Below, in pieces: positions 1 through 64,000 of a stretch of DNA of 64,000 bases. Each line of letters begins with the position of its first letter. Within the stretch, counting starts at the first letter, position 1. Origin of the DNA: Clostridia bacterium (GTDB taxonomy: Bacteria > Bacillota > Clostridia > Oscillospirales > CAG-272); contig JAFTNU010000001.1 of assembly GCA_017451735.1 (NCBI GenBank), positions 11,156 through 75,155 of the forward strand. The letters are read 5' to 3'. The translations under genes and the position numbers were made by a program. The notes under the pieces are model-generated. The model was given only the letters and a program-made list of their open reading frames with translations, had not been told where the DNA came from and made no database searches.

Positions 1-2
1 TC

Positions 3-608
3 TTGCATATCGGATACATCCTGCTTCTGGATGAATTCGATCAGCCCGATCCGGAATACGGCACCGTTATGGCAAAATTTCTGCATCGGGTACAGCAGGC
101 GGGGATCAGGACCTCTGTGGATGTGGTCAGTCACAGTAATGTGGATGCAAGCATTGTGCGCCCTGCCTTGAAGTACTGTGATTATGTGATCATTGACGAA
201 GAGGAGTGCTGTGGAATTTGGGGTCTGTCTGCCAGGCATACGGACGGCAGTATTCATAGAGAGAATGTGCAGCTTGCCATGAAAAAAACAGTGGCAGAGG
301 GCGTGAAGCACAAGGTGATCGTTCATGCCCGGGAGGCCTGTTGGCTATTGGATGTACACAGTGGGAGATCGACCGAGGCGCATTCCTTGCGGGTGCCCCG
401 CGAGGAGATCAGAGGCAGAGTGGGCGTTGGAGATGCCTTTTGCGCCGGATGCCTTTACGGAATTTATCACCATTACGGGGATAAGCAATTGCTGGAGTTT
501 GCCTCTGCGGCGGCGGCCTGTAATCTGCTTGCCGCCAACTCGGTGGACGGCATGCGCCCCAAGGAAGAAATATTGAAGATCGCACAAAAATACGGGAGGT
601 TGCTATGA
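3..608 (+). CDS. PfkB-family carbohydrate kinase, C-terminal part (5' end outside the window)
   Basis: Frame is open to the window edge. GVGDAFCAGCLYG near the C-terminus resembles the PfkB/ribokinase signature. Stop overlaps the next start (ATGA at 605-608). Confidence 0.7.
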   Translation: MHIGYILLLDEFDQPDPEYGTVMAKFLHRVQQAGIRTSVDVVSHSNVDASIVRPALKYCDYVIIDEEECCGIWGLSARHTDGSIHRENVQLAMKKTVAEGVKHKVIVHAREACWLLDVHSGRSTEAHSLRVPREEIRGRVGVGDAFCAGCLYGIYHHYGDKQLLEFASAAAACNLLAANSVDGMRPKEEILKIAQKYGRLL

Positions 609-2968
609 AGCAAAGCATCGACAACAAAGCAGGACAAGCAAAGCGGACTCTGTTGAACGGTTCCTGGAATTTGACCTTTACCCACCCGGAGAGCGGAGAG
701 CAGATCGGGACCGTGGCTCCGGTGCCGGGCAATGTAGAGCCGGTGTTGCAAAAATTGGGACTGATCGGGGATTATATGCCCACCGATCATCCCCATGCCA
801 CGACCATGTTCACTGCCGTGGATGACTGGACCTATACCACGGTGTTTGACGCGCCGACGCTTGCCGACGGGTGGCAACGTCAATTGGTCTTCGAGGGCAT
901 CGATACCATTGCGGAGGTTTGGCTCAACGGAGAAAAGCTATTGGATACCATGGATATGCACATGGTCTATCAAGCAGACGTATCCAAGAAGCTGAGGGTG
1001 CGGGGGAATGCACTGCGGGTGGTGATCCGCAGCAGTGAGCTATGGGCAAGGAAGCATCCGCACGATATGCTTTCCGCTTCCCATGGGGTGACCTCTTACT
1101 ATGATTCTCAAAGCTTTTTGCGTAAGGCGCGGCATCAATGGGGGTGGGATAACGCTCCCCGCTTGCTGACCTCCGGTATCATCGGATCGGTATATCTGGA
1201 GGATCTGCCCCCTTGCCGTTTTGAGGAGGTCTATCTTTATACACAGTCTGTGAGAGAGAATACGGTGAGCATCGGTGTTCAATTCTTCTTTGCCACCGAT
1301 CGGAAATATCTGATGGATCATCGGATCTGCTTTTCGCTTTTGGACGGGAAACGGGTTGTGTTTTCGGAGGAAAAGCCCCTTTATTTTGTGCAGGGCACCT
1401 ACACCTGCAAGCTCGACCGCTCGGCGGTGGAGCTCTGGTGGCCTGCCGGCTTTGGTGCGGCAAAACTTTATACCGTTCGCTTGAAATTGCTGCAAAAGGA
1501 CGAATGCCTTGCCGAATATGAGGCACCCTTCGGCATCCGTACCGTGAAGCTGGAGCGCACGGGGGATATCAATGCCAAGGGCGAGGGAGAATTTCAGTTT
1601 TATGTCAACGGGGAGCCGATCTTCATCAAGGGCACCAACTGGAAGCCCCTGGATCCCCTGGCCTCGGTTGCCCATCGAAAGACCGCCGAGGGGCGAGCGC
1701 TTGCCGAGCTGACGGCCCTGAATTGCAACATGGTGCGCATCTGGGGCGGCGGCATCTATGAGGATCATCCCTTTTTTGACTATTGTGACAGACACGGCAT
1801 TCTGGTCTGGCAGGATTTCATGCTTGCCTGTGAGCTGCCCACAAGGGATCGGGGCTATGGCGACCTGGTCGCCGCAGAGGCGGTACAGGCAGTCAAAAAA
1901 CTGCGCAATCACCCCTCCCTTGCTGTCTGGTGCGGAGATAACGAGGATGACGAATGTTTTTCCTGGATCCATCGGCACAGCACCTTGCTGCCGTCGCATA
2001 GCCGTATCAGCCGTGAGGTGTTGAAGGAGGTCATTCTTTGTCACGATCCTTACCGCCATTATGTAGAAAGCTCCCCCTTTGTATCGGACGATATGCACCG
2101 TGGTGAGGCGGGGGTGCTTCAAACCGAAAAGCACCTGTATGCCGTGCCGACGGCTTATGCGGAGGCTCTGCGAAATTGCAAGAGTCGGTTCTTGGGCGAG
2201 ACGGGCCCCATCAAGGCCAATCCCATTGCTGTGAATCGGACGACCTTTGAGCGGGAGCGGGCCAGAGCCGTGCGGCTATGGGATTCTCCCAAGCTCCCCT
2301 CGGACGGCACTCATCAGAACGACGGTTACTTTACCCATTGGCGGCAGGCGGGGCGCGAGGCTTGCCTGCAACGCTTTGGCAGAGATTTTTCCTTCGCCGA
2401 ATTTGATGACTATACGCTGGCATTGAACCTTGTGTGTGCGGAGGTATTCAAGGATGTGATCGAGTATGGTCGTGCCACCCGCCCCCAAAAGACCGGGGTG
2501 CTTTGGTGGTCGCTGATCGATATGTGGCCCATGCTCTTTAATTATTCCGTGATCGATTGGGAATACAACCGCAAATTGCCTTACTACTGGATCAGGCAAT
2601 CCCAGCAGGATGTGCTGCTGATGGCGGTCTGCACCGAAAAGGAGAGTGCACCCACACTGTATGTCGCCAACGATACTCTGCAGAAAGCAGACTTTTCCTA
2701 TACCGTTACCGCATATAATGACCGATGCGAGAGCAGGGAGATCGCCTGCGGCGAATGGTCGCAGGCGGCAAATTCCGCGGCACCGATTCTGACGCTTGAC
2801 CGACCTGCCGCCCCCGAGCTTTGGGTTATTCGGTGGCGGATGGGGGAAAAGCAGCTTGTCAATCACTTTTTTACCGCTTTCGCTCCCTTTGATGTATATG
2901 CCCGCTGGACAGAGATCTACGCAAGGCTTTGCGGCTTTGACGGAGAGCTGTCGGAGATCAAGACCTGA
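605..2968 (+). CDS. Glycoside hydrolase family 2-like enzyme (beta-mannosidase-like)
   Basis: 787-aa ORF translationally coupled to the kinase. Size and motifs (NWKPLDPL, VRIWGGGIYE, WQDFMLACE) fit the GH2 TIM-barrel catalytic region as remembered. Confidence 0.75.
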   Translation: MKQSIDNKAGQAKRTLLNGSWNLTFTHPESGEQIGTVAPVPGNVEPVLQKLGLIGDYMPTDHPHATTMFTAVDDWTYTTVFDAPTLADGWQRQLVFEGIDTIAEVWLNGEKLLDTMDMHMVYQADVSKKLRVRGNALRVVIRSSELWARKHPHDMLSASHGVTSYYDSQSFLRKARHQWGWDNAPRLLTSGIIGSVYLEDLPPCRFEEVYLYTQSVRENTVSIGVQFFFATDRKYLMDHRICFSLLDGKRVVFSEEKPLYFVQGTYTCKLDRSAVELWWPAGFGAAKLYTVRLKLLQKDECLAEYEAPFGIRTVKLERTGDINAKGEGEFQFYVNGEPIFIKGTNWKPLDPLASVAHRKTAEGRALAELTALNCNMVRIWGGGIYEDHPFFDYCDRHGILVWQDFMLACELPTRDRGYGDLVAAEAVQAVKKLRNHPSLAVWCGDNEDDECFSWIHRHSTLLPSHSRISREVLKEVILCHDPYRHYVESSPFVSDDMHRGEAGVLQTEKHLYAVPTAYAEALRNCKSRFLGETGPIKANPIAVNRTTFERERARAVRLWDSPKLPSDGTHQNDGYFTHWRQAGREACLQRFGRDFSFAEFDDYTLALNLVCAEVFKDVIEYGRATRPQKTGVLWWSLIDMWPMLFNYSVIDWEYNRKLPYYWIRQSQQDVLLMAVCTEKESAPTLYVANDTLQKADFSYTVTAYNDRCESREIACGEWSQAANSAAPILTLDRPAAPELWVIRWRMGEKQLVNHFFTAFAPFDVYARWTEIYARLCGFDGELSEIKT

Positions 2969-2997
2969 CAGGATTTTAATTTTAACCGTGTTTTCTG

Positions 2998-3026
2998 TAG
3001 ACATATGACTGCTTTTGTGCTACAAT
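2998..3026 (+). promoter_or_regulatory. Sigma-A-type promoter candidate
   Basis: TAGACA, 17-nt spacer, TACAAT with TG at -15/-14. It lies upstream of the TIM-barrel gene. Confidence 0.4.
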
Positions 3027-3059
3027 AAAGGCAATGATATGAAAACAGAGGCAAACGGT

Positions 3060-3923
3060 ATGAAATTATCCATGGAGATCTACGCATTGCAGCAAAGGTT
3101 CGGGGACAAACGGGCGGCGGAGCTGATCGCCGCGGCGGGCTTTGATTGCATTGACTATTCTTATTACTGGCAAGCGGAGGATTCCCCCGTGCTGGGCGAC
3201 GGCTATCTGGCATACGCCAAGGATCTGCGCGCTCATCTGGACGCCGTGGGCATCGCCTGTAACCAGGCCCATGCACCCTTTGTGGTGAAGTATGGCGATG
3301 CCTTTGATGAGAGCAATCCCCGCTTTCTTCAAACGGTTCGCGCCATCGAGGCGGCATCGGTTCTGGGGGCCGACTGCATTGTGGTGCACAGCATCGGCAT
3401 CCCCGAGGAGGAAAAAGGAGTGGAGCTTGCCGATTATAATGACATCTATTTCAAATCTCTTGAGCCTTATTGTAAAAAATACGGCATCCGGATCGCGGTG
3501 GAAAACCTCTTTTCCAGAGATAAAAAGCGCAGATGCTTCAAGGGGCGGTTCGGCACGCCTGCCGAGCTTTGCGGCTTTCTCCGCCGTCTGAATTCCCCTT
3601 GGTTTGTTGCCTGTATCGATGTGGGGCATGCGGCGCTGGTCGGTTGCGAGCCCGAGGATTTCATCGCGGGCATGGAGCGGGGCATGCTCAAGTCGTTGCA
3701 CATTCAGGATAACGACTACCTGGGGGATTGCCATGTGCTCCCCTATATGGGGCAGCTCAATTGGCAGGGGATCACTGCGGCGCTGAAGGACATTGCATAC
3801 GACGGGGAATTGACCTTTGAGATTTTTAAGTTCCTGGGCAGGATCCCCGATGGGCTCGTGCCCGATGCCTTGCGCTTTGCCGTAGCAGTGGGCAGGGATC
3901 TGATCGCTCGGATCGAACAATAA
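3060..3923 (+). CDS. Sugar phosphate isomerase/epimerase (xylose isomerase-like TIM barrel)
   Basis: MKLSMEIYALQ start follows AGAGG. The earlier ATG at 3039 sits too close to the predicted -10. AP-endonuclease-2/xylose-isomerase-like pattern (VENL, DVGH, HIQDN). Confidence 0.75.
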   Translation: MKLSMEIYALQQRFGDKRAAELIAAAGFDCIDYSYYWQAEDSPVLGDGYLAYAKDLRAHLDAVGIACNQAHAPFVVKYGDAFDESNPRFLQTVRAIEAASVLGADCIVVHSIGIPEEEKGVELADYNDIYFKSLEPYCKKYGIRIAVENLFSRDKKRRCFKGRFGTPAELCGFLRRLNSPWFVACIDVGHAALVGCEPEDFIAGMERGMLKSLHIQDNDYLGDCHVLPYMGQLNWQGITAALKDIAYDGELTFEIFKFLGRIPDGLVPDALRFAVAVGRDLIARIEQ

Positions 3924-4028
3924 AAAATGAAAGGGATGCAAGGTCCTCTCTTTTGTTACCGTTGAGTGATGTTACAAAAAGCACGCCCCGTTGTTGTATT
4001 TTTGCAACAACGGGGCGTGTTTTGCCGT

Positions 4029-5020
4029 TTAAAACCGAAACGCGGCCTTGATAAAGCCGTCGGTGTGATTCTCCATCATTTCGCTCACCCGGTCAAAATC
4101 CTTGATGTTATAAATTTTGGTGACGCCCTTGAAATTCCAGATGCCCTTGTCCAAAAGCTCCATGCAACGGCGGCAGAGATCGGCCTCATAGTCAATGCGC
4201 CGCTCATGGCAGTTGATCGTGGTAATAGCCTTGAAGTTCCAGAGCTTATAATCAATGGTGCGGTCACCGTCATTGTGATAGCCGCCGATGCCAAGGCGGC
4301 CGTGACCCTGAACCAGATCTCCTGCCAGACGCAGGCCGTCCTCAGTGCCCGTGAACTCCATTACCGTGGGGATGCCGCCGTTGAGTACTGTGAAATTGTT
4401 GCCGTCGCGGGTCAGGCTGATCTTGCCCATGGTTTCAAAGGTGAGAACATATTCCATGGGAATCTGATCGGGGGTGTAGACCTCGGTGGCACCGAATTTT
4501 TTGGCATTTTCCAGCGCCTCGGGACGTTTGTCGATGGCAATGACGTTGCCATAGCCCATGGCCTTGAACAGTGAAACGGCGCCAAGCCCCATATAGCCGC
4601 AGCCCACCACCGCCACCGTGTCGCCAAGGAGGCGGCAGGGGAGCTTGGTGGCCGCCGAGAGCAGACAGGCAAGGGGCTCGGAAATGGCATCCTCATCCGC
4701 CAGCGAGTCGGGCACGTGCGCCATTTTCTTTGGATTGACCGAAATGTATTCCTTATAACCGCCGCCGCCAAGGCCCGTGACACGATCGCCGACGCGAAAG
4801 CCCTGACATTGGCTCCCACCTTTACCACCACGCCTACGGTCTCATGGCCGAGGACCTTTCCCTCTGTGGCGGTTGCCCAAGGGTAAAGCTCCGAGTGGCA
4901 CATGCCCGTCAGTGTGACCTTGACCAGCATCCGGTCCTCTGTGATCTCGGGGATCGGCACCTCGATGATCTTACTTTTGCGAGGTCCTGCCATGACCATT
5001 TGCTTCATTGTTGCTTGCAT
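4029..5020 (-). pseudogene. Zn-dependent medium-chain alcohol/polyol dehydrogenase, frameshifted
   Basis: The N-terminal part (MKQMVMAGP..CHSEL..GHETVGVVVKVGANV) and the C-terminal part (GFRVGDRVTGLGGGGYKEY..VVGCGYMGLG Rossmann motif) are in different frames. A 1-nt shift lies at ~4800-4806 (minus-strand GTCAGGGCTTT). GGGAGGTG RBS precedes the ATG at 5020. Confidence 0.75.
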
Positions 5021-5098
5021 AACGCACCTCCCGTGTTTTCTTGCCTTCATTCTATCATGAGGGTGCAAAAAGCAACAGAACAAATACGATATATATGT

Positions 5099-5127
5099 GG
5101 ACAAAAACGATATTTTGTGTTACAATG
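5099..5127 (+). promoter_or_regulatory. Sigma-A-type promoter candidate
   Basis: TGGACA, 17-nt spacer, TACAAT with TG extension. About 20 nt upstream of the AraC-family gene RBS. Confidence 0.4.
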
Positions 5128-5146
5128 AGCCAAAGGAGGTGACAGT

Positions 5147-5884
5147 ATGGCACTGCTGTACATCGGAACATCCCCCAAGCTCTTCACCTATTACGGCGCC
5201 CATCGGCACGGGTGCTATGAGGTCATCCTGAATCTGGAGGGGGAGGGGACGATAACCATCGGGCATGAAACCTTTGACTTTTTTCCGGGGAGCGTTCACG
5301 TTGTTCCGCCCGATACGTCCCATATCAAGGCCTCGCGGGAGAGCTTCCGCGACATCTATTTTCATACCGATACCCTGTCGCCGTCAAATATTCCGCTCAG
5401 CTTTTGTGACGACAGCCGAGGCACCCTGGAGCAGGTGATGCGGCTGATGCTTTGCCGCTATTTGCAGGGGAACAAAAACGATGCCGTTCTGACAAAAATG
5501 TATGAGCTGGCCATGGAGCTGGTGAAGGAGGGCACACCCGCCGTGCGGTACGATCCCGCCGTGCAGGCATGCATACAGCGATTGACGCTTTCCTTTAATG
5601 ATCCGGAGTTGTCGGTGGCCCGGCTATTGACCGATATGGGCTACAGCAGAGATCATCTTCGCCGCAAATTTGTTGCCGACCTGGGGGTAACGCCCAATGC
5701 TTATCTCACCGCCCTGCGGATCGATCATGCCAAAAAGCTGCTGACACAGCGGGAGCTGGGGCTGTCTGTGGCCGATGTGGGCGCTATGTGCGGTTATTAC
5801 GATGCCCGCTACTTTTCCCGTGTCTTTAAGCGCGAAACGGGGTTCTCTCCTGTGGAATATGCAAAAAAATCTGCAGAAAAATAA
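5147..5884 (+). CDS. AraC-family transcriptional regulator (cupin sensor plus HTH_18)
   Basis: Strong RBS AAGGAGGTG. N-terminal cupin-like HRHGCYEVILNLEGEG. C-terminal AraC HTH (GYSRDHLRRKF..GVTPNAYLTALRI..A..LL, YFSRVFKRETGFSP). Confidence 0.85.
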   Translation: MALLYIGTSPKLFTYYGAHRHGCYEVILNLEGEGTITIGHETFDFFPGSVHVVPPDTSHIKASRESFRDIYFHTDTLSPSNIPLSFCDDSRGTLEQVMRLMLCRYLQGNKNDAVLTKMYELAMELVKEGTPAVRYDPAVQACIQRLTLSFNDPELSVARLLTDMGYSRDHLRRKFVADLGVTPNAYLTALRIDHAKKLLTQRELGLSVADVGAMCGYYDARYFSRVFKRETGFSPVEYAKKSAEK

Positions 5885-5918
5885 GCAAAATTTTTCAAAA
5901 TTTTTTTGTGTGATCCGA

Positions 5919-5947
5919 TTGAAAAAGCGTATGGATTATGCTACAAT
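5919..5947 (+). promoter_or_regulatory. Sigma-A-type promoter candidate for ddh
   Basis: TTGAAA, 17-nt spacer, TACAAT. Confidence 0.45.
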
Positions 5948-5993
5948 AAAATCGTATTTTTTGGGACATTCATGCCCGTAAAGGAGTGTTTTT

Positions 5994-6980
5994 ATGAGTA
6001 TTCGCATCGGTATTTTCGGTTACGGTAATCTGGGCCGCGGCGTAGAGGCCGCCATTGCACAGAATCCCGACATGGAGCTGGTCACGGTCTTTACCCGCCG
6101 CGATCCCGCAGCTCTTACGCTTCGCACCCCCGGCGTCACCGCCACTGCGGCCGACAAGGCAGCGGAAATGGCGGATCAGATCGACGTTATGATTATCTGC
6201 GGTGGCTCGGCCACCGATCTGCCCGTCCAGACCCCCGCGCTGGCGAAATATTTCAATGTGGTGGACAGCTTTGATAACCATGCCCACATTCCCGAGCATT
6301 TTGACAATGTGGATGCCGCCGCAAGGGCCGCCGGCAAGATCGCCATGATCTCGGTGGGCTGGGACCCCGGTATGTTTTCCCTTAACCGTCTGCTGGGCGA
6401 GGCAATCCTGCCCGACAGCAAGGCGTATACCTTCTGGGGTAAGGGCGTCAGCCAAGGCCACTCCGATGCTATCCGCCGCGTGGAGGGCGTTGCCGACGGT
6501 AAGCAGTACACCATCCCCGTGGAATCGGCACTGGAGGCAGTTCGCAGTGGTGCCGACCCCGAGCTGACCACCCGTCAAAAGCACATCCGTGAGTGCTTTG
6601 TGGTGGCAAAGGAGGGTGCCGACAAGGCAAGGATCGAGAAGGAGATCAAGGAGATGCCCAACTACTTTGCCGATTACGACACCACCGTTCACTTCATCAC
6701 CGCCGAGGAGATGAAGCGCGACCATAGCCGCATCCCTCACGGCGGTTTCGTCATCCGCAGTGGCAAGACCGGCTTTAACGGCGAGAACAAGCACATCATT
6801 GAGTATAGCTTAAAGCTGGATTCCAACCCCGAGTTCACCTCCTCGGTGTTGGTGGCCTACGCCCGCGCCGCTTATCGGATGAGCAAAGAGGGCATGAGCG
6901 GTTGCAAGACCGTCTTTGATGTGGCTCCCGCCTATCTCTCTCCCAAATCCGGCGCGGCATTGCGCAAGGAACTACTGTAA
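5994..6980 (+). CDS. ddh: meso-Diaminopimelate D-dehydrogenase
   Basis: Colinear with Corynebacterium Ddh as remembered: IGIFGYGNLGRGVE, GWDPGMFSLNR, FWGKGVSQGHSDAIRR, PHGGFVI, LKLDSNPEFT. RBS AAAGGAG. Confidence 0.9.
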   Translation: MSIRIGIFGYGNLGRGVEAAIAQNPDMELVTVFTRRDPAALTLRTPGVTATAADKAAEMADQIDVMIICGGSATDLPVQTPALAKYFNVVDSFDNHAHIPEHFDNVDAAARAAGKIAMISVGWDPGMFSLNRLLGEAILPDSKAYTFWGKGVSQGHSDAIRRVEGVADGKQYTIPVESALEAVRSGADPELTTRQKHIRECFVVAKEGADKARIEKEIKEMPNYFADYDTTVHFITAEEMKRDHSRIPHGGFVIRSGKTGFNGENKHIIEYSLKLDSNPEFTSSVLVAYARAAYRMSKEGMSGCKTVFDVAPAYLSPKSGAALRKELL

Positions 6981-6989
6981 GAAAATCAT

Positions 6990-7028
6990 AACAGGCGGTG
7001 GCACACGTGCCACCGCCTGTTATTTTTG
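6990..7028 (+). terminator. Rho-independent terminator after ddh
   Basis: Perfect palindrome AACAGGCGGTGGCAC/GTGCCACCGCCTGTT followed by ATTTTTG. Confidence 0.7.
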
Positions 7029-7133
7029 ATCTCCGGGACCTTCGGTTGCCTCTTCCGCGTCCTTGCCTTTCCCGGCGAGGTGGAACTCCCAAGGAGAAGG
7101 GAAGGACGCGAATTTGCGCAAACATTACGGCTA

Positions 7134-7211
7134 CGTGTCATCCTGAGCCAACTTCGCCTTTGGCGAATGAACTCGCCAGAGGCGAGTTCATTTTCCGCTC
7201 AGAATGACACG
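7134..7211. repeat. Nested palindromic intergenic element
   Basis: Outer inverted repeat CGTGTCATCCTGAGC / GCTCAGAATGACACG (1 mismatch) encloses an inner stem GAATGAACTCGCC / GGCGAGTTCATT. Confidence 0.5.
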
Positions 7212-7225
7212 CGGAGCGTAGCGAC

Positions 7226-7293
7226 GCGTGTCATGGTATGACTGCGGAGGGCGTCATGGTATGAGACTGCGGAGCGTGCCATGGTATGACGAC
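7226..7293. repeat. About 24-bp tandem repeat, about 2.7 copies
   Basis: GCGTGTCATGGTATGACTGCGGAGG / GCGTCATGGTATGAGACTGCGGAGC / GTGCCATGGTATGACGAC. Confidence 0.55.
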
Positions 7294-7463
7294 AAAGGGA
7301 AAACAATCAAGAAATGCACAAACCCGTAGGGCGCATCACGATGCGCCCGCGATAGATTGCCTTGCGGTCATGCGATATACCATTCGGTGCGATATGTCGC
7401 CTGCGGCGACGTGTACGTATCCCGGCGGATACGCATGATTTGTTATCGCGCATGTCCCTTCGG

Positions 7464-9176
7464 TCATGCCCGCAGTCGGCTGCGCTGCAGGGCGGCGTAG
7501 GCGCCGTTCTTTTCCAGCAGTTCCTCATGTGTGCCGCACTCCACGATCTCGCCGCCGTCAATGACGGCGATCTCGTCGGCGTTCCGGATGGTGGAAAGAC
7601 GGTGCGCCACCACCAGGGTGGTGCGTCCACGGCAAAGCTCGTCCAGGGCATCCTGTATGAGAATCTCCGTGGCGTTGTCCAGGGCGCTGGTGGCCTCGTC
7701 CAGAATGAGAATGGGCGGATTCTTTAAAAAGACGCGGGCAATGGAAAGTCGTTGCTTCTGCCCGCCCGAAAGGCGCACGCCCCGCTCACCGATCTCGGTA
7801 TCATAGCCCTTTTCCAGGGACATGACATAATCATGAATATTGGCCCGCTTGGCCGCGGCGATGATCTCCTCCTCGGTGGCGTCCAGCCGTCCGTAGAGAA
7901 TGTTTTCGCGGATCGTGGCATTAAAGAGGTACACGTCCTGTTGAACGATGCCGATGTTACGGCGCAGGGATTCGCGGGAAATTTGGGAAATATCCACCCC
8001 GTCCAGCAGGATTCTGCCCTCGGTGATCTCATAAAAGTGGGGGATCAGATGGCAGATGGTGGTCTTGCCGCCTCCCGAGGGGCCTACAAGGGCGAAGGTC
8101 TTTCCTGCCTGTATATCCAGAGAAACACCGTTCAGGACCTCCCGATGTCCGTCATAGGTGCAGTGGACGTTCTGAAGCTCGATATGTCCCACGGCGCGGC
8201 CGATGCTGGTGGCGTTTTCCGCATCCTTCTCGGGGGCCGCGTCCATGATCTCCACAAAGCGGGCAAAGCCCGTGACACCGTTCTCGTACTGCTCCATAAA
8301 GTTGATTAATGTCATAACGGGTGTGATAAACAGGCCGATCGATACAATAAAGGCCGAATAATCGCCGAACCGGATCTGCCCGTTGTAAAGAAACAGACCG
8401 CCCGCGATCAGCACCACCACATTGAAGATATCGGTGATGAAGGAGGTGGTGGAATGGAACTGCCCCATGGCCTTATAGGCGGCGCGACGGGATTTTACGA
8501 ATCTGCCGTTACCCACCTCAAATTTTTCGTGCTCTTTTAAAGCGTTGTTGAAGGCCTTGGTCACACGGATGCCCGAAATACTGCTCTCCAGTGCCGCATT
8601 GATCTCGGCCACGGCCTTGCGGCTTTCGGTAAAGGCGCGGCGCATGCGACGGCGCAGTGTCAGAGATACCACCAGCAAAAGCGGTGCACAGGCAAAAATC
8701 AGCAGGGTCAGCCAGAGGTTGATGGTGGAGAGATAGATAAAGGAGATGATGATGGACACGGCGGAAATGATCAGATTCTCGGGGCCGTGATGGGCCAGCT
8801 CGCTGATGTCCATCAGGTCGTTGGTCATGCGGGACATGATCTTACCCGTCTCATGGTCGTCAAAATAAGAGAACGGTAGCGTTTCTAAGTGACAGAACAT
8901 ATCACTGCGCATCTGCGCCTGCATCCGTACGCCCATGACATGGCCGTAATACTGGATGAAGTAGTTGAGCAGCATCCGCAGAAGGTACAGTCCGAGCAGT
9001 GTGACGCCGAAGATGATCACCATCCGATAGTTGCGGTTGGGGATCAGATCGTTGAGCATGGTGCGGGTAACGATGGGGTAGAAGATGCCGATGATCGACA
9101 CCAGAAGAGACGCCAGCATATCGGCGATAAAGATCCCTTTGTGGGGCTTGTAATAGGCAAGAAAGCGCTTTAGCAT
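7464..9176 (-). CDS. ABC transporter, fused permease/ATP-binding protein (type-1 exporter, MsbA/LmrA-like)
   Basis: Six-TM N-terminal domain. Walker A GPSGGGKTT, signature LSGGQKQR, Walker B ILILDEATSALD, H-loop VVAHRLS. Confidence 0.9.
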   Translation of the reverse strand: MLKRFLAYYKPHKGIFIADMLASLLVSIIGIFYPIVTRTMLNDLIPNRNYRMVIIFGVTLLGLYLLRMLLNYFIQYYGHVMGVRMQAQMRSDMFCHLETLPFSYFDDHETGKIMSRMTNDLMDISELAHHGPENLIISAVSIIISFIYLSTINLWLTLLIFACAPLLLVVSLTLRRRMRRAFTESRKAVAEINAALESSISGIRVTKAFNNALKEHEKFEVGNGRFVKSRRAAYKAMGQFHSTTSFITDIFNVVVLIAGGLFLYNGQIRFGDYSAFIVSIGLFITPVMTLINFMEQYENGVTGFARFVEIMDAAPEKDAENATSIGRAVGHIELQNVHCTYDGHREVLNGVSLDIQAGKTFALVGPSGGGKTTICHLIPHFYEITEGRILLDGVDISQISRESLRRNIGIVQQDVYLFNATIRENILYGRLDATEEEIIAAAKRANIHDYVMSLEKGYDTEIGERGVRLSGGQKQRLSIARVFLKNPPILILDEATSALDNATEILIQDALDELCRGRTTLVVAHRLSTIRNADEIAVIDGGEIVECGTHEELLEKNGAYAALQRSRLRA

Positions 9177-9177
9177 T

Positions 9178-10107
9178 TCACACCCCGTCTTCTAAAATGC
9201 GGTCTCTGAAATAGCGACCCACGGCGGCAATGTAGCGAAGCAGATCGCCCTTTAAGGGCTTGGGCAAATGCTTGAGCACCCGGAAGGTCTCAAAGTTCAG
9301 CGCTCCCCGATAGCCACTGTCCTTCAGCCCCGCGATAAAGCCCTCCCAATCGGTCTGGTGGCCGGCGGAGGCCACGCAGGTATAGGGGGCGGTGTGCCAG
9401 TCGGCAATGCCGTTGTTGTCGTGAATATGTAAAACGGTCAGCCGTTTTCCTGCCTTTTTCAGATGGTCGTGCAGATTGCAGCCCATCATGTTGGCGTGCC
9501 CCACATCAAAGCAATAGCCAAAGGCATCACAGCCTGCCTCGACGTTCAGGGTGTCGATATAGCGGCAAACCTCCTCTCCGCTACTGCAAACGCCGTCGAT
9601 CAGGCGACCGTTGAAGTGTATGGGCAGATTTTCGAGGCAGACCTTGACGCCGGTTTTGACGGCGGCGGGGATCAGACGGCGGTAAAGCTGCATATTATGC
9701 TCCCACTCCAGCTCCTTGTCGGTCTGTCTGTCGGGGTGCACCACCAGGGCGGGACAGCCCACATAAGCACAGACCTCCAGACACTTTTCCACACTCATCA
9801 GAATGTAGTCGGTCAGCTCGGCGCGGCCGTCGATCCATACGGGTGCGGGAGCGTGCATCTGGGCAAAGGCAACGCCGTGCTTCTCGGCGGCCTCCTTTAA
9901 GGGTGTGAAAAAGGCAAGAATATCCTCGGTGCTCTGATCAAAAAAAGAGGAGGGTGCGGTCTCGCTTTTGGTCAGGGTCTTGACGGGTAGATAATGGTCA
10001 ATATTGAAATCCACCGCCTCGAAGCCGCAGTCCTTGATAAAGGCAAAGGAGCTGTCGGGGTCGTTTTTGTCATACCAGCCTGCAGACTGAACAGAAATTT
10101 CCAGCAT
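9178..10107 (-). CDS. Sugar phosphate isomerase/epimerase (xylose isomerase-like TIM barrel), paralogue 1
   Basis: ATG at 10107 is preceded by GGAGGA. MLEISVQSAGWY..CGFEAVDFNIDHYL..LENL..DVGHAN..HIHDNNG. Paralogous to 10190-11134. Confidence 0.8.
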   Translation of the reverse strand: MLEISVQSAGWYDKNDPDSSFAFIKDCGFEAVDFNIDHYLPVKTLTKSETAPSSFFDQSTEDILAFFTPLKEAAEKHGVAFAQMHAPAPVWIDGRAELTDYILMSVEKCLEVCAYVGCPALVVHPDRQTDKELEWEHNMQLYRRLIPAAVKTGVKVCLENLPIHFNGRLIDGVCSSGEEVCRYIDTLNVEAGCDAFGYCFDVGHANMMGCNLHDHLKKAGKRLTVLHIHDNNGIADWHTAPYTCVASAGHQTDWEGFIAGLKDSGYRGALNFETFRVLKHLPKPLKGDLLRYIAAVGRYFRDRILEDGV

Positions 10108-10124
10108 GATCAATTCCTCCGAAT

Positions 10125-10158
10125 TAAAAAATACAGGCACGGGGATCCCCGTGCCTGT
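10125..10158 (-). terminator. Intrinsic terminator/attenuator between the two isomerase paralogues
   Basis: Perfect 13-bp-arm palindrome ACAGGCACGGGGA/TCCCCGTGCCTGT followed on the minus strand by ATTTTTT. It sits only ~20 nt before the next RBS. Confidence 0.55.
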
Positions 10159-10189
10159 TCATACACGGCAAAGCCGTATTGTCGGTTTG

Positions 10190-11134
10190 TTACTTAGCCT
10201 CGGGCCAGTTGGGGTCGTCGATGCACTCGGCCCAGTAATGACCGATGCCCGAGATCAGCTTCAGCGCCTGGGTGTGGACAGCCTTGGGGTAGGCAGAGAA
10301 GATACGGAAGGTCTCAAAGGCGATCACGCCGGGGTAGTTGATCTCCTTCAACCCCTCTACAAAGCCGTTCCAGTCGCAGACATGACTGCCGCCGGTGGCC
10401 AGATAGGAGTAGGGGATCATGTGCAGATCCTCCAGACCGTTGTTGTCGTGGATGTGAAGGATGGTCAGACGGGAGCCCAGCTCCTTGACATATTCCTTGA
10501 TATTGCGGTTGGTCAGATTGGCGTGACCCACGTCCAGGCAGAAGCCGAAGTAATCTCCGCCGGCCTCCTCATTGAGGATATCCAGCATGCGGCAGGCGTC
10601 GGTGGCGTTGGCAAGGCGACCCTCGATGATGCGGTTGGGGCGGCGGCTGAAGATGTTCTCCAGGCAGATCTTAACGCCCTTGTATTTTTTGATCACGGGG
10701 ATCAGACGGCGGTAGATCATCAGGTTGGTATCCCATTCCTTTTCCTTGGTGGAACGGTTGACGGGGTGCACCACGATGGCGGGGCAGCCCACATACTCGC
10801 AAACGGCAAAGCACTTGTCCAGAGCCATAAAGATGTGATCGTTGACCTCCTCCATGTCCTTGAACCAGACAGGGAAGGGTGCATGCATCTGGCCGATGAT
10901 CACACCGGTCTTTTCCGATGCTTCCTTGAGGGGGGTGAAGAACTCCAGGATCTCTTCAACGGGCTTGTCGAAGATGGTGGGGTAAATGCCGTCCTTGGCG
11001 GTTTTACCTGTGCTCAGGTAGTGGTCGATATTGAAGTCGATGGACTCAAAGCCGCACTCTTTGATGTACTCAAAGGATGCAAGGGGGTCATTTTTGTTAT
11101 ACCAACCCGCGGACTGAACGCCAACTTTCAACAT
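10190..11134 (-). CDS. Sugar phosphate isomerase/epimerase (xylose isomerase-like TIM barrel), paralogue 2
   Basis: ATG at 11134 lies 8 nt after GGAGGA. MLKVGVQSAGWY..CGFESIDFNIDHYL..LENI..DVGHAN..HIHDNNG. Confidence 0.8.
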   Translation of the reverse strand: MLKVGVQSAGWYNKNDPLASFEYIKECGFESIDFNIDHYLSTGKTAKDGIYPTIFDKPVEEILEFFTPLKEASEKTGVIIGQMHAPFPVWFKDMEEVNDHIFMALDKCFAVCEYVGCPAIVVHPVNRSTKEKEWDTNLMIYRRLIPVIKKYKGVKICLENIFSRRPNRIIEGRLANATDACRMLDILNEEAGGDYFGFCLDVGHANLTNRNIKEYVKELGSRLTILHIHDNNGLEDLHMIPYSYLATGGSHVCDWNGFVEGLKEINYPGVIAFETFRIFSAYPKAVHTQALKLISGIGHYWAECIDDPNWPEAK

Positions 11135-11187
11135 AATCAAAATCCTCCGATTTTCTAAAAGATAGTCGTGCGGTGACGACTATCTTC

Positions 11188-11216
11188 ATTATAAAAAAGG
11201 GCGGGGGAAAAGTCAA
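11188..11216 (-). promoter_or_regulatory. Sigma-A-type promoter of the isomerase/ABC operon
   Basis: Minus strand reads TTGACT, 17-nt spacer, TATAAT. The predicted transcript starts at an 11-bp hairpin (11159-11186) followed by UUUUAG. Confidence 0.55.
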
Positions 11217-11474
11217 CCCAAAATGCAAAATTATCTTGCAATAAAATTCGGAGCAAGCCCGCCGCATCCGTTTGAATGTCTCGGGACGTCGAGGCGCCGT
11301 ACTTTACAATCTAAACGGAACACCCATCCATAGGGTGGGCACCCTCGACAGCCTGCATGCAAAACCGCTTGCGGTTTTGTTGGTCGTCCTCCCGTACTCT
11401 CGCCTTCTTCATGAGAGTTCCACCTCGGCTCCGCCCGGCTGCCAAATCGGATGAGGTCACTTGGTGAAAAATGC

Positions 11475-11503
11475 TTGCACATTTCTTTGAAATATGTTAT
11501 ACT
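11475..11503 (+). promoter_or_regulatory. Sigma-A-type promoter candidate
   Basis: TTGCAC, 17-nt spacer, TATACT. About 35 nt upstream of the 11538 start. Confidence 0.55.
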
Positions 11504-11537
11504 GACATCAGAAAATTACTGCCGAAGGAGCAAACAA

Positions 11538-12119
11538 ATGCACTTCAAAGATATGAAATGGTATATGAAAGCACTGATGGGGGTGCTTGTGATCCTGCTT
11601 TCCCCCGTTTTACTGCTTGCCATCATTGCCACATTGGTCAGCGCCATCGTCAGTCCGTGGTTTGAGATGCCTTATTATGCAAGATCGGCCTATTATCGCA
11701 CCTTTGGCGAAAAATACTCTTGGTTTATTACCAGTACGCCCCGCTTTCGCGTATTTCGCCGGTTGCGCAAGCGCCGCCCGGATGTGGCCTTTCCTCCTGC
11801 AGGCACCGACCGTTTTCATTGCTTTACCTGTGGCACGACCCTGATCTATTTCGGAATCTTCGACCGCTTCGTTTATGATACGGAGAAGGGGGAGTGGTGT
11901 GCCGCCGCCTCCGAGAATGACGAGCCCCGCGAGCTGAGTGAGGCTCTTGCCGAATATCCTCACAAGCCCGATGGTGAAAAATATCCCACAACGGATGTAA
12001 AAATTCTTGCCTGTGCCGAGCTGTTTTACGAAGAAAATCTTTACCGTGCCTATGATGATCCGCGCTTTATTATCTATAAAAACAGTAAGGATCTGAAAAA
12101 GAAATTGCTGGAGCTGTAA
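11538..12119 (+). CDS. Hypothetical membrane protein
   Basis: RBS GAAGGAG. N-terminal TM helix (ALMGVLVILLSPVLLLAIIATLVSAIV). No family recognised. Confidence 0.55.
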   Translation: MHFKDMKWYMKALMGVLVILLSPVLLLAIIATLVSAIVSPWFEMPYYARSAYYRTFGEKYSWFITSTPRFRVFRRLRKRRPDVAFPPAGTDRFHCFTCGTTLIYFGIFDRFVYDTEKGEWCAAASENDEPRELSEALAEYPHKPDGEKYPTTDVKILACAELFYEENLYRAYDDPRFIIYKNSKDLKKKLLEL

Positions 12120-12125
12120 GCCGAT

Positions 12126-12166
12126 CCCCGGCCGACGCGTTGCGTCGGCCGGGGATGCTTTTATTT
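12126..12166. terminator. Bidirectional terminator between convergent genes
   Basis: 13-bp perfect stem CCCCGGCCGACGC / GCGTCGGCCGGGG, T-rich on the plus side. Confidence 0.65.
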
Positions 12167-12357
12167 GTCAAAGGACGGATTGAATGCGTAAAAATTTTTG
12201 CTGTCCATGTGATCCTGCGCAATGCGCAGGGCGTCGCCGAAGCGCTGATAATGCACCAGCTCCCGCTGACGCAGATATTTGATGGGATCCCGCACATCGG
12301 GGTCATCCACCATGCGCAGGATGTTGTCGTAGGTCACACGGGCCTTTTGCTCTGTTA
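12161..12357 (-). pseudogene. cotJC: cotJC segment 3 of 3 (C-terminal piece of the interrupted gene)
   Basis: Encodes (I)TEQKARVTYDNILRMVDDPDVRDPIKYLRQRELVHYQRF..SFDK, colinear with the CotJC/Mn-catalase C-terminus. It has no start of its own and abuts the element A junction core GTTA (12354-12357). Confidence 0.85.
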
Positions 12358-12391
12358 CTATCACGTATTCGCAACAAAATCGTGGTGTGTA

Positions 12392-12418
12392 AAAGTGCGA
12401 AAAATCCTTATTTTACAA
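12392..12418 (+). repeat. R-box copy (left end of element A)
   Basis: AAAGTGCGAAAAATCCTTATTTTACAA matches 34759-34785 at 25/27 in the same orientation. It lies 34 nt inside the junction core. Confidence 0.7.
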
Positions 12419-12450
12419 TGGTTTATAGCACTTTTGGGTTAACCCGTTTT

Positions 12451-14010
12451 TCAAAAATTCCAATGAATTTCGAGGGGTACGTTTCGTGTGCCCGGAATGC
12501 GCTTTCCGACCATTATTTTGTCGATCAAAATCTCCACCATTTCCCGTGTCAGATGCTCTACCTTGACGTATTTTTCGATCAGCTCACGGCGGTTGTCACC
12601 CACGGCAATTTTGACGTCGATCTCGGCAATTTGTTTTTGGCATTCGAGAACCTGCGATTCAAGGCGTTCTTTTTGCGAAGTGAAGTCCTTTGATAGCTCG
12701 ATGAAGTCAGCTTCACAAATCAAGCCCTTTACTTTGTCAAGATAGAGGTCGCGCACACCTTTGGAAAACTGATTGATCTTTCCTTGATAGGTTGTAATTT
12801 CGGCTTCGATTTCTTGCTTTTGCTCCAAGAGATCAGCATGAAACTGCACCTTGCGTTCCAACTCATCCATATCAAGATACTCGGCGTTGAGTCGCCTCAA
12901 CTCCGCGATGACCATCCGTTCAAGCCTATCCACCGAGATAAACGCGCCCACGCAAGCTCCCTTGGCGTAGTGTCGGCTGGGGCATTGCAGAAAGTGCCTT
13001 CCGCCCGACTTTGACGAGCGCATGACATACCCGCAGGATGCGCAACGCACTTTCTTGGCGAAAAGACCGATCGTGCCAACCTTGAACGGCTTTGCCCGTT
13101 CAGCTATCATCCTTTGCACTCGATCCCACAAGGCGCGATCAATGATGGGTTCGTGCGTACCTTCCACCCGAAACCATTGCTCCTTTGGGCGCGGTCGGTT
13201 GATCGAGGTTTTGTAGGAAATGCTCTCGTACTTGCCCTGAACGAGATTGCCGATGTAGGTCTCGTTGGTCAGCATATCCGAAATGGCGAAATACTTCCAC
13301 AGCGTACTGTTCTTGCTCGGCGGCAGACTGAACCTGAGCCCCTGCATCCGCTTGTACTCGGTGGGGTTGGGGATCCCTCGGTCATTGAGCATTCGCGCGA
13401 TTGCCGTCTTGCCATAGCCCTGCGAAAAAAGAGTAAACACCTCTCGCACCACGGCGGCTGCTTCCTCGTCGATAATGAGATGCCCTTTCAGGTCGGGATC
13501 CTTTTTGTATCCGTAGAGCGCAAAGGAACCGATGTGAAAGCCGTTTTTGCGGCGGCTGTCCAGCGCGGATTTGATGCTGTCCGACATATCCTCCAAGTAC
13601 CACTCGTTGACAAGTCCGTTGATCTGACGGCTTTTTTTGTTGCCCTTGTTGGCGGTGTCGGCGTTGTCCACGATGCTGACGAAACGAATACCCCAGATCG
13701 GAAAAAGACCGTGTATGTATCGCTCGACTAATTCAAGCTCACGGGTAAAACGGGATTGTGTTTTGCACAGAATAATATCAAATTTTCTCGCCTGTGCGTC
13801 AGCAAGTAACCGCTTGAACTCGGGACGGTTTCTATCCGAGCCTGCATAATCGTCGTCGCTGTAAATGCCGTAAAGCTCCCAGCCCATGCGGTCGGCGTAG
13901 TCGCGGAGCATCGCCTTTTGGTTCTGAATGCTACCCGAATCGTCGGTGGCGTTCTGCTTGTTTTTGTCCTCCTCGGACAGTCTGCAATAGATTGCTACTT
14001 TTTCTCTCAT
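12451..14010 (-). CDS. Large serine recombinase (element A)
   Basis: N-terminal resolvase domain with catalytic-Ser context VAIYCRLSEED. Recombinase domain, Zn-ribbon (CASCGY..LQCPSRHYAKGAC) and C-terminal coiled coil. RBS GGAGGAG. Confidence 0.9.
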   Translation of the reverse strand: MREKVAIYCRLSEEDKNKQNATDDSGSIQNQKAMLRDYADRMGWELYGIYSDDDYAGSDRNRPEFKRLLADAQARKFDIILCKTQSRFTRELELVERYIHGLFPIWGIRFVSIVDNADTANKGNKKSRQINGLVNEWYLEDMSDSIKSALDSRRKNGFHIGSFALYGYKKDPDLKGHLIIDEEAAAVVREVFTLFSQGYGKTAIARMLNDRGIPNPTEYKRMQGLRFSLPPSKNSTLWKYFAISDMLTNETYIGNLVQGKYESISYKTSINRPRPKEQWFRVEGTHEPIIDRALWDRVQRMIAERAKPFKVGTIGLFAKKVRCASCGYVMRSSKSGGRHFLQCPSRHYAKGACVGAFISVDRLERMVIAELRRLNAEYLDMDELERKVQFHADLLEQKQEIEAEITTYQGKINQFSKGVRDLYLDKVKGLICEADFIELSKDFTSQKERLESQVLECQKQIAEIDVKIAVGDNRRELIEKYVKVEHLTREMVEILIDKIMVGKRIPGTRNVPLEIHWNF

Positions 14011-14057
14011 GTTCTTATCTCCTCCACGATAAGAACAAGCTGTTTTCCTCCGCCTCT

Positions 14058-14087
14058 ATTATACCACAGACTGCCCTTGTTTGTCAT
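14058..14087 (-). promoter_or_regulatory. Promoter candidate for the element A recombinase
   Basis: Minus strand reads ATGACA, 18-nt spacer, TATAAT preceded by TGG. The spacer contains GGGCAGTCT, the motif shared with the dispersed repeats. Confidence 0.4.
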
Positions 14088-14218
14088 GAACTTGGAGTAA
14101 AATTTACACTTTTTCTGCGTTCTAACGTTGAGATCAGTTCTATCCATATACGCGTGTAATCCTCCTTCGTCAGTTCTTTTTTCTTGAAAACACTTATAAC
14201 GTGTGATTGCTTTTCCAT
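14084..14218 (-). CDS. Small hypothetical protein (44 aa) upstream of the recombinase
   Basis: AAAGGAG RBS 6 nt before the ATG. MEKQSHVISVFKKKELTKEDYTRIWIELISTLERRKSVNFTPSS. Below the ORF-track size cutoff and no homology recognised. Confidence 0.3.
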   Translation of the reverse strand: MEKQSHVISVFKKKELTKEDYTRIWIELISTLERRKSVNFTPSS

Positions 14219-14295
14219 GATTGTCTCCTTTCGGTTTACTAAAATAATATGAATTCGAGCATGTACACTATACTCGAATCGGTGTGTACGACTAT

Positions 14296-14324
14296 AGTAT
14301 AAACCATAAAATCCCGTTTGTCAT
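14296..14324 (-). promoter_or_regulatory. Promoter candidate overlapping an operator-like inverted repeat
   Basis: Minus strand reads ATGACA, 17-nt spacer, TATACT. The -35 lies inside TCCCGTTTGTCA (14312-14323), whose perfect inverted partner is at 14396-14407. Confidence 0.4.
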
Positions 14325-14517
14325 CGGCGAAACTCCGCCAACTTTTTGCCTATTTTGTGCCATTTCATTTTCACCCAAAAAAGCGAAAAAACTATTGACA
14401 AACGGGACATGATAAAAACTAACTCATAAGTTACTAATTCGTGATACAGTTATTTGCAAGGAAAGGAGATTTGTAATGTTGCTTACCCTTGACGACATCT
14501 ATCGCAAATAAAGCACA

Positions 14518-14565
14518 GAGGTCACGCAACCGAAAGGACGGAAGCGTGACCTCATTTTGATTTGT
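14518..14565 (+). terminator. Hairpin terminator candidate
   Basis: 10-bp perfect stem GAGGTCACGC / GCGTGACCTC followed by ATTTTGATTT. Confidence 0.45.
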
Positions 14566-14640
14566 GTGAGCATGATAGACGTCGTGGGACGCAGTGTGTA
14601 ATTTCGAAATCGTGGTATGTCAACCGACGTATCTTGCAAG

Positions 14641-14762
14641 AATTGTGAAGACTGCCCGGGGTGGCTTGTATAATGTGGAAGAATTACGAAATTACGCACT
14701 GCACGAGCCTCTCTCATGCGTAATTTGAAACAGCCCCACCGCCGAAAGTCCTTATTTTACAA
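14641..14762 (+). repeat. Dispersed hairpin-repeat module, copy 1
   Basis: AATTGTGAAGACTGCCCGGGG. Stem AAATTACGCA/TGCGTAATTT with an 18-nt loop carrying CTCTCT at loop positions 11-16. Ends in CCTTATTTTACAA. Confidence 0.7.
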
Positions 14763-14785
14763 GGGCTTTTGATGGCAAACAAAAG

Positions 14786-14842
14786 AAAAAACATGGGTAC
14801 TTTTCAAAGCTGATTTTTGCTCGAAAAATACCCATGTTTTTT
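14786..14842. terminator. Long bidirectional terminator hairpin (repeat copy a)
   Basis: AAAAACATGGGTACTTTT .. AAAATACCCATGTTTTTT. Nearly identical to 16567-16622. Confidence 0.6.
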
Positions 14843-14849
14843 GATTACT

Positions 14850-15971
14850 TTAGTCGTATTGAACTGGGATGCAACGACGGTGTTCCTGTCTGATTCTGCG
14901 ATTGATCGAATCAAAATCAAGGGGATGCCACCATGCGCTCCTCACCCATTCCGAGATCCATTCGTGGTCGGGATGGTCAGGATCGTTCAGGATTTTCATC
15001 TTCTCGTCAAACCCATACGGTCCGCCGCTGTCCTCCATCGGCGCGTCGCCAATCGCCTCGGTGCAGTGTGGGTACGGGGTAGTGCAGTCGGAAATAAAAC
15101 GCTTCAACTTTATCGTATGTATCCAACCGTCCCCGAAATCGTATTCATAGTCGATCTTCTTTTGCACTTCGAAAATTTCACGAACGGTAACCGTCGTGCT
15201 GTCAATGCTTTCAAGATTTTCGTCAAGCGCAAGCCAATCTTCGTTTTTCATAAATTCGGGCTGTATAATTTTCATCGGTCTGCCCATACTGTCCTTTTTC
15301 AAAACAAACTGATGCAGATGGCAATCGTGCCACTCAAATGCGTCTTGCAAAATCCTGTGAAGCTGATAGAAATTGAGATTGCTCGGAACGACCAATGTTC
15401 TCTTGCAGGGAGTAAGCAGATCAAGCGTGACTTCAAGCTCTGCCACGCGAGCAGATTGCACGGGGGTGCCGTATTTTTCGGTAAGCGCCGTGATCAGATT
15501 CTCATAGATAAACGAATAGTCATCCTTGGCAATCATATCGTCGTTGATCCACGGCAGATATTTCTCTTGAAGCATACTGTCAGATTCAAACAGATTCACA
15601 AAACGCTCTACTCGCTCGCACGCCTTGTTGCAATATGCAACGTCAGACCGAGACGCAGTTGTTGCAAATGTTAAGTCCTTCCCACATTCGTCAAGATATC
15701 TTTCTATAATCTCGGGAGCAATATACTCACTTTGCAATACCGCGCGAATACCGTCTTTCATCAGCGCGGGCATTTTGGCAATACTTTTTGCCGTTAGTCC
15801 GTGAAGCACGAAACAACATTTGGTCGCGTTGTTTACCGCAACCAACGTCTTGCGGCGATTCAGTATGATAAGATTCGCCGTCCAAAAAAACAGCGGGTCA
15901 CTCTCGGTAGTTAATTTTTGTGGCTTCACTGCCAAAAAGCCAAGCAGCTTTTTTGTACATCCTATAACCAT
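14850..15971 (-). CDS. pRiA4b ORF-3-like (MM3350-like) domain protein
   Basis: YEYDFGDGWIHTIKL is the hallmark DFGDxWxH motif. ATG at 15971 follows GGAAGGAGAG and the promoter at 16007-16034. Confidence 0.7.
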   Translation of the reverse strand: MVIGCTKKLLGFLAVKPQKLTTESDPLFFWTANLIILNRRKTLVAVNNATKCCFVLHGLTAKSIAKMPALMKDGIRAVLQSEYIAPEIIERYLDECGKDLTFATTASRSDVAYCNKACERVERFVNLFESDSMLQEKYLPWINDDMIAKDDYSFIYENLITALTEKYGTPVQSARVAELEVTLDLLTPCKRTLVVPSNLNFYQLHRILQDAFEWHDCHLHQFVLKKDSMGRPMKIIQPEFMKNEDWLALDENLESIDSTTVTVREIFEVQKKIDYEYDFGDGWIHTIKLKRFISDCTTPYPHCTEAIGDAPMEDSGGPYGFDEKMKILNDPDHPDHEWISEWVRSAWWHPLDFDSINRRIRQEHRRCIPVQYD

Positions 15972-16006
15972 CTTGCTCTCCTTCCTCGCACTCACTTCTA
16001 TAATAC

Positions 16007-16034
16007 ATTATATCACATTTTCGGAAAATTTCAA
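16007..16034 (-). promoter_or_regulatory. Promoter candidate for the pRiA4b-like gene
   Basis: Minus strand reads TTGAAA, 16-nt spacer, TGA-TATAAT (extended -10). Confidence 0.5.
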
Positions 16035-16116
16035 TAGGAACAACGGAATGAGCATAGGCATTTTTATCATAGCAATTTCGCTCCATACTAATTCCGAAAA
16101 GAGCAAAAGTTGTGTA

Positions 16117-16200
16117 AATTGCGAAGACTGCCCGAGGACTCGCGTAAAATGGAGAACGCGCGAAATTGCGCCACATAGACTGCTCTCTTTGGCGTAACTT
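16117..16200 (+). repeat. Dispersed hairpin-repeat module, copy 2
   Basis: AATTGCGAAGACTGCCCGAGG. Stem AAATTGCGCC/GGCGTAACTT (one wobble, one mismatch). 18-nt loop with CTCTCT at positions 11-16. Confidence 0.65.
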
Positions 16201-16421
16201 TTGAGCGATAACCTCTTGAATGCTTTGAAAAAACAAGACTTTTCCGCGAGATTTTTTATGTAATAAGAGTGCTTGATTTTAAGGCGGTTTTTACATAAAA
16301 AATTTCTCGTATTTAGGGAGCGTTATGGGCTTTGTCGTGCATTTTAGATATGGCGTAGAATTCGAATAGGTATGTATTCACCATAGCAATTCCACTCAAT
16401 ACTCGTTTTCCAAACGGTAAG

Positions 16422-16505
16422 AATTGTGAAGACTGCCCGGGGCGGAAGGAAAAAGGCAATCGTTGCGAAATTGCGTTATAATGAAGACTCTCTCTAACGC
16501 AATTT
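16422..16505 (+). repeat. Dispersed hairpin-repeat module, copy 3
   Basis: AATTGTGAAGACTGCCCGGGG. Stem AAATTGCGTT/AACGCAATTT. 18-nt loop with CTCTCT at positions 11-16. Confidence 0.7.
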
Positions 16506-16566
16506 TAGAAACGCTGAGTTTGAAAAAGTCAAGTAACATAAGGAATTATGCTTATTTTTAATTATC

Positions 16567-16622
16567 AAAAACAAGGGTACTTTTTGAGAGCGTTTTTTGC
16601 GCAAAAAATACCCATGTTTTTT
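16567..16622. terminator. Long bidirectional terminator hairpin (repeat copy b)
   Basis: AAAAACAAGGGTACTTTTT .. AAAAAATACCCATGTTTTTT. Confidence 0.6.
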
Positions 16623-16632
16623 AATGCGGATA

Positions 16633-16661
16633 TTGACAAACGTTATAACATTTGGTATAAT
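16633..16661 (+). promoter_or_regulatory. Consensus sigma-A promoter
   Basis: TTGACA, 17-nt spacer, TATAAT. About 40 nt upstream of the 16701 start. Confidence 0.65.
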
Positions 16662-16700
16662 AAAAATAATAAAACTTGTTATACAAAGCGGAGGCATAAA

Positions 16701-17564
16701 ATGCAAAAGCTAATCAAGAGAATAAGAGAATATTTGGGGCTGAGCCAAGCCGACTTCGCTGAGAAGCTGGGCGTGACCTTTGCGACCATTAACCGTTGGG
16801 AAAACGGTCGCGCAATTCCCACGAAGCTGGCGCAGGCAACCCTTTATGAATACTGCAAGGCACAAGGCGTTCCCGTTTACGATATGATCCTCGATAAGAT
16901 CAGAGCAACGACCGAAGAAATCGCACTTGAAGAAGGTCGCGTCCTTCTCTACCACGGCTCAAAATCGGGCATCGTTGGCGACATCGCACCCAAGAGCCGC
17001 GAGATGTGTGACTTCGGCAAGGGCTTCTATATGGGAACTGAGCCCGGACAACCGCTGACTCTGATATGCGATTTTGAAAAATCCAAGTTCTATATCGTGT
17101 CGATTGATACGCAAGAGCTTGATGCCATTGAGATCAAAGCCGACCTCGATTGGGCAATGCTTGTTGCATTCCACCGTGGCAGAATGGCGCAGATCAAGGG
17201 TACGGAGTTCTACAGCAAATACAGTCAACTTGATGCAGGCAAGGATCTCATAATCGGAAGCATCGCAAACGACAGAATGTTCTACGTGCTCGATAACTTC
17301 TTCACCGGCGGCATCACGGATATGGCACTCGTCAATAGCCTCTCTGCCCTCAAACTCGGAAAGCAGTACGTGGCGACCACCGAAAAGGCGTGTGCAGCCG
17401 TTCGCATTGAGAAGGAGCTCCCCATCTCCATGATGGAGCGCAGATTCCTTCAGGACGAAAGCGAAGCCAACCGACAGAAAGGAATACACCTTGCAAACGA
17501 TATTTGCAAGAACTATCGCCGTGAAGGAAAGTTCTTTGACGAAATACTTGACGAAGCAAAATAA
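16701..17564 (+). CDS. XRE-type HTH fused to a DUF3990-like domain
   Basis: RBS GCGGAGG. N-terminal HTH (LGLSQADFAEKLGVTFATINRWENGR). The C-terminal LYHGSKSG..DFGKGFYMG pattern is recalled as DUF3990. Confidence 0.65.
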   Translation: MQKLIKRIREYLGLSQADFAEKLGVTFATINRWENGRAIPTKLAQATLYEYCKAQGVPVYDMILDKIRATTEEIALEEGRVLLYHGSKSGIVGDIAPKSREMCDFGKGFYMGTEPGQPLTLICDFEKSKFYIVSIDTQELDAIEIKADLDWAMLVAFHRGRMAQIKGTEFYSKYSQLDAGKDLIIGSIANDRMFYVLDNFFTGGITDMALVNSLSALKLGKQYVATTEKACAAVRIEKELPISMMERRFLQDESEANRQKGIHLANDICKNYRREGKFFDEILDEAK

Positions 17565-17576
17565 CAGGAGGACACA

Positions 17577-17993
17577 ATGAACGAACTCCAACTGAAAATG
17601 TGTGATATACAAGGCAGACTTTTCGAGCTGTCAGGCGCGAGCGGTTACGATAGCGTGACATTCATCAAGGCGTTTATGACGAGCGAGGTCGCCAAAGGAC
17701 TTGATTCCAAGTTCAACCGCATGCAATGGGCTGGCGAAGAATATCTTCTCGCTGAGATCGCCGATAACGCCGAGCTCACCAAGGGCGGCACCGTGTACGA
17801 TAAAGAGGTGCTCTATTGGGCAGGCTACCTCTACCGCTTCTGGCACTTCGCCACAGGTGAGGATAGCAAAGATATCTACCGCCAAGCCCCTGCCGAAACC
17901 ATGAGCCGCAATTGGCTTATCTTCCACACCCTCGCCCCCGAAGTGGCAATTGAGGATCTGAAAGAGATTTATAGGCAGAAAAACGAAAAGTAA
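17577..17993 (+). CDS. Hypothetical protein (138 aa)
   Basis: Tightly linked downstream of the HTH-DUF3990 gene. No motif recognised. Confidence 0.55.
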   Translation: MNELQLKMCDIQGRLFELSGASGYDSVTFIKAFMTSEVAKGLDSKFNRMQWAGEEYLLAEIADNAELTKGGTVYDKEVLYWAGYLYRFWHFATGEDSKDIYRQAPAETMSRNWLIFHTLAPEVAIEDLKEIYRQKNEK

Positions 17994-18007
17994 GATGGGA
18001 GGCAAAT

Positions 18008-19090
18008 ATGTCAGATAAGAATTGGCAATTTGAACTTGAAGAATATATAAAACAGGGTGAGCCCGGAAAAACAGAAAAAAGTGATGCATGGCGAACAGCC
18101 ATCGGTCTTCAAGCGGTAGACGGGCTGACTACCTCGGAATATCTTCTCGATACTGCGAAGGAGCATATCGAGGGTAACATCAGTATCGACGAGGCGCAAA
18201 AGCGCATTCAAAGCTACTATGAGCAACGTACCGAGCGCACCGAAATCGAAGATGCGATCAAGGAAGCCGATATCGTTTCCGCAAGAATCGCAAAGCTCCT
18301 CGGCGAAAAGAGTTTTCAGTTTTCGCCTGCGGAGTGGATGACCATTCACCGCAGACTGTTCGAGGGCGTATTCAAGCACGCAGGTCAGGTCAGACCATAC
18401 AACATCACCAAGAAGGAATGGGTGCTGAACGGCGACACGGTCATCTATGCGGATTTCAACAGCATCCGTGATACTTTGGATTACGACTTCGCAACCGAAA
18501 AACAGTTCTCATACGAGGGGTTGTCCGTAGAAGCAGCCGTTAAACACCTTGCAAAATTTGCATCGGACATCTGGCAGATCCATCCCTTCTGCGAGGGCAA
18601 CACGAGAGCGACTGCCGTCTTTATGATCAAATATATGAAAACATTCGGTTTCCGCGTAAATAACGATGCTTTCCAAAAGAATTCGTGGTATTTCCGCAAT
18701 GCGCTTGTAAGAGCGAACTACAACAATTTGCAAAAAGGCATTCATTCCACAACGAAATTTTTGGAAATGTTCTTCGACAATCTCCTCTTGGAAACCAATC
18801 ACGAGTTGAGAAACAGATATATGCATGTGGATTACGTGGCTGAAAATGATTTCCAAAGTATCATTTCCAAAGCTCCAAAGTCTCAATTTGATACTTTGGA
18901 CTGCACTTTGGAAGAATTGGCGGTGCTGGAATTGGTAGCAAAAAATCCAATGATAAAACAGCAAGAGCTTGCCGATGCCACGGGAAAATCTATCGCCACC
19001 ATCAAACGCGTGATGAAATCCCTGCAAGACAAGAACTATATCCGCCGCGAAAGCGGAAAACGCTACGGCAAATGGGAAGTTTTAGTATAA
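18008..19090 (+). CDS. Fic-family protein with C-terminal winged-helix domain
   Basis: Fic motif HPFCEGNTRATAVF (HxFx[DE]GN[GT]R). C-terminal MarR-like wHTH (ELADATGKSIATIKRVMKSLQDKNYIRR). Confidence 0.8.
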   Translation: MSDKNWQFELEEYIKQGEPGKTEKSDAWRTAIGLQAVDGLTTSEYLLDTAKEHIEGNISIDEAQKRIQSYYEQRTERTEIEDAIKEADIVSARIAKLLGEKSFQFSPAEWMTIHRRLFEGVFKHAGQVRPYNITKKEWVLNGDTVIYADFNSIRDTLDYDFATEKQFSYEGLSVEAAVKHLAKFASDIWQIHPFCEGNTRATAVFMIKYMKTFGFRVNNDAFQKNSWYFRNALVRANYNNLQKGIHSTTKFLEMFFDNLLLETNHELRNRYMHVDYVAENDFQSIISKAPKSQFDTLDCTLEELAVLELVAKNPMIKQQELADATGKSIATIKRVMKSLQDKNYIRRESGKRYGKWEVLV

Positions 19091-19109
19091 TATGAAAGAG
19101 GAAACAAAA

Positions 19110-19949
19110 ATGGCTATCAGTAAAAAACTTGAAATTATATATCACAACGGTCAGCCCGATGGAATTCGATCCATTCGCAGACATCTCTCCACGATGACAA
19201 CCTATGTTATTCCTCGTCCTCTGCTGTCGGAAGCAAAGAAACTTTCCAGAATCAACCGCCCCGGAATCTACTATCTGATCAGCGAGAATGACGATAACAA
19301 AATCGCTCAGATTTATATCGGTCAGACGAGAAATGGCGTTGTTCGCCTTGATGATCATAATCGTTCAAAGGACTTTTGGAATAAAGCAATTATGTTCTTG
19401 GCAGATAACAAAACATTCTCTCTTGATATGATAAGCGGTCTTGAAGCTTATGCCATCGGCAAGGCTCACGACTCCAAGCGCTACAAAGTGGAAAATTCGG
19501 TCAATCCCAAGTATGAGATTGATGAATATGATCTCCCTTTAATCGAGGAGGTTTACGAAGAAATTCAATTCATCATGGCAACGCAGGGCTACAAGATGGA
19601 TAACTCCAAAACAACCCTAAATGAAGCTAATACGTTACATACCACTCGCAACGGAATTCTTGCTTTTGGTGTTTACGACGGTGAGAATTTTGAGGTTTTG
19701 GAAGGCTCGGAAATCGATATGAACCGTAGATGCCATTCGGCAACGATAGAAAAACAACGCCAAACAGCTCTCGCAAACGGCAATATTGTTTGCATTGACG
19801 GAAAATACAAATTAAATGTTTCTGTATCCTTCACCTCTCCCAGCTCTGCTGCTATGTTTGCTTTGGGCGGCAGTACAAATGGTTGGGTTGAATGGAAAGA
19901 CAAAGACGGAAAAACGCTGGACGAGATTTATAGAAAACAATTCAACTGA
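19110..19949 (+). CDS. GIY-YIG nuclease domain protein with DUF4357-like C-terminus
   Basis: PGIYYLISEN..IYIGQT (GIY..YIG). C-terminal FTSPSSAAMFALGGSTNGWVEWK resembles DUF4357. ATG at 19110 follows AAAGAGGAAA (alternative ATG at 19092). Confidence 0.7.
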   Translation: MAISKKLEIIYHNGQPDGIRSIRRHLSTMTTYVIPRPLLSEAKKLSRINRPGIYYLISENDDNKIAQIYIGQTRNGVVRLDDHNRSKDFWNKAIMFLADNKTFSLDMISGLEAYAIGKAHDSKRYKVENSVNPKYEIDEYDLPLIEEVYEEIQFIMATQGYKMDNSKTTLNEANTLHTTRNGILAFGVYDGENFEVLEGSEIDMNRRCHSATIEKQRQTALANGNIVCIDGKYKLNVSVSFTSPSSAAMFALGGSTNGWVEWKDKDGKTLDEIYRKQFN

Positions 19950-19980
19950 CAATATTTCAAGTTACATAAAGGGGTAAAAG

Positions 19981-22545
19981 ATGTCTATCAGATTATGGCC
20001 GCAAGACTTTGAACGTAAAGATCATATTACAAAAGCCGAAAAGGCTCTTTTGAGGTATGCTTCTCGCAACTTTCAGAATGGTCATATGGTGATAGGTATT
20101 GACCCTGTAGGATTAAGTACCGATAAAGTTAGAATGGGAATGTATATTTCACCTAACGAGGGGCTTGTTACATTCTCGATATATACAGGTAGCATTAATG
20201 CCTTATTAATCCCTCACTATATCAGTTATGTTGAAATGGTCGAGGCGAAAATACACGAGCGCCTTTTGGATTCTAAAATGTTGATCGTTAGAAATGGGCA
20301 AAATAAGGCTCTCAAATTTCCTTATAAACACATTATAATTTTTGCGGATGAAACTGCTGGAAAAACTACTCTCTCATCGCAAGATCTTAATAAATTGTTG
20401 CACTATGCTACCTTTGAATCCTTTAGACCGATTACATCTCAAGGCAAGGAAAAAAGAATTGAAGACTTGATGGTATTCGGAGGAATTAGGAAAGCGTACG
20501 ACAAAACATTCAAGTCTTTGTCTGATTCGGAATGCAGAGCGATATTTGAACGTTTGGCGGAAGAATACACCGTCGTAATGAATGAAACCGAAAACGTTAA
20601 AATTACCGAAAAGAAAGCTCTTGTTACAGAAAAAGATCTTCGAATAACCGGTCGAGAGGTGGAATACAAGACCTTTTTCCTTGATGAATATCAGGTCGGT
20701 GTCGTTAACGATATGGGTAAAGGACATCGTGTAATCCTTGCGAACCCTGGGGCTGGAAAGAGTGTATTGTTATTGTCGAAAGCTTTCAAATACGCGAGCC
20801 TTTATAAAGGTTCCAATGTCTTGTTGACTTGCTATAATAACAATTTGGCAGATTCTTATAATTTTAAGCGTAACTGCGCGAATTTTGGCGAAAATAATAA
20901 TTTGTTTATTATGACTTTCCATAAACTCGTCAAAAAGATTTATGAGGAATGTCTCCATTCGCACTGTGAAACCAACATAGCAACTGATGAAGAGATTCAA
21001 AAGTGCATAGATTTGGTGAAACAAGGAAAGGTTAATCTTAAATTTAAGGCAATTTTCATAGATGAAGTTCAAATTTTTGATCCTCTCTACCTTGAATTGT
21101 GCTATAGCTTACTTGAAGAAGACGAAGATCGAGTTTTCTTGATGGCCGGCGACTTGAATCAGGCTGTTCGAGCGTTGAGCCGAAAAGGAGATGCACCGTG
21201 GAAACGAATGAACGGTGTCCATTTGGACTTTACTGGGCGCGTTCGTTACATTGAAAAAAACTATAGAAACAGTAAGGAAATCGGCGAATACATTTCTCAT
21301 ATGTTACAGCATATGAACACTCGCCTCTCAATGTTGGATTTGATCAATTCACTTGAATATGAGTATAACTCATTTAAGATAGGTACAAATCCAACAATAG
21401 CATTGAAAGTTCAAACCGGAGTTCAAAGAATAGATATAAAAAAGCAAGTAATTGCAGCTATTAAAGAAATCTCCACAAAATACAAAATCAGTTATTCGGA
21501 AATCGCTGTGCTTTTCCCGTTCAGAAAGGTTCCTTATCACAAATATCACTTCCTGTATTGGCTTCAGCAAGGACTTGACGAAGAAGGAATCCCTTATTCG
21601 ATGATTATTAACGAACATGAAGGAAGTCATGTTAAGGTGAGACAAGGGGATATTTCCGGAGTGGTTGTATCTACTATTGAATCTTCGCTCGGACTGGACT
21701 TTAAGGCTGTTATTTTAGCAGGTCTATACCCCTATAGCTATGTCAATGTGGATGGCGAGGTTGTCGGGGATATCAAAACATGGACCAGCATTAAGAATAT
21801 GCCTGACAATCAACAAACTGCTGTCCAAAGCCAAATGCGAGCTGTATATACTGCGTGTTCAAGAGCTCGAGATGTGTTGTATGTTATAAGTGATTTGAAA
21901 CCCGGTTCTCCTATGGAAGAGATCATAAAGAAGCAATCTGACAGGAACAGTGTATCAACATCAACTGTACGCATGTCGCCAACACCTGCCAAGGCCAACA
22001 GCAATACCAGCTCAAGAACGGCAGGCAACAATTCTTTTACAACAACTAAAGAGTATTTAGTACAAGAGGTCACTGACCACGTTACGGTTCAGGCAACGAT
22101 TCAAGAGTCTAAAAAGCCTACTACTATTACTGTTGATGTTGCAAAATACCCGAAGCAGAAAAGCATTATTGGAAAAAAGGTCGGGGAAACATTTAAGTTT
22201 GTGGGTATTCCCTTAACCTACAAAATAGATAAAATCATTTCTTCCGAACCGCCTAAGTTTGATAAAGGACCTACGATATCAACAAAGCCTATAGAAGCTA
22301 AGCCTGCTGTAAAAAATTCTTCACCAACTGAGAAAAAGCTTTCACTAAAAGAATATTTTGAAAGCAAAGGCTTTTTCACTATAGACTGTCGCGGATGGAA
22401 CGGATGTCTTTGGGTTCTTGGCGATCAAAAGAAATTAGAGCCGTATGTAACAGAAGCAAAACGATTATATGGAGCAACTGGTGCGTATGGTTCGGGTAAA
22501 CAAACCAACTATAAACCTGCATGGTGGACAAAATCGAACAAATAA
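19981..22545 (+). CDS. UvrD/SF1-type helicase with N- and C-terminal extensions
   Basis: Walker A NPGAGKSVLL, Walker B FIDEVQIFD. UvrD_C-like STIESSLGLDFKAVIL and YTACSRARDVLYV. A low-complexity linker then a small C-terminal domain. Confidence 0.75.
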   Translation: MSIRLWPQDFERKDHITKAEKALLRYASRNFQNGHMVIGIDPVGLSTDKVRMGMYISPNEGLVTFSIYTGSINALLIPHYISYVEMVEAKIHERLLDSKMLIVRNGQNKALKFPYKHIIIFADETAGKTTLSSQDLNKLLHYATFESFRPITSQGKEKRIEDLMVFGGIRKAYDKTFKSLSDSECRAIFERLAEEYTVVMNETENVKITEKKALVTEKDLRITGREVEYKTFFLDEYQVGVVNDMGKGHRVILANPGAGKSVLLLSKAFKYASLYKGSNVLLTCYNNNLADSYNFKRNCANFGENNNLFIMTFHKLVKKIYEECLHSHCETNIATDEEIQKCIDLVKQGKVNLKFKAIFIDEVQIFDPLYLELCYSLLEEDEDRVFLMAGDLNQAVRALSRKGDAPWKRMNGVHLDFTGRVRYIEKNYRNSKEIGEYISHMLQHMNTRLSMLDLINSLEYEYNSFKIGTNPTIALKVQTGVQRIDIKKQVIAAIKEISTKYKISYSEIAVLFPFRKVPYHKYHFLYWLQQGLDEEGIPYSMIINEHEGSHVKVRQGDISGVVVSTIESSLGLDFKAVILAGLYPYSYVNVDGEVVGDIKTWTSIKNMPDNQQTAVQSQMRAVYTACSRARDVLYVISDLKPGSPMEEIIKKQSDRNSVSTSTVRMSPTPAKANSNTSSRTAGNNSFTTTKEYLVQEVTDHVTVQATIQESKKPTTITVDVAKYPKQKSIIGKKVGETFKFVGIPLTYKIDKIISSEPPKFDKGPTISTKPIEAKPAVKNSSPTEKKLSLKEYFESKGFFTIDCRGWNGCLWVLGDQKKLEPYVTEAKRLYGATGAYGSGKQTNYKPAWWTKSNK

Positions 22546-22580
22546 ACAACAATCTTGGTACTCAACAGGAGGATCATCAT

Positions 22581-25500
22581 ATGGCAAATAATTATAACAT
22601 TTTAGCAGATTACATAGTATCCAAATACATCGAAAGAATCTCCGGAGAAGATATTGCGGAGACTTTTGTAGATGATTCTCCTGCTGATCGTGTTATGGTC
22701 GGTATGTTAGCCGAAAACAGAATGGAGCAGCGATTTGACGGTGGATACGCAGAAAATAGTACCACTCGTTTCGAAAGCGTTCCGTCTATAAGCGTTTCTT
22801 TTGCTGTGAAAAAGAATCCGTTGGGTATGCTTAAGGTTGTTCCAAAAGGTCTCCTGTTTTATACAGTAGAACCTGACTATGATAAGACAGTTGCTTTTTT
22901 GATACAAAAGTATTCTGAAAAGGATAACGTTCGATATACCAACATTCAGCAACTTTGCGATGCCCACCCCGAAGACAAGTTCTATCTTCCTTTGACATAT
23001 AAAAAAATCAAGATCGAAGATGAAATGAAAGGTGGAATATCTGTACCGCTAATATCTCTTCAAGAATCCAAATTTCATTTGGAACAACAGATAAACGAAC
23101 GCCTTTCTGAACTTGCCGATAAAATTAGCAACGAGATTAAGGTGATAAAAAGTGATCGCGTATCTTTGTTTGACTTGGTGGATAAAGAACGCTTTTATCT
23201 GGTGACTGGTGGAAGCGAAGAGCCTGTATATCCTCGTTGGATTATCGATATCTATTGTACGGTTATTGACGAGGGGGACTCCTACCACTTCTTGATGCAG
23301 ATGGTTAATAAGACCCCTGTAAACGGAAAAAGCAATATTGGCTATCTGCCTAAAGTATTCAATGCCGGGATGGATATCATCGGCAACAGAGCTGTTAAGT
23401 TCAAAAATATAGATTTGGACTACTTCAAAAGCAGTTACAAATCTCGTTCTTTGGTATATGCTGTTGCAGAAAACACATCTGCTTCTCACTGCCCCGAAGA
23501 TAATGCTATACGTACTGACAATATTCCTCGGTACTACCAAAAGCGCTTGAAAACCAAAGACGGATTAACCGAATATGTTAAATTTGAAAAGCTTATTCAA
23601 GATCCTGTTGGCAATTTGAATTGCATTTACAGAGAGATGAAGGCTGATTACGAACAATGTTCTAACGAATTTAACACTACAAGATTTCCCAGTGCTGTCG
23701 CAAAAGATAAATTCAGAACAGCGTTGGAGGAATATGGTCGCGAAATAGCTCGTTTCAAAAAAGGCATAGAACAAATTGAATATAAGGATTATGTTAAAAA
23801 GGCTTTTGTTTGTATGAACAAAACCTTTATGACAAAACTTTCTGGTGAGCATAGACAAATTAGCGGTTGGCGTTTGTTTCAGATCGTATTTATAGTCTCT
23901 TTGATTTGTGAAATGATCAGAAGTGAATATAAGAATGACAGGACCATCGCTGAAGCTGATATAGAAATGGCAAATCTTTTGTATTTTCCCACAGGTGGTG
24001 GTAAGACAGAAGCTTTTCTTGGTGCATGCGTTTTCAATATGTTTTTTGATCGCTTACGCGGCAAAAACGAAGGAATTACTGCTTTTCTTAAATATCCCTT
24101 GAGATTGCTTGCAGTACAGCAGTTAGATCGTGTACTGACAATTGTTATGAAGGCAAATGTTGTACGCGAATCTATTCCCGAGCTTGCTCACAAGACACCG
24201 TTCCAAGTAGGATTTTTTGTTGGAAAAGGAAATACACCTAACAAGATTGATGCTTATGAGCGTTTGAGCGAACGCGGAGAAAAGAATAAATCGAAAGATC
24301 TTATTCTTGAAAGCGATCAGGAAACCCTGAACGATTATTATCGCTTCATCGATACTTGTCCCTTCTGCGGTAAGAAAGAGGTTAATCTTCGTTTTAATCA
24401 AGACAATTGGAAATTGGAGCATGTTTGCGACAACCCCGAGTGCCCCATCAATGTGCTCCCCTTGATGATTGTCGATAATGAAATATATCGATACTTGCCC
24501 TCTATTGTAGTTAGCACAATAGATAAAATGGCTATGCTTGGTACAAGCAACGATTTCAAGATGCTGTTTGGTCAAGTAAAGAAAAAATGCCCCGTGCATG
24601 GATTTACAAGCACTTCAAGATGTTCTTGCTCCGCTTGTAATAACAATTCTCTTGAGAATGTAGGATTGCTGAAGGATCCTATCCCCACTTTATTTATTCA
24701 AGACGAAATGCACTTGGTAAAAGAGAGTTTGGGAACATTTGATGCGCACTATGAGTCTTTTTTGAGTTATTATGCCAAAGAACTTGTTCCGGAAGCTCAT
24801 CGTAAACTTATTCGCTTTGTGGGTGCAACCGCGACAATTTCCATGTATGAAGCTCACATATGGAATTTGTATCACATGGAGGGACGCCGGTTCCCGTGTG
24901 AATATCCTTCTGCTAAATCCGGAGAGGATTTTTATTCGTATACCGATGAAAACGACATAACTCGTATATTGATCGGCTATGCACCTTACGGAAGGTCTAT
25001 CACAGATGGAATGTGGGAATCCGTATATATTATGAGGCTCATTGTCTACAGAATGATTCAATTCATAGATGAGAGTTATGCAGCTCTATGTGATGCAGGA
25101 TTTGTTGGCAGCATCGATGAGTACAAGGAAATGCTATATGATTATTGGATCGAATTGGTTTACAACAACCGCAAGCAAGATGCAATGGAACTCGAAAATG
25201 CATTTCAAAACCAGGCTAACAACTATTTGGAAGCCAAGGGCGTTCCAAAATATGTTATAGAGCAAATGACCAGTGATGTGGATTTTCAAACGGTAAGAAA
25301 AACATTGTTTGATATCCATGCAAACAGAAGAAATTTTGATAGTACCAACTTGCTATTGGCAACAAGTACGATCTCACATGGTGTAGACGAGGATTCCTTC
25401 AACATTATGTATTTCTTTGGTATGCCCAACAATAACGCAGAGTATATTCAAGCATATTCTCGTACCGGACGTAAACATACGGGTATAGTCGTTGATATTA

Positions 25501-25979
25501 TCCGTTTGATGCGAGTACGTGACCGCTCATACTTGAAGAATTTTGTGATTTTCCATCAAAACCGAGACGACTTGGTTGAAGCCGTTCCGATTAATCGTTG
25601 GGCGAAGAATGCTATTTATAGCACATTACCGGGATTGCTGTCCGGATTGATTAGGCAACACTATACAATCATTACAGGCACCGATAGCTTGCATCAGGCT
25701 ATAAAAGTGCAAAAGCTGTTGCGTTCTGAAGATATTGATATTGACGACGTTATGTCGAAGCTGATTAATGCATATGGCTGCAACAACCAAGAAAAGATGT
25801 CGCTTGCGTACAAAGAAATTATAGCTGAAGAAACGAACAACATCCTTTCCGGACTTAAAAATGGCAACTTCACAAATGAATTTTCTCTTTCTGACGCTAT
25901 TGGAAAATTCTCACGCGGCAAGAAAACGCCTATGACAAGCTTGCGCGATACAGAAGAACAGATTGAGATAAAGATCTGA
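22581..25979 (+). CDS. DrmA-like DExH (SF2) helicase
   Basis: ATG at 22581 follows GGAGGA. Motif I FPTGGGKTEAF, motif II FIQDEMHLV, motifs V/VI TSTISHGVDE..QAYSRTGR. Internal Zn-ribbon CPFCGKK..CDNPECP. About 1130 aa and followed by a DUF1998-like gene, as in DISARM. Confidence 0.65.
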   Translation: MANNYNILADYIVSKYIERISGEDIAETFVDDSPADRVMVGMLAENRMEQRFDGGYAENSTTRFESVPSISVSFAVKKNPLGMLKVVPKGLLFYTVEPDYDKTVAFLIQKYSEKDNVRYTNIQQLCDAHPEDKFYLPLTYKKIKIEDEMKGGISVPLISLQESKFHLEQQINERLSELADKISNEIKVIKSDRVSLFDLVDKERFYLVTGGSEEPVYPRWIIDIYCTVIDEGDSYHFLMQMVNKTPVNGKSNIGYLPKVFNAGMDIIGNRAVKFKNIDLDYFKSSYKSRSLVYAVAENTSASHCPEDNAIRTDNIPRYYQKRLKTKDGLTEYVKFEKLIQDPVGNLNCIYREMKADYEQCSNEFNTTRFPSAVAKDKFRTALEEYGREIARFKKGIEQIEYKDYVKKAFVCMNKTFMTKLSGEHRQISGWRLFQIVFIVSLICEMIRSEYKNDRTIAEADIEMANLLYFPTGGGKTEAFLGACVFNMFFDRLRGKNEGITAFLKYPLRLLAVQQLDRVLTIVMKANVVRESIPELAHKTPFQVGFFVGKGNTPNKIDAYERLSERGEKNKSKDLILESDQETLNDYYRFIDTCPFCGKKEVNLRFNQDNWKLEHVCDNPECPINVLPLMIVDNEIYRYLPSIVVSTIDKMAMLGTSNDFKMLFGQVKKKCPVHGFTSTSRCSCSACNNNSLENVGLLKDPIPTLFIQDEMHLVKESLGTFDAHYESFLSYYAKELVPEAHRKLIRFVGATATISMYEAHIWNLYHMEGRRFPCEYPSAKSGEDFYSYTDENDITRILIGYAPYGRSITDGMWESVYIMRLIVYRMIQFIDESYAALCDAGFVGSIDEYKEMLYDYWIELVYNNRKQDAMELENAFQNQANNYLEAKGVPKYVIEQMTSDVDFQTVRKTLFDIHANRRNFDSTNLLLATSTISHGVDEDSFNIMYFFGMPNNNAEYIQAYSRTGRKHTGIVVDIIRLMRVRDRSYLKNFVIFHQNRDDLVEAVPINRWAKNAIYSTLPGLLSGLIRQHYTIITGTDSLHQAIKVQKLLRSEDIDIDDVMSKLINAYGCNNQEKMSLAYKEIIAEETNNILSGLKNGNFTNEFSLSDAIGKFSRGKKTPMTSLRDTEEQIEIKI

Positions 25980-25991
25980 GGTGAGAAAAAA

Positions 25992-27902
25992 ATGAAAAGA
26001 AGTAAAACACAAGCGGTATACAGATTTTTACCCGATATGTGGATATCTGAAAAAGGTGATTCTGATCGTGCCATTTCTGCAAGGATCAAGAATTGGAACT
26101 ATATCAAGATGTCCGACATCTATGAAGACTTTATCGAGGAAGAAATAAAGCGTCAAATAAAGTTGTTTGGGGATCGCGGAGGCGATATTAGTGCATTCGA
26201 TATCACTCATGGTACGCACACCTTTTCGGTTGTAGAAACTGCATGTAATGAAGGCATTCCGGATATTATTGGCGAAATGTCGCCATTGGTGTTCTATTGC
26301 AGCTCGTGCGGAACGGTTTTTGATGTTAGAAATCCATCGGATGTAGATAAGTATACTTGGAAATGTAAGGAATGTGGTAAATGGGCCGTAAAACAGCTCC
26401 AGATGATTTATGCATGCGAATGTGGTCATGCACAGCCCATTAAAATTCCCTATGTACCAGGCGTTAAAGATTTTAAGTATCGCCCCAATGAAACACAGTA
26501 TAAAATGTTTTATAAAAGCGGTCTCGCTGACAAGCCTGCAGAATTTGTGCTACCATGCCCTACGTGCAATTCAAGACTTGTTCCTGACAACGCAAATTCC
26601 GGACGGAATTACAAGCCTTTTACTCTGAGAGTAATAAATTTGGTGGATGAACGTTGTGGACGGTTTTATAAAAAGGGCTTGGACGCTCAAAAAACGATCG
26701 TATCGCGTTGGTTTGATAAGATATCGGCTGAAGACTACGAAGAGATTCTAAACAATATCGATTTGGCATTCAGCGATGCATTTAGAAGCGATGCCCAGCG
26801 GCTTCAGTTCGAACAACAGGTACGTTCTTTAATAGATATCGGTTTAATACCGGCAGACCAGTTCGAAAGCGCTGTTAATAAGCTCATGCAGGATAATCCT
26901 AACACAAAAAGCGTTGAAACATATGTTGCACAGTGCGATGATTTGTTTGCAAAGAGAAAAGCAGAGGACCCCGTTGGGTATACAGAGTGGCTCGGTCATT
27001 TTTCTTTCAAATTGATGCAATACGATACTCTTAAGTATGCGAAGAGAATTGTAACTTTGGAGGAAGCAATTCTGCGCCAGCTTGAAATGGAGTTTATTGA
27101 TTCCGCTGATGAGGTGCATGAGTTGAACGCCAAGTTAGGAATCAAAAATATGCAAGTTTCTTGCGATATTCAAATCCTTAACTGCACCTATGGCTATACT
27201 CGAAGAAGCGCTGATCCTAAGATTGCTTCCAACAACAACTCCCGTTGTAGATTAAAGCTCAATGCCTATGACAAAACACGTGACGGAACTGCAAATCTTG
27301 TGTACGGTGCAAAATTGGATACAGAGGGTATCCTTTTTGAAATTGATCGAAGAAAAATCATTGAGTGGCTGCATGATAATGATATTATCCTTGAAGAGCA
27401 ACTACCGGACCTTGACGATGAAGTATCCGTAAAAAAATGGTTTGCGGAGTATGTTCATAGCGATGTAATTTCTATGTTTGGAGAAATTGATGAAAGCGAA
27501 GTCATCACAAAGAATGTTTTTGCATTGCTCCATTCAATGTCACATGCATTTATGAATGCAGCCGGCGAATTAAGTGGTCTTTCCAGTAATTCCTTGACAG
27601 AAATAATCATTGTCGAAACGGCAAGCATATTCATTTATGCTCAGACCAGCCAAGGCATCCCTCTTGGTGCATTGTCTGGTATGGCTGAAACCAACTACGC
27701 TTATTTCTTGAAAAAAGCATTTGATGAAACCAAGAATTGTGTGTTTGATCCGATTTGTACGGAAAGAGACGATACTGCTTGTAGCGCTTGTTTAATCATT
27801 CCGGAGATATCGTGCAATCACTTTAACGCAGAACTTGGAAGAAAATATCTGTATTCAATAGACGGTGCTGAAACACCAACTATTGGTTTTTGGGAGATGT
27901 AA
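25992..27902 (+). CDS. DUF1998-like (DrmB-like) protein
   Basis: C-terminal Cys cluster CVFDPICTERDDTACSACLIIPEISCNHFNAELGRKYL resembles the DUF1998 Zn motif. N-terminal CxxC pairs are present. It immediately follows the DExH helicase. Confidence 0.6.
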   Translation: MKRSKTQAVYRFLPDMWISEKGDSDRAISARIKNWNYIKMSDIYEDFIEEEIKRQIKLFGDRGGDISAFDITHGTHTFSVVETACNEGIPDIIGEMSPLVFYCSSCGTVFDVRNPSDVDKYTWKCKECGKWAVKQLQMIYACECGHAQPIKIPYVPGVKDFKYRPNETQYKMFYKSGLADKPAEFVLPCPTCNSRLVPDNANSGRNYKPFTLRVINLVDERCGRFYKKGLDAQKTIVSRWFDKISAEDYEEILNNIDLAFSDAFRSDAQRLQFEQQVRSLIDIGLIPADQFESAVNKLMQDNPNTKSVETYVAQCDDLFAKRKAEDPVGYTEWLGHFSFKLMQYDTLKYAKRIVTLEEAILRQLEMEFIDSADEVHELNAKLGIKNMQVSCDIQILNCTYGYTRRSADPKIASNNNSRCRLKLNAYDKTRDGTANLVYGAKLDTEGILFEIDRRKIIEWLHDNDIILEEQLPDLDDEVSVKKWFAEYVHSDVISMFGEIDESEVITKNVFALLHSMSHAFMNAAGELSGLSSNSLTEIIIVETASIFIYAQTSQGIPLGALSGMAETNYAYFLKKAFDETKNCVFDPICTERDDTACSACLIIPEISCNHFNAELGRKYLYSIDGAETPTIGFWEM

Positions 27903-27904
27903 TT

Positions 27905-29494
27905 ATGGCAAATATGTATCCGAAAAATATCAACGAATATATGCCTACAGATTCAGAACGAATTGTGTATCAGGAACTGAAAAATCAACTTCCTGATTCC
28001 TTTGATGTGTTCTATTCTGTTAGCTGGACAAGCTATAATGCCGGACGTTTGGTAAAATCAGAAGCTGATTTTGTTGTTGCCAGCCCGGATTATGGTTTTC
28101 TCTGTCTTGAGGTAAAAGGCGGGAGTGGTATTCGAATTGAGGATAATGTTTGGTATCTTTCGGATGCAGTCCATGGAGAGCGGAAACTTAATATGTCGCC
28201 GTACGCCCAAGCAGAAAAGAACATGTATTATTTTAATCAGGTCTTTTCTAATAAGTATCACATGAAGTATTCTGGAACCTTTGGCGCAGGCGTTGTTTTT
28301 CCTTTCTATCCTATAGGAAACGATGTTGATTTGAGCAATCGAGACCGTGATTGTACTATAGATAGTAATGATTTAAACAATCTCTATAATCGAATCAAAA
28401 AAATGTTTCGTTTATGGGGGGGAGCTTCATATGGCAGACGCTTTTATCCATTAAGTCAACACCATGCCTTCCTGGAATTAATCCGTGATAGACTCGCCAT
28501 TTCTGCTGCCGCAGGGGCTCTTGTCCGATACAAAGATCAACAACTGAATGTGATCAATCGTGTGCAGGATAATTACATATATTTGCTTTCAAACGTAAAA
28601 CAGTTTTATATGCGCGGAGGCGCAGGCACAGGTAAAACATGGATTGCTATGAAAATGGCCAAAAATGCTACCGAGACATCTGAGCAAAAGGTGTTATTTG
28701 TGTGTGCTTCCAAACCACTTGCAGAAATGGTGCATTCCCATATTGGTAATACAGTGGACGTAAAAGATATTCGTTCCTTGTTCCAAGGTGTAATACATAA
28801 TTTTGAGACCTTCTACGAGCCAACATTCATTGGATTAAGCAATAATCTGATCGAGGATTGCCCGAAGTATGACGCTATATTTGTAGATGAAGCTCAGGAT
28901 TTCACTTCGGAGTGGGCAACTATAGTAAAAAAGCTGTTGGTTGATGAGAAAAACTCTCGTCTCGGCGTATTCTTTGATGATATTCAAGTACTGAGAGAAG
29001 ATAGCTTCGGCGATGGATTTGGTATTCAGGAAGCACCGTATTTGCTGAGAGAAAATATCCGAAACACAGCGAATATATACAATTGGGTTGCTGACAAAAC
29101 AAATCTCGGAACTGATATGATTGCCAATCCCGTTGAAGGCCCTACTCCTATCACAGAGATGGTATCCGAACGCGGTCAGCTGATTCTACTTCTTGAAACA
29201 CTTTTCAGACGTTATCTCGAAGAAGAATATTTAAAAAACGATTGTCTGGTGATTATATCTGACAACAAAGAAAAACTGTTGCGTGAGTTTCCTGATGGTA
29301 TAGCAAAATGGAAATTCGTTGATGGACCTCCTTGTAGCGAAACAGAAATAGGGGTGTACTCTATCGAAGAGTATAAAGGCTTGGAATCCAATATGGTAAT
29401 CTACATACATGATATAGTCGCAACGGAAAATATGAATTACATCGCATATACAAGAGCGAAATATTATCTTATAGAGTTGGTGAGGAATTTCTAA
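27905..29494 (+). CDS. NERD-domain nuclease fused to SF1 helicase
   Basis: NERD-like SEADFVVASPDYGFLCLEVKGG. Walker A GGAGTGKTW, Walker B FVDEAQDF, C-terminal YIAYTRAKYYL. Start lies 3 nt after the upstream stop. Confidence 0.7.
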   Translation: MANMYPKNINEYMPTDSERIVYQELKNQLPDSFDVFYSVSWTSYNAGRLVKSEADFVVASPDYGFLCLEVKGGSGIRIEDNVWYLSDAVHGERKLNMSPYAQAEKNMYYFNQVFSNKYHMKYSGTFGAGVVFPFYPIGNDVDLSNRDRDCTIDSNDLNNLYNRIKKMFRLWGGASYGRRFYPLSQHHAFLELIRDRLAISAAAGALVRYKDQQLNVINRVQDNYIYLLSNVKQFYMRGGAGTGKTWIAMKMAKNATETSEQKVLFVCASKPLAEMVHSHIGNTVDVKDIRSLFQGVIHNFETFYEPTFIGLSNNLIEDCPKYDAIFVDEAQDFTSEWATIVKKLLVDEKNSRLGVFFDDIQVLREDSFGDGFGIQEAPYLLRENIRNTANIYNWVADKTNLGTDMIANPVEGPTPITEMVSERGQLILLLETLFRRYLEEEYLKNDCLVIISDNKEKLLREFPDGIAKWKFVDGPPCSETEIGVYSIEEYKGLESNMVIYIHDIVATENMNYIAYTRAKYYLIELVRNF

Positions 29495-30312
29495 TGGCAT
29501 CAATAACATCATTTATACGTTGGGCGGGAGGCAAGTCATGGCTTGTTCCATATGTATCCCAACTTATTCAAGGGCTTGACTATAACAATTACTATGAACC
29601 ATTTATGGGTGGTGCGTCGATTTTCTTCTCACTGGATATTCCCCACAACGGATATTTGTCGGATTTGAACGCTGAATTGGTTGATGCTTTCTGTGAGGTA
29701 AGAGATAATCCTCAACAAATCATTGAACACCTTAAAGAATATAAAACCGATGAAAAAAGTTATTATGCAGTTCGAGCTACCGAACCTACTGATAAACATC
29801 AAAAAGCCGCAAGATTTTTGTATTTGAATGCTACCTCGTTTAACGGTATATACAGAGTAAATAAAAACGGAAAGTATAACGTTCCGTATGGAAAAAAAGA
29901 AGTAACCCTTAATTGTCAAAGAATTTTAGATGTTGGAGTAAAGCTTAACGGCATTAATATTACCTGTCAGGACTTTGCCGCTATACAACCCAATTTAGTT
30001 GCAGGAGACTTGGTGTTCTTGGATCCTCCTTATACTGTTTCAAAAGAGGACACCGGCTTTGTTGGATATAATTCCACATGGTTTTCACTCGACGATCAAA
30101 GAAGATTAGCTCAATTAATTGATCACATTAATAACATAGGGGCTTATTATATTATGACGAATGCAGCTCACCCGACAATTACGGACATTTTCGCAGGAAA
30201 AGGACGTATGATAACTCTTGAACGAAACAGTTTGATTGGCGGCAAAAAATCCTTTAGAGGAAGAGTTCAAGAATACATTTTCACAAACATACCCGAAAGG
30301 AGAGATGTATAA
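29494..30312 (+). CDS. Dam-type (D12 class) N6-adenine DNA methyltransferase
   Basis: FIRWAGGKSW (motif I region) and FLDPPY (motif IV). Start overlaps the upstream stop (TAATG). Confidence 0.85.
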   Translation: MASITSFIRWAGGKSWLVPYVSQLIQGLDYNNYYEPFMGGASIFFSLDIPHNGYLSDLNAELVDAFCEVRDNPQQIIEHLKEYKTDEKSYYAVRATEPTDKHQKAARFLYLNATSFNGIYRVNKNGKYNVPYGKKEVTLNCQRILDVGVKLNGINITCQDFAAIQPNLVAGDLVFLDPPYTVSKEDTGFVGYNSTWFSLDDQRRLAQLIDHINNIGAYYIMTNAAHPTITDIFAGKGRMITLERNSLIGGKKSFRGRVQEYIFTNIPERRDV

Positions 30313-32618
30313 TGGGAAGAACAGATTGGGGACAAATAGTATTCGATAAACAGTTGGCTACTGCCAAAAGCAATCACAAAAAAATATTTGTTTCACAGAA
30401 GATTCTAGCTTCGGAACTTCCCGAGTATATTGATGCCGGGTGGGAGAAGAGCAAAGATTATAAGAGTCCTAAATTCGTTGGTGTTTCAAAAGAAAAGCCC
30501 ATAAGCGAACAATTTGAAGATCGCATTTGGTTATTGTTTGCAAGCATGGGATTTAACGGACTTAATGAAGAGAATGGAATACAAATATCTTATGACTTTA
30601 ACAATGATGACATAAAAGAACGCATCGGTATTGTTGCGGTAGATGAAGAAACTGTTCTAATCGTTTTGTGTCACGCTTCTGAGACGATGGTTGAGCGTAG
30701 CTTTGCTACTGAAATTAACGATTTTAGCAACAAAATTGCAGGGATAAGAAAAGAAGTTCTCAAGCAATATCCTGGCAGAAAGATCAAATTTATTTGGGCA
30801 TCGCATAATTTCATTATGAATCGTCGCGATCTCGCACTTTTGGACAAGGTAGGGATTGCCTATTTCAGCGATACAACGATCGAATACTATTCCGATTTGG
30901 CAAAGCATCTTGGATCATGTTCGAGATATCAACTTTTGGGAAGCCTTTTCGCCAACCAAGAAATTAAGAATATGGATGACAGAGTTCCTGCCATTCAAGG
31001 CAAAATGGGCGGATATACCTATTATTCTTTTTCCATTGAGCCTGAAAAGCTTCTGAAGATCGGATATGTGTTGCATCGTTCTGAAGCGAACAAAAATATG
31101 ATGCCTACATATCAGCGTTTAATTAAAAAGAAACGTCTTCAGGAAGTACGTTCGTTTATCAATGATGGCGGATATTTTCCCAATTCCATCATAATTAGCA
31201 TTGATACCAATGGAAAGGGGCTTTCATTCGATCAATCTTCTTCGAAAGTGGATAGCACCATTTCGAAAATTGGTATCTTGCACATTCCCAAGAGATATAG
31301 ATCTGCCTATATTATTGACGGTCAGCATCGTTTGTACGGATATTCGGATTCTCTCTATGCTGCAACCAATACTATTCCTGTTGTTGCATTTGTAGATTTG
31401 GATCGTACAGAGCAAATCAAACTCTTTATGGATATCAACGAAAATCAAAAGGCTGTTCCCAAGTCCCTCCGCGTAACATTAAATGCGGACATGCTTTGGG
31501 AATCTCCGGACCTTGGTGAACAGCGTCAAGCTCTTCGTTCTAAGATTGCACAAATGCTTGGAGAAGAAGCGACATCTCCTCTTAACTCAAGAATTGTAAT
31601 TGGTGAAAACGAGTCTACTCCTACCCGATGCATTACAGTCGAGGCTTTGCAAGTGGCTCTAAAGAAGTGTAGATTCTTCGATAGTTACGGAAAGAAGAAT
31701 GCTCTTCAAAAAGAAGGAACTTTTGATTGTAAGGATAACCAAGAGACCTGCGATCTGTTTTATCCATTTATCGAAAAATGTTTACTCTATATCAGAGAGA
31801 CCTGTTTGGAAGAATGGGATAAGGGCGACAGTGACAACGGAATGCTCACTATGAACCGTGGTATACAAGCCGTAGTTCGCGTTATTGATGATGTCGTAAA
31901 CATGCTTGTTGAGAAAGGAATGATTAACCCCAAGACGCAAGCATTGGACGATATGTTTGGTCTCATCCAATACTACTTGAAGCCGCTCACCGACTACATA
32001 AACAATTTGAACGCAGAACAGCGCAAAGATTTACGCGGATATTTCGGTGGCGGTGCTGATACTCGTTTCTGGAGAGCATATCAAAAGGCGATTGCTGATA
32101 TGCGTCCCGACTTCACTCCCGAGGGATTAGAAGAGTTCTGGCAAAATGAAACAAAGATGTACAACGATGAAACAGTTTCTATGATTCAGGAAATTGTAAC
32201 CAAGGTTAAACTGTTGATCTCTGAGCGCTTAAATGATTATTTTGGAGAAAGCTGGTTAATTAAAGGCCTCCCCAAAAACATTTATACCCGTGCAAAGGGT
32301 GAGGCAGATGAAGCCATGTATATCCATGTGACCAACACAGGAGAAGAAATTGATATTCCCGTGTGGGATTATGTTACACTCCCCGAGTGTAAGCAGATCG
32401 TACTCAACGGCAAAAACTGGTCTCTGTTTTTCGAAGACACATTTGTCCGTCCCGAAGAAGCTAATCTCATAGGGGGCAAAGATGTAAAAACGGATTGGTT
32501 ACTCAAGGTCAATTCTATATCAAACAAGCTCTCAAAGGAAAGCTATAGTGTTCCCGTTGATGAGTACACGTACGTAAAAAGTATATATGACTGGTTGATG
32601 GGAATTCTTGTTTTCTGA
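30312..32618 (+). CDS. DGQHR-domain (DndB/ParB-like) protein with long C-terminal extension
   Basis: IIDGQHRLYG motif, upstream QRLIKKKRLQEVRSFINDGGYFPNSIIISI. Start overlaps the methylase stop (TAATG). Confidence 0.7.
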   Translation: MGRTDWGQIVFDKQLATAKSNHKKIFVSQKILASELPEYIDAGWEKSKDYKSPKFVGVSKEKPISEQFEDRIWLLFASMGFNGLNEENGIQISYDFNNDDIKERIGIVAVDEETVLIVLCHASETMVERSFATEINDFSNKIAGIRKEVLKQYPGRKIKFIWASHNFIMNRRDLALLDKVGIAYFSDTTIEYYSDLAKHLGSCSRYQLLGSLFANQEIKNMDDRVPAIQGKMGGYTYYSFSIEPEKLLKIGYVLHRSEANKNMMPTYQRLIKKKRLQEVRSFINDGGYFPNSIIISIDTNGKGLSFDQSSSKVDSTISKIGILHIPKRYRSAYIIDGQHRLYGYSDSLYAATNTIPVVAFVDLDRTEQIKLFMDINENQKAVPKSLRVTLNADMLWESPDLGEQRQALRSKIAQMLGEEATSPLNSRIVIGENESTPTRCITVEALQVALKKCRFFDSYGKKNALQKEGTFDCKDNQETCDLFYPFIEKCLLYIRETCLEEWDKGDSDNGMLTMNRGIQAVVRVIDDVVNMLVEKGMINPKTQALDDMFGLIQYYLKPLTDYINNLNAEQRKDLRGYFGGGADTRFWRAYQKAIADMRPDFTPEGLEEFWQNETKMYNDETVSMIQEIVTKVKLLISERLNDYFGESWLIKGLPKNIYTRAKGEADEAMYIHVTNTGEEIDIPVWDYVTLPECKQIVLNGKNWSLFFEDTFVRPEEANLIGGKDVKTDWLLKVNSISNKLSKESYSVPVDEYTYVKSIYDWLMGILVF

Positions 32619-32747
32619 AAATCATTAAGTCAAAAGACTTCTTACATTAATTCCTAATGCGCATTATTTGCCTACACTTTCTGAAGAAAATAGGCTGTTG
32701 AAAATGCAGTGTTAATTTAAAGAGCAAAATGGTATGGAGGTCTGGCG

Positions 32748-33128
32748 ATGACAAAACAAGAATTTCTTGAATATTGCTTCAATACATACAGCACATCGCC
32801 GGACTATCCATTTGACGATCTTCATGAGTCTGCGGTGCTCAGGCATAGGGATAACCGCAAATGGTATGCGATTGTGATGCGCGTATCCCGGCGCAAATTT
32901 GGGTTTGATAGCGACGAGGTAATCGATGTGGTCAATCTCAAGCTCCCGACCGAAATGTTCGGTTCGTTCGGAGCGACTGACGGTGTCTACCCGGCGTACC
33001 ACATGAACAAGCTCCATTGGATCTCCGTGCTTCTGACCGATGCGCCCGATGATGTGGTGCAGTTCCTTGTGAACGTAAGCTTTGAGGCAACAAAGACGGT
33101 CAAAAAAAGAAAGACGCAACAAATGTAA
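32748..33128 (+). CDS. MmcQ/YjbR-family protein
   Basis: DYPFDD..VLRHRDNRKWYAIV..VVNLK..YHMNKLHWISVLL pattern typical of the YjbR fold family. Confidence 0.7.
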   Translation: MTKQEFLEYCFNTYSTSPDYPFDDLHESAVLRHRDNRKWYAIVMRVSRRKFGFDSDEVIDVVNLKLPTEMFGSFGATDGVYPAYHMNKLHWISVLLTDAPDDVVQFLVNVSFEATKTVKKRKTQQM

Positions 33129-33143
33129 TAATGATGACAAACG

Positions 33144-33188
33144 AAAAGCCTAAACAAGTATGACGGATTACTTTGTTCAGGCTTTTTT
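33144..33188 (+). terminator. Rho-independent terminator
   Basis: AAAAGCCTAAACAAG .. CTTTGTTCAGGCTTTTTT. Confidence 0.6.
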
Positions 33189-33214
33189 GTGTGAAATTGT
33201 ACGAATTGCAGTTT

Positions 33215-33478
33215 AAAGACTGCCGGGGGTGGTGGCTCCCCAAACGCTCGTGTATCAGACTGATTTCGGATTTGATTTTTGGTACAGTTTTCGTCTCAGT
33301 GTGGGACGAATTCAAAATGAGTATGGTGGATTTGAGTGCAAAATTAGGTGATTTACACCGAAGTTTCAAATTAGAAGCGCGGAATTTTTGAAATGAGTTG
33401 GGGGCAAATTTGCGGCATATTGTAAGCCTGCGTTGCCGTAAAAATCTTATTTTTTCTCTCAAAAAGCCTTATATTACC
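33215..33478 (+). repeat. Degenerate fourth copy of the dispersed repeat module
   Basis: AAAGACTGCCGGGGGTGG (compare GAAGACTGCCCGGGGTGG in copy 1), TTTTTACATAAAAAATCT (compare 16287-16306), and AAAAAGCCTTATATTACC (R-box-like). Confidence 0.45.
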
Positions 33479-33913
33479 TTGCATTTGCTCTGAAGAAACT
33501 TATGTATTTTGAACATCGATTTTTTGACTCATTTTTACATAAAAAATCTACGGTTTTTACGTCATATCATAGTTGTATCATTGGGAAAAAATGCGTTAAG
33601 AGGACTGCTGAGGCGGTCACACTCGAAAATGCGTTTATACCAGACTCATTCTATCGGTAAAGCTATGATCTATAGTTTATTGCGATTGCAAAATGAGTAT
33701 GGAGAATGAAGCGGTCATAGTATAAAAGGTAAAACTTTGGCTAATTTATGGAAATTCTTAAAATTAGCCGAAGAAATGATTGACAAGCGGGTAAAACCTA
33801 ATTATGCCGATTTGAATGAGACTTTATAGTATCACATATATTTTATACCTTCAGCAATATATTTTCTTCCGTTTTGGGAAATAATAACGGTGAATAAAAA
33901 AACGGAGGTATAT

Positions 33914-34576
33914 ATGTTCAAACACGAAAAACAGTTATTTCATCCCGTAGAGGTGGAGAGACCGAATCCGCAGTATGCCGTTTTGCTTCAGGAACAGCTT
34001 GGTGGCGGAAACGGCGAACTCAAGGCGGCTATGCAGTATATGTCGCAAAGCTTCAGGATCAAGGATCCAGAGATCAAGGATCTGTTCCTTGATATTGCTG
34101 CCGAGGAGCTGGGGCATCTTGAAATGATTGCGCAGACTATCAATCTGCTCAACGGTCACGATGTAGATGCGGCGAAGGTGCAGGCAGGAGAGATACAAGC
34201 ACACGTTCAGAACGGACTCAATCCGGGACTCATCAACGCTTCGGGCTACTCTTGGACTGGCGATTACGTTACAGTCACGGGCGACTTGTGCGCCGATCTG
34301 CTCTCCAACATTGCGTCCGAGCAGAGAGCCAAGGTGGTATACGAATATCTCTACCGTCAGATCGAGGACAAGAAGGTGCGCGAAACCATAGACTTTCTTC
34401 TCAACCGCGAGGAAGCGCACAATCAGATGTTCCGTGATGCCTTCAACAAGGTGCAGGAAACAGGCTCAAACCGTGACTTTGGTACGACCAAGGCGGCAAA
34501 GATGTATTTCTCATTGTCGAATCCGGGGCCGAATACGTTCGCGACGGGCGAGACTCACGCACCGTCGTTTAAGTGA
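33914..34576 (+). CDS. Manganese catalase-family protein
   Basis: RBS ACGGAGGT. LGGGNGELKAAMQYMSQSF, AAEELGHLEMIAQ, SEQRAKVVYEYL: the di-Mn ferritin-like catalase pattern. Paralogous to CotJC. Confidence 0.85.
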   Translation: MFKHEKQLFHPVEVERPNPQYAVLLQEQLGGGNGELKAAMQYMSQSFRIKDPEIKDLFLDIAAEELGHLEMIAQTINLLNGHDVDAAKVQAGEIQAHVQNGLNPGLINASGYSWTGDYVTVTGDLCADLLSNIASEQRAKVVYEYLYRQIEDKKVRETIDFLLNREEAHNQMFRDAFNKVQETGSNRDFGTTKAAKMYFSLSNPGPNTFATGETHAPSFK

Positions 34577-34603
34577 CGCTTATTTAAAAAAATATATAAA
34601 CAG

Positions 34604-34638
34604 AAAACGATGCTCCGCGCTTTGGGGCATCGTTTTTT
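34604..34638 (+). terminator. Rho-independent terminator
   Basis: AAAACGATGC .. GCATCGTTTTTT. Confidence 0.65.
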
Positions 34639-34758
34639 CTATGAATAGAGAGACAGCTTGTCCTTATCAATTTTTAATAAATTAAGTTGATTTTTTGCTA
34701 AAAATGCTTGTTGTTGCTCTTATATGATAGCAGGGTGGCAAATTTTGAGCGTTTTGCC

Positions 34759-34785
34759 AAAGTGTGAAAAAGCCTTATTTTACAA
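34759..34785 (+). repeat. R-box copy (right end of element A)
   Basis: AAAGTGTGAAAAAGCCTTATTTTACAA, 36 nt inside the right junction core. Confidence 0.7.
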
Positions 34786-34821
34786 GTTTTTTTGCTGTTT
34801 TTTGATAAAGGTTGCATTTGC

Positions 34822-35153
34822 GTTATTGCAGCATCAGCGGCAAGATCCTCGTTCAGGTCGGCCAGCACATCGCCCTTGACGGCGATATACTTCATGTCGG
34901 TGGGCACGCCCGAGGCGGCAATGGGATAGATACCGGTTGTATGATCCACAAAATAGGGATCCATACCCGCCTTTTTCATATCCTCGGGGGAAAGGTCTCT
35001 GGTGAGCTGATAAAGAATGGCGGCGATCATCTCTAAGTGGGCCAGCTCCTCGGTGCCTACATCGGTTAAGATTCCGCGCACCTTGTCGTAGGGCATGGAG
35101 TAGCGCTGATGAAGATAGCGCATGGCGGCGGCCAGCTCGCCGTCGGGGCCGCC
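34822..35153 (-). pseudogene. cotJC: cotJC segment 2 of 3 (central piece)
   Basis: Encodes (G)PDGELAAAMRYLHQRYSMPYDKVRGILTDVGTEELAHLEMIAAILYQL..GDVLADLNEDLAADAAI. Bounded by the cores CCGCC (35149-35153) and GTTA (34822-34825). Confidence 0.85.
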
Positions 35154-35172
35154 AGATTGTAATTTATGATAA

Positions 35173-36645
35173 TCAGTTTCTCCTAAAGAAAATGCTGATA
35201 CTTTCCGAGGGCTTGCAGTAGACCACTTTGTCGATCATGGTGCGGATCGCTTCGTTTTTTGCTTTGTCGGTGACATCATTCCGCTTCAAGAAGGCTATCA
35301 GCGCCAGGACCTCTTTTGCCAATGCTTCGACGTCGACCGTCGAGGGCGCTTGCTGTTTATCCCGCATAGCGGTCAGCTTCTTGATCCGTGCTGTGATCTC
35401 CGCTTTGTTCTTGCCGTACTGCTCAATGGTATCTATCTCGGAAAGGTACGCATCCTTGGCTCTTTCCAGTCGTCGCTGTTCCAGAGCGATCAGCTTTTCA
35501 AAATCGGGGGTATCGACCTCTGATTTTTTTGCTTTGGCAGGCGAAATAGCAAATTGTTTGTTGCCCGCTGCTTCCTCCAGTCCTCGGATAAACGCCGCCT
35601 CGATCTTGGGCAACGTCACCGAGTGTGACGTGTGGCAGGATCCCCGGGCATAGTTGCAGCATTGCAGACAGCGCACATGGCTTTTGCCGCTTCTGCCGTT
35701 TATGGCAAGCGTGGCCCCGCAGGAGCTGCACTGTACTAGCCCCTTGAGCATATAGTCAATCGTTTGCTCCTTACGCGCGTGAGGGGCATATTTCTTTTTC
35801 TGTTCTTCCAATTTGTGTTGCACCTTCTCCCATAGCTCTGTGGAGATCAGCGGCTCGTGATGGCCGTCGACCGTTAGAATATTTTCGTTTTCATAGTCCC
35901 GCTTGCTGACGGCTCGCGCTCCTTCCATGCTCCAACGGATCTTGCCGATGTAGCAAGGATTGTGCAGGATATACTCGATCCACCGGTTGTCGGGTGGGTT
36001 TCCTTGTCGTGTGCGCACGCCTCGCTCGCCCAGATTGACGGCGATCTCGCGCTGACCCTCGCCGTTGGCGTATCGGGCGAAGATCTCGCATACAACGGCC
36101 GCAGCTCCGCTTTCGGTGTCGGGAAGGTATTTTTTCTTTTCCATGATATAGCCGAAGGGCGGGGCACAGGTCGGCTCGCCTCTGGAGGCCTTTTCGGTCA
36201 TGCCGCGGACCACTTCCGCGCCGAGGTTGATCAGGTAGAATTCGTCCATCCATTCGATGATTCGTTCCACCAGGGTGCCGAAGTGGCCCTCTGGGATCGG
36301 CTCGGAGACCGAGACGACGGAAACGCTTTTTTTGCGGAGTAGGTTTTTGTAGACCATGCTCTCCTCCTGGTTACGGGCAAAGCGCGAAAATTTCCACACG
36401 TAGATTACGTCAAAAGGGTGCGATTTGTCTTTGGCGATCGCGATCATGCGGTTAAATTCGTCGCGCTTCTTGGTGCTCTTGGCCGAGATGCCGTCGTCGT
36501 AAAAGACGTATTCGTCGGGGACGAGGTAGCCTTCCTTGGCAGCATGTTCGCGGATCTTCTTCAGCTGACTGTCGGGGCTGTATTCGTCCTGCCGTTCATC
36601 CGAAACGCGGATGTAGGCTGCGGCGATCTTCAACAGTTCTGCCAT
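35173..36645 (-). CDS. Large serine recombinase (element B)
   Basis: ATG at 36645 follows GGAGGAG. AAAYIRVSDERQ catalytic-Ser context. Zn-ribbon CSSCGATL..CLQCCNYARGSC and coiled-coil tail. Only distantly related to the element A enzyme. Confidence 0.9.
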   Translation of the reverse strand: MAELLKIAAAYIRVSDERQDEYSPDSQLKKIREHAAKEGYLVPDEYVFYDDGISAKSTKKRDEFNRMIAIAKDKSHPFDVIYVWKFSRFARNQEESMVYKNLLRKKSVSVVSVSEPIPEGHFGTLVERIIEWMDEFYLINLGAEVVRGMTEKASRGEPTCAPPFGYIMEKKKYLPDTESGAAAVVCEIFARYANGEGQREIAVNLGERGVRTRQGNPPDNRWIEYILHNPCYIGKIRWSMEGARAVSKRDYENENILTVDGHHEPLISTELWEKVQHKLEEQKKKYAPHARKEQTIDYMLKGLVQCSSCGATLAINGRSGKSHVRCLQCCNYARGSCHTSHSVTLPKIEAAFIRGLEEAAGNKQFAISPAKAKKSEVDTPDFEKLIALEQRRLERAKDAYLSEIDTIEQYGKNKAEITARIKKLTAMRDKQQAPSTVDVEALAKEVLALIAFLKRNDVTDKAKNEAIRTMIDKVVYCKPSESISIFFRRN

Positions 36646-36753
36646 AGGGCTCCTCCTTTTTTGGAATAAATAAAAATAGAGCGAAGTCACGCAGACTCCG
36701 CTCCGCAAAAAGAATGTGCAAAAGCACTCTTTTTTCTATGTGCGGTTATTATA

Positions 36754-37761
36754 TCACACCTCAAAGAATTTGTCAACAGTTTTTTTGAAAAAATCAAAAG
36801 AGGTAGATATTACCGGATTGTTTGCATAGTAGTCTGCGTGATAACACATCCGGTCAGTCAGTTGTTTTAATGCGGCCCCTCGGTGTTTGCGTACGCCGGT
36901 GCTCGACACAATTTTTTGGTGTACAAAAAGCAGTGTAACGAAGTCTTGAACGGCGGCACTACTCATAAGTCTGTCTCGTTGGCTTTTAGAAACAAGTTTG
37001 CTAAGCTCGCGGTTTAATTCGTAGTCTGTTGGGTGTTTAGATGTATTTCTCTGTAATTGATTTAAGATACAATTGCTATGTGCTGCGGCGTTTCTAATGG
37101 TTTTGATTGAGCGTAGTAAATAATAATCGTTTTCAAACATTTTGGTGAATGCTTTATCTTCAAAATAGCTCAGACAAAAACGAAGAAAATGGATAAGAGA
37201 GCCGAAAGTAATAACTTCCAAAAAGGCCCAGATTGGAAAATTGTTTTGATATTTCTGTACGATGCCGCTGCAATAGCTGTTTTGTTGATTTCTTGCAATT
37301 TCGCTTTTGAGAGAAGAGTATGCTGTGTTTTTCCCAAGCTCTTCTTGCTCTTGCAAAAAATTCATGTATTCTGAAATAACAGAATAACCGTCTTCGTTGC
37401 TTTCGGAGACATATCGCAATAGCTTCACTTTTTCGGAATGTTCTATATCTAAAGCTAACGGCAAAATATTATAGCGCATTTCCATATCAATAATTGCGAC
37501 ATCACGAAGCATTGCAAAATCTAAATCAATATATTTTCCGGCGTTGTCGCCATTCTCTATTTTTTCAAAGCCGGTGCGATAAGCACGAAGCTTAAAATAG
37601 TTGTTGTTTTCTCTTAGGTAGCCGAGGGCTTCTTCCTCGGAGCATTTTTCAAATTTTACGCCCTTGCTTTTCAAGTGTTCTATTTGTTGTTCGGCGGTTA
37701 ATTTGGGACGTTCATGTGCTGTTGTAAGATCTGCTGTTGGTTCTATTAACTGGCTATTCAT
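36754..37761 (-). CDS. Abi_2 (AbiD/AbiF-like) abortive-infection family protein
   Basis: LRSIKTIRNAAAHSNCILN matches the RNxxAH motif of Abi_2. AT-rich relative to the neighbouring genes. Confidence 0.65.
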   Translation of the reverse strand: MNSQLIEPTADLTTAHERPKLTAEQQIEHLKSKGVKFEKCSEEEALGYLRENNNYFKLRAYRTGFEKIENGDNAGKYIDLDFAMLRDVAIIDMEMRYNILPLALDIEHSEKVKLLRYVSESNEDGYSVISEYMNFLQEQEELGKNTAYSSLKSEIARNQQNSYCSGIVQKYQNNFPIWAFLEVITFGSLIHFLRFCLSYFEDKAFTKMFENDYYLLRSIKTIRNAAAHSNCILNQLQRNTSKHPTDYELNRELSKLVSKSQRDRLMSSAAVQDFVTLLFVHQKIVSSTGVRKHRGAALKQLTDRMCYHADYYANNPVISTSFDFFKKTVDKFFEV

Positions 37762-37816
37762 TTTTTACCTCGTCATAGTTATCGTCAGGATCGGCTACGG
37801 CTGTCGCCTGTTTTTT

Positions 37817-38464
37817 TTATATTACGCCGAATTGACCCGCTACGACCTTGCCGAGAATGCAAATCTCGTCCAGTTTGGATCCCTCAAAGCGCATGGGCTT
37901 GTGTGTGGGGTTCTCCGGCATCAGGGTCATGACGTTGTTGTCCCTATCATAATATACGCGCTTGACGGTGGCCTCGTTGTCCACCAGGACTACGGCGATC
38001 TCGCCGTCGGCGACTATTTCCGTCTTTTTAACAAAAAGGATATCACCATCGAAGATCCTGGCGTTGATCATGGAGTCACCTTTGGCGATCAGGGTAAAGT
38101 CAGCATCTACGGAGGCATCGGTCATCACGTAGGCGTCGTGCTCCTCCTCGGCCCAGATGGGTTCACCGCAAGCCACATTGCCCAGCATGGGGAGCCGCTT
38201 GCGCATAATGGGGCGAATCTCTGGAATGATCGATATATCCATTTCGTCCACGGCGTCCATCAGTTCATTAAGGGATATACCTATTGCGGTAGCGATTTTT
38301 TTCATTGTAGAAACGGATGGGACTATTGGCTCGTTTGTTTTTGGATTTTTTCCCTCTTCCAGCATTGAGATATATCCGTTTGAAACTCCGCACGAAGTTG
38401 CGAATTGTCTTTGTGACATGTTCTGTTTTTCTCGAAATGCTTTTATCAATTTTCCAATTTCCAT
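37817..38464 (-). CDS. CI/LexA-like repressor (XRE HTH plus S24 peptidase)
   Basis: ATG at 38464 follows GGAGG. HTH NMSQRQFATSCGVSNGYISMLEEG. S24 motifs GDSMINARIFDGDILFVKK and ATVKRV. Confidence 0.85.
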   Translation of the reverse strand: MEIGKLIKAFREKQNMSQRQFATSCGVSNGYISMLEEGKNPKTNEPIVPSVSTMKKIATAIGISLNELMDAVDEMDISIIPEIRPIMRKRLPMLGNVACGEPIWAEEEHDAYVMTDASVDADFTLIAKGDSMINARIFDGDILFVKKTEIVADGEIAVVLVDNEATVKRVYYDRDNNVMTLMPENPTHKPMRFEGSKLDEICILGKVVAGQFGVI

Positions 38465-38491
38465 ATATAACCTCCTGGGCTTGTTTAATTC

Positions 38492-38520
38492 ATTATACAA
38501 TGAAGGAGGCCGAATGTCAA
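38492..38520 (-). promoter_or_regulatory. Consensus promoter of the repressor gene
   Basis: Minus strand reads TTGACA, 17-nt spacer, TATAAT. Followed by AATTAAACAA (38481-38490, minus). Confidence 0.65.
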
Positions 38521-38561
38521 CAGGAATGTCAAAAAAATTAAACAAATTTTGTTCAACCCAC

Positions 38562-38590
38562 TTGACAGCACCGCCTTGTTGTTGTATAAT
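38562..38590 (+). promoter_or_regulatory. Consensus early (Cro-side) promoter
   Basis: TTGACA, 17-nt spacer, TATAAT. Followed by AATTAAACAA (38601-38610). Confidence 0.65.
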
Positions 38591-38632
38591 GTGTTTAGCC
38601 AATTAAACAAAGCGGCCTGAAAGGAGATTATT

Positions 38633-38833
38633 ATGGGCTATAAAATTAAGGAAAAACGTGATGAAAAGAAAATGACACAAGAGCAACTTGCTCAAAAAAG
38701 CGGTGTTTGTCGTGCAACTATTGCAGCTCTGGAGAGTGGCACAGATAGGACAACTACGACAAAAACGCTTTTGAAAATTGCAAAAGCACTCGATACGACT
38801 GTAGATGTTCTTTTTTTTAGCGATAGTGTTTAA
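38633..38833 (+). CDS. Cro-like XRE-family HTH protein
   Basis: 66 aa, RBS AAAGGAG. HTH MTQEQLAQKSGVCRATIAALESG. Divergent from the repressor gene. Confidence 0.8.
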   Translation: MGYKIKEKRDEKKMTQEQLAQKSGVCRATIAALESGTDRTTTTKTLLKIAKALDTTVDVLFFSDSV

Positions 38834-38990
38834 TACGTTAAACAAAAAGGAGAAAACCCAATGACAGAAAAAGAAAAGAGCCCCGAGCAAGAGCTCATCG
38901 GTTTGTGATTCGCTTTTTAACCCCCAAAATTTATAATTCATATTTTGAGAAAGGAAAGGCGCTCGGGCAATGAGCGGAACGGAGGTAGTG

Positions 38991-39167
38991 ATGGCAAGAA
39001 AAGAGATCACAGTCAAGCTCTATTATGGCGGCCAAGAGGTCGAGCGGCTGACCGAAGAGCAGTGCGACCGCATGATGCAGCGGCTTTCGGAGGCCATGAG
39101 CAATTACTACACGGCTCACCCGGAAGAGTTTGAGATCTTAAAGAAAAACAGCAATGCAAATACATAA
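38991..39167 (+). CDS. Hypothetical small protein
   Basis: GGAGGT RBS. MARKEITVKLYYGG.. No family recognised. Confidence 0.45.
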   Translation: MARKEITVKLYYGGQEVERLTEEQCDRMMQRLSEAMSNYYTAHPEEFEILKKNSNANT

Positions 39168-39170
39168 GTC

Positions 39171-39194
39171 AAAAACGTCAACGTTGCTGTTTTT
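39171..39194 (+). terminator. Element B hairpin repeat, copy 1 (degenerate)
   Basis: AAAAACGTCAACGTTGCTGTTTTT, directly followed by GAAGGAG. Confidence 0.4.
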
Positions 39195-39233
39195 GAAGGA
39201 GATAAAAATGAAAAGAATTGAGGAGGTGATAAT

Positions 39234-39353
39234 ATGGCAAAAGAAGTAGCAAACTGGGGCTTTCATGAGGAAAATGAGATCATGAAGGGCTATTGCCAAA
39301 AGGCTTTTGATGATTTGTCTCGATACGGTGATGTTGAAATTTCAGAGGAGTAA
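39234..39353 (+). CDS. Hypothetical small protein (39 aa)
   Basis: GAGGAGGTG RBS. MAKEVANWGFHEENEIMKGYCQKAF.. Below the ORF-track cutoff. Confidence 0.35.
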   Translation: MAKEVANWGFHEENEIMKGYCQKAFDDLSRYGDVEISEE

Positions 39354-39436
39354 CGAGATGCATTTTTTCGGGCGTTGGGCTGGGCCATTGATGAGTTTAC
39401 CGCTTCGGAAGCGCTTGAATATTATTACAATGGTTG

Positions 39437-39460
39437 AAAAACCGCAACGTTGCGGTTTTT
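39437..39460 (+). terminator. Element B hairpin repeat, copy 2 (perfect palindrome)
   Basis: AAAAACCGCAAC/GTTGCGGTTTTT followed by GAAGGAGG and an ATG. Confidence 0.5.
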
Positions 39461-39473
39461 GAAGGAGGTACAT

Positions 39474-39617
39474 ATGACGGTTGAACAAATGCGCGCTGAG
39501 CTGAGCAAAGTCTATACCGGTGAAGGTTGGCGTAAGAAGGTCGCCCACATGCATGACAATCAGATCATTGCTATCTACCGAAAGTTTTTAGAAGAAAATC
39601 GTTTGAAAGGAAGATGA
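39474..39617 (+). CDS. Hypothetical small protein (47 aa)
   Basis: GAAGGAGG RBS. MTVEQMRAELSKVYTGEGWRKKVAHMHDNQIIAIYRKF.. Confidence 0.4.
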   Translation: MTVEQMRAELSKVYTGEGWRKKVAHMHDNQIIAIYRKFLEENRLKGR

Positions 39618-39621
39618 AAGT

Positions 39622-39990
39622 ATGACACAGATACAAACGGACGCGATCCGGAAGCTGACCGAGGCGAAGCACGACGGGCTCACGGATATGCAGAAATATC
39701 TTGCCACCCACGTGGCAAAGACGTGCGCTCAGTTCTGCGAGCAGAGCGAGGAGTTCGCTGCCGCCGTGATGGCACAGGACAAGTCCCTGGTCGGATGCAT
39801 GAAGGCAATGACGCTCCCCGGGCGAGGGCTCGGATATCTTTCGGATTTTGAGGTATACCGTATGGCGGCGCGGTATTTCTTTCCCGAATCGGACGTAGAG
39901 TGGTCCATGAAGATTTCCATGCCGGCGAAAAACCAGACGTCTGCGAAGATCCTGGAACTGAAATTCGAGGATCTGCTGAATTTTCTGTGA
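39622..39990 (+). CDS. Hypothetical protein
   Basis: 122-aa ORF packed in the same operon. No motif recognised. Confidence 0.55.
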   Translation: MTQIQTDAIRKLTEAKHDGLTDMQKYLATHVAKTCAQFCEQSEEFAAAVMAQDKSLVGCMKAMTLPGRGLGYLSDFEVYRMAARYFFPESDVEWSMKISMPAKNQTSAKILELKFEDLLNFL

Positions 39991-39998
39991 GGTGCGCC

Positions 39999-40538
39999 AT
40001 GAGACTTGCATATAAGGCTTTCGAGCCGGGATTTGTGTGTCGTGGCGCTGCCTTCAAGCCCATCGGCGAGAAGAATGTGACCTCCGAGGCCAACTGCGTG
40101 AAAAACGGCTGGCACTGTGCCGAGGATCCCGCCGATTGTTTGCGGTATTATCCGAACCTGCGGGGCTCGGTTTACTGCATCGTAGGCGTAGAGGGAGACA
40201 CCGACGAGGACGCGGTGGACAGCAAGATCTCCTGCACCGAGCTGACGATCCTGCGGGTGCTGGAGCCAAAGGATTACTTTCTGCACATTTTGCTCTATAT
40301 GGCAAAGCACCCGGAGCGGGAGTGCTTTGTGGCAAAGCAAGGGCGCGGAGAGGCGTGGAACGGCTATGTGGTAGTGAGAGGACGGCACCCTTACGCCAAG
40401 GGAAAAGAGGGCGATTTGTTGGCGATGGCTCGCGAGGAGGACGGCGAGATCGTGCAGATTGCGGTTTACGTGGTAGGCGTGGATGTGCCCGAGGGCGTTT
40501 ATGTTGATATTAACGGACAGGAGGAAATCAAAGAATGA
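39999..40538 (+). CDS. Hypothetical protein (conserved phage-associated KAF..CRG..F..G..C..G.H domain)
   Basis: MRLAYKAFEPGFVCRGAAFKPIGEKNVTSEANCVKNGWHCAEDPADCLRYY resembles a domain seen in many phage proteins. No firm family name. Confidence 0.5.
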   Translation: MRLAYKAFEPGFVCRGAAFKPIGEKNVTSEANCVKNGWHCAEDPADCLRYYPNLRGSVYCIVGVEGDTDEDAVDSKISCTELTILRVLEPKDYFLHILLYMAKHPERECFVAKQGRGEAWNGYVVVRGRHPYAKGKEGDLLAMAREEDGEIVQIAVYVVGVDVPEGVYVDINGQEEIKE

Positions 40539-42403
40539 ATGATACAGTAAAGGACGAATTTGCGGGAATGCCCGAGATTCCGCAGTACATATACGACAAG
40601 ATCGACGAGGGCTTTCGCAAGTATCTGTTTTTTGAAACGATCAAGAAGGGGCACCGACGGTACACCTGCACCGCTTGCCATAAGACCTTTGAGGAGGGCG
40701 AACTGGTGCTGAGAGACGTGATGAGCGCTGAGGATTTTGCTTTGTTCCGCGCTAAACACAACGACTATGCGGAATGCCCCTTGTGCGGTGCGCGGGCGAT
40801 GGTCAAAAACGTGAAGGTGAGCGACGTGAGTGGGTTTTGGGAGAGCAATTGTGTGGCGGTGTTTATGGCAAACAGTCACGACGATGTGTGGATCCGCGCC
40901 ATCTATGCTGACCGCGGCTACTGCTACAAGAACGCGACCGGCGAGATCGTGAACTATCTGCACGGCAAAACAAAGCACTGGGAAAGTGCCCGTTACCATC
41001 TAACGCCCGGGCATTACGACCATTGGAAAGCGTGGTCGAGTGACCGCCCTTTGGTGTATGAGACGCACGCCACCGAGCCCTTTACCTGGAACCACGGGCT
41101 GTATGCCGAGAAATACGACTATCACATCGCCTATGTACAGGATCTGAAGGACACTTTCCTCTGCTATCACGGCATGAGCAATTTCTATATGGCCAATCAC
41201 CCGATCCGTTATCTTTGCCATTACGCAGAGCACCCTCAGTTGGAGATGCTGTCGCGTATGAAGCATGATTTTCTTGTTTATGAGGTGGTGATGGAGAACC
41301 GTGACAATACCTCACTGCTTGATTGGAGTGCGAAAAAACCGTGGGATCTGTACCGTCTGCCCAAACAGGAGTACAACGAATGGGCGAAGTATCGCTATGA
41401 TCTGGACGTGTACAAGATCTTCAAGAGGATCAAGGGCAAGGGACGACGTGATTGGGAGAGGGCCAAGGAGCTGGATGACAATTTCTATCGGTTGAAAGGT
41501 GTTTATGCCTTTATTGCCAAGGCGCGGCGCTTGAAGGTGGAGGTGCGCGAGCTGATGAATTACATTAACCGTGTGCAGCAGAACAGCGGCGGTGGGTGTT
41601 GGCATTGTCCCGGTATTACCTTGCAAGAGGCCTACACCCTGTGGGGTGACTACATAGCTTTGGCAGAAAAGGCGGGAATGGTGGGTACCGTGTCGCCAAT
41701 GCCAAAGGACTTGAAGGTCGAGCATGACCGCCTGTTGAATGTGTTGAAGGCTATCGAGGAGCGTAAGCAGCGGCGCAAGTGGGCAGAGGCTCGCAAGGCG
41801 CGTATGACTGCGGCGCAGAAGGAAGGTAAGGCACTGGAGCGCAAATACGGAGGCGTGCGTGCTTTTTACAAAACGGTGCAGAAATACGCCTACAAGGGCA
41901 AGAAATATGCCGTGGTGGTGCCCACGTGCATCGGCGACATTTTGTATGAGGCCAAGGATCTGAATCATTGCATTGCCCGCGCTCCGGAGCGCTACTTTGA
42001 CCGCATTCGTTCCGGCGAGAGCTTTCTGCTCTTTGTACGCAAGGCCAAAAAGCCAAACGTCCCGTATTATACCATCGAGGTGGAGCCGGGCGGCGCGGTG
42101 CGGCAAAAGCGCACTTACAACGACACACAGGATCACAATATCGGGGAGATCACCGCTTTTTTGGCCGAGTGGCAGGCGGCGATACAGGACAAGCTCACCG
42201 AAAAGGACAAGCAGGCGGCGGCAGCGAGCCGCGAAAAGCGCATCGAGGGCTTGGCCGAACTCCGGCAGAACAAAACCGTCGTGCGCAACGGTCACCTGCA
42301 GGGCAAGCTCCTTGCCGACGTGCTGGAGGCGGATCTTTTGGAGGTTGGATTTGCACCCGAAACGAAAAAGAAGGCCGAGAGGGCCAAAAGAAAGGTTGGT
42401 TAA
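40535..42403 (+). CDS. PcfJ-like protein
   Basis: 622 aa. C-terminal DLNHCIARAPERYFDRIRSGESFLLFVRK..PYYTIEV recalled as the PcfJ-like domain. ATGA overlap with the upstream gene. Confidence 0.5.
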   Translation: MNDTVKDEFAGMPEIPQYIYDKIDEGFRKYLFFETIKKGHRRYTCTACHKTFEEGELVLRDVMSAEDFALFRAKHNDYAECPLCGARAMVKNVKVSDVSGFWESNCVAVFMANSHDDVWIRAIYADRGYCYKNATGEIVNYLHGKTKHWESARYHLTPGHYDHWKAWSSDRPLVYETHATEPFTWNHGLYAEKYDYHIAYVQDLKDTFLCYHGMSNFYMANHPIRYLCHYAEHPQLEMLSRMKHDFLVYEVVMENRDNTSLLDWSAKKPWDLYRLPKQEYNEWAKYRYDLDVYKIFKRIKGKGRRDWERAKELDDNFYRLKGVYAFIAKARRLKVEVRELMNYINRVQQNSGGGCWHCPGITLQEAYTLWGDYIALAEKAGMVGTVSPMPKDLKVEHDRLLNVLKAIEERKQRRKWAEARKARMTAAQKEGKALERKYGGVRAFYKTVQKYAYKGKKYAVVVPTCIGDILYEAKDLNHCIARAPERYFDRIRSGESFLLFVRKAKKPNVPYYTIEVEPGGAVRQKRTYNDTQDHNIGEITAFLAEWQAAIQDKLTEKDKQAAAASREKRIEGLAELRQNKTVVRNGHLQGKLLADVLEADLLEVGFAPETKKKAERAKRKVG

Positions 42404-42406
42404 GAT

Positions 42407-43603
42407 ATGGCAAAGAAAGTTATCAACGACAGATGCCCGTTGGCGGATGAGTGTGAGCGCAAGACGTGCGTTTATAAAGGCCACGAGTTGGATTGCATTT
42501 ACTACGACACGAACGGTGAGGCAAGTGGCGGCATATCCGATCAGGAGCAGCGCAGGCGAGAAAGAGAGCGGCGTGCAATGGATGAATTTTACGAGGAACG
42601 TTTCAAGCAAAAAAAGGCCGAGCGTTCCAACGAGGAGAAATTGCCTGCGCCTGCGGCAGAGGTGTTGCCGGTACGCGAGGCAAGCGAGATCGCGCTGGAG
42701 ATCAACATCATCAAGCGCGAGACGTGGGAGATCTGTGCACGTTCGTCAATCAAGATTGGTGAGCTGTTGAATGAGGCAAAAGCCTCGGTCGGTCACGGCA
42801 ATTGGGAAAACTGGCTGCGGGATAATGTGGATTATTCTATTTCCACGGCGCAACGCTTGATGAAGCTGGCAGATACATATGGCGGGCAGTTGATCTCCGG
42901 TGAGGAGGATGCGGTGACTGAGGCGATCGCTTCTATGCTTCCCTCCAAAGCCCTGTTGCTTGCTCAGCTTGAGCCCGAGCAGCGTCGCGAGTATGTAGAA
43001 AATCATGATGTAGAAAGCGAATCTACCCGTGAGATGCGGGAGCAGATCAGGATCCTCAAAGCAGAAAAGGAACAGCTTGTGGCAGATTTGGATGCTGAGA
43101 CGGGCAAAGCCCAAAGTGCCACCGAGCAGTTGGAAGCCGAAAAGGCTGCCCATGCAGAAGCCTTAAAAAAGGCCATTGCGGAAAATGAGGATATAGTCAA
43201 ACGTGCCGATGAGGCAGACAAACTCAAAAAGGAAGTGGAAACACTGAAACAAAAGTTGGAGAAAGCCGAGGCACAGAAAAAGAGCGCCCAGGAAGCCGCC
43301 GAGCAGGCGAAAGTCGAAGTCAAGCCGGATCCTGTTCTGGAAACCGAGATCGAGCGCTTGCGTAAAGAGGTGGCAGAAGCCGAAGGGCGCGCGAACACGA
43401 TCGAGGAGGAGTATCGGCGCAAGCTGGAGCGTGCCGCCAATCCGAATATGCAAGCGTTCCTGTATGCGGTGCAAGCCTGGCAGAGGAGCAGCGCTGAGCT
43501 TCTTCAACACTACGCTACTGTAAAGGCAGATGATGCCGAGGGCGCCGAGAAGTTCGCGACAGCGATCAAACAACAGATCGCGGCTCTGGAACAGAGCCTG
43601 TAA
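42407..43603 (+). CDS. DUF3102-like protein with coiled-coil C-terminus
   Basis: GHGNWENWLRDNVDYSISTAQRLMKLA fits the DUF3102 pattern. Long E/K/A-rich coiled coil. Confidence 0.55.
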   Translation: MAKKVINDRCPLADECERKTCVYKGHELDCIYYDTNGEASGGISDQEQRRRERERRAMDEFYEERFKQKKAERSNEEKLPAPAAEVLPVREASEIALEINIIKRETWEICARSSIKIGELLNEAKASVGHGNWENWLRDNVDYSISTAQRLMKLADTYGGQLISGEEDAVTEAIASMLPSKALLLAQLEPEQRREYVENHDVESESTREMREQIRILKAEKEQLVADLDAETGKAQSATEQLEAEKAAHAEALKKAIAENEDIVKRADEADKLKKEVETLKQKLEKAEAQKKSAQEAAEQAKVEVKPDPVLETEIERLRKEVAEAEGRANTIEEEYRRKLERAANPNMQAFLYAVQAWQRSSAELLQHYATVKADDAEGAEKFATAIKQQIAALEQSL

Positions 43604-43614
43604 GGAGAATTACA

Positions 43615-44466
43615 ATGGCTGGTCGTCCGCTCAAAAGTGGAGTTGATTACTGGTCGTTTGATGTTGGACTGTTTGAAGATAAGAAATTCAAACTGATCCG
43701 CGGGGAGTTTGGCGCTAAAGGCGTGTTGATCGCGCTTTTTGCGCTGAACTCCTGCTATAAGGACAATGGGTATTTCAGAGTTTGGGAGGATGATGACGCG
43801 ATCCTGCTTTCAGAGGAAGTAGGTTGTGGTTGTTCTCCAGGGCTTGTGCAGCAGGTCGTACGGGCGTGTGTCGCGCGTTCGCTTTTTGATAAGCGGGTTT
43901 TCGATACGCACCAAGTGTTGACTTCTGTGGGTATCCAGCGGCGCTACTTGCGAATTGTAGCGAAGAACCGCCTTGCCATACCGCTGATCTCAGAGTATTG
44001 GGTCTTGCCGAAAGACGAGATCCCGCCCGATACTCTTTTAAAGTGTACCTTTAAAAACATCAACGACACGGAAAAATCAATTATCCGCACGGAAAATGAA
44101 GAAGCCCGAACGGAAAATAACACTAATGAAAGTAAACGAAGTAAACAGTTTTCCTCTCCCGCGCGCGAAGGCACGGAGACCTTTGGACGTTTTCAGAACG
44201 TGTTCTTGCTTCCCGAGGAATATCAGACCTTGAAAGAGCAGATCCCCGATACGGATGCTTTCATAGATGCCTTTTCGGAGAAGCTGGAGAGCAAAGGGTA
44301 CGTTTATCAGAATCATTTTGCCACGCTTTTGTTGTGGTATCGTGATGAGCAAAAGGAGAAAATGGGTAGAACCGAAGGAAAGAAGGAGCCCGTAAGTCAA
44401 AGCAGCTTTGACATTGACGATATGTGGGAAGCTGCATTAAAACGGACATATGGCGACATGGAATGA
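43615..44466 (+). CDS. DUF4373 (Lin1244/Lin1753-like) replisome-organizer-type protein
   Basis: MAGRPLKSGVDYWSFDVGLFEDKKFKLIRGEFGAKG matches the DUF4373 N-terminus seen in phage replication modules. Confidence 0.55.
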   Translation: MAGRPLKSGVDYWSFDVGLFEDKKFKLIRGEFGAKGVLIALFALNSCYKDNGYFRVWEDDDAILLSEEVGCGCSPGLVQQVVRACVARSLFDKRVFDTHQVLTSVGIQRRYLRIVAKNRLAIPLISEYWVLPKDEIPPDTLLKCTFKNINDTEKSIIRTENEEARTENNTNESKRSKQFSSPAREGTETFGRFQNVFLLPEEYQTLKEQIPDTDAFIDAFSEKLESKGYVYQNHFATLLLWYRDEQKEKMGRTEGKKEPVSQSSFDIDDMWEAALKRTYGDME

Positions 44467-44478
44467 AAGGAGGCAGTG

Positions 44479-44643
44479 ATGCTATTACATATCGGCGGAT
44501 TTAATATATTTCAAAACGATACGACCTTTGGTGTGTGGATCTATAAAGAGGGCAAGTGCATTGCCACTGCCTCCTGTAACGGCCCGTTGGACGGTAAGAC
44601 CCTTATGGAAATTTTATATCACGTACAAGGAGGGCGGAAATGA
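44479..44643 (+). CDS. Hypothetical small protein (54 aa)
   Basis: AAAGGAGG RBS. Stop overlaps the next start (ATGA). Confidence 0.35.
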   Translation: MLLHIGGFNIFQNDTTFGVWIYKEGKCIATASCNGPLDGKTLMEILYHVQGGRK

Positions 44644-44999
44644 CAAAGGAAGATTTGTTGGAATATAACTCTCTATGCGACGAATGGGACGAGCTGTGCC
44701 GACGGATCAATGAGTTGGAGCAGCATCACGAAGTGAATCGCTCTGCCTTTGCCGAGTTGGTTTATGATCGCAGACTGCTCTCTTTGAAAAAGAGGAAAGT
44801 GTACGTGGACGAGCGTATCAGCGCCATGGAAGTAGAGATCGAACGTCTGCCGAGTATAGAGCGCCGATTGATCTGTCTCCGCTATTTTGAAGGTTGGAGT
44901 TGGCGTAAGATTGCGTGTGAATTGGGGTATTCATACGATCATGTAACTGGATATTTGCATAAAAAAGCGCTTTGCGATTTGAAAGTTAACAATTCATAA
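44640..44999 (+). CDS. Sigma-70 region-4-type HTH protein (phage late-regulator-like)
   Basis: LPSIERRLICLRYFEGWSWRKIACELGYSYDHVTGYLHKKAL is a region-4-like HTH. Confidence 0.55.
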   Translation: MTKEDLLEYNSLCDEWDELCRRINELEQHHEVNRSAFAELVYDRRLLSLKKRKVYVDERISAMEVEIERLPSIERRLICLRYFEGWSWRKIACELGYSYDHVTGYLHKKALCDLKVNNS

Positions 45000-45139
45000 C
45001 AAACTTTTTTTGCTATTTTGGAAATAGAGGGCGGGTGTACCCGTCGATAGAACGAGCCGCGGTTTTGTCTATCGGCGCACTGCACTCGCCTTCACACTAT
45101 TTCCCTGGGCCCGGGTCAAAGGGCAGAAAGGAAAACAAG

Positions 45140-45715
45140 ATGGCAGAAAACAAGAAGAACGTGAACGAGGCAACGGAAATGAACGTGGACAAGCAGACCG
45201 GTGAGGTCTTTGATACTCCCGTCAGTCCTACTCCCTTTGGAATCCCTACGGTATCGGCACCGACCGTCCAATCTGAGTACGACGCGGAAGGGTACGACGA
45301 TGATCTTGGCAATGATGAAGATCTGCGCCGCGAGGGCGATGCGATCGCTACCGGCTTGCTGGTACGACGTGTGGTCTTGAAGCCCCGCACCAGAGGCGCC
45401 AAGCCTGTGCACGTGTATAATATCGAAGGCGAGTTGCGCGGGCAGAAGATCAGCGTGGCAATGAATCCCCCCGACAAGAGAGGCTTTTCCCTGCTGGATC
45501 TTGTCTATGGCGATGCGGTGGCACTTCCCCTTTGGATGGTGCCTTATGAGATGAAGGACGATAACGGTCAAAAGATCTCGGGCTGCACCTACAAGATCAT
45601 GTCGTTGGATGCCGAGGGCGACGTGCTGGAATGTAAGATGAAGCCCCGCCAGGATAGCGACAAGCGCATGTTGGAATGCCTGATTCGTAAGGCTCAGAAA
45701 AAGGCGGCACAATGA
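45140..45715 (+). CDS. Hypothetical protein
   Basis: ATG follows AAAGGAAA. Acidic N-terminus then a beta-rich domain. No family recognised. Confidence 0.5.
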   Translation: MAENKKNVNEATEMNVDKQTGEVFDTPVSPTPFGIPTVSAPTVQSEYDAEGYDDDLGNDEDLRREGDAIATGLLVRRVVLKPRTRGAKPVHVYNIEGELRGQKISVAMNPPDKRGFSLLDLVYGDAVALPLWMVPYEMKDDNGQKISGCTYKIMSLDAEGDVLECKMKPRQDSDKRMLECLIRKAQKKAAQ

Positions 45716-45915
45716 GTGAAGCCGATGCCAAGCAGCTGATGCTGACAGAATGTCAGATGGTCTATGACGGGATCGTGTATTTGCGCATTGATTCGTTGGA
45801 GATCCGTTACGATCGCACAAAGCGAACTTTTGTTCTATACCTGCTCTTGCTGGATAGGAACCGTAATTCGGTAACGCGCGCTCCGGCGGAGAAATGTGTA
45901 CCGGTCCCGTTGTAA
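45712..45915 (+). CDS. Hypothetical protein
   Basis: ATGA overlap with the upstream gene. 67 aa. Confidence 0.4.
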   Translation: MSEADAKQLMLTECQMVYDGIVYLRIDSLEIRYDRTKRTFVLYLLLLDRNRNSVTRAPAEKCVPVPL

Positions 45916-45988
45916 ATATACCGAGAAAGGGGCGTATGAGGTGGTAACCATGTAGCAGGCGTTGAAGAATATAGCAACCAAACAGATC

Positions 45989-46012
45989 AAAAACCGCAAC
46001 GTTGCCGTTTTT
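45989..46012 (+). terminator. Element B hairpin repeat, copy 3
   Basis: The 30-nt string AGATCAAAAACCGCAACGTTGCCGTTTTTG is identical to copy 4. Confidence 0.5.
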
Positions 46013-46051
46013 GCAGCTTGCGGTACATCAAAGCCAAAGGAGTAAAAAAAG

Positions 46052-46339
46052 ATGGCAAAACAGTACATGAACAAAAAAGGAGAGAAAAAGACCTGGTTTT
46101 CTCCGAAGGACAAGGTGGTCAAGTATTGCAATGAAAAGAAGTATGACAGAAGTGACTACAGCGGCGCTCCTCTTACAGATGCCCAAAAGGCGTATCGTGA
46201 TGGGTATATCAAAGCTCATCAGGATCATACGACCTTGCATTTGCTGAAAAATGGGCAAGGAGAGAAAGTGCGTGCCTGGGAGGCCAAGAAGCGTGAACAG
46301 CGTAAAAAATATCTTGAGGAGAAAAACGGAAAAAAGTAA
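46052..46339 (+). CDS. Hypothetical lysine-rich protein
   Basis: RBS AAAGGAG. 95 aa, basic. Confidence 0.45.
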   Translation: MAKQYMNKKGEKKTWFSPKDKVVKYCNEKKYDRSDYSGAPLTDAQKAYRDGYIKAHQDHTTLHLLKNGQGEKVRAWEAKKREQRKKYLEEKNGKK

Positions 46340-46377
46340 CCTCGTCGGCGAAAAACCTTTTTGTCGGCCTCGAAGAA

Positions 46378-46653
46378 ATGCCAAATGCGGATAACTCAAT
46401 GGAGTTTTATCCCCATTTTCGTAAGTACCTTAAATCAGGACACCCTACTCTTATCGTATCCGAGCGTTCCGAAAGTGAGTACAATTACCGTAAGGTGATG
46501 CACTCCGATCGAGACGGCCGGCATTTGAATGAGAAGGTTGATCCCAATCCGAATCCAAAGGATTCAAGACCGATGTTTATCGGTAAGCGTGTGCGTCATG
46601 ATGAGAAAAAGTATTTCGGCAAGCGATTTCCGTGGGTTTATCCAAAAAAATAA
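46378..46653 (+). CDS. Hypothetical protein
   Basis: 91-aa ORF. The start is uncertain (internal ATG at 46399). Confidence 0.4.
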   Translation: MPNADNSMEFYPHFRKYLKSGHPTLIVSERSESEYNYRKVMHSDRDGRHLNEKVDPNPNPKDSRPMFIGKRVRHDEKKYFGKRFPWVYPKK

Positions 46654-46803
46654 AGGGAGCAAAATGCTCCCTTTCAGCGACCCACGGGTATTGAACGAAT
46701 TCTCACCATTATTTTGCCCTTACGGGCTCACGCTTTGTTATATTATACCTGATTTTGTTGGGTATGTCAATATCAATTTTAATAAAAGTGAGGTAAAAAA
46801 AAC

Positions 46804-47352
46804 ATGAGTAAAACTGTAAAAAGATTGCTCGGTGTTCTCGGCGTGTTACTGGTGGGCGTGCTGCTGACCGTTCTGGTCAGTAACCTGCTCGGCATTGCCG
46901 AATGGAACGTGAAGGAAGTCAATGAAGACAACTTGTATCAGTCCTTGACATTTGCCGATGCCAACGGTGTGATCGCTTCCGGTGAAGACGGAATTTCCGT
47001 TAAATTGGATGAAGAAGATAACACGATCAAAGTCAAAGGCACCGCCGGGGCAGATGTTACCTATCTGATCGGCACTACTACGCTTAAAGCCGGTACTTCG
47101 TACATCTTTGACGGCTCTCTTGAGGAAGGTTCCAACCAGACCATTTACGTCAGTGTTGTCAATAAGTCTACCGGCGAAGTGATCAAGTCCAGTTATCGCG
47201 ATGCAGTACTGATCTCTGCGGATAGTATCACTGCTGATACCGAGGTTAAGATCGAGATCACGATCAAGGCTGATACCACTGTCAATGAGACCTTGGAGAT
47301 CATCCTTTGTGAAGGCAATGACGTGGATGAGATCGTAAACTACTTCAAGTAA
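46804..47352 (+). CDS. Membrane-anchored/secreted protein
   Basis: N-terminal TM/signal [18 protein letters not shown] then a beta-rich ectodomain. Confidence 0.55.
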
Positions 47353-47365
47353 TAGGGGTGCAGCT

Positions 47366-48535
47366 ATGACCAAGTTTTTGCTTGCGTTGTTAGCGATCCT
47401 GGTCTGTCTGGGATGTGTTGTTGGAGTGTCGAACTTCAATAACACATCCGGTACGGTGGATCGTGTGGACACTTCTCCCGATGCCGATGGTACATCGACG
47501 GCCGAATTTATCGTGATCCAGGAGGAGTTTACCAGCGTGGAGGCTATGAATGCCGGATTTGAGACCGATGGTGTTTCGATCGGCGGCTATGTTCTGGTCA
47601 ACACCAGTGATGTCGAGGACGAAGACAACGCGAAAATGTATATCAAACGTGCGGATGGCTATAAGTTGGTCACCGATCTTTCCGGCGCCAGTGGTGAGCA
47701 AGGCCCCCAGGGCGAAAAGGGCGAACAGGGTGAGCAAGGCATCCAGGGCGTCCAAGGTCCCCAGGGAGAAAAGGGCGAACAAGGTGAGCAAGGCATCCAG
47801 GGTGTCCAAGGCCCCCAGGGCGAAAAGGGCGAACAGGGTGAGCAAGGCATCCAGGGCGTCCAAGGCCCCCAGGGTGAAAAGGGCGAACAGGGTGAGCAAG
47901 GCATCCAGGGCGTCCAAGGTCCTCAAGGTGAGAAAGGTGATCAAGGTGTTAGCATAACCGGCGCAACCATAAACGAAAGCGGGCATCTTATCATTACTCT
48001 TTCCGACGGTACTACCATTGACGCCGGATTGGTCAGCAACGGTTCTGCCGATAGCGATGGTATTACCTATACCGATGTTTGTTTGTGGGACATAGAAACT
48101 TCGACTTGGGTGGATTTAAGCCTTAATGCTCCAGACGATGATAGTCTCCAACGGCAGAGTTGCCCATATTGTAGCAACCGTGTGTATACAACTGGTACGA
48201 TATATTCTCTCAGCGTTGACACTTCATGCCCCCATTGTCAAAAAGGAATTCGCCTTGACAACCGCGAAGGCTCGCTTGTTGTCGATGTTCTCTATGCCGA
48301 TGATACTGCAACCTATATGGTGACCTTGTCTGATGGTAGTATGGAATCGAGTAGTATTAGCAAATATTACGGTGGCAGTTCGATGGGTTACTACTACAAC
48401 GAAACACATAATGTGATGTTCTTAACGTGGAGTTACATTGGTGATATTTCCGGCGATGTTACTGTTACGTTAGACGATGGCACAGAAGTCACCATTGCGG
48501 CATCCGATTGGAAAACGAATCCGTACTATGTGTGA
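47366..48535 (+). CDS. Collagen-like (G-X-Y) repeat protein with N-terminal signal/anchor
   Basis: Signal-like [19 protein letters not shown]. 28 uninterrupted G-X-Y triplets ([18 protein letters not shown] repeated). Cys-rich C-terminal domain. Confidence 0.8.
47693..47945 (+). repeat. 54-bp coding tandem repeat (about 4.5 copies)
   Basis: Near-identical 54-bp units that differ mostly at third codon positions. Confidence 0.85.
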
Positions 48536-48555
48536 TTGAAATAACGAATCAAAAG

Positions 48556-48591
48556 ACAGCCTATGGCCTTTGGGGCTGTAGGCTGTTTTTG
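48556..48591 (+). terminator. Rho-independent terminator candidate
   Basis: ACAGCCTA .. TAGGCTGT followed by TTTT. Confidence 0.55.
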
Positions 48592-48606
48592 AAAGGAGTG
48601 AAAAAA

Positions 48607-49329
48607 ATGGGAAAAAAAGTTTTGATTTTATTTGTGGTAACCCTGTTGGTTTGCGGATTTGTGTTAAGCGCTGCGGTTCATATTGGCGTTTTCGGTTCTG
48701 ATGAAGTAGAGGCATCGCCGGGAAACGATACAAATACCAATGCCGGAACAGATACCGCTCCCGATACGGGTGAAGACTCCGATACAGGAACCACTCCCGA
48801 AGTGGATTCGTTCTTTGATCCGCTTGATGTATCTACCTTCGATCCTGCCAGACATGAGAATCTTTTTGAATATTCGGGAGTGAGCTTGGCAGCAGGCGAG
48901 GTAGTTTGTGACGGCAACGTTTATGATACCGTGACCTTTGCTTCCAATTCCGACCGACAATTTATTCAATTCTATGATCCGAGTGAATCTTTGTTTATGG
49001 TGTCGTGGGAGGCGACCAATATGGATATGGGCAGTGTGACCTTTGAACCCGGTTATATTTATCATTGTTATTACAAAATAGACAATGGCAAATATATTCG
49101 TTATAACCCAACACAGGTGATAAGTGAGGAATCGGGTGAGGTTAGTGGTTATTCCGAATTTACCTTGCTTGATTCTGCCGGAAATGTTGTAAAATTTGGG
49201 TCTGGGCTAATGGTGGAAGAAACGATAACGGCGACTTTGTATTTAGGAGCTGGTTTTTCTGATGAAATATCGGATTTGTTTTTAGGTGACTACCTTTACA
49301 TTTACGTCGTCCGTGTTCCTGCAACGTAA
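48607..49329 (+). CDS. Secreted/membrane-anchored protein
   Basis: RBS AAAGGAG. Signal-like MGKKVLILFVVTLLVCGFVLSAAV. Confidence 0.55.
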   Translation: MGKKVLILFVVTLLVCGFVLSAAVHIGVFGSDEVEASPGNDTNTNAGTDTAPDTGEDSDTGTTPEVDSFFDPLDVSTFDPARHENLFEYSGVSLAAGEVVCDGNVYDTVTFASNSDRQFIQFYDPSESLFMVSWEATNMDMGSVTFEPGYIYHCYYKIDNGKYIRYNPTQVISEESGEVSGYSEFTLLDSAGNVVKFGSGLMVEETITATLYLGAGFSDEISDLFLGDYLYIYVVRVPAT

Positions 49330-49348
49330 TGAAAGCGAGGAGTAAGTT

Positions 49349-51322
49349 ATGTTTCGAAAAATTTGTTGTTTAGTTCTAATGTTATGCATTTTGGCGTCTG
49401 TGTTCGCGGTAACAGCATCTGCCGCAGCCGGTGACGGTAAAGTGATGGAGGAATTGTCAAAACTTAAGATTGACGGTCTGCCTTTTTTTGAATCGATGTA
49501 TCCTGTAAATTCTCAAGATGACAATATGTATGTATTGACAGCTGTAGAGATAGGATATCGAACCAGTAGTGCCTCCCCCGGTTTTGCGTTTTTTGTGTAT
49601 ATCTATAATCCAAGTTGCAAGACGGTGGTGGATGATCCTTCTAATGCGATTCAGATCGGTTTGAATGATTCTTGTGAGGACTATATCTATTTGGGTCTGA
49701 AATTGGATGGTTTTTCCCGTGATAACCGCTTTTTGAAATTCAAAGTCGTCACTACAGATACATACGGCTCTGTGACACAAATGTACAGTTCTCAGAGAAC
49801 CGATGCTGAACGCATTTACAATATAGCGTCATTGCGCTTATTGGCTGAGGGAACGGTGAAGACTTTCCCGATTAAGCGTGCGTTTTGTTTTTCCGGATAT
49901 GATTCAGATAGTTCCTTGACTTGCCAATTCAAGGAGCTTTATGCCCTGGATGCAAAGATTCGTTTCACCAATTGGATCTCCCCCAATGCCGGAGCCAAGA
50001 CCGATGGAAGCCCGGCTACGATTTATGACCATTATGAGATCAATTCGGCATATTTTACTTTGCCTAAGTCCCTTTTTAAAGCTTACAATACAGACGGCTA
50101 TGACTTTATCCAGAGCATTAGAGCGGCTTATAATGCTTATAAACTTACACCTATTATTGTTACAAGACCGGATATTTTTGATTTAACTACAATTGATGCT
50201 ATTAAGAGCGGTACCGTAGTTGGAGACAATGGTAGCAATATAGATGTTATGGATTTGCTTGCAAAACCCGCTTACTGGTGGACTACCGGTGGTTATGATC
50301 CCGGTTGGATCTATACTGAGAGCTCTTGGCTTGCAAGTGATTTGAATGTTGGTGATGCCGATCGCTATGATTGCTTGGCTTATTATTTTGAAAATCCGCT
50401 TATTCCTAAGGATTTCGATTTTGAATATGGCAAAAATTCTATGGTTGCTGTTTCTGCAGAGGAATTAGAGACGTATTTTCTGGAACGGTATAATAATTCC
50501 TCGTACGAAAATAGTAAACTCTATTCATACGAAGAATATTGCTTGATTGACTATAATTCCGCCGATTACGGTAAGGATTATCTCTATAACATGTCTACTT
50601 ATCAGATGTCTGTTGACCTGAATAAGTGGTATTATAAACGAAACCTGAAAACCGATTCCTATGTGTATGAGGATTTCAATGTTACTGCAAAAAAGATAGA
50701 AGTGATCACTGAGCCTTCTGCTTATTCTTCTCTTACTTCGGATCGGTATGAGGCTGTTGCCGAGGATTTGTACTTAGGATATAACGATGTTGGCGATTTT
50801 TCTAAGCTTTGCGCCAGTGCTGCAGCCAATGACGAGGTAGTGGTTCTGCTTCGTTTTGGATGGTCCGATTATACTTGTACTCCTGTTTATGATGTTCCGG
50901 AAGTTGCAGCTGTTATTTTTGGCGATCCTGTTGCCATGGCTATCGAAAAATGGGCTTATATGGACGTGAATTTGGTCCACGTGGTTTTTTCTAAAAATGG
51001 ACAGGCCATTACCGTGCCGATCGTCAGCAATACGAGCAATTCTTTCGGCGACATTGTGATCTTTGAGGATCCTGTTAAGGATAATCCCTTTACCGATGAT
51101 GGTGGTGGCGATGATAACGGTCTGCCCGAATGGTTGAAAAATGCGCTGCGGGTTATTTTCATCGTGATAGCTTTCGTTCTAATCATCTTGTTCGTTGTCC
51201 TCGTATTTCCGATTCTAAAACCAATATTCGGCATTGCGGGAGACGATTTGTCAAGCGCAAGAGAAGAAGCTAAGCGACGACGAAAATTAAAGAATGAGGG
51301 AAAGCGAAAAAAGAAGAAGTAA
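49349..51322 (+). CDS. Large secreted protein with C-terminal TM anchor and basic tail
   Basis: Signal peptide MFRKICCLVLMLCILASVFAVTASA. C-terminal TM VIFIVIAFVLIILFVVLVFPIL then KRRRKLKNEGKRKKKK. Confidence 0.6.
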   Translation: MFRKICCLVLMLCILASVFAVTASAAAGDGKVMEELSKLKIDGLPFFESMYPVNSQDDNMYVLTAVEIGYRTSSASPGFAFFVYIYNPSCKTVVDDPSNAIQIGLNDSCEDYIYLGLKLDGFSRDNRFLKFKVVTTDTYGSVTQMYSSQRTDAERIYNIASLRLLAEGTVKTFPIKRAFCFSGYDSDSSLTCQFKELYALDAKIRFTNWISPNAGAKTDGSPATIYDHYEINSAYFTLPKSLFKAYNTDGYDFIQSIRAAYNAYKLTPIIVTRPDIFDLTTIDAIKSGTVVGDNGSNIDVMDLLAKPAYWWTTGGYDPGWIYTESSWLASDLNVGDADRYDCLAYYFENPLIPKDFDFEYGKNSMVAVSAEELETYFLERYNNSSYENSKLYSYEEYCLIDYNSADYGKDYLYNMSTYQMSVDLNKWYYKRNLKTDSYVYEDFNVTAKKIEVITEPSAYSSLTSDRYEAVAEDLYLGYNDVGDFSKLCASAAANDEVVVLLRFGWSDYTCTPVYDVPEVAAVIFGDPVAMAIEKWAYMDVNLVHVVFSKNGQAITVPIVSNTSNSFGDIVIFEDPVKDNPFTDDGGGDDNGLPEWLKNALRVIFIVIAFVLIILFVVLVFPILKPIFGIAGDDLSSAREEAKRRRKLKNEGKRKKKK

Positions 51323-51417
51323 CAAAAATTCCCCGGCTGAAATATGCCGGGGAGATCTAAAAGCAGCTTTGAGTAATTTGTCAATCTTTATTTTGGGATT
51401 TTTGAAAGGAAGTGTTT

Positions 51418-51534
51418 ATGAAACATATATTACGATTTTTCCGCTTGCTGTGGCGCTGCATTCAGTTGTGCCTGTTGTTTGCCGTGGTGCTGTGCATCGG
51501 CTATTTTGCCTATCTGCTGTGCTTTGTCGCGTGA
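51418..51534 (+). CDS. Small hydrophobic protein (38 aa)
   Basis: RBS AAAGGAAG. MKHILRFFRLLWRCIQLCLLFAVVLCIGYFAYLLCFVA. Below the ORF-track cutoff. Confidence 0.35.
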   Translation: MKHILRFFRLLWRCIQLCLLFAVVLCIGYFAYLLCFVA

Positions 51535-51543
51535 GGTGCCGCT

Positions 51544-53709
51544 ATGTGGAAGAAGTTAAAACAACTTGATTACCGTCATCTGCTCTGTTTGGCCTTGGTG
51601 CTGGGCTCGGTGGCGCTGGGGATATTCGTATATAAATATCCCTTCGTGCGAGTTGGTGAGTCTCTTAATGACTTCGGACGTGCCCTGGCGTATACCGTCA
51701 CCGATCTGATCGGGATCGCCGAGCGCGCACCCGAGCAGACAGTCAATGAGTTTTCAGGCGTGGACCTGATGGAGATCTTCAATATTGATGCATCGGGGAT
51801 CCGGGACAAGCTGACCAGTGTATGGCGGGAGATCTTCGTGTGGGAGAATTTCGCTTCGTATCTGTTTTTCCTGCTTCGCGGGTTCGTTTGGATCCTGTTT
51901 TATTTGTGCATCGCGTTCCTGCTGGTCATTCCTTTGGCGTTGCCTGTGATTTTAAGCTGGGAGAGCGTCAATAACGATTATAACGCAGATACACTTCCTT
52001 TGCGTCTGTTCAAACGGTTTGTCGTGACGCCCTGCCGCAGTGTTTTTGCGTGGTGTAAGGCATTTTGGCACTTCTTTCGGGAATCTACCTACTGGGGTTG
52101 GTTCGTTGCCGTCTGGCTCTTAAATCTGGGTGTGTTCACGGTGATATTTTCCTTTTTGGCATATTATTTCTGGATGCTCACCACTCTTGATTTTTCCACC
52201 GTAGGCGTACAACTCCTGAAGCTGATCGCGGATCTGCTTCTCGCGTTCCATACCTTGCCCCTTTTCTGTTGGCTCCTGTTCGCGGCGCTATTCTGTGGGT
52301 GGTTTTTCCGCCGCTTTGCCCTTCGGGTCCTGCGCGGCATGGTCGCTAAAACTGTTGAGACGATAGCAAAACTCCCCATGGTCATATTCCTGGTGGGTCT
52401 GCCCCGCAGCGGTAAGACCACGCTTTTGACCGCCCTGGGTCTGTACTTCTCGATCCTGTTCCGACAGACGGCACAAAAACTTATGGCGCGTAACGTATTG
52501 AAATTCCCCACTTTTCCCTGGATCAATCTGGAACTGGAGATCCGGGCCCGCGTAGAGGATCATACTGTTTGGAATTTTTACACCATTCGTAAATGGGTGG
52601 ACGAGCTGCAAGCAGAGTTTGAGGCGGATCCTTGCCGGGAGAAGATCTTCGACTATGATTTTGAGAAGGAGCGTTATGAGTATGACGATCATTTGCAGGT
52701 CATAGATATCTGGACTTCGATCAAAAACTATTCCCAAGAATTCTTTATCTATTGGCTTCAAAGCTCGATGCTGGTCGCCAATTACGCGGTGCGTGAGGAT
52801 TTTGTTTTTCATGATCTGGGCAACTTTCCGATGCTCGATACCGATTTCTTTTCGCGTGATGCGCGGGATCAGGATCAGATCAGTACCATGTCGCACATTC
52901 TCGACCACGATATGCTCCGCAGAGGCGTGAAAATGTTGGAGGACAACGTGCGCAGCGGCACTCTGGAGTTCGGTATCGCCATGGTTTCGGAGGGCTCCCA
53001 GGAACGGCAAAATACCCTCCAACTGCAAGAGGTCAAGGCAAAAGCTGAGGAGTGCAACCAAAAGAACGACCTTTACGAGGAGGACCTTCAGACCCGAGGC
53101 CACGCCGCCACAGTGGAGAATTTCTGTTTCTTCCACTTTCTCATTGATTCTCAGCGCGCCGAGGGTTGGTCTGCCAAGGGTCGTGAGTTAGGCTATGTGC
53201 TCCATATCTCCCCCAAGAGCGGCACACGGAGCGCTCTGCCTTTCTTTTGGATCATCAATGGTTTGATCTCCCGTTATCTCAATTGGTGGGAGGACGGCTA
53301 TTGGAACGGTCGCTATAAGTGGGGCAATAATCGTCTGATCACCTATATCCTCAACGGCATAGCGTCGGCGCTTTACGGCTACCAGTTACGCCGCACCAAT
53401 GATTTCGGTTTTTACCGTCAGATCACCGAGTTGGAGAGCGGCAAGTCGGGCGGTCATAAGGAGAAGCTAACGCTGGATATGCCTCTTAAGGTGATCTACA
53501 GCCGCCGCTTTGCCACCGATTGCTTTAAGGCGTATACAGAGCCCTTCACGGCGGAGTGTCCCGTCGGCTTGAACGATCTGCCCGCCTATCGCGCCCTGTA
53601 CCCCTCCTTCGAGGAACTGATGGAGCAGCACAGTCATTTCTTCAACAAGCTGTTCCGTTATTACATATTGCATTATAGCGAAGAAGAGAACGACGAAAGA
53701 AAGGAGTAA
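51544..53709 (+). CDS. Polytopic membrane protein fused to a P-loop NTPase
   Basis: Several N-terminal TM helices, then Walker A VGLPRSGKTTLL (about residue 290). Possible degenerate Walker B GIAMVSEG. Confidence 0.6.
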   Translation: MWKKLKQLDYRHLLCLALVLGSVALGIFVYKYPFVRVGESLNDFGRALAYTVTDLIGIAERAPEQTVNEFSGVDLMEIFNIDASGIRDKLTSVWREIFVWENFASYLFFLLRGFVWILFYLCIAFLLVIPLALPVILSWESVNNDYNADTLPLRLFKRFVVTPCRSVFAWCKAFWHFFRESTYWGWFVAVWLLNLGVFTVIFSFLAYYFWMLTTLDFSTVGVQLLKLIADLLLAFHTLPLFCWLLFAALFCGWFFRRFALRVLRGMVAKTVETIAKLPMVIFLVGLPRSGKTTLLTALGLYFSILFRQTAQKLMARNVLKFPTFPWINLELEIRARVEDHTVWNFYTIRKWVDELQAEFEADPCREKIFDYDFEKERYEYDDHLQVIDIWTSIKNYSQEFFIYWLQSSMLVANYAVREDFVFHDLGNFPMLDTDFFSRDARDQDQISTMSHILDHDMLRRGVKMLEDNVRSGTLEFGIAMVSEGSQERQNTLQLQEVKAKAEECNQKNDLYEEDLQTRGHAATVENFCFFHFLIDSQRAEGWSAKGRELGYVLHISPKSGTRSALPFFWIINGLISRYLNWWEDGYWNGRYKWGNNRLITYILNGIASALYGYQLRRTNDFGFYRQITELESGKSGGHKEKLTLDMPLKVIYSRRFATDCFKAYTEPFTAECPVGLNDLPAYRALYPSFEELMEQHSHFFNKLFRYYILHYSEEENDERKE

Positions 53710-53712
53710 AAT

Positions 53713-54714
53713 ATGCTTTGCAGAGTTTTTCATGATGGTACTAACTATGTAGCTCATGCCCCCGGCAGAAGCCCGTATGCCGGCGTAAAACGGCGTCCGA
53801 AGAAGCCCCACGAACTGGCTTTCCGAGAGCTTTATCGCAGCACTCTCACGGGCACCAGATCCGTGACCGCGGATGGCGTTAGCTTTACCCCCGGCATCAG
53901 CGGCAAGAAACAGGCGCAGTACATCATGGAAACTCTGGAAGACACCTTCGGCGCCATAGAGAATTGGGAAAAATTCGTTGAAGAGGAATTTGCCCGGGAG
54001 GAGCACAATTATTACGTACGGAAACGGCGCTTTTGCCGTAAGGCATTTCTCAACGACTGGAACTATTTTGTAACCTTTACTTACAGTGACGAAAAGGAGA
54101 CCGAGGAGAGCTTCAAGCGGCGATTGAGACGTGCACTGTCGAATCTCCATTCCCGTAGGAACTGGTACTATATGGGGTGTTTCGAGCGCTCCGAGATCGG
54201 AAGACTGCACTTTCATGGGCTCTTTTATATCCCGCCGGGGCAAATGGTGGGAAAGATTCGCGAGGAAAAGTCCTATAGCACCAAGCGGCGGCGTATGCAG
54301 ATCTCTTTTATTAACAGTTGGTTTGAGAAGCGCTTCGGTCGTAACGACTTTGAGGAGATCACGGGCGACGACGTCAAACGCGGTCCCACGTTGGGGTATA
54401 TTCTGAAATATATCGAGAAGACGGGGGAACGAATCATCTACAGCCGCGGCATTCCCACCAACATTGTGGCAGAGATCAGTTATGATCAGTGTGTGTGCGA
54501 GTTTTTTAATTTTGTCAGGAAGTGGGTACTGTTCCGTGATTGGCAAAGGATAAATCCATGCACCGAAAACAAGCTCCTGGAGGGAGAGGAAGCCGAGGAG
54601 TGGCTGATCTGCTTCACCGGTTATGAATACGAGGGCTACAGTTGTTTTTCTGAGCCCGATCCACCGCCCCGCCCAACAGGTCCGTACATTCCGTCTCCTT
54701 ATCTCACAGCATAG
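53713..54714 (+). CDS. HUH rolling-circle replication initiator (two-tyrosine, phiX174 gpA-like motif set)
   Basis: Motif 1 FVTFTY, motif 2 RLHFHGLFY (HUH), motif 3 YILKYIEK (YxxKY, compare phiX174 YVAKYVNK). Confidence 0.7.
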   Translation: MLCRVFHDGTNYVAHAPGRSPYAGVKRRPKKPHELAFRELYRSTLTGTRSVTADGVSFTPGISGKKQAQYIMETLEDTFGAIENWEKFVEEEFAREEHNYYVRKRRFCRKAFLNDWNYFVTFTYSDEKETEESFKRRLRRALSNLHSRRNWYYMGCFERSEIGRLHFHGLFYIPPGQMVGKIREEKSYSTKRRRMQISFINSWFEKRFGRNDFEEITGDDVKRGPTLGYILKYIEKTGERIIYSRGIPTNIVAEISYDQCVCEFFNFVRKWVLFRDWQRINPCTENKLLEGEEAEEWLICFTGYEYEGYSCFSEPDPPPRPTGPYIPSPYLTA

Positions 54715-54717
54715 ATC

Positions 54718-54741
54718 AAAAACCGCAACGTTGCCGTTTTT
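54718..54741 (+). terminator. Element B hairpin repeat, copy 4
   Basis: AAAAACCGCAACGTTGCCGTTTTT, 3 nt after the Rep stop. Confidence 0.5.
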
Positions 54742-54834
54742 GACCTCTCCCTACCATCTCCTTTTTCTTTCTGAAAAAATGACATAACCTCGGCAGCCCT
54801 TGTGGTGCCGACTGTCTTAAACCAGTTTTCCATA

Positions 54835-55030
54835 TGTGGTAAGGTGGTGGCATGTACGGTAGATCGGTAGACTTTTGCACATGCATGGCTTGTGTGAAAG
54901 TCGTGAAGCCGATCACCGTGCAGGACAAAAAAGCGGTAGGCGGTCATGCCCCTCTGTGGTAAGGCGGCACCATAGGTAAAGCGGTAGGTTTTTGCACATG
55001 CGTAGCTTGTGTTAAAACCGTTAAGCCGAT
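54835..55030 (+). repeat. Iteron-like direct repeats (two ~78-nt units, ~120-bp period, plus shorter copies up to 55194)
   Basis: TGTGGTAAGG..GGTAG..TTTTGCACATGC..GCTTGTGT..AAGCCGAT occurs twice. The 18-mer GAAAGTCGTGAAGCCGAT is exact at 54896 and 55110. TTTCCAYATRKGG occurs three times. Confidence 0.65.
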
Positions 55031-55241
55031 TTGCCGTATATGGGGCAAAAATCGGTAGAGCTTTTCAACCGCCTTAGCGGTCGTAGACAGATCCCGAGGG
55101 GAGCTGTTGGAAAGTCGTGAAGCCGATTTTTAGGCTTTCCACATAGGGGCAGGAACGGCGTGAAGGCGCTTTTTAAGCTTTCCACATGTGGTAAACTTGC
55201 CGTCTGTGCAGAAACAGACAATAAAACTCAAACAAAAAAAG

Positions 55242-55267
55242 AGCCCATGAGAGCCATGGGCTTTTTG
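55242..55267. terminator. Bidirectional hairpin terminator
   Basis: A-run, AGCCCATG / CATGGGCT, T-run. Confidence 0.55.
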
Positions 55268-55272
55268 GCGTT

Positions 55273-55376
55273 GCGGCGGATTACGGTCAAGGGTGACGAA
55301 AGACGCATCGGGGGACGCCGAGGCAGGAGCGAAGCCCCCTCGGCGCCCCGCGCTTTCGCACCTTGACCGCCGCCGC
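55273..55376. other. About 104-nt GC-rich imperfect hairpin
   Basis: GCGGCGG..GGTCAAGG..CGAAAG..GGGGACGCCGAGG pairs with CCTCGGCGCCCC..CTTTCG..CCTTGACC GCCGCCGC. An overlapping alternative hairpin lies at 55371-55390. Confidence 0.55.
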
Positions 55377-55491
55377 GCGTCAGCGCGGCGGCGCTCGTCA
55401 AGTCAAGGTGTCGTCTAATGCTCATTTTTAAAAAAATGGGTGATGAGAGTGTATGTGATGTGACACTAATTCTCATAAATTACATTTAGGC

Positions 55492-55583
55492 CCGCCCAGC
55501 TGACTGATGATGATCTTGGCGTAATTGGCGTTGGGGGTCTTGATCTTAACGGGGTATTGCAGCTTCTTATCATAGGTCCACAT
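55492..55583 (-). pseudogene. cotJC: cotJC segment 1 of 3 (N-terminal piece)
   Basis: ATG at 55583 lies 3 nt after the cotJB stop, with an AAGGAGG RBS inside the cotJB end. MWTYDKKLQYPVKIKTPNANYAKIIISQLGG matches the B. subtilis CotJC N-terminus (MWVYEKKLQYPVKV..). It ends at the core CCGCC. Confidence 0.85.
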
Positions 55584-55586
55584 GGG

Positions 55587-55859
55587 TCAGTTTGCCTCCT
55601 TTTCCCAGGGCCAGGGGCCTTCGACCCATTCCCAGTTGTTTTCGCTTTGGTTGTTGTAGAGGGTGAGGGGGCCGAATTTCTCTTCGAATTCTGCCCTGAG
55701 CATGTCGGTGATCCTTTTATGCTCGTGGTAGTATTTCAATGCCTTTTTGTTGCCGGGGTGGGCATCCAGGTAAAGGGCAACCTCATAAAGGGCAAAATCC
55801 TCTGCCCGGAGCTTGTGCAGCAGGGCGGAGCGGTCATTGGAATTCATGCTTTGATTCAT
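55587..55859 (-). CDS. cotJB: Spore coat protein CotJB
   Basis: DFALYEVALYLDAHPGN..FGPLTL..WEWVEGPWPWE matches the CotJB pattern. Overlaps the cotJA stop. Confidence 0.85.
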   Translation of the reverse strand: MNQSMNSNDRSALLHKLRAEDFALYEVALYLDAHPGNKKALKYYHEHKRITDMLRAEFEEKFGPLTLYNNQSENNWEWVEGPWPWEKEAN

Positions 55860-56113
55860 TTAAGCCTCCCCGCCCCCAGAAAGGGCTTATCCAATTTCAT
55901 AAAGATGGTGCCCCGGGAAAGTCCTGCTTCGGGGGCGTAGATCTCTTCGAATTCCTGACAGGGCGAATAGACCATGGCAAGACTTCTGCCGGTCATGCAA
56001 TCGTTGGTATCGGATGCGGCACCGTCGCATCCGGGGGGCAAGGAACCGTCGCAACGGGGCGTGCAGTCCTGCTGCTCCCCGGAAAGCTCCTGCATGTTGT
56101 TCTGTTCATTCAC
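55856..56113 (-). CDS. cotJA: Spore coat-associated protein CotJA
   Basis: LAMVYSPCQEFEEIYAPEAGLSRGTIF fits the CotJA core. GTG start 9 nt after AAGGAG. Confidence 0.75.
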   Translation of the reverse strand: MNEQNNMQELSGEQQDCTPRCDGSLPPGCDGAASDTNDCMTGRSLAMVYSPCQEFEEIYAPEAGLSRGTIFMKLDKPFLGAGRLK

Positions 56114-56282
56114 GTCGGTGGTCTCCTTTTGGGTTGATAACGAGCGGAGAACCGCTCATTGACAGTATATGCCGACGGGGGAGAACTGTCGAAAAAAGTC
56201 ACTCTGCTCCCGACGGGGTGCGGCAGAATAGGCTTTATATAATTTTTTATGTAAAATAATCAAGGGAGCCTGCAAAAAAATC

Positions 56283-56311
56283 TTGACAAACGACAAGTTT
56301 CGTGGTATGAT
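56283..56311 (+). promoter_or_regulatory. Consensus sigma-A promoter of the pur operon
   Basis: TTGACA, 17-nt spacer, TATGAT. Confidence 0.6.
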
Positions 56312-56330
56312 TAACTCGTCAATCAAAAGG

Positions 56331-56412
56331 CCTTTGCGACTGACGGAAAACGTGGTTTACCACGGTGGAGCAAGGGCTCTTGCGGGCGGTGCCCGCGCCG
56401 ACCGTCTGGGCA
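56331..56412 (+). promoter_or_regulatory. ZTP (pfl-motif) riboswitch
   Basis: P1 CCUUUGC/GCAAGGG. GACUGACGG. P2 CGUGG-UUUA-CCACG. GGUGGAGC. Distal CCGUCUGGGCA, whose CCGUC is complementary to GACGG (pseudoknot). This matches the remembered consensus ..GACUGGCG..GGUGGA..CCGCCUGGGCA with a compensatory change. It lies upstream of purE. Confidence 0.75.
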
Positions 56413-56449
56413 CACTGATCCGATTCGGGTTAAGTGCGCCTTTTTTATT
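56409..56449 (+). terminator. Riboswitch expression-platform terminator
   Basis: GGCACACT .. AGTGCGCC (1 mismatch) followed by TTTTTTATT. The 5' arm overlaps the CUGGGCA pseudoknot strand. Confidence 0.5.
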
Positions 56450-56497
56450 GCGGGTGTGTTGATCGGCGCCTGCAAAGTTCACCCAAGGAGGACTCAA

Positions 56498-56995
56498 ATG
56501 AGCAAAAAAGTAGGAATTCTGATGGGGAGCGACAGCGACCTGCCCATCGTTCGCAAGGCCACCGATATGCTGGACTCGCTCGGTATCCCTTATGAGGTCC
56601 ATGTCTATTCGGCCCACCGCACCCCCGTGGAGGCGGCGGAATTCTCCAAAAACGCAAGAGCCAGCGGCTTTGGTGCCATGATCGCCTTTGCCGGCATGGC
56701 AGCACATCTGGCGGGCGCCGTGGCGGCCAACACCACCCTGCCCGTGATCGGCGTGCCCTGTAAATCCTCCAATCTTGACGGGCTTGACGCGCTCCTTTCC
56801 ACCGTGCAGATGCCCACGGGCATTCCCGTGGCCACCGTTGCCATCAACGGGGGCGGAAATGCCGCTCTGCTGGCGGCGCAGATCCTTGCCACCGCGGACG
56901 AGACGCTTGCCGAAAAGCTGATTGCCAAGCGCGCCGCCGATGCGGCCAAGGTATTGGAGAAGGATGCCGCTGTTTCTGCCGAATTCAATCGGTAA
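56498..56995 (+). CDS. purE: 5-(carboxyamino)imidazole ribonucleotide mutase
   Basis: RBS AAGGAGG. GILMGSDSDLP, SAHRTP, AGMAAHLAGAVAA, PVIGVP are canonical PurE motifs. Confidence 0.9.
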   Translation: MSKKVGILMGSDSDLPIVRKATDMLDSLGIPYEVHVYSAHRTPVEAAEFSKNARASGFGAMIAFAGMAAHLAGAVAANTTLPVIGVPCKSSNLDGLDALLSTVQMPTGIPVATVAINGGGNAALLAAQILATADETLAEKLIAKRAADAAKVLEKDAAVSAEFNR

Positions 56996-57091
56996 AAACG
57001 CCGTATCGATTTTCCCGATGGAGGATATTCCATCATCTCACAGAATCATGATCTGAAAAAAATAAATTTTCACCATAAAGGAGAAAACAAA

Positions 57092-57772
57092 ATGAAGCTC
57101 GTTTACACCGGAAAGACCAAGAACGTATATGCTCTGGACAACGGCAACTATCTGCTCAAATTCAAGGACGATTGCACCGGCAAGGACGGTGTATTCGATC
57201 CCGGCGAAAACTCGGTGGGTCTGACCATCGAGGGTGTGGGTGATGTCAATCTCCGTATGTCTATTTATTTCTTTGAGAAGATCAATGCCGCCGGCATTCT
57301 GACCCACTACGTCAGCGCCAACCTGAAGGACACCACCATGGAGGTCAAGCCCGCCAAGGTGTTCGGCAAGGGTCTGGAGGTCATCTGCCGCTACAAGGCC
57401 GTGGGCTCCTTCTACCGCCGCTACTCCGATTACTGCACCGAGGGCCAGGATCTGCCCGCATACGTGGAGACCACCTTCAAGAACGATGCCAAGGGCGATC
57501 CGCTGGTCACCAAGGACGGTCTGGTGGATCTGGGCGTGATGACCGCCAAGCAGTACGACGATTTGAAGGATATGACCCAGAAGATCACAAAGATCGTTGC
57601 CGATGATCTGAAGGCAAAGGGCCTTGATATGTACGACATCAAATTTGAGTTCGGCTATGACGCAGAGGGTAACGTGATGCTGATCGACGAGATCGCTTCG
57701 GGCAATATGAGAGTTTATAAGGATGGCGAGTATATTGACCCGATGACTCTCAACAAACTCTTTTTCGCGTAA
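57092..57772 (+). CDS. purC: SAICAR synthase
   Basis: [27 protein letters not shown], and LIDEI..GNMR at the C-terminus. Confidence 0.9.
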
Positions 57773-58001
57773 AAATCGCACATAGTATCGTTGCTCCTCG
57801 CAGACGAACTCGACGTAGATCAACTACGCCATCGTCTGTCTGCTCCGGTGCGCCTAACTCTGCACGATTTTTCCTGTGAAAAAGTGGGTAGCCGGTAAAA
57901 GGAAATATACGATGAATGCCTTGCCCCGAAACGGGGCAAGGCTACCTCTGTCTTTTAGAAAAAACAAAAATCACATAAAAACGCTGTAAAGGAGCCGAAA
58001 A

Positions 58002-59054
58002 ATGGATCACAAAAATTCTCATTCCGCAAGCTACGCCGCCGCAGGCGTGGATATCACCGCAGGCTACAAGGCGGTGGAATTGATGAAAAAGCACGTTGCC
58101 CGCACCAAGAACGAGGGGTGTCTGGACGACGTGGGCGGCTTTGGCGGCTGCTTCGGTCTGCCCGTTGCCGGCATGGAGGAGCCCGTGCTGGTTTCGGGCA
58201 CCGACGGCTGCGGCACTAAGGTCAAGCTGGCTATTCTTATGGATAAGCACGACACCATCGGCATCGATGCCGTTGCCATGTGCGTCAACGATATCATCTG
58301 CGTGGGCGCAAAGCCTCTGTTTTTCCTTGATTACATCGCCTGTGGCAAGAACGTGCCCGAGAAGATCGCCGAGATCGTCAGCGGCGTGGCAGAGGGCTGT
58401 GTCCAGTCGGGCGCGGCGCTGATCGGCGGCGAGACGGCCGAGCATCCGGGTCTCATGCCCGTAGAGGACTATGACCTGGCGGGCTTTGCTGTGGGTATCG
58501 TAGACAAGAAAAAGATTCTGGATAAGACCAAAATGGCAGAGGGGGACGTGGTGATCGCACTGCCCTCCACGGGTATCCACTCCAACGGATTTTCTCTTTG
58601 CCGCAAGGTGTTCAACATTGACAATAACGATCCTCTACTTTACGTCAAACGGGACGAGCTGGGCGGCAAGACCATTGCCGAGGCACTGCTCACCCCCACC
58701 CGCATCTATGTCAAGCCGGTGTTGGCACTGCTGGAGAAGGTGAACGTAAAGGGCATTTCCCATATCACGGGCGGCGGCTTTTACGAGAATATCCCGCGCT
58801 CCATCCCCACGGGGCTGACGGCTAAGATCAACAAGTCCGCCGTTAAGATCCTGCCCATTTTCGATCTGATCGCCAAGTTCGGCAACATCCCCGAGCGCGA
58901 TATGTTCAACACCTACAATATGGGTGTGGGCATGAGCATCGTGGTGCCCGCAAACGAGGTCGGGACCGCTCTCGAGATCCTCAAGGCAAACGGCGAGGAT
59001 GCTTACGTGATCGGTGAGATCGTCAAGGGCGACGAGGGCGTGATCCTCGCGTAA
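58002..59054 (+). CDS. purM: Phosphoribosylformylglycinamidine cyclo-ligase (AIR synthase)
   Basis: YAAAGVDI, GGFGG, GTDGCGTK, DAVAMCVNDI, GGETAEHPG, HITGGG. Confidence 0.9.
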   Translation: MDHKNSHSASYAAAGVDITAGYKAVELMKKHVARTKNEGCLDDVGGFGGCFGLPVAGMEEPVLVSGTDGCGTKVKLAILMDKHDTIGIDAVAMCVNDIICVGAKPLFFLDYIACGKNVPEKIAEIVSGVAEGCVQSGAALIGGETAEHPGLMPVEDYDLAGFAVGIVDKKKILDKTKMAEGDVVIALPSTGIHSNGFSLCRKVFNIDNNDPLLYVKRDELGGKTIAEALLTPTRIYVKPVLALLEKVNVKGISHITGGGFYENIPRSIPTGLTAKINKSAVKILPIFDLIAKFGNIPERDMFNTYNMGVGMSIVVPANEVGTALEILKANGEDAYVIGEIVKGDEGVILA

Positions 59055-59065
59055 TGGGTGACAAT

Positions 59066-59665
59066 ATGAAAAAAGTACGTATTGCCGTGCTGGTTTCGGG
59101 CGGCGGCACCAATCTGCAGGCCCTGCTGGATGCCCAAGCCGCGGGGAAGATCTCACACGGCGAGATTGTTCTGGTGGTCTCCAACAAGGAGGGCGCGTAC
59201 GCCCTCACCCGTGCCGAAAAAGCGGGTGTGGAATCTGCCACTCTGCTCAAAAAGGAGCTGGGCGCCGAGGGCTTTGAGCAGGCGCTGATGACGTTGCTTG
59301 CCGAGAAGCAGATCGATCTGATCGTGCTGGCAGGCTTCCTTGCCATCCTTTCCGAAAAATTCACCAAGGCGTATGAAAAACGCATCATCAACGTGCATCC
59401 CTCCCTGATCCCCGCCTTTTGCGGCAAGGGGTATTATGGGCTGAAGGTACACGAGGCGGCTCTTTCCTACGGCGTCAAGGTGACGGGTGCCACCGTGCAT
59501 TTTGTCAACGAGGTGCCCGACGGAGGAGAGATCATTCTGCAAAAGGCAGTTTATATTGAAGAAGGGGATACCCCCGAGGTGCTTCAGCGCCGCGTGATGG
59601 AGCAGGCCGAGTGGCAGATCCTGCCCGAGGCGGTGGAAAAGGTTTGTAAGACCCTTTCCGAATAA
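59066..59665 (+). CDS. purN: Phosphoribosylglycinamide formyltransferase
   Basis: RIAVLVSGGGTNLQAL, NVHPSLIPAFCG, GATVHFV. An alternative start at 59054 overlaps the purM stop. Confidence 0.85.
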   Translation: MKKVRIAVLVSGGGTNLQALLDAQAAGKISHGEIVLVVSNKEGAYALTRAEKAGVESATLLKKELGAEGFEQALMTLLAEKQIDLIVLAGFLAILSEKFTKAYEKRIINVHPSLIPAFCGKGYYGLKVHEAALSYGVKVTGATVHFVNEVPDGGEIILQKAVYIEEGDTPEVLQRRVMEQAEWQILPEAVEKVCKTLSE

Positions 59666-59742
59666 GCCTATACCCCCCGGCCGAGCCTTGACAGATTGCA
59701 CCTATTGAGACTTGGCGAAAAGGAATCTAACAAGGAGAAAAA

Positions 59743-60465
59743 ATGATGGATATTTACGCAACGCCCACCATGGGCGAGAGAATCAAGGGCAACCCTTATG
59801 TGGGGCGCGGCATTGTCATCGGCAAGACCGCCGACGGTAAAAAGGCCGCCGTTGCCTATTTCATTATGGGCCGCAGTGCCAACAGCCGCAACCGCGTGTT
59901 TGTGGAGCGTGACGGTGCACTCTTTACCGAGCCCTTTGACGCAAGCCTTGTGGAGGACCCCTCCCTCATCATTTATGCGGCCATCCGCCGCTACAAGAAT
60001 CGGCTGATCGTCACCAACGGCGATCAGACCGATACGGTCTATCAGCTGATGAAGAGCGGTGCCACCTTTGAGGAGGCCCTCAACACCCGCGCCTTCGAGC
60101 CCGATGCCCCCAATCTGACCCCTCGCATCAGTGGATGTCTCACCTTCAAGGAGGATGACTTTTCCTATAAAATGAGCATTCTCAAATCCGCCGACGCGGA
60201 AGGCACCGCCTGCAACCGTTACAATTTCTCTTACGTGGCATTGCCCGGCGTGGGTCACTTCATTCACACCTACGTCACCGACGGCAATCCCATTCCCACC
60301 TTCCAGGGTGAGCCCGAGCGCGTTGGCATCGGCAACGATCTCACGGCCTTTGCCACCGATATCTGGGAGAATCTGAACGAGGAGAACAAGATTTCCTTGG
60401 TTGCCCGCTTTATCGACCTGGAAAGCGGCGATGAGGAGCAGGTGCTGATCAATAAGAATCAGTAA
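59743..60465 (+). CDS. IMP cyclohydrolase, PurO-like (stand-alone)
   Basis: RBS AAGGAGAAA. GNPYVGRGIVIGKT..YFIMGRSANSRNR fits the archaeal-type IMP cyclohydrolase family that accompanies truncated purH in Clostridia. Confidence 0.75.
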   Translation: MMDIYATPTMGERIKGNPYVGRGIVIGKTADGKKAAVAYFIMGRSANSRNRVFVERDGALFTEPFDASLVEDPSLIIYAAIRRYKNRLIVTNGDQTDTVYQLMKSGATFEEALNTRAFEPDAPNLTPRISGCLTFKEDDFSYKMSILKSADAEGTACNRYNFSYVALPGVGHFIHTYVTDGNPIPTFQGEPERVGIGNDLTAFATDIWENLNEENKISLVARFIDLESGDEEQVLINKNQ

Positions 60466-60524
60466 CCCACCGATCCAAACAGCAAAAGGGGAATGCCCCC
60501 AAAATCCACAAAGGAGTGATCACA

Positions 60525-61958
60525 ATGGCTGATAAGACTGGCTACATATCCCCGCTCTCCACTCGCTATGCGAGCCCCGAGATGCAGTATATTTTTTCCG
60601 AGAAATTCAAGTTCACCACCTGGCGCAGGTTTTGGATCGCCCTGGCAAAGGCAGAAAAGACGCTGGGGCTTGATATCACCGACGAGCAGATCGCCGAGCT
60701 GGAGGCTCATGCCGACGATGTGAACTTTGAGGTGGCAGAGGAGCGCGAGCGCGTTGTCCGTCACGATGTCATGAGCCATGTGTATGCCTACGGACAGCAG
60801 TGCCCCAAGGCTGCCCCCATCATCCATTTGGGCGCCACCTCCTGCTATGTGGGGGATAATACCGATGTTGTGATCCTGCGTGAGGCCGCCAATATTGTTT
60901 TGAAAAAGGCCGCACGTGTGCTTGCAAATCTTGCCGGGTTTGCCGATCGGTATAAATCCATGCCATGCCTTGCCTACACCCACTTGCAGCCCGCTCAGCT
61001 TACCACCGTGGGCAAGCGTGCCACACTCTGGATGAACGAGCTGGTGATGGATATCGAAAATATGGAATATCAGCTTTCTCAATTAAAGCTTCTGGGCTCC
61101 AAGGGTACCACGGGCACCCAGGCCAGCTTTATGGAGCTTTTTGAGGGGGATGAGGATAAGATCAAAAAAATGGAGGAGCTGATCGCCGCCGACATGGGCT
61201 TTGCCGGCTCTGTTCCGGTCTCGGGTCAGACCTACTCCCGCAAGGTGGATGCCTACTTCCTTTCGGTGCTCTCGGGCTTTGCACAGAGCGCCTATAAATT
61301 CTCCAACGATATGCGCATTCTCATGTCCTTTGAGGAGATGGAAGAGCCCTTTGGCAAGAGCCAGATCGGTTCCTCCGCCATGCCCTACAAGCGTAACCCC
61401 ATGCGGTGCGAGCGGATGTCGGCCCTTTCCCGCTTTGTGATCGCCAATGCCATCAATCCCGCCATGACCGCGGGCACCCAGTGGTTTGAGCGGACGCTTG
61501 ACGACAGCGCCAACCGCCGTTTGGCCATCTCGGAAGGGTTCCTTGCCGTGGATGCCATTTTCAACATTTACATCAATGTCACCGACGGTCTGGTGGTCTA
61601 CCCCAAGGTGGTGGAGCGCCGTGTTATGGAAAAGCTTCCCTTCATGGCCACCGAGAATATTATGATGGAATCGGTCAAGCGGGGCGGCAACCGCCAGGAG
61701 CTGCACGAGGTCATTCGCGTTCACTCCCATGCCGCCGCGGCAAAGGTCAAGCTGGAGGGCGGAGAGAACGATCTGATCGACCGTCTGGCCGCCGATGAGA
61801 ACATCCCCCTGACCAAGGAGGAGATTCTTGCTCAGCTGGATCCTGCCAAATATGTGGGGCGCAGTGCAGGGCAGGTTACCGAGTTCCTTGCCGACGTGGT
61901 ACAGCCCATCCTGGCCTGTTACAACACTGCCGAAATCAAGGCAGAGGTCAATCTGTGA
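60525..61958 (+). CDS. purB: Adenylosuccinate lyase
   Basis: RBS AAGGAG 8 nt upstream. PLSTRYASPEM, GSSAMPYKRNP signature, TQWFERTLDDS. Confidence 0.9.
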   Translation: MADKTGYISPLSTRYASPEMQYIFSEKFKFTTWRRFWIALAKAEKTLGLDITDEQIAELEAHADDVNFEVAEERERVVRHDVMSHVYAYGQQCPKAAPIIHLGATSCYVGDNTDVVILREAANIVLKKAARVLANLAGFADRYKSMPCLAYTHLQPAQLTTVGKRATLWMNELVMDIENMEYQLSQLKLLGSKGTTGTQASFMELFEGDEDKIKKMEELIAADMGFAGSVPVSGQTYSRKVDAYFLSVLSGFAQSAYKFSNDMRILMSFEEMEEPFGKSQIGSSAMPYKRNPMRCERMSALSRFVIANAINPAMTAGTQWFERTLDDSANRRLAISEGFLAVDAIFNIYINVTDGLVVYPKVVERRVMEKLPFMATENIMMESVKRGGNRQELHEVIRVHSHAAAAKVKLEGGENDLIDRLAADENIPLTKEEILAQLDPAKYVGRSAGQVTEFLADVVQPILACYNTAEIKAEVNL

Positions 61959-61991
61959 TCTCAGCCGCACCAAGAAGAACGGAGAAATAAA

Positions 61992-63170
61992 ATGAACGAA
62001 TTTGAACTGAAATACGGCTGTAATCCCAATCAGAAGCCCGCAAGAATTTATATGCACGACGGCAGTGAGCTGCCCATCAGGATCCTGAACGGCCGCCCCG
62101 GCTATATCAACTTTCTGGATGCCTTCAACTCCTGGCAGCTGGTCAAGGAGCTGAAGGCGGCATTGAACCTTCCTGCCGCGACCTCCTTCAAGCATGTCAG
62201 CCCTACCTCGGCGGCTGTGGGCATCCCCATGTCCGAGAAGCTGATGGCTGCCTGCTTTGTGACGCCCGAGGAGGTCAGCACGCCCCTTTCCTGCGCTTAT
62301 GCCCGTGCACGTGGCACCGACCGTATGTGCTCCTTCGGCGACTGGGTGGCACTCTCCGACGTGTGTGATGTGCCCACCGCCAAGCTGATTCAGCGGGAGG
62401 TCTCGGATGGTGTGATCGCCCCCGGCTATGAGCCCGAGGCACTGGAGATCCTCAAGTCCAAGCGCAAGGGAGCCTACAACATCGTGGAGATCGACCCCAA
62501 CTTCGTTCCCGACGAGGTGGAGCGCAAGCAGGTCTTTGGCATCACCTTTGAGCAGGGCAGAAACAATTTTCATATCGGCGAGGAGCTGCTGGAGAATATC
62601 GTGACCGAGAAGAAGAATCTGCCCGAGAGTGCCAAGCGCGATCTGATCATTTCGCTGATCACCCTGAAATACACCCAGTCCAACTCGGTCTGCTATGCCG
62701 TGGACGGACAGGCCATCGGCGTGGGCGCGGGTCAGCAGTCCCGCATCCATTGCACCAGACTGGCAGGCACTAAGGCAGATACCTGGTTCCTGCGCCAGCA
62801 CGAAAAGGTGCTGAATCTGCCCTTTATCGAGGGGTTGGCCCGTCCCACCCGCGATAACGTCATCGATGGCTACATCAACCGAAATGAGGAGGATGTCTGT
62901 GCCGAGGGCAACTGGCAGAAGTACTTTACCCAGCGTCCCGAGCCCCTGACCGATGCCGAGATCAAGGCATATCTTGCCACCAAAACCGATGTGGCACTGG
63001 GCTCCGATGCCTTCTTCCCCTTTGACGATAACATTCAGCGTGCCGCCGCCAGCGGCGTCAAGTACGTGGCCGAGCCCGGCGGCTCGATCCGGGACGATGC
63101 GGTGATCGCATGTGCCGACAAGTATGGCATGGTCATGGCCTTTACCGGCATGAGACTGTTCCATCACTGA
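61992..63170 (+). CDS. purH: AICAR formyltransferase (purH lacking the MGS-like cyclohydrolase domain)
   Basis: ELKYGCNPNQ, SFKHVSP, VGVGAGQQSRIHC, GSDAFFPF, EPGGSIRD. 392 aa, so it is the AICARFT domain only. Confidence 0.85.
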   Translation: MNEFELKYGCNPNQKPARIYMHDGSELPIRILNGRPGYINFLDAFNSWQLVKELKAALNLPAATSFKHVSPTSAAVGIPMSEKLMAACFVTPEEVSTPLSCAYARARGTDRMCSFGDWVALSDVCDVPTAKLIQREVSDGVIAPGYEPEALEILKSKRKGAYNIVEIDPNFVPDEVERKQVFGITFEQGRNNFHIGEELLENIVTEKKNLPESAKRDLIISLITLKYTQSNSVCYAVDGQAIGVGAGQQSRIHCTRLAGTKADTWFLRQHEKVLNLPFIEGLARPTRDNVIDGYINRNEEDVCAEGNWQKYFTQRPEPLTDAEIKAYLATKTDVALGSDAFFPFDDNIQRAAASGVKYVAEPGGSIRDDAVIACADKYGMVMAFTGMRLFHH

Positions 63171-63194
63171 TACCGAAAAGAGAGGAACCTATCG

Positions 63195-64000
63195 ATGAAA
63201 ATTATGGTAGTGGGTGGCGGCGGCCGTGAGCACGCCATCATCCAGAAGCTGAAAGAAAATAAATCGGTGGAAAAGATCTATGCGCTCCCCGGCAACGGCG
63301 GCATCGCCGCCGACGCCGAGTGCGTTGCCATCGGCGCAAAGGATATTCCCGCCATCGTGGAGTTTGCCAAGGCAAATGCCATTGACTTTGCGGTGGTCGC
63401 CCCCGACGACCCGCTGGTGCTGGGCTGTGTGGACGCTCTGGAGGAGCTGGGCATCCCCTGCTTCGGCCCCCGCGCCAACGCCGCTATTATTGAGGGCAGT
63501 AAGGTCTTTTCCAAGGGACTGATGCACAAGTACGGCATTCCCACCGCCGCCAGCTGTACCTTTGACAATCCCGACAAGGCGATTGCTTATCTTGAAAAGC
63601 AGGAGTACCCCACCGTCATCAAGGCAGACGGTCTGGCGCTGGGCAAGGGCGTTGTGATTGCGCAGAATTTCGAGGAGGCCAAGGCGGCCGTCAAGGAGAT
63701 GATGTGCGACAAGGTCTTTGGCGAGAGCGGCAGTCGCATTCTTGTTGAGGAGTTCATGACCGGCCCTGAGGTCTCGGTGCTGGCGTTTATGGACGGCAAG
63801 ACTGTGGTGCCCATGGTTTCTGCCATGGATCACAAGCGGGCCAAGGATAACGATCAGGGCCTGAACACCGGCGGTATGGGCACCGTTGCCCCCAATCCCT
63901 ACTATACCGAGGCGGTGGCAAAGGAGTGCATGGAGAAGATCTTCGTGCCCACCATGCATGCCATGAACGCTGAGGGGCGCCCCTTCAAGGGCTGTCTGTT
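63195..64000 (+). CDS. purD: Phosphoribosylamine-glycine ligase (3' end outside the window)
   Basis: Absent from the ORF track because it has no stop in the window. ATG at 63195 follows AGAGAGG. MKIMVVGGGGREHAI, PGNGG, VIKADGLALGKGV, MDHKRAKDNDQGLNTGGMG. Confidence 0.85.
   Translation, partial: MKIMVVGGGGREHAIIQKLKENKSVEKIYALPGNGGIAADAECVAIGAKDIPAIVEFAKANAIDFAVVAPDDPLVLGCVDALEELGIPCFGPRANAAIIEGSKVFSKGLMHKYGIPTAASCTFDNPDKAIAYLEKQEYPTVIKADGLALGKGVVIAQNFEEAKAAVKEMMCDKVFGESGSRILVEEFMTGPEVSVLAFMDGKTVVPMVSAMDHKRAKDNDQGLNTGGMGTVAPNPYYTEAVAKECMEKIFVPTMHAMNAEGRPFKGCL

Follow-up and report, generated by a model that had tools for sequence, protein, structure and literature searches.

Element B, an insertion in the spore-coat gene cotJC, raises the question of how a mobile element encoding an integrase, a replication protein, a membrane ATPase and a series of exported proteins might leave its host without recognizable virion genes. 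The element lies within the 64,000-nucleotide stretch of Clostridia DNA that was analysed (the window). The original prediction offered three readings, namely an inovirus-like prophage, a conjugative or mobilisable element and a satellite, and preferred none of them.

Insertion site and control genes

The core CCGCC was found at both junctions of element B (35149-35153 and 55492-55496), and a perfect 12-bp inverted repeat marks its ends (TGTAATTTATGA, 35158-35169; TCATAAATTACA, 55473-55484). In-silico excision joined the flanks in frame and yielded an uninterrupted CotJC N-terminus (...IISQLGGPDGELAAAMRYL...). With its att core, inverted-repeat arms and restorable cotJC frame, element B is an intact and precise insertion (Table 1). 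The proposed serine integrase was recovered with Resolvase, Recombinase and zinc-ribbon domains, which together with short att sites bearing inverted-repeat arms are the marks of a large serine recombinase. Element A, the neighbour of element B, is a defence island; it carries no virion genes and is no helper phage.

The suggestion that a location inside a sporulation gene is unusual was overstated, since serine-recombinase elements within sporulation genes form a known class (PMC4191935, PMC5595907). Element B shares with skin, SPbeta in spsM and gin in gerE the insertion into a sporulation ORF, the large serine recombinase and the precise in-frame rebuilding of the gene (PMC4191935, PMC5595907). 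It differs from them in its target, cotJC, and in its cargo: theirs is a tailed prophage or a minimal recombinase cassette, whereas here it is this element without a capsid. This likeness raises the explanation that element B is decayed or domesticated, excising from cotJC only during sporulation with no horizontal transmission left. Consistent with this, it brings a serine recombinase into a spore-coat operon that the mother cell expresses, as those elements do (PMC4191935, PMC5595907), the insertion was present in two further samples, and a search for the empty site via cotJB returned only contigs that were occupied or too short. Against it, the approximately 25 ORFs are all intact and tightly spaced, with sound ribosome-binding sites where checked, and the core genes and their order are kept across hundreds of species, with circular-looking contigs and tandem forms among the relatives. 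We consider domestication quite improbable.

The conventional CI/Cro switch and ensuing early genes described in the original prediction were supported by Pfam and PHROGs domains. The CI/Cro pair, the late regulator and the PHROG-type early genes indicate phage-type control, and the early region was syntenic in one relative (L010), with protein identities of 47-73%.

Table 1. Features of element B and the flanking host gene (window coordinates)
Feature	Position	Strand	Evidence or remark
Host cotJC, rest, left of element B	34833-35153	-	
Element B, whole insertion in cotJC	35154-55496	.	20,343 bp
Large serine integrase	35173-36645	-	Pfam Resolvase 5e-26, Recombinase 6e-21, Zn_ribbon_recom 6e-7
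Abi_2 abortive-infection-like cargo gene	36754-37761	-	Pfam Abi_2 1e-24; phrog_2158 1e-39
CI/LexA-like repressor, HTH + S24 peptidase	37817-38602	-	Pfam Peptidase_S24 9e-26, HTH_3 3e-13
Cro-like HTH protein, divergent from repressor	38633-38833	+	Pfam HTH_3 4e-16
Early region: PcfK-like, DUF7666, PcfJ-like (622 aa), DUF3102	39622-44999	+	Pfam, PHROGs
Lin1244_N replication initiator/organiser (in early region)	43615-44466	+	Pfam, PHROGs
Sigma/ArpU-like late regulator (in early region)	44640-44999	+	Pfam, PHROGs
o226 (family c9), soluble, beta-rich, acidic N-terminus; opens late operon	45140-45715	+	conserved position
o95 (family c13), small conserved protein	46052-46339	+	
o91 (family c12), very basic conserved protein	46378-46653	+	family in 18 loci
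182-aa exported protein, N-terminal anchor	46804-47352	+	hydropathy; homologues in L005, L010
389-aa collagen-like exported protein	47366-48535	+	Pfam Collagen 6e-17; N-terminal hydrophobic segment
241-aa exported protein, N-terminal anchor	48604-49329	+	hydropathy
657-aa type-I membrane protein	49349-51322	+	signal peptide, TM residues 594-632, Lys/Arg-rich cytoplasmic tail
38-aa membrane peptide, basic N-terminus, GYF motif	51418-51534	+	own RBS GGAAG upstream
721-aa polytopic membrane P-loop NTPase	51544-53709	+	Walker A GLPRSGKTT
HUH two-tyrosine rolling-circle Rep, 333 aa	53713-54714	+	PF23343 REP_ORF2-G2P 3e-11
Imperfect direct repeats, ~117-120 bp, iteron-like	54824-55199	.	repeat search, families D1-D5
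Two-tier hairpin, asymmetric internal loop	55357-55413	+	CTCGTCAAG here, CTCGTATAG in most relatives
Host cotJC 5' fragment	55497-55585	-	cotJB at 55587-55859

Late genes and the absence of virion functions

The late module is the conserved core of a family of related elements. The original prediction had located the genes of this half correctly; the module itself begins upstream of the start given there, at ~45,140, with o226, o95 and o91. Homologues of o226 held an unchanged relative position in 20-23 related loci, and the protein had no Pfam, PHROG or PDB sequence match; that it binds ssDNA is a guess. Family c13 was found in 14 related loci, and tblastn with o95 itself as the query matched two loci. 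The o91 protein was 61% identical to homologues from elements whose NTPase identity was only 29-33%, and is a candidate DNA-binding or condensing protein.

Translations and hydropathy agreed with the proposed run of four consecutive signal- or anchor-bearing proteins, including one collagen-like protein and a 657-aa protein whose signal peptide, C-terminal TM and basic tail give it the pIII-type topology originally ascribed to it. The ORF of the 241-aa protein spans 48508/48604-49329, an ATG at 48604 giving this length, and a search for homologues found none. No LPXTG-type anchor was seen by eye in the exported proteins, which have TM anchors instead. The topology of the 657-aa protein recurred within 4.5 kb upstream of the NTPase gene in 57 of the 63 loci with enough flank. 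Of the core proteins, the 657-aa protein diverges fastest (23% identity to that of L010, versus 65% for Rep), which is the behaviour of a surface protein and usual for receptor-binding proteins; it is a candidate adsorption or cap protein.

The predicted 38-aa hydrophobic peptide was confirmed, with its own ribosome-binding site. In at least 45 of 79 loci, the reading frame of a homologous ~30-aa peptide (consensus MKTLKRILKVLL...IGYFIYTG) stopped immediately ahead of the NTPase. These conserved 30-38-aa single-TM peptides are shorter than known coat proteins, have their basic end at the N-terminus and matched no PHROG; the peptide is a candidate coat subunit or NTPase partner.

Comparison of every sizeable ORF between 35 and 55 kb with Pfam and PHROGs gave no match to capsid, portal, terminase, tail, tape-measure, holin or endolysin families, as the original prediction had suspected, and the sole "tail fibre" matches stemmed from collagen repeats. 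Representatives of the family's core proteins had no PHROG match, and no pVIII-like coat protein was recognizable in element B. All late proteins of at least 150 aa were TM-anchored, and the sole conserved soluble late protein had a core of ~110 aa, such that no soluble protein of capsid size was conserved.

An element lacking capsid and terminase genes while possessing an integrase, a repressor and replication genes could be a phage satellite that uses the capsid of a helper. Pfam and PHROGs searches returned no small-terminase, capsid-remodelling (size redirection) or helper-sensing derepression families, half of element B encodes membrane or exported proteins that would be superfluous for a satellite, and the adjacent Element A provides no virion genes. 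With neither hijacking nor packaging genes in evidence, the satellite reading is unsupported and scarcely credible.

The membrane ATPase

The 721-aa polytopic protein with its Walker A motif was found as predicted. Residues 1-260 form a membrane domain (about 4-5 N-terminal TMs) and residues 262-721 a cytoplasmic ATPase domain. K291 (Walker A), E483 and Q537-R538 were invariant in an alignment of 27 sequences, and among 140 sequences the Gln was at least 90% conserved and the Arg invariant; judged by these motifs the protein is a P-loop ATPase. Its family, which carries no annotation, comprises 1,271 clusters at 50% identity and was present in the genomes of at least 257 species, the majority of them gut Clostridia.

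Searches of Pfam, NCBIfam and PHROGs with the NTPase and 26 relatives gave P-loop noise only and no family. Neither the window protein nor any of the 27 family members matched Zot (PF05707) at a Pfam E-value of 1 or below, and the FtsK_SpoIIIE motor domain was absent from the Pfam matches of these 27. Profile alignment with hhalign gave probabilities of 4% and 13.5% against pI/Zot (two runs, covering the P-loop alone), 7.8% against the E. coli FtsK motor and 6-11% against PRD1 P9 and PM2 P9; at 4-13.5% for every reference, these values do not discriminate. The related loci examined yielded no FtsK-like genes that could have served as further references. PDB sequence and profile searches with the NTPase, Rep and o226 families yielded nothing useful.

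An AF2 model of the ATPase domain (pLDDT 94.9) was compared with known structures using Foldseek. The best PDB folds were STIV2 B204 (E 0.085, probability 0.84) and then HerA, both weak matches (E 0.085-0.2; TM-score 0.44-0.46 on a small target). In a viral library A32-like packaging ATPases were among the closest folds, and two unnamed BFVD entries (A0A894JLK1, A0A886NJ23) were also matched. An initial full-length model (27 sequences, pLDDT 71) gave uninformative matches, with EssC and EccC at E>4 only, and neither Zot nor FtsK was among the matches listed. The domain model suggests that the NTPase is nearest, weakly, to FtsK-HerA-type ATPases in fold, and a kinship to Zot/pI at the level of that superfamily is possible but weak. 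The comparison with Zot/pI, FtsK/TraB/TcpA and VirD4 that the original prediction had recommended thus returned a weak FtsK-HerA fold likeness and no family match: the NTPase has no detectable membership in Zot/pI, FtsK or VirD4. It shares with FtsK-HerA pumps (STIV2 B204/A32-like, HerA, FtsK/TraB) the P-loop ASCE core, the acidic residue and the Gln-Arg pair, and differs from them in unique large insertions, a C-terminal extension and the lack of profile-level similarity.

The fold matches to B204 and A32-like packaging ATPases would suit a membrane-containing icosahedral virus (PM2/PRD1-like) with a capsid protein too divergent to be recognized and the NTPase as packaging ATPase at a membrane vertex. 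The PM2 genome is likewise a circle, of ~10 kb, and encodes a putative replication-initiation protein besides numerous small membrane proteins. In PRD1, P20 and P22, two small proteins with the annotation "DNA packaging", come right after P9. However, the TM anchoring of all larger late proteins, the absence of a conserved soluble protein of capsid size, the hhalign values for the two P9 proteins and the lack of lysis genes make such a virus very improbable.

The main rival is a minimal integrative conjugative or mobilisable element, in which a single ATPase, like the FtsK/TraB protein of an AICE, would pump DNA into a neighbouring cell and the exported proteins would mediate contact. The layout expected of the FtsK/TraB-plus-Rep element proposed originally was found, as hydropathy and the AF2 models place an N-terminal membrane domain before a cytoplasmic C-terminal P-loop motor (~720 aa), resembling FtsK/SpoIIIE/TraB/TcpA, and the fold search points weakly to the same superfamily. 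AICEs of the pSAM2 type are 9-24 kb long and have a site-specific integrase, a rolling-circle Rep, one membrane translocase and several small membrane proteins; element B resembles them in size and in these components, and an integrase, a rolling-circle Rep and one ATPase within 13-20 kb recall an AICE. The PcfJ, PcfK and DUF3102 domains were first named from conjugative plasmids, and some relatives carry Rep_trans proteins, which can serve as relaxases in ICEs.

The protein families of that reading were not detected. Pfam searches of all ORFs in 35-55 kb found no FtsK_SpoIIIE domain, VirD4/TraG coupling protein, VirB4-type ATPase, relaxase or cell-wall hydrolase, and the FtsK motor alignment reached 8%. 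The host phylum and cell biology differ from those of AICEs, and relatives of Spd, Pif and Kor are absent; TraB-type transfer is known from mycelial actinomycetes alone. Moreover, the genes lie in a late operon under a phage-type CI/Cro switch and late regulator, the conserved very basic small proteins and the ~30-aa peptide have no obvious conjugation role, and the exported proteins have TM anchors in place of an LPXTG-type anchor. We regard conjugation as unlikely.

Replication, relatives and a reading as a DNA-exporting element

The two-tyrosine HUH Rep, predicted from FVTFTY, HFHGLFY and YILKYIEK, scored 43.8 bits against PF23343 (cut-off 27.8), and the motifs FVTxTY, RLHFH and YxxKYxxK (here FVTFTY, HFH, YILKYIEK) were conserved in 42 homologues. 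In 42 of 84 loci a PF23343 Rep gene was the next one after the NTPase gene. The large non-coding region noted beside Rep is present (54,715-55,496), and is not featureless, as it holds a conserved hairpin and direct repeats. The iteron-like repeats are specific to element B and absent from its relatives, in which the hairpin lies ~180 nt after Rep. Compensatory changes were observed in 7 of 17 hairpin pairs, and a covariance model detected the hairpin in 40 of the 42 loci with a PF23343 Rep and in none of the 42 without, always on the coding strand; it matched no Rfam family at its gathering score. These patterns suggest that the hairpin is likely the origin or nick site of Rep. A hairpin pattern scan of IMG/VR returned 92 stretches, of which 80 were fetched and none fitted the covariance model, indicating chance matches.

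Element B is a member of an extensive family of gut-Clostridia elements, 13-20 kb long, that is apparently undescribed; a literature search found no account of it. The conserved core, with gene order maintained, consists of anchored exported proteins, the signal-peptide and C-terminal-TM protein (57/63), the ~30-aa peptide (at least 45/79) and the NTPase (84/84). Around it, replication modules (PF23343 Rep, Rep_trans, Rep_OBD with SF3 helicase, or an HTH_36 protein) and integration modules (serine, tyrosine or IS30/rve DDE enzymes) are swapped, the pattern that defines filamentous phages (PMC13595969). Contigs of two relatives had terminal overlaps consistent with circles of 13.0 and 14.5 kb and gene sets confined to those of the family, and exact tandem copies were present in two loci; another contig (L227) has the same length as one circle (L036) yet is unrelated. 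One relative of 20 kb, from an Oscillospiraceae MAG, is syntenic with element B and indicates that the larger form is a maintained lineage. Among viral records the NTPase was found in two IMG/VR contigs and one "phage" record only. In the survey of Roux et al. 2019 the ATPase had to be closest to Zot and to have one or two TMDs, a criterion that excludes this family.

The reading that best fits these data is that element B is a temperate, non-lytic, inovirus-like element whose DNA is exported through the membrane into a capsid-less particle, to which we assign a probability of roughly 0.45. Of the inovirus-like prophage proposed originally, the logic is retained (control by CI/Cro, membrane proteins alone in the late operon, an ATPase in the membrane, an ORF2/G2P Rep, and relatives with IS30-type transposases, tandems and circles) and the membership is not, given the missing Zot/pI similarity, the different topology and the lack of a recognizable pVIII-like coat; no sequence relationship of the morphogenesis proteins to known ones was detected. 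As in filamentous phages (Tubulavirales/Efunaviria; Inoviridae, Paulinoviridae, Plectroviridae), modules for a capsid or for lysis are lacking, all structural candidates are membrane proteins, and one of pIII-like topology is encoded just before the membrane ATPase. The ORF2/G2P HUH Rep, the interchangeable replication modules (HUH, Rep_trans), temperate integration with tandem copies and, among relatives, IS30-type transposases are likewise shared (PMC13595969). In contrast, the NTPase lacks Zot similarity, is twice as long and bears 4-5 TMs at its N-terminus in place of one or two, and the family's genomes of 13-20 kb exceed those of gut Firmicutes inoviruses (5.6-9.4 kb, PMC8530359). Further differences are additional anchored proteins (160-400 aa), small proteins of strongly basic character and, in element B itself, an early region in the style of tailed phages. 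For a filamentous phage, 20 kb and a second initiator of non-RCR type make a large genome. Relatives in which no RCR Rep is recognizable (L002 type) and the small number of viral records with the NTPase also speak against the reading.

The steps beyond gene content, among them the particle, ssDNA and excision, are inferred. In the inovirus-like scheme, the serine integrase would hold the element in cotJC and its excision, which the sequence permits, would restore the gene. The CI-like S24 repressor and Cro, recognized by their domains, would act as a switch, after which early genes including the Lin1244-type initiator would begin replication and the sigma/ArpU-like regulator would activate the late operon (45.1-54.7 kb). 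Rep, given its family and its strict co-occurrence with the hairpin at 55,357-55,413, may nick there and start rolling-circle replication. The ATPase, with its polytopic anchor and paired with the ~30-38-aa GYF peptide, may then carry DNA across the membrane, a role suggested by its architecture and its weak fold similarity to FtsK-HerA pumps. Membrane-resident proteins would coat the exported DNA, the 657-aa type-I protein together with the anchored and collagen-like proteins would form the structures for capping and adsorption, and o91, a basic protein, may neutralise the DNA. Family members probably leave the cell without lysis.

Release without lysis is also a property of pleomorphic enveloped viruses of the plasmavirus/pleolipovirus type, in which the 657-aa protein would act in attachment as a spike or in fusion, the peptide and anchored proteins membrane or matrix components, and the basic proteins condensers of the genome in a budded vesicle. 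Pleolipoviruses are defined by a conserved block with interchangeable replication modules (PMC13595969). Element B likewise has a conserved block, made up of a spike-like type-I protein, one or more small membrane proteins and an NTPase, with swapped replication modules and temperate, non-lytic features; the likeness is a topological analogy. Strong conservation of the basic proteins, relatives without a recognizable RCR Rep (L002 type) and hosts labelled Anaeroplasmataceae, which are wall-less, would agree with budding. However, Pleolipoviridae have archaeal and Plasmaviridae wall-less bacterial hosts, whereas hosts of this family are mostly walled, spore-forming Clostridia; the ATPase is fused to a polytopic domain and so integral to the membrane, a fusion that suggests DNA crossing and would be unneeded for budding; and of 50,697 phage records searched by tblastn with the NTPase, a single unannotated metagenomic one matched. 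A budding virus is improbable.

Alongside the inovirus-like reading, it is possible, though doubtful, that the family constitutes a new group of high taxonomic rank among bacterial viruses, or else a DNA-export element of a new kind, in gut Clostridia with its own morphogenesis module. That module might tentatively comprise the polytopic FtsK-HerA-like ATPase, the ~30-aa GYF peptide, the large type-I protein and the conserved basic proteins. Its sequences may show no detectable kinship to the tested proteins of inoviruses, pleolipoviruses or conjugation systems, and the family, though present in hundreds of species, may escape current virus-detection tools, a suggestion we hold just as tentatively.

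Element B ties such a capsid-less element to the reconstitution of a spore-coat gene through a serine integrase. If particles are made, a common class of gut-bacterial viruses would have been overlooked because it lacks a capsid, terminase or Zot marker, and a cultured carrier of the family, Pumilibacter intestinalis CLA-AA-M10, makes the particle idea open to direct test. If true, the core would represent a new morphogenesis or DNA-export machine, and chronic non-lytic infection would extend to the Christensenellales and Oscillospirales, lineages prominent in the gut.

Boundaries and genetic content of Element B

Element B, a 20,343-bp insertion, interrupts the host gene cotJC, a minus-strand gene that follows cotJA and cotJB. 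A CCGCC core was found at both junctions, the ends of the element carry a perfect 12-bp inverted repeat (TGTAATTTATGA and TCATAAATTACA), and joining the flanks in silico produced an uninterrupted CotJC N-terminus (MWTYDKKLQYPVKIKTPNANYAKIIISQLGGPDGELAAAMRYL...). Taken together, these features set the limits of Element B and make it look excision-competent. The identical insertion was present in two other metagenome samples, and the same search found no empty cotJC site. The original prediction had considered each of its three readings unusual for an element inside a sporulation gene; interruption of such genes by serine-recombinase elements is an established phenomenon (PMC4191935, PMC5595907), so the site is not odd in itself. 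A domesticated intervening element is judged very improbable.

Translation and hydropathy analysis placed the late ORFs where they had been predicted. The 182-, 389- and 241-aa proteins have N-terminal hydrophobic segments, while the 657-aa protein displays the anticipated topology, with a signal peptide, a C-terminal transmembrane (TM) segment (residues 594-632) and a Lys/Arg-rich tail. The small peptide (38-40 aa) is hydrophobic, and the 721-aa P-loop NTPase contains four to five TM segments N-terminal of its Walker A motif (GLPRSGKTT). The protein expected to be collagen-like is the 389-aa protein (Pfam Collagen, 6e-17), whose "tail fibre" PHROG matches were confined to the collagen repeats. 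The proposed two-tyrosine HUH Rep matched PF23343 (REP_ORF2-G2P; 43.8 bits, cut-off 27.8), with motifs FVTxTY, RLHFH and YxxKYxxK kept across 42 homologues.

Pfam and PHROGs also recognised a large serine integrase, Abi_2, a CI-like HTH+S24 repressor and Cro, together with early genes encoding PcfK-like, DUF7666, PcfJ and DUF3102 proteins, a Lin1244_N replication initiator and a sigma/ArpU-like regulator. The abortive-infection-type Abi_2 gene sits between integrase and repressor and is likely lysogenic-conversion or defence cargo. In agreement with the original prediction, neither library detected a capsid, portal, terminase, tail, holin or endolysin gene among all sizeable ORFs at 35-55 kb. 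A membrane-containing icosahedral virus would require a capsid protein that went unrecognised in these scans, and is highly improbable.

Two intergenic regions of the late operon contain further signals. The 150 bp separating o91 from the first anchored protein include a hairpin resembling a bidirectional terminator and a perfect consensus sigma-70 promoter (TTGACA-17-TATAAT) directed leftward, which could generate an antisense or regulatory transcript. Between the genes for the 657-aa protein and the 38-aa peptide lies a GC-rich hairpin (TCCCCGGC...GCCGGGGA) with a terminator score on the minus strand only; it may set the expression ratio of the upstream structural genes versus the peptide/NTPase pair.

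The neighbouring Element A looks like a defence island. Its cargo comprises PRiA4_ORF3/DUF6933, HTH+DUF3990, Fic, UvrD-like and DEAD helicases, a NERD/Schlafen-type helicase, a D12 methyltransferase and a DndB-like protein. The proposal that Element B is a phage satellite is the least probable of the readings; its neighbour is such an island and not a helper phage. To the left of Element B, cotJC sequence aligns only as far as ~34,833, the right edge of Element A, suggesting that cotJC may have been interrupted twice. The complete CotJC-like protein encoded at this edge shares only ~33% identity with the host's interrupted CotJC, and its gene could be a substitute copy that the island carries.

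Features of Element B and its surroundings (window positions)
Feature	Position	Strand	Remark
Element A	12451-34833		low-GC island, no virion genes
Large serine recombinase	12451-14010	-	Element A
Mn-catalase/CotJC-like gene	33890-34576	+ (opposite to cotJC)	complete, 228 aa; right edge of Element A
CCGCC core	35149-35153 and 55492-55496		both junctions
Element B	35,154-55,496		20,343 bp
Abi_2 gene	36754-37761	-
o226	45140-45715		family c9
o95	46052-46339		family c13
o91	46378-46653		family c12
Terminator-like hairpin	46652-46674		bidirectional
Sigma-70 promoter	46770-46742	-
657-aa protein	49349-51322	+
GC-rich hairpin	51330-51353
38-aa peptide	51418-51534	+
NTPase	51544-53709	+	721 aa
Rep	53713-54714	+	333 aa
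Direct repeats	54,824-55,199		between Rep and hairpin
Two-tier hairpin with asymmetric internal loop	55,357-55,413	+	downstream of Rep; putative origin

A divergent membrane ATPase and its conserved neighbourhood

Pfam, applied to 27 members, recognised nothing but a P-loop in the NTPase, and the same was true of NCBIfam, PHROGs and profile searches of the PDB. Probabilities from hhalign were 4% and 13.5% for pI/Zot, 11% for PM2 P9, 8% for the FtsK motor and 6% for PRD1 P9; membership of the Zot/pI or FtsK families, raised previously as a possibility, was not borne out. An initial structural model of the full-length protein reached a pLDDT of only 71, and nothing informative came from its fold matches. 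A second model, of residues 262-721 using 140 sequences, reached a pLDDT of 94.9 and a pTM of 0.89. Of its five top PDB fold matches, four were to the STIV2 genome-packaging NTPase B204 (E 0.085-0.15, probability 0.60-0.84, TM 0.36-0.46 on target) and the fifth was to the translocase HerA, at an E value of 0.2. None of the 50 matches listed was to Zot, FtsK or TrwB. Residues K291, E483, Q537 and R538 were invariant in a 27-sequence alignment, and with 140 sequences the Gln was at least 90% conserved and the Arg still invariant. In FtsK-HerA ATPases the sensor strand is typically followed by a Gln-Arg pair. We infer that the NTPase is a novel ASCE ATPase of the FtsK-HerA type, strongly diverged and joined to a polytopic membrane domain.

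A word-indexed search returned 39 NTPase homologues, all of them unnamed and lacking Pfam domains, and an exhaustive profile search expanded the family to 1,271 clusters at 50% identity (E<=1e-3), 644 of which reach E<=1e-30. Scanning one genome per GTDB species identified 257 loci, nearly all in MAGs of gut Clostridia (Christensenellaceae, Oscillospiraceae, Borkfalkia, Coproplasma and others), with a few labelled Anaeroplasmataceae and a single cultured carrier. A metagenome scan added 330 loci, but the phage collection yielded only one record (MT835493, an unannotated faecal scaffold), and IMG/VR only two contigs.

ORFs were called and clustered in 84 related loci, where a set of core genes recurs around the NTPase, all on its strand. 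A large protein with signal peptide, C-terminal TM segment and basic tail was encoded in 57 of the 63 loci with sufficient flank. Proteins of 160-400 aa with an N-terminal anchor also recur, two to four at a time. Directly 5' of the NTPase gene, at least 45 of 79 loci encode a ~30-aa peptide (consensus MKTLKRILKVLL...IGYFIYTG); the 38-aa peptide of Element B retains IGYF and has its own RBS. In phage PRD1 (L266 7637-9944) the gene for the P9 packaging ATPase is closely followed by XX (P20, 129 nt) and XXII (P22, 144 nt), both annotated "DNA packaging", an arrangement possibly analogous to the peptide beside the NTPase and proposed as an analogy only.

Three further families recur with the NTPase: c9, beta-rich and soluble; c13, small; and c12, very basic and ~100 aa. 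The conserved module therefore opens at ~45,140 with o226, o95 and o91 and not at 46,804. By far the most conserved core protein is o91, ~61% identical to its counterparts in two loci (L002 9300-9773, L064 12195-12485) whose NTPases are only 29-33% identical, which suggests a constrained partner, for example DNA or a host factor. Searched against 38,880 PHROGs, the core families gave no match except a weak one to an Ig-like domain.

Around this core, other modules are exchanged. The PF23343 Rep lies immediately 3' of the NTPase in 42 loci, while a Rep_OBD+SF3-helicase Rep occurs in 19, Rep_trans in L005 and an HTH_36 protein in L002. Integration modules include IS30-like HTH_38+rve proteins (41 loci), another rve family elsewhere, a tyrosine integrase in L003 and the serine integrase of Element B.

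A candidate origin and signs of activity and maintenance

The large non-coding region reported beside Rep is present, and it holds both a conserved hairpin and direct repeats. The internal loop of the hairpin reads CTCGTCAAG in Element B and CTCGTATAG in most relatives, and seven of 17 hairpin pairs showed compensatory changes in an alignment of 17 loci. Among 42 loci carrying the PF23343 Rep, a covariance model located the hairpin in 40, once in each and on the coding strand (median distance from the Rep stop codon ~180 nt), and in none of 42 loci lacking this Rep; no Rfam family reached its gathering score at the hairpin. This strict association indicates that the hairpin is part of the replication module, most likely as the putative origin of Rep. 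The imperfect direct repeats have a 117-120-bp period with shorter related copies and were not seen in the close relative L010 or other loci. They may serve the second (Lin1244-type) initiator as iterons, or represent a repeat element that was inserted.

Two relatives (L036, 13,154 bp; L210, 14,576 bp) overlap directly at their termini, by 141 and 55 bp, giving circles of 13,013 and 14,521 bp, and both may be complete circular genomes from the NTPase family. Beyond the core, each encodes only an RCR Rep bearing an SF3 helicase domain and a DDE transposase. Exact head-to-tail tandem copies (100% identity) were found in L003 (1-22301) and L018/L019 (CAJUSA010000004.1), with units of 16,886 and 14,040 bp. 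Circles and tandem copies alike point to an active family. Locus L010, from an Oscillospiraceae MAG, is syntenic with the 20-kb form of Element B including its tailed-phage-style early region; identity is 23% for the 657-aa protein, 44% for the NTPase and 65-73% for Rep, Lin1244 and PcfJ. By this comparison the 20-kb form is a maintained lineage, with the fastest change in its surface-exposed protein.

Nature of the element family

Filamentous phages are characterised by a membrane-protein module with a membrane ATPase, exchanged RCR modules, DDE transposases, tandem copies and no capsid or lysis genes (PMC13595969). The Element B family combines the same features, and shares the gene order of pIII-like protein, small hydrophobic protein and ATPase. 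An inovirus-like, non-lytic export cycle is therefore ranked first, at a probability of roughly 0.45. In such a cycle the DNA of Element B would be exported across the membrane by the NTPase, itself an integral membrane protein.

That location suggests DNA crossing a membrane and favours extrusion or conjugation over budding. It fits an AICE/TraB-like conjugative element with a single ATPase, considered unlikely, and argues against an enveloped pleomorphic virus, considered improbable. The inovirus-like reading fits in module logic and gene order but not in inovirus membership: the criterion of Roux et al. 2019 is a Zot-type ATPase with one or two TMDs, whereas Element B has no Zot-type ATPase and no recognisable pVIII-like coat, and its genome is 2-3 times as large as the genomes known for inoviruses of gut Firmicutes (PMC8530359, PMC10061712).

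No description of this NTPase-defined element family was found in the literature, and no library names any core protein. We take Element B to be a variant of an already known type, a temperate, capsid-less and probably membrane-assembled element; that its family ranks higher and possesses separate machinery for morphogenesis or DNA export is rather doubtful. The cultured carrier, Pumilibacter intestinalis CLA-AA-M10, whose element is in locus L064, makes these readings testable.
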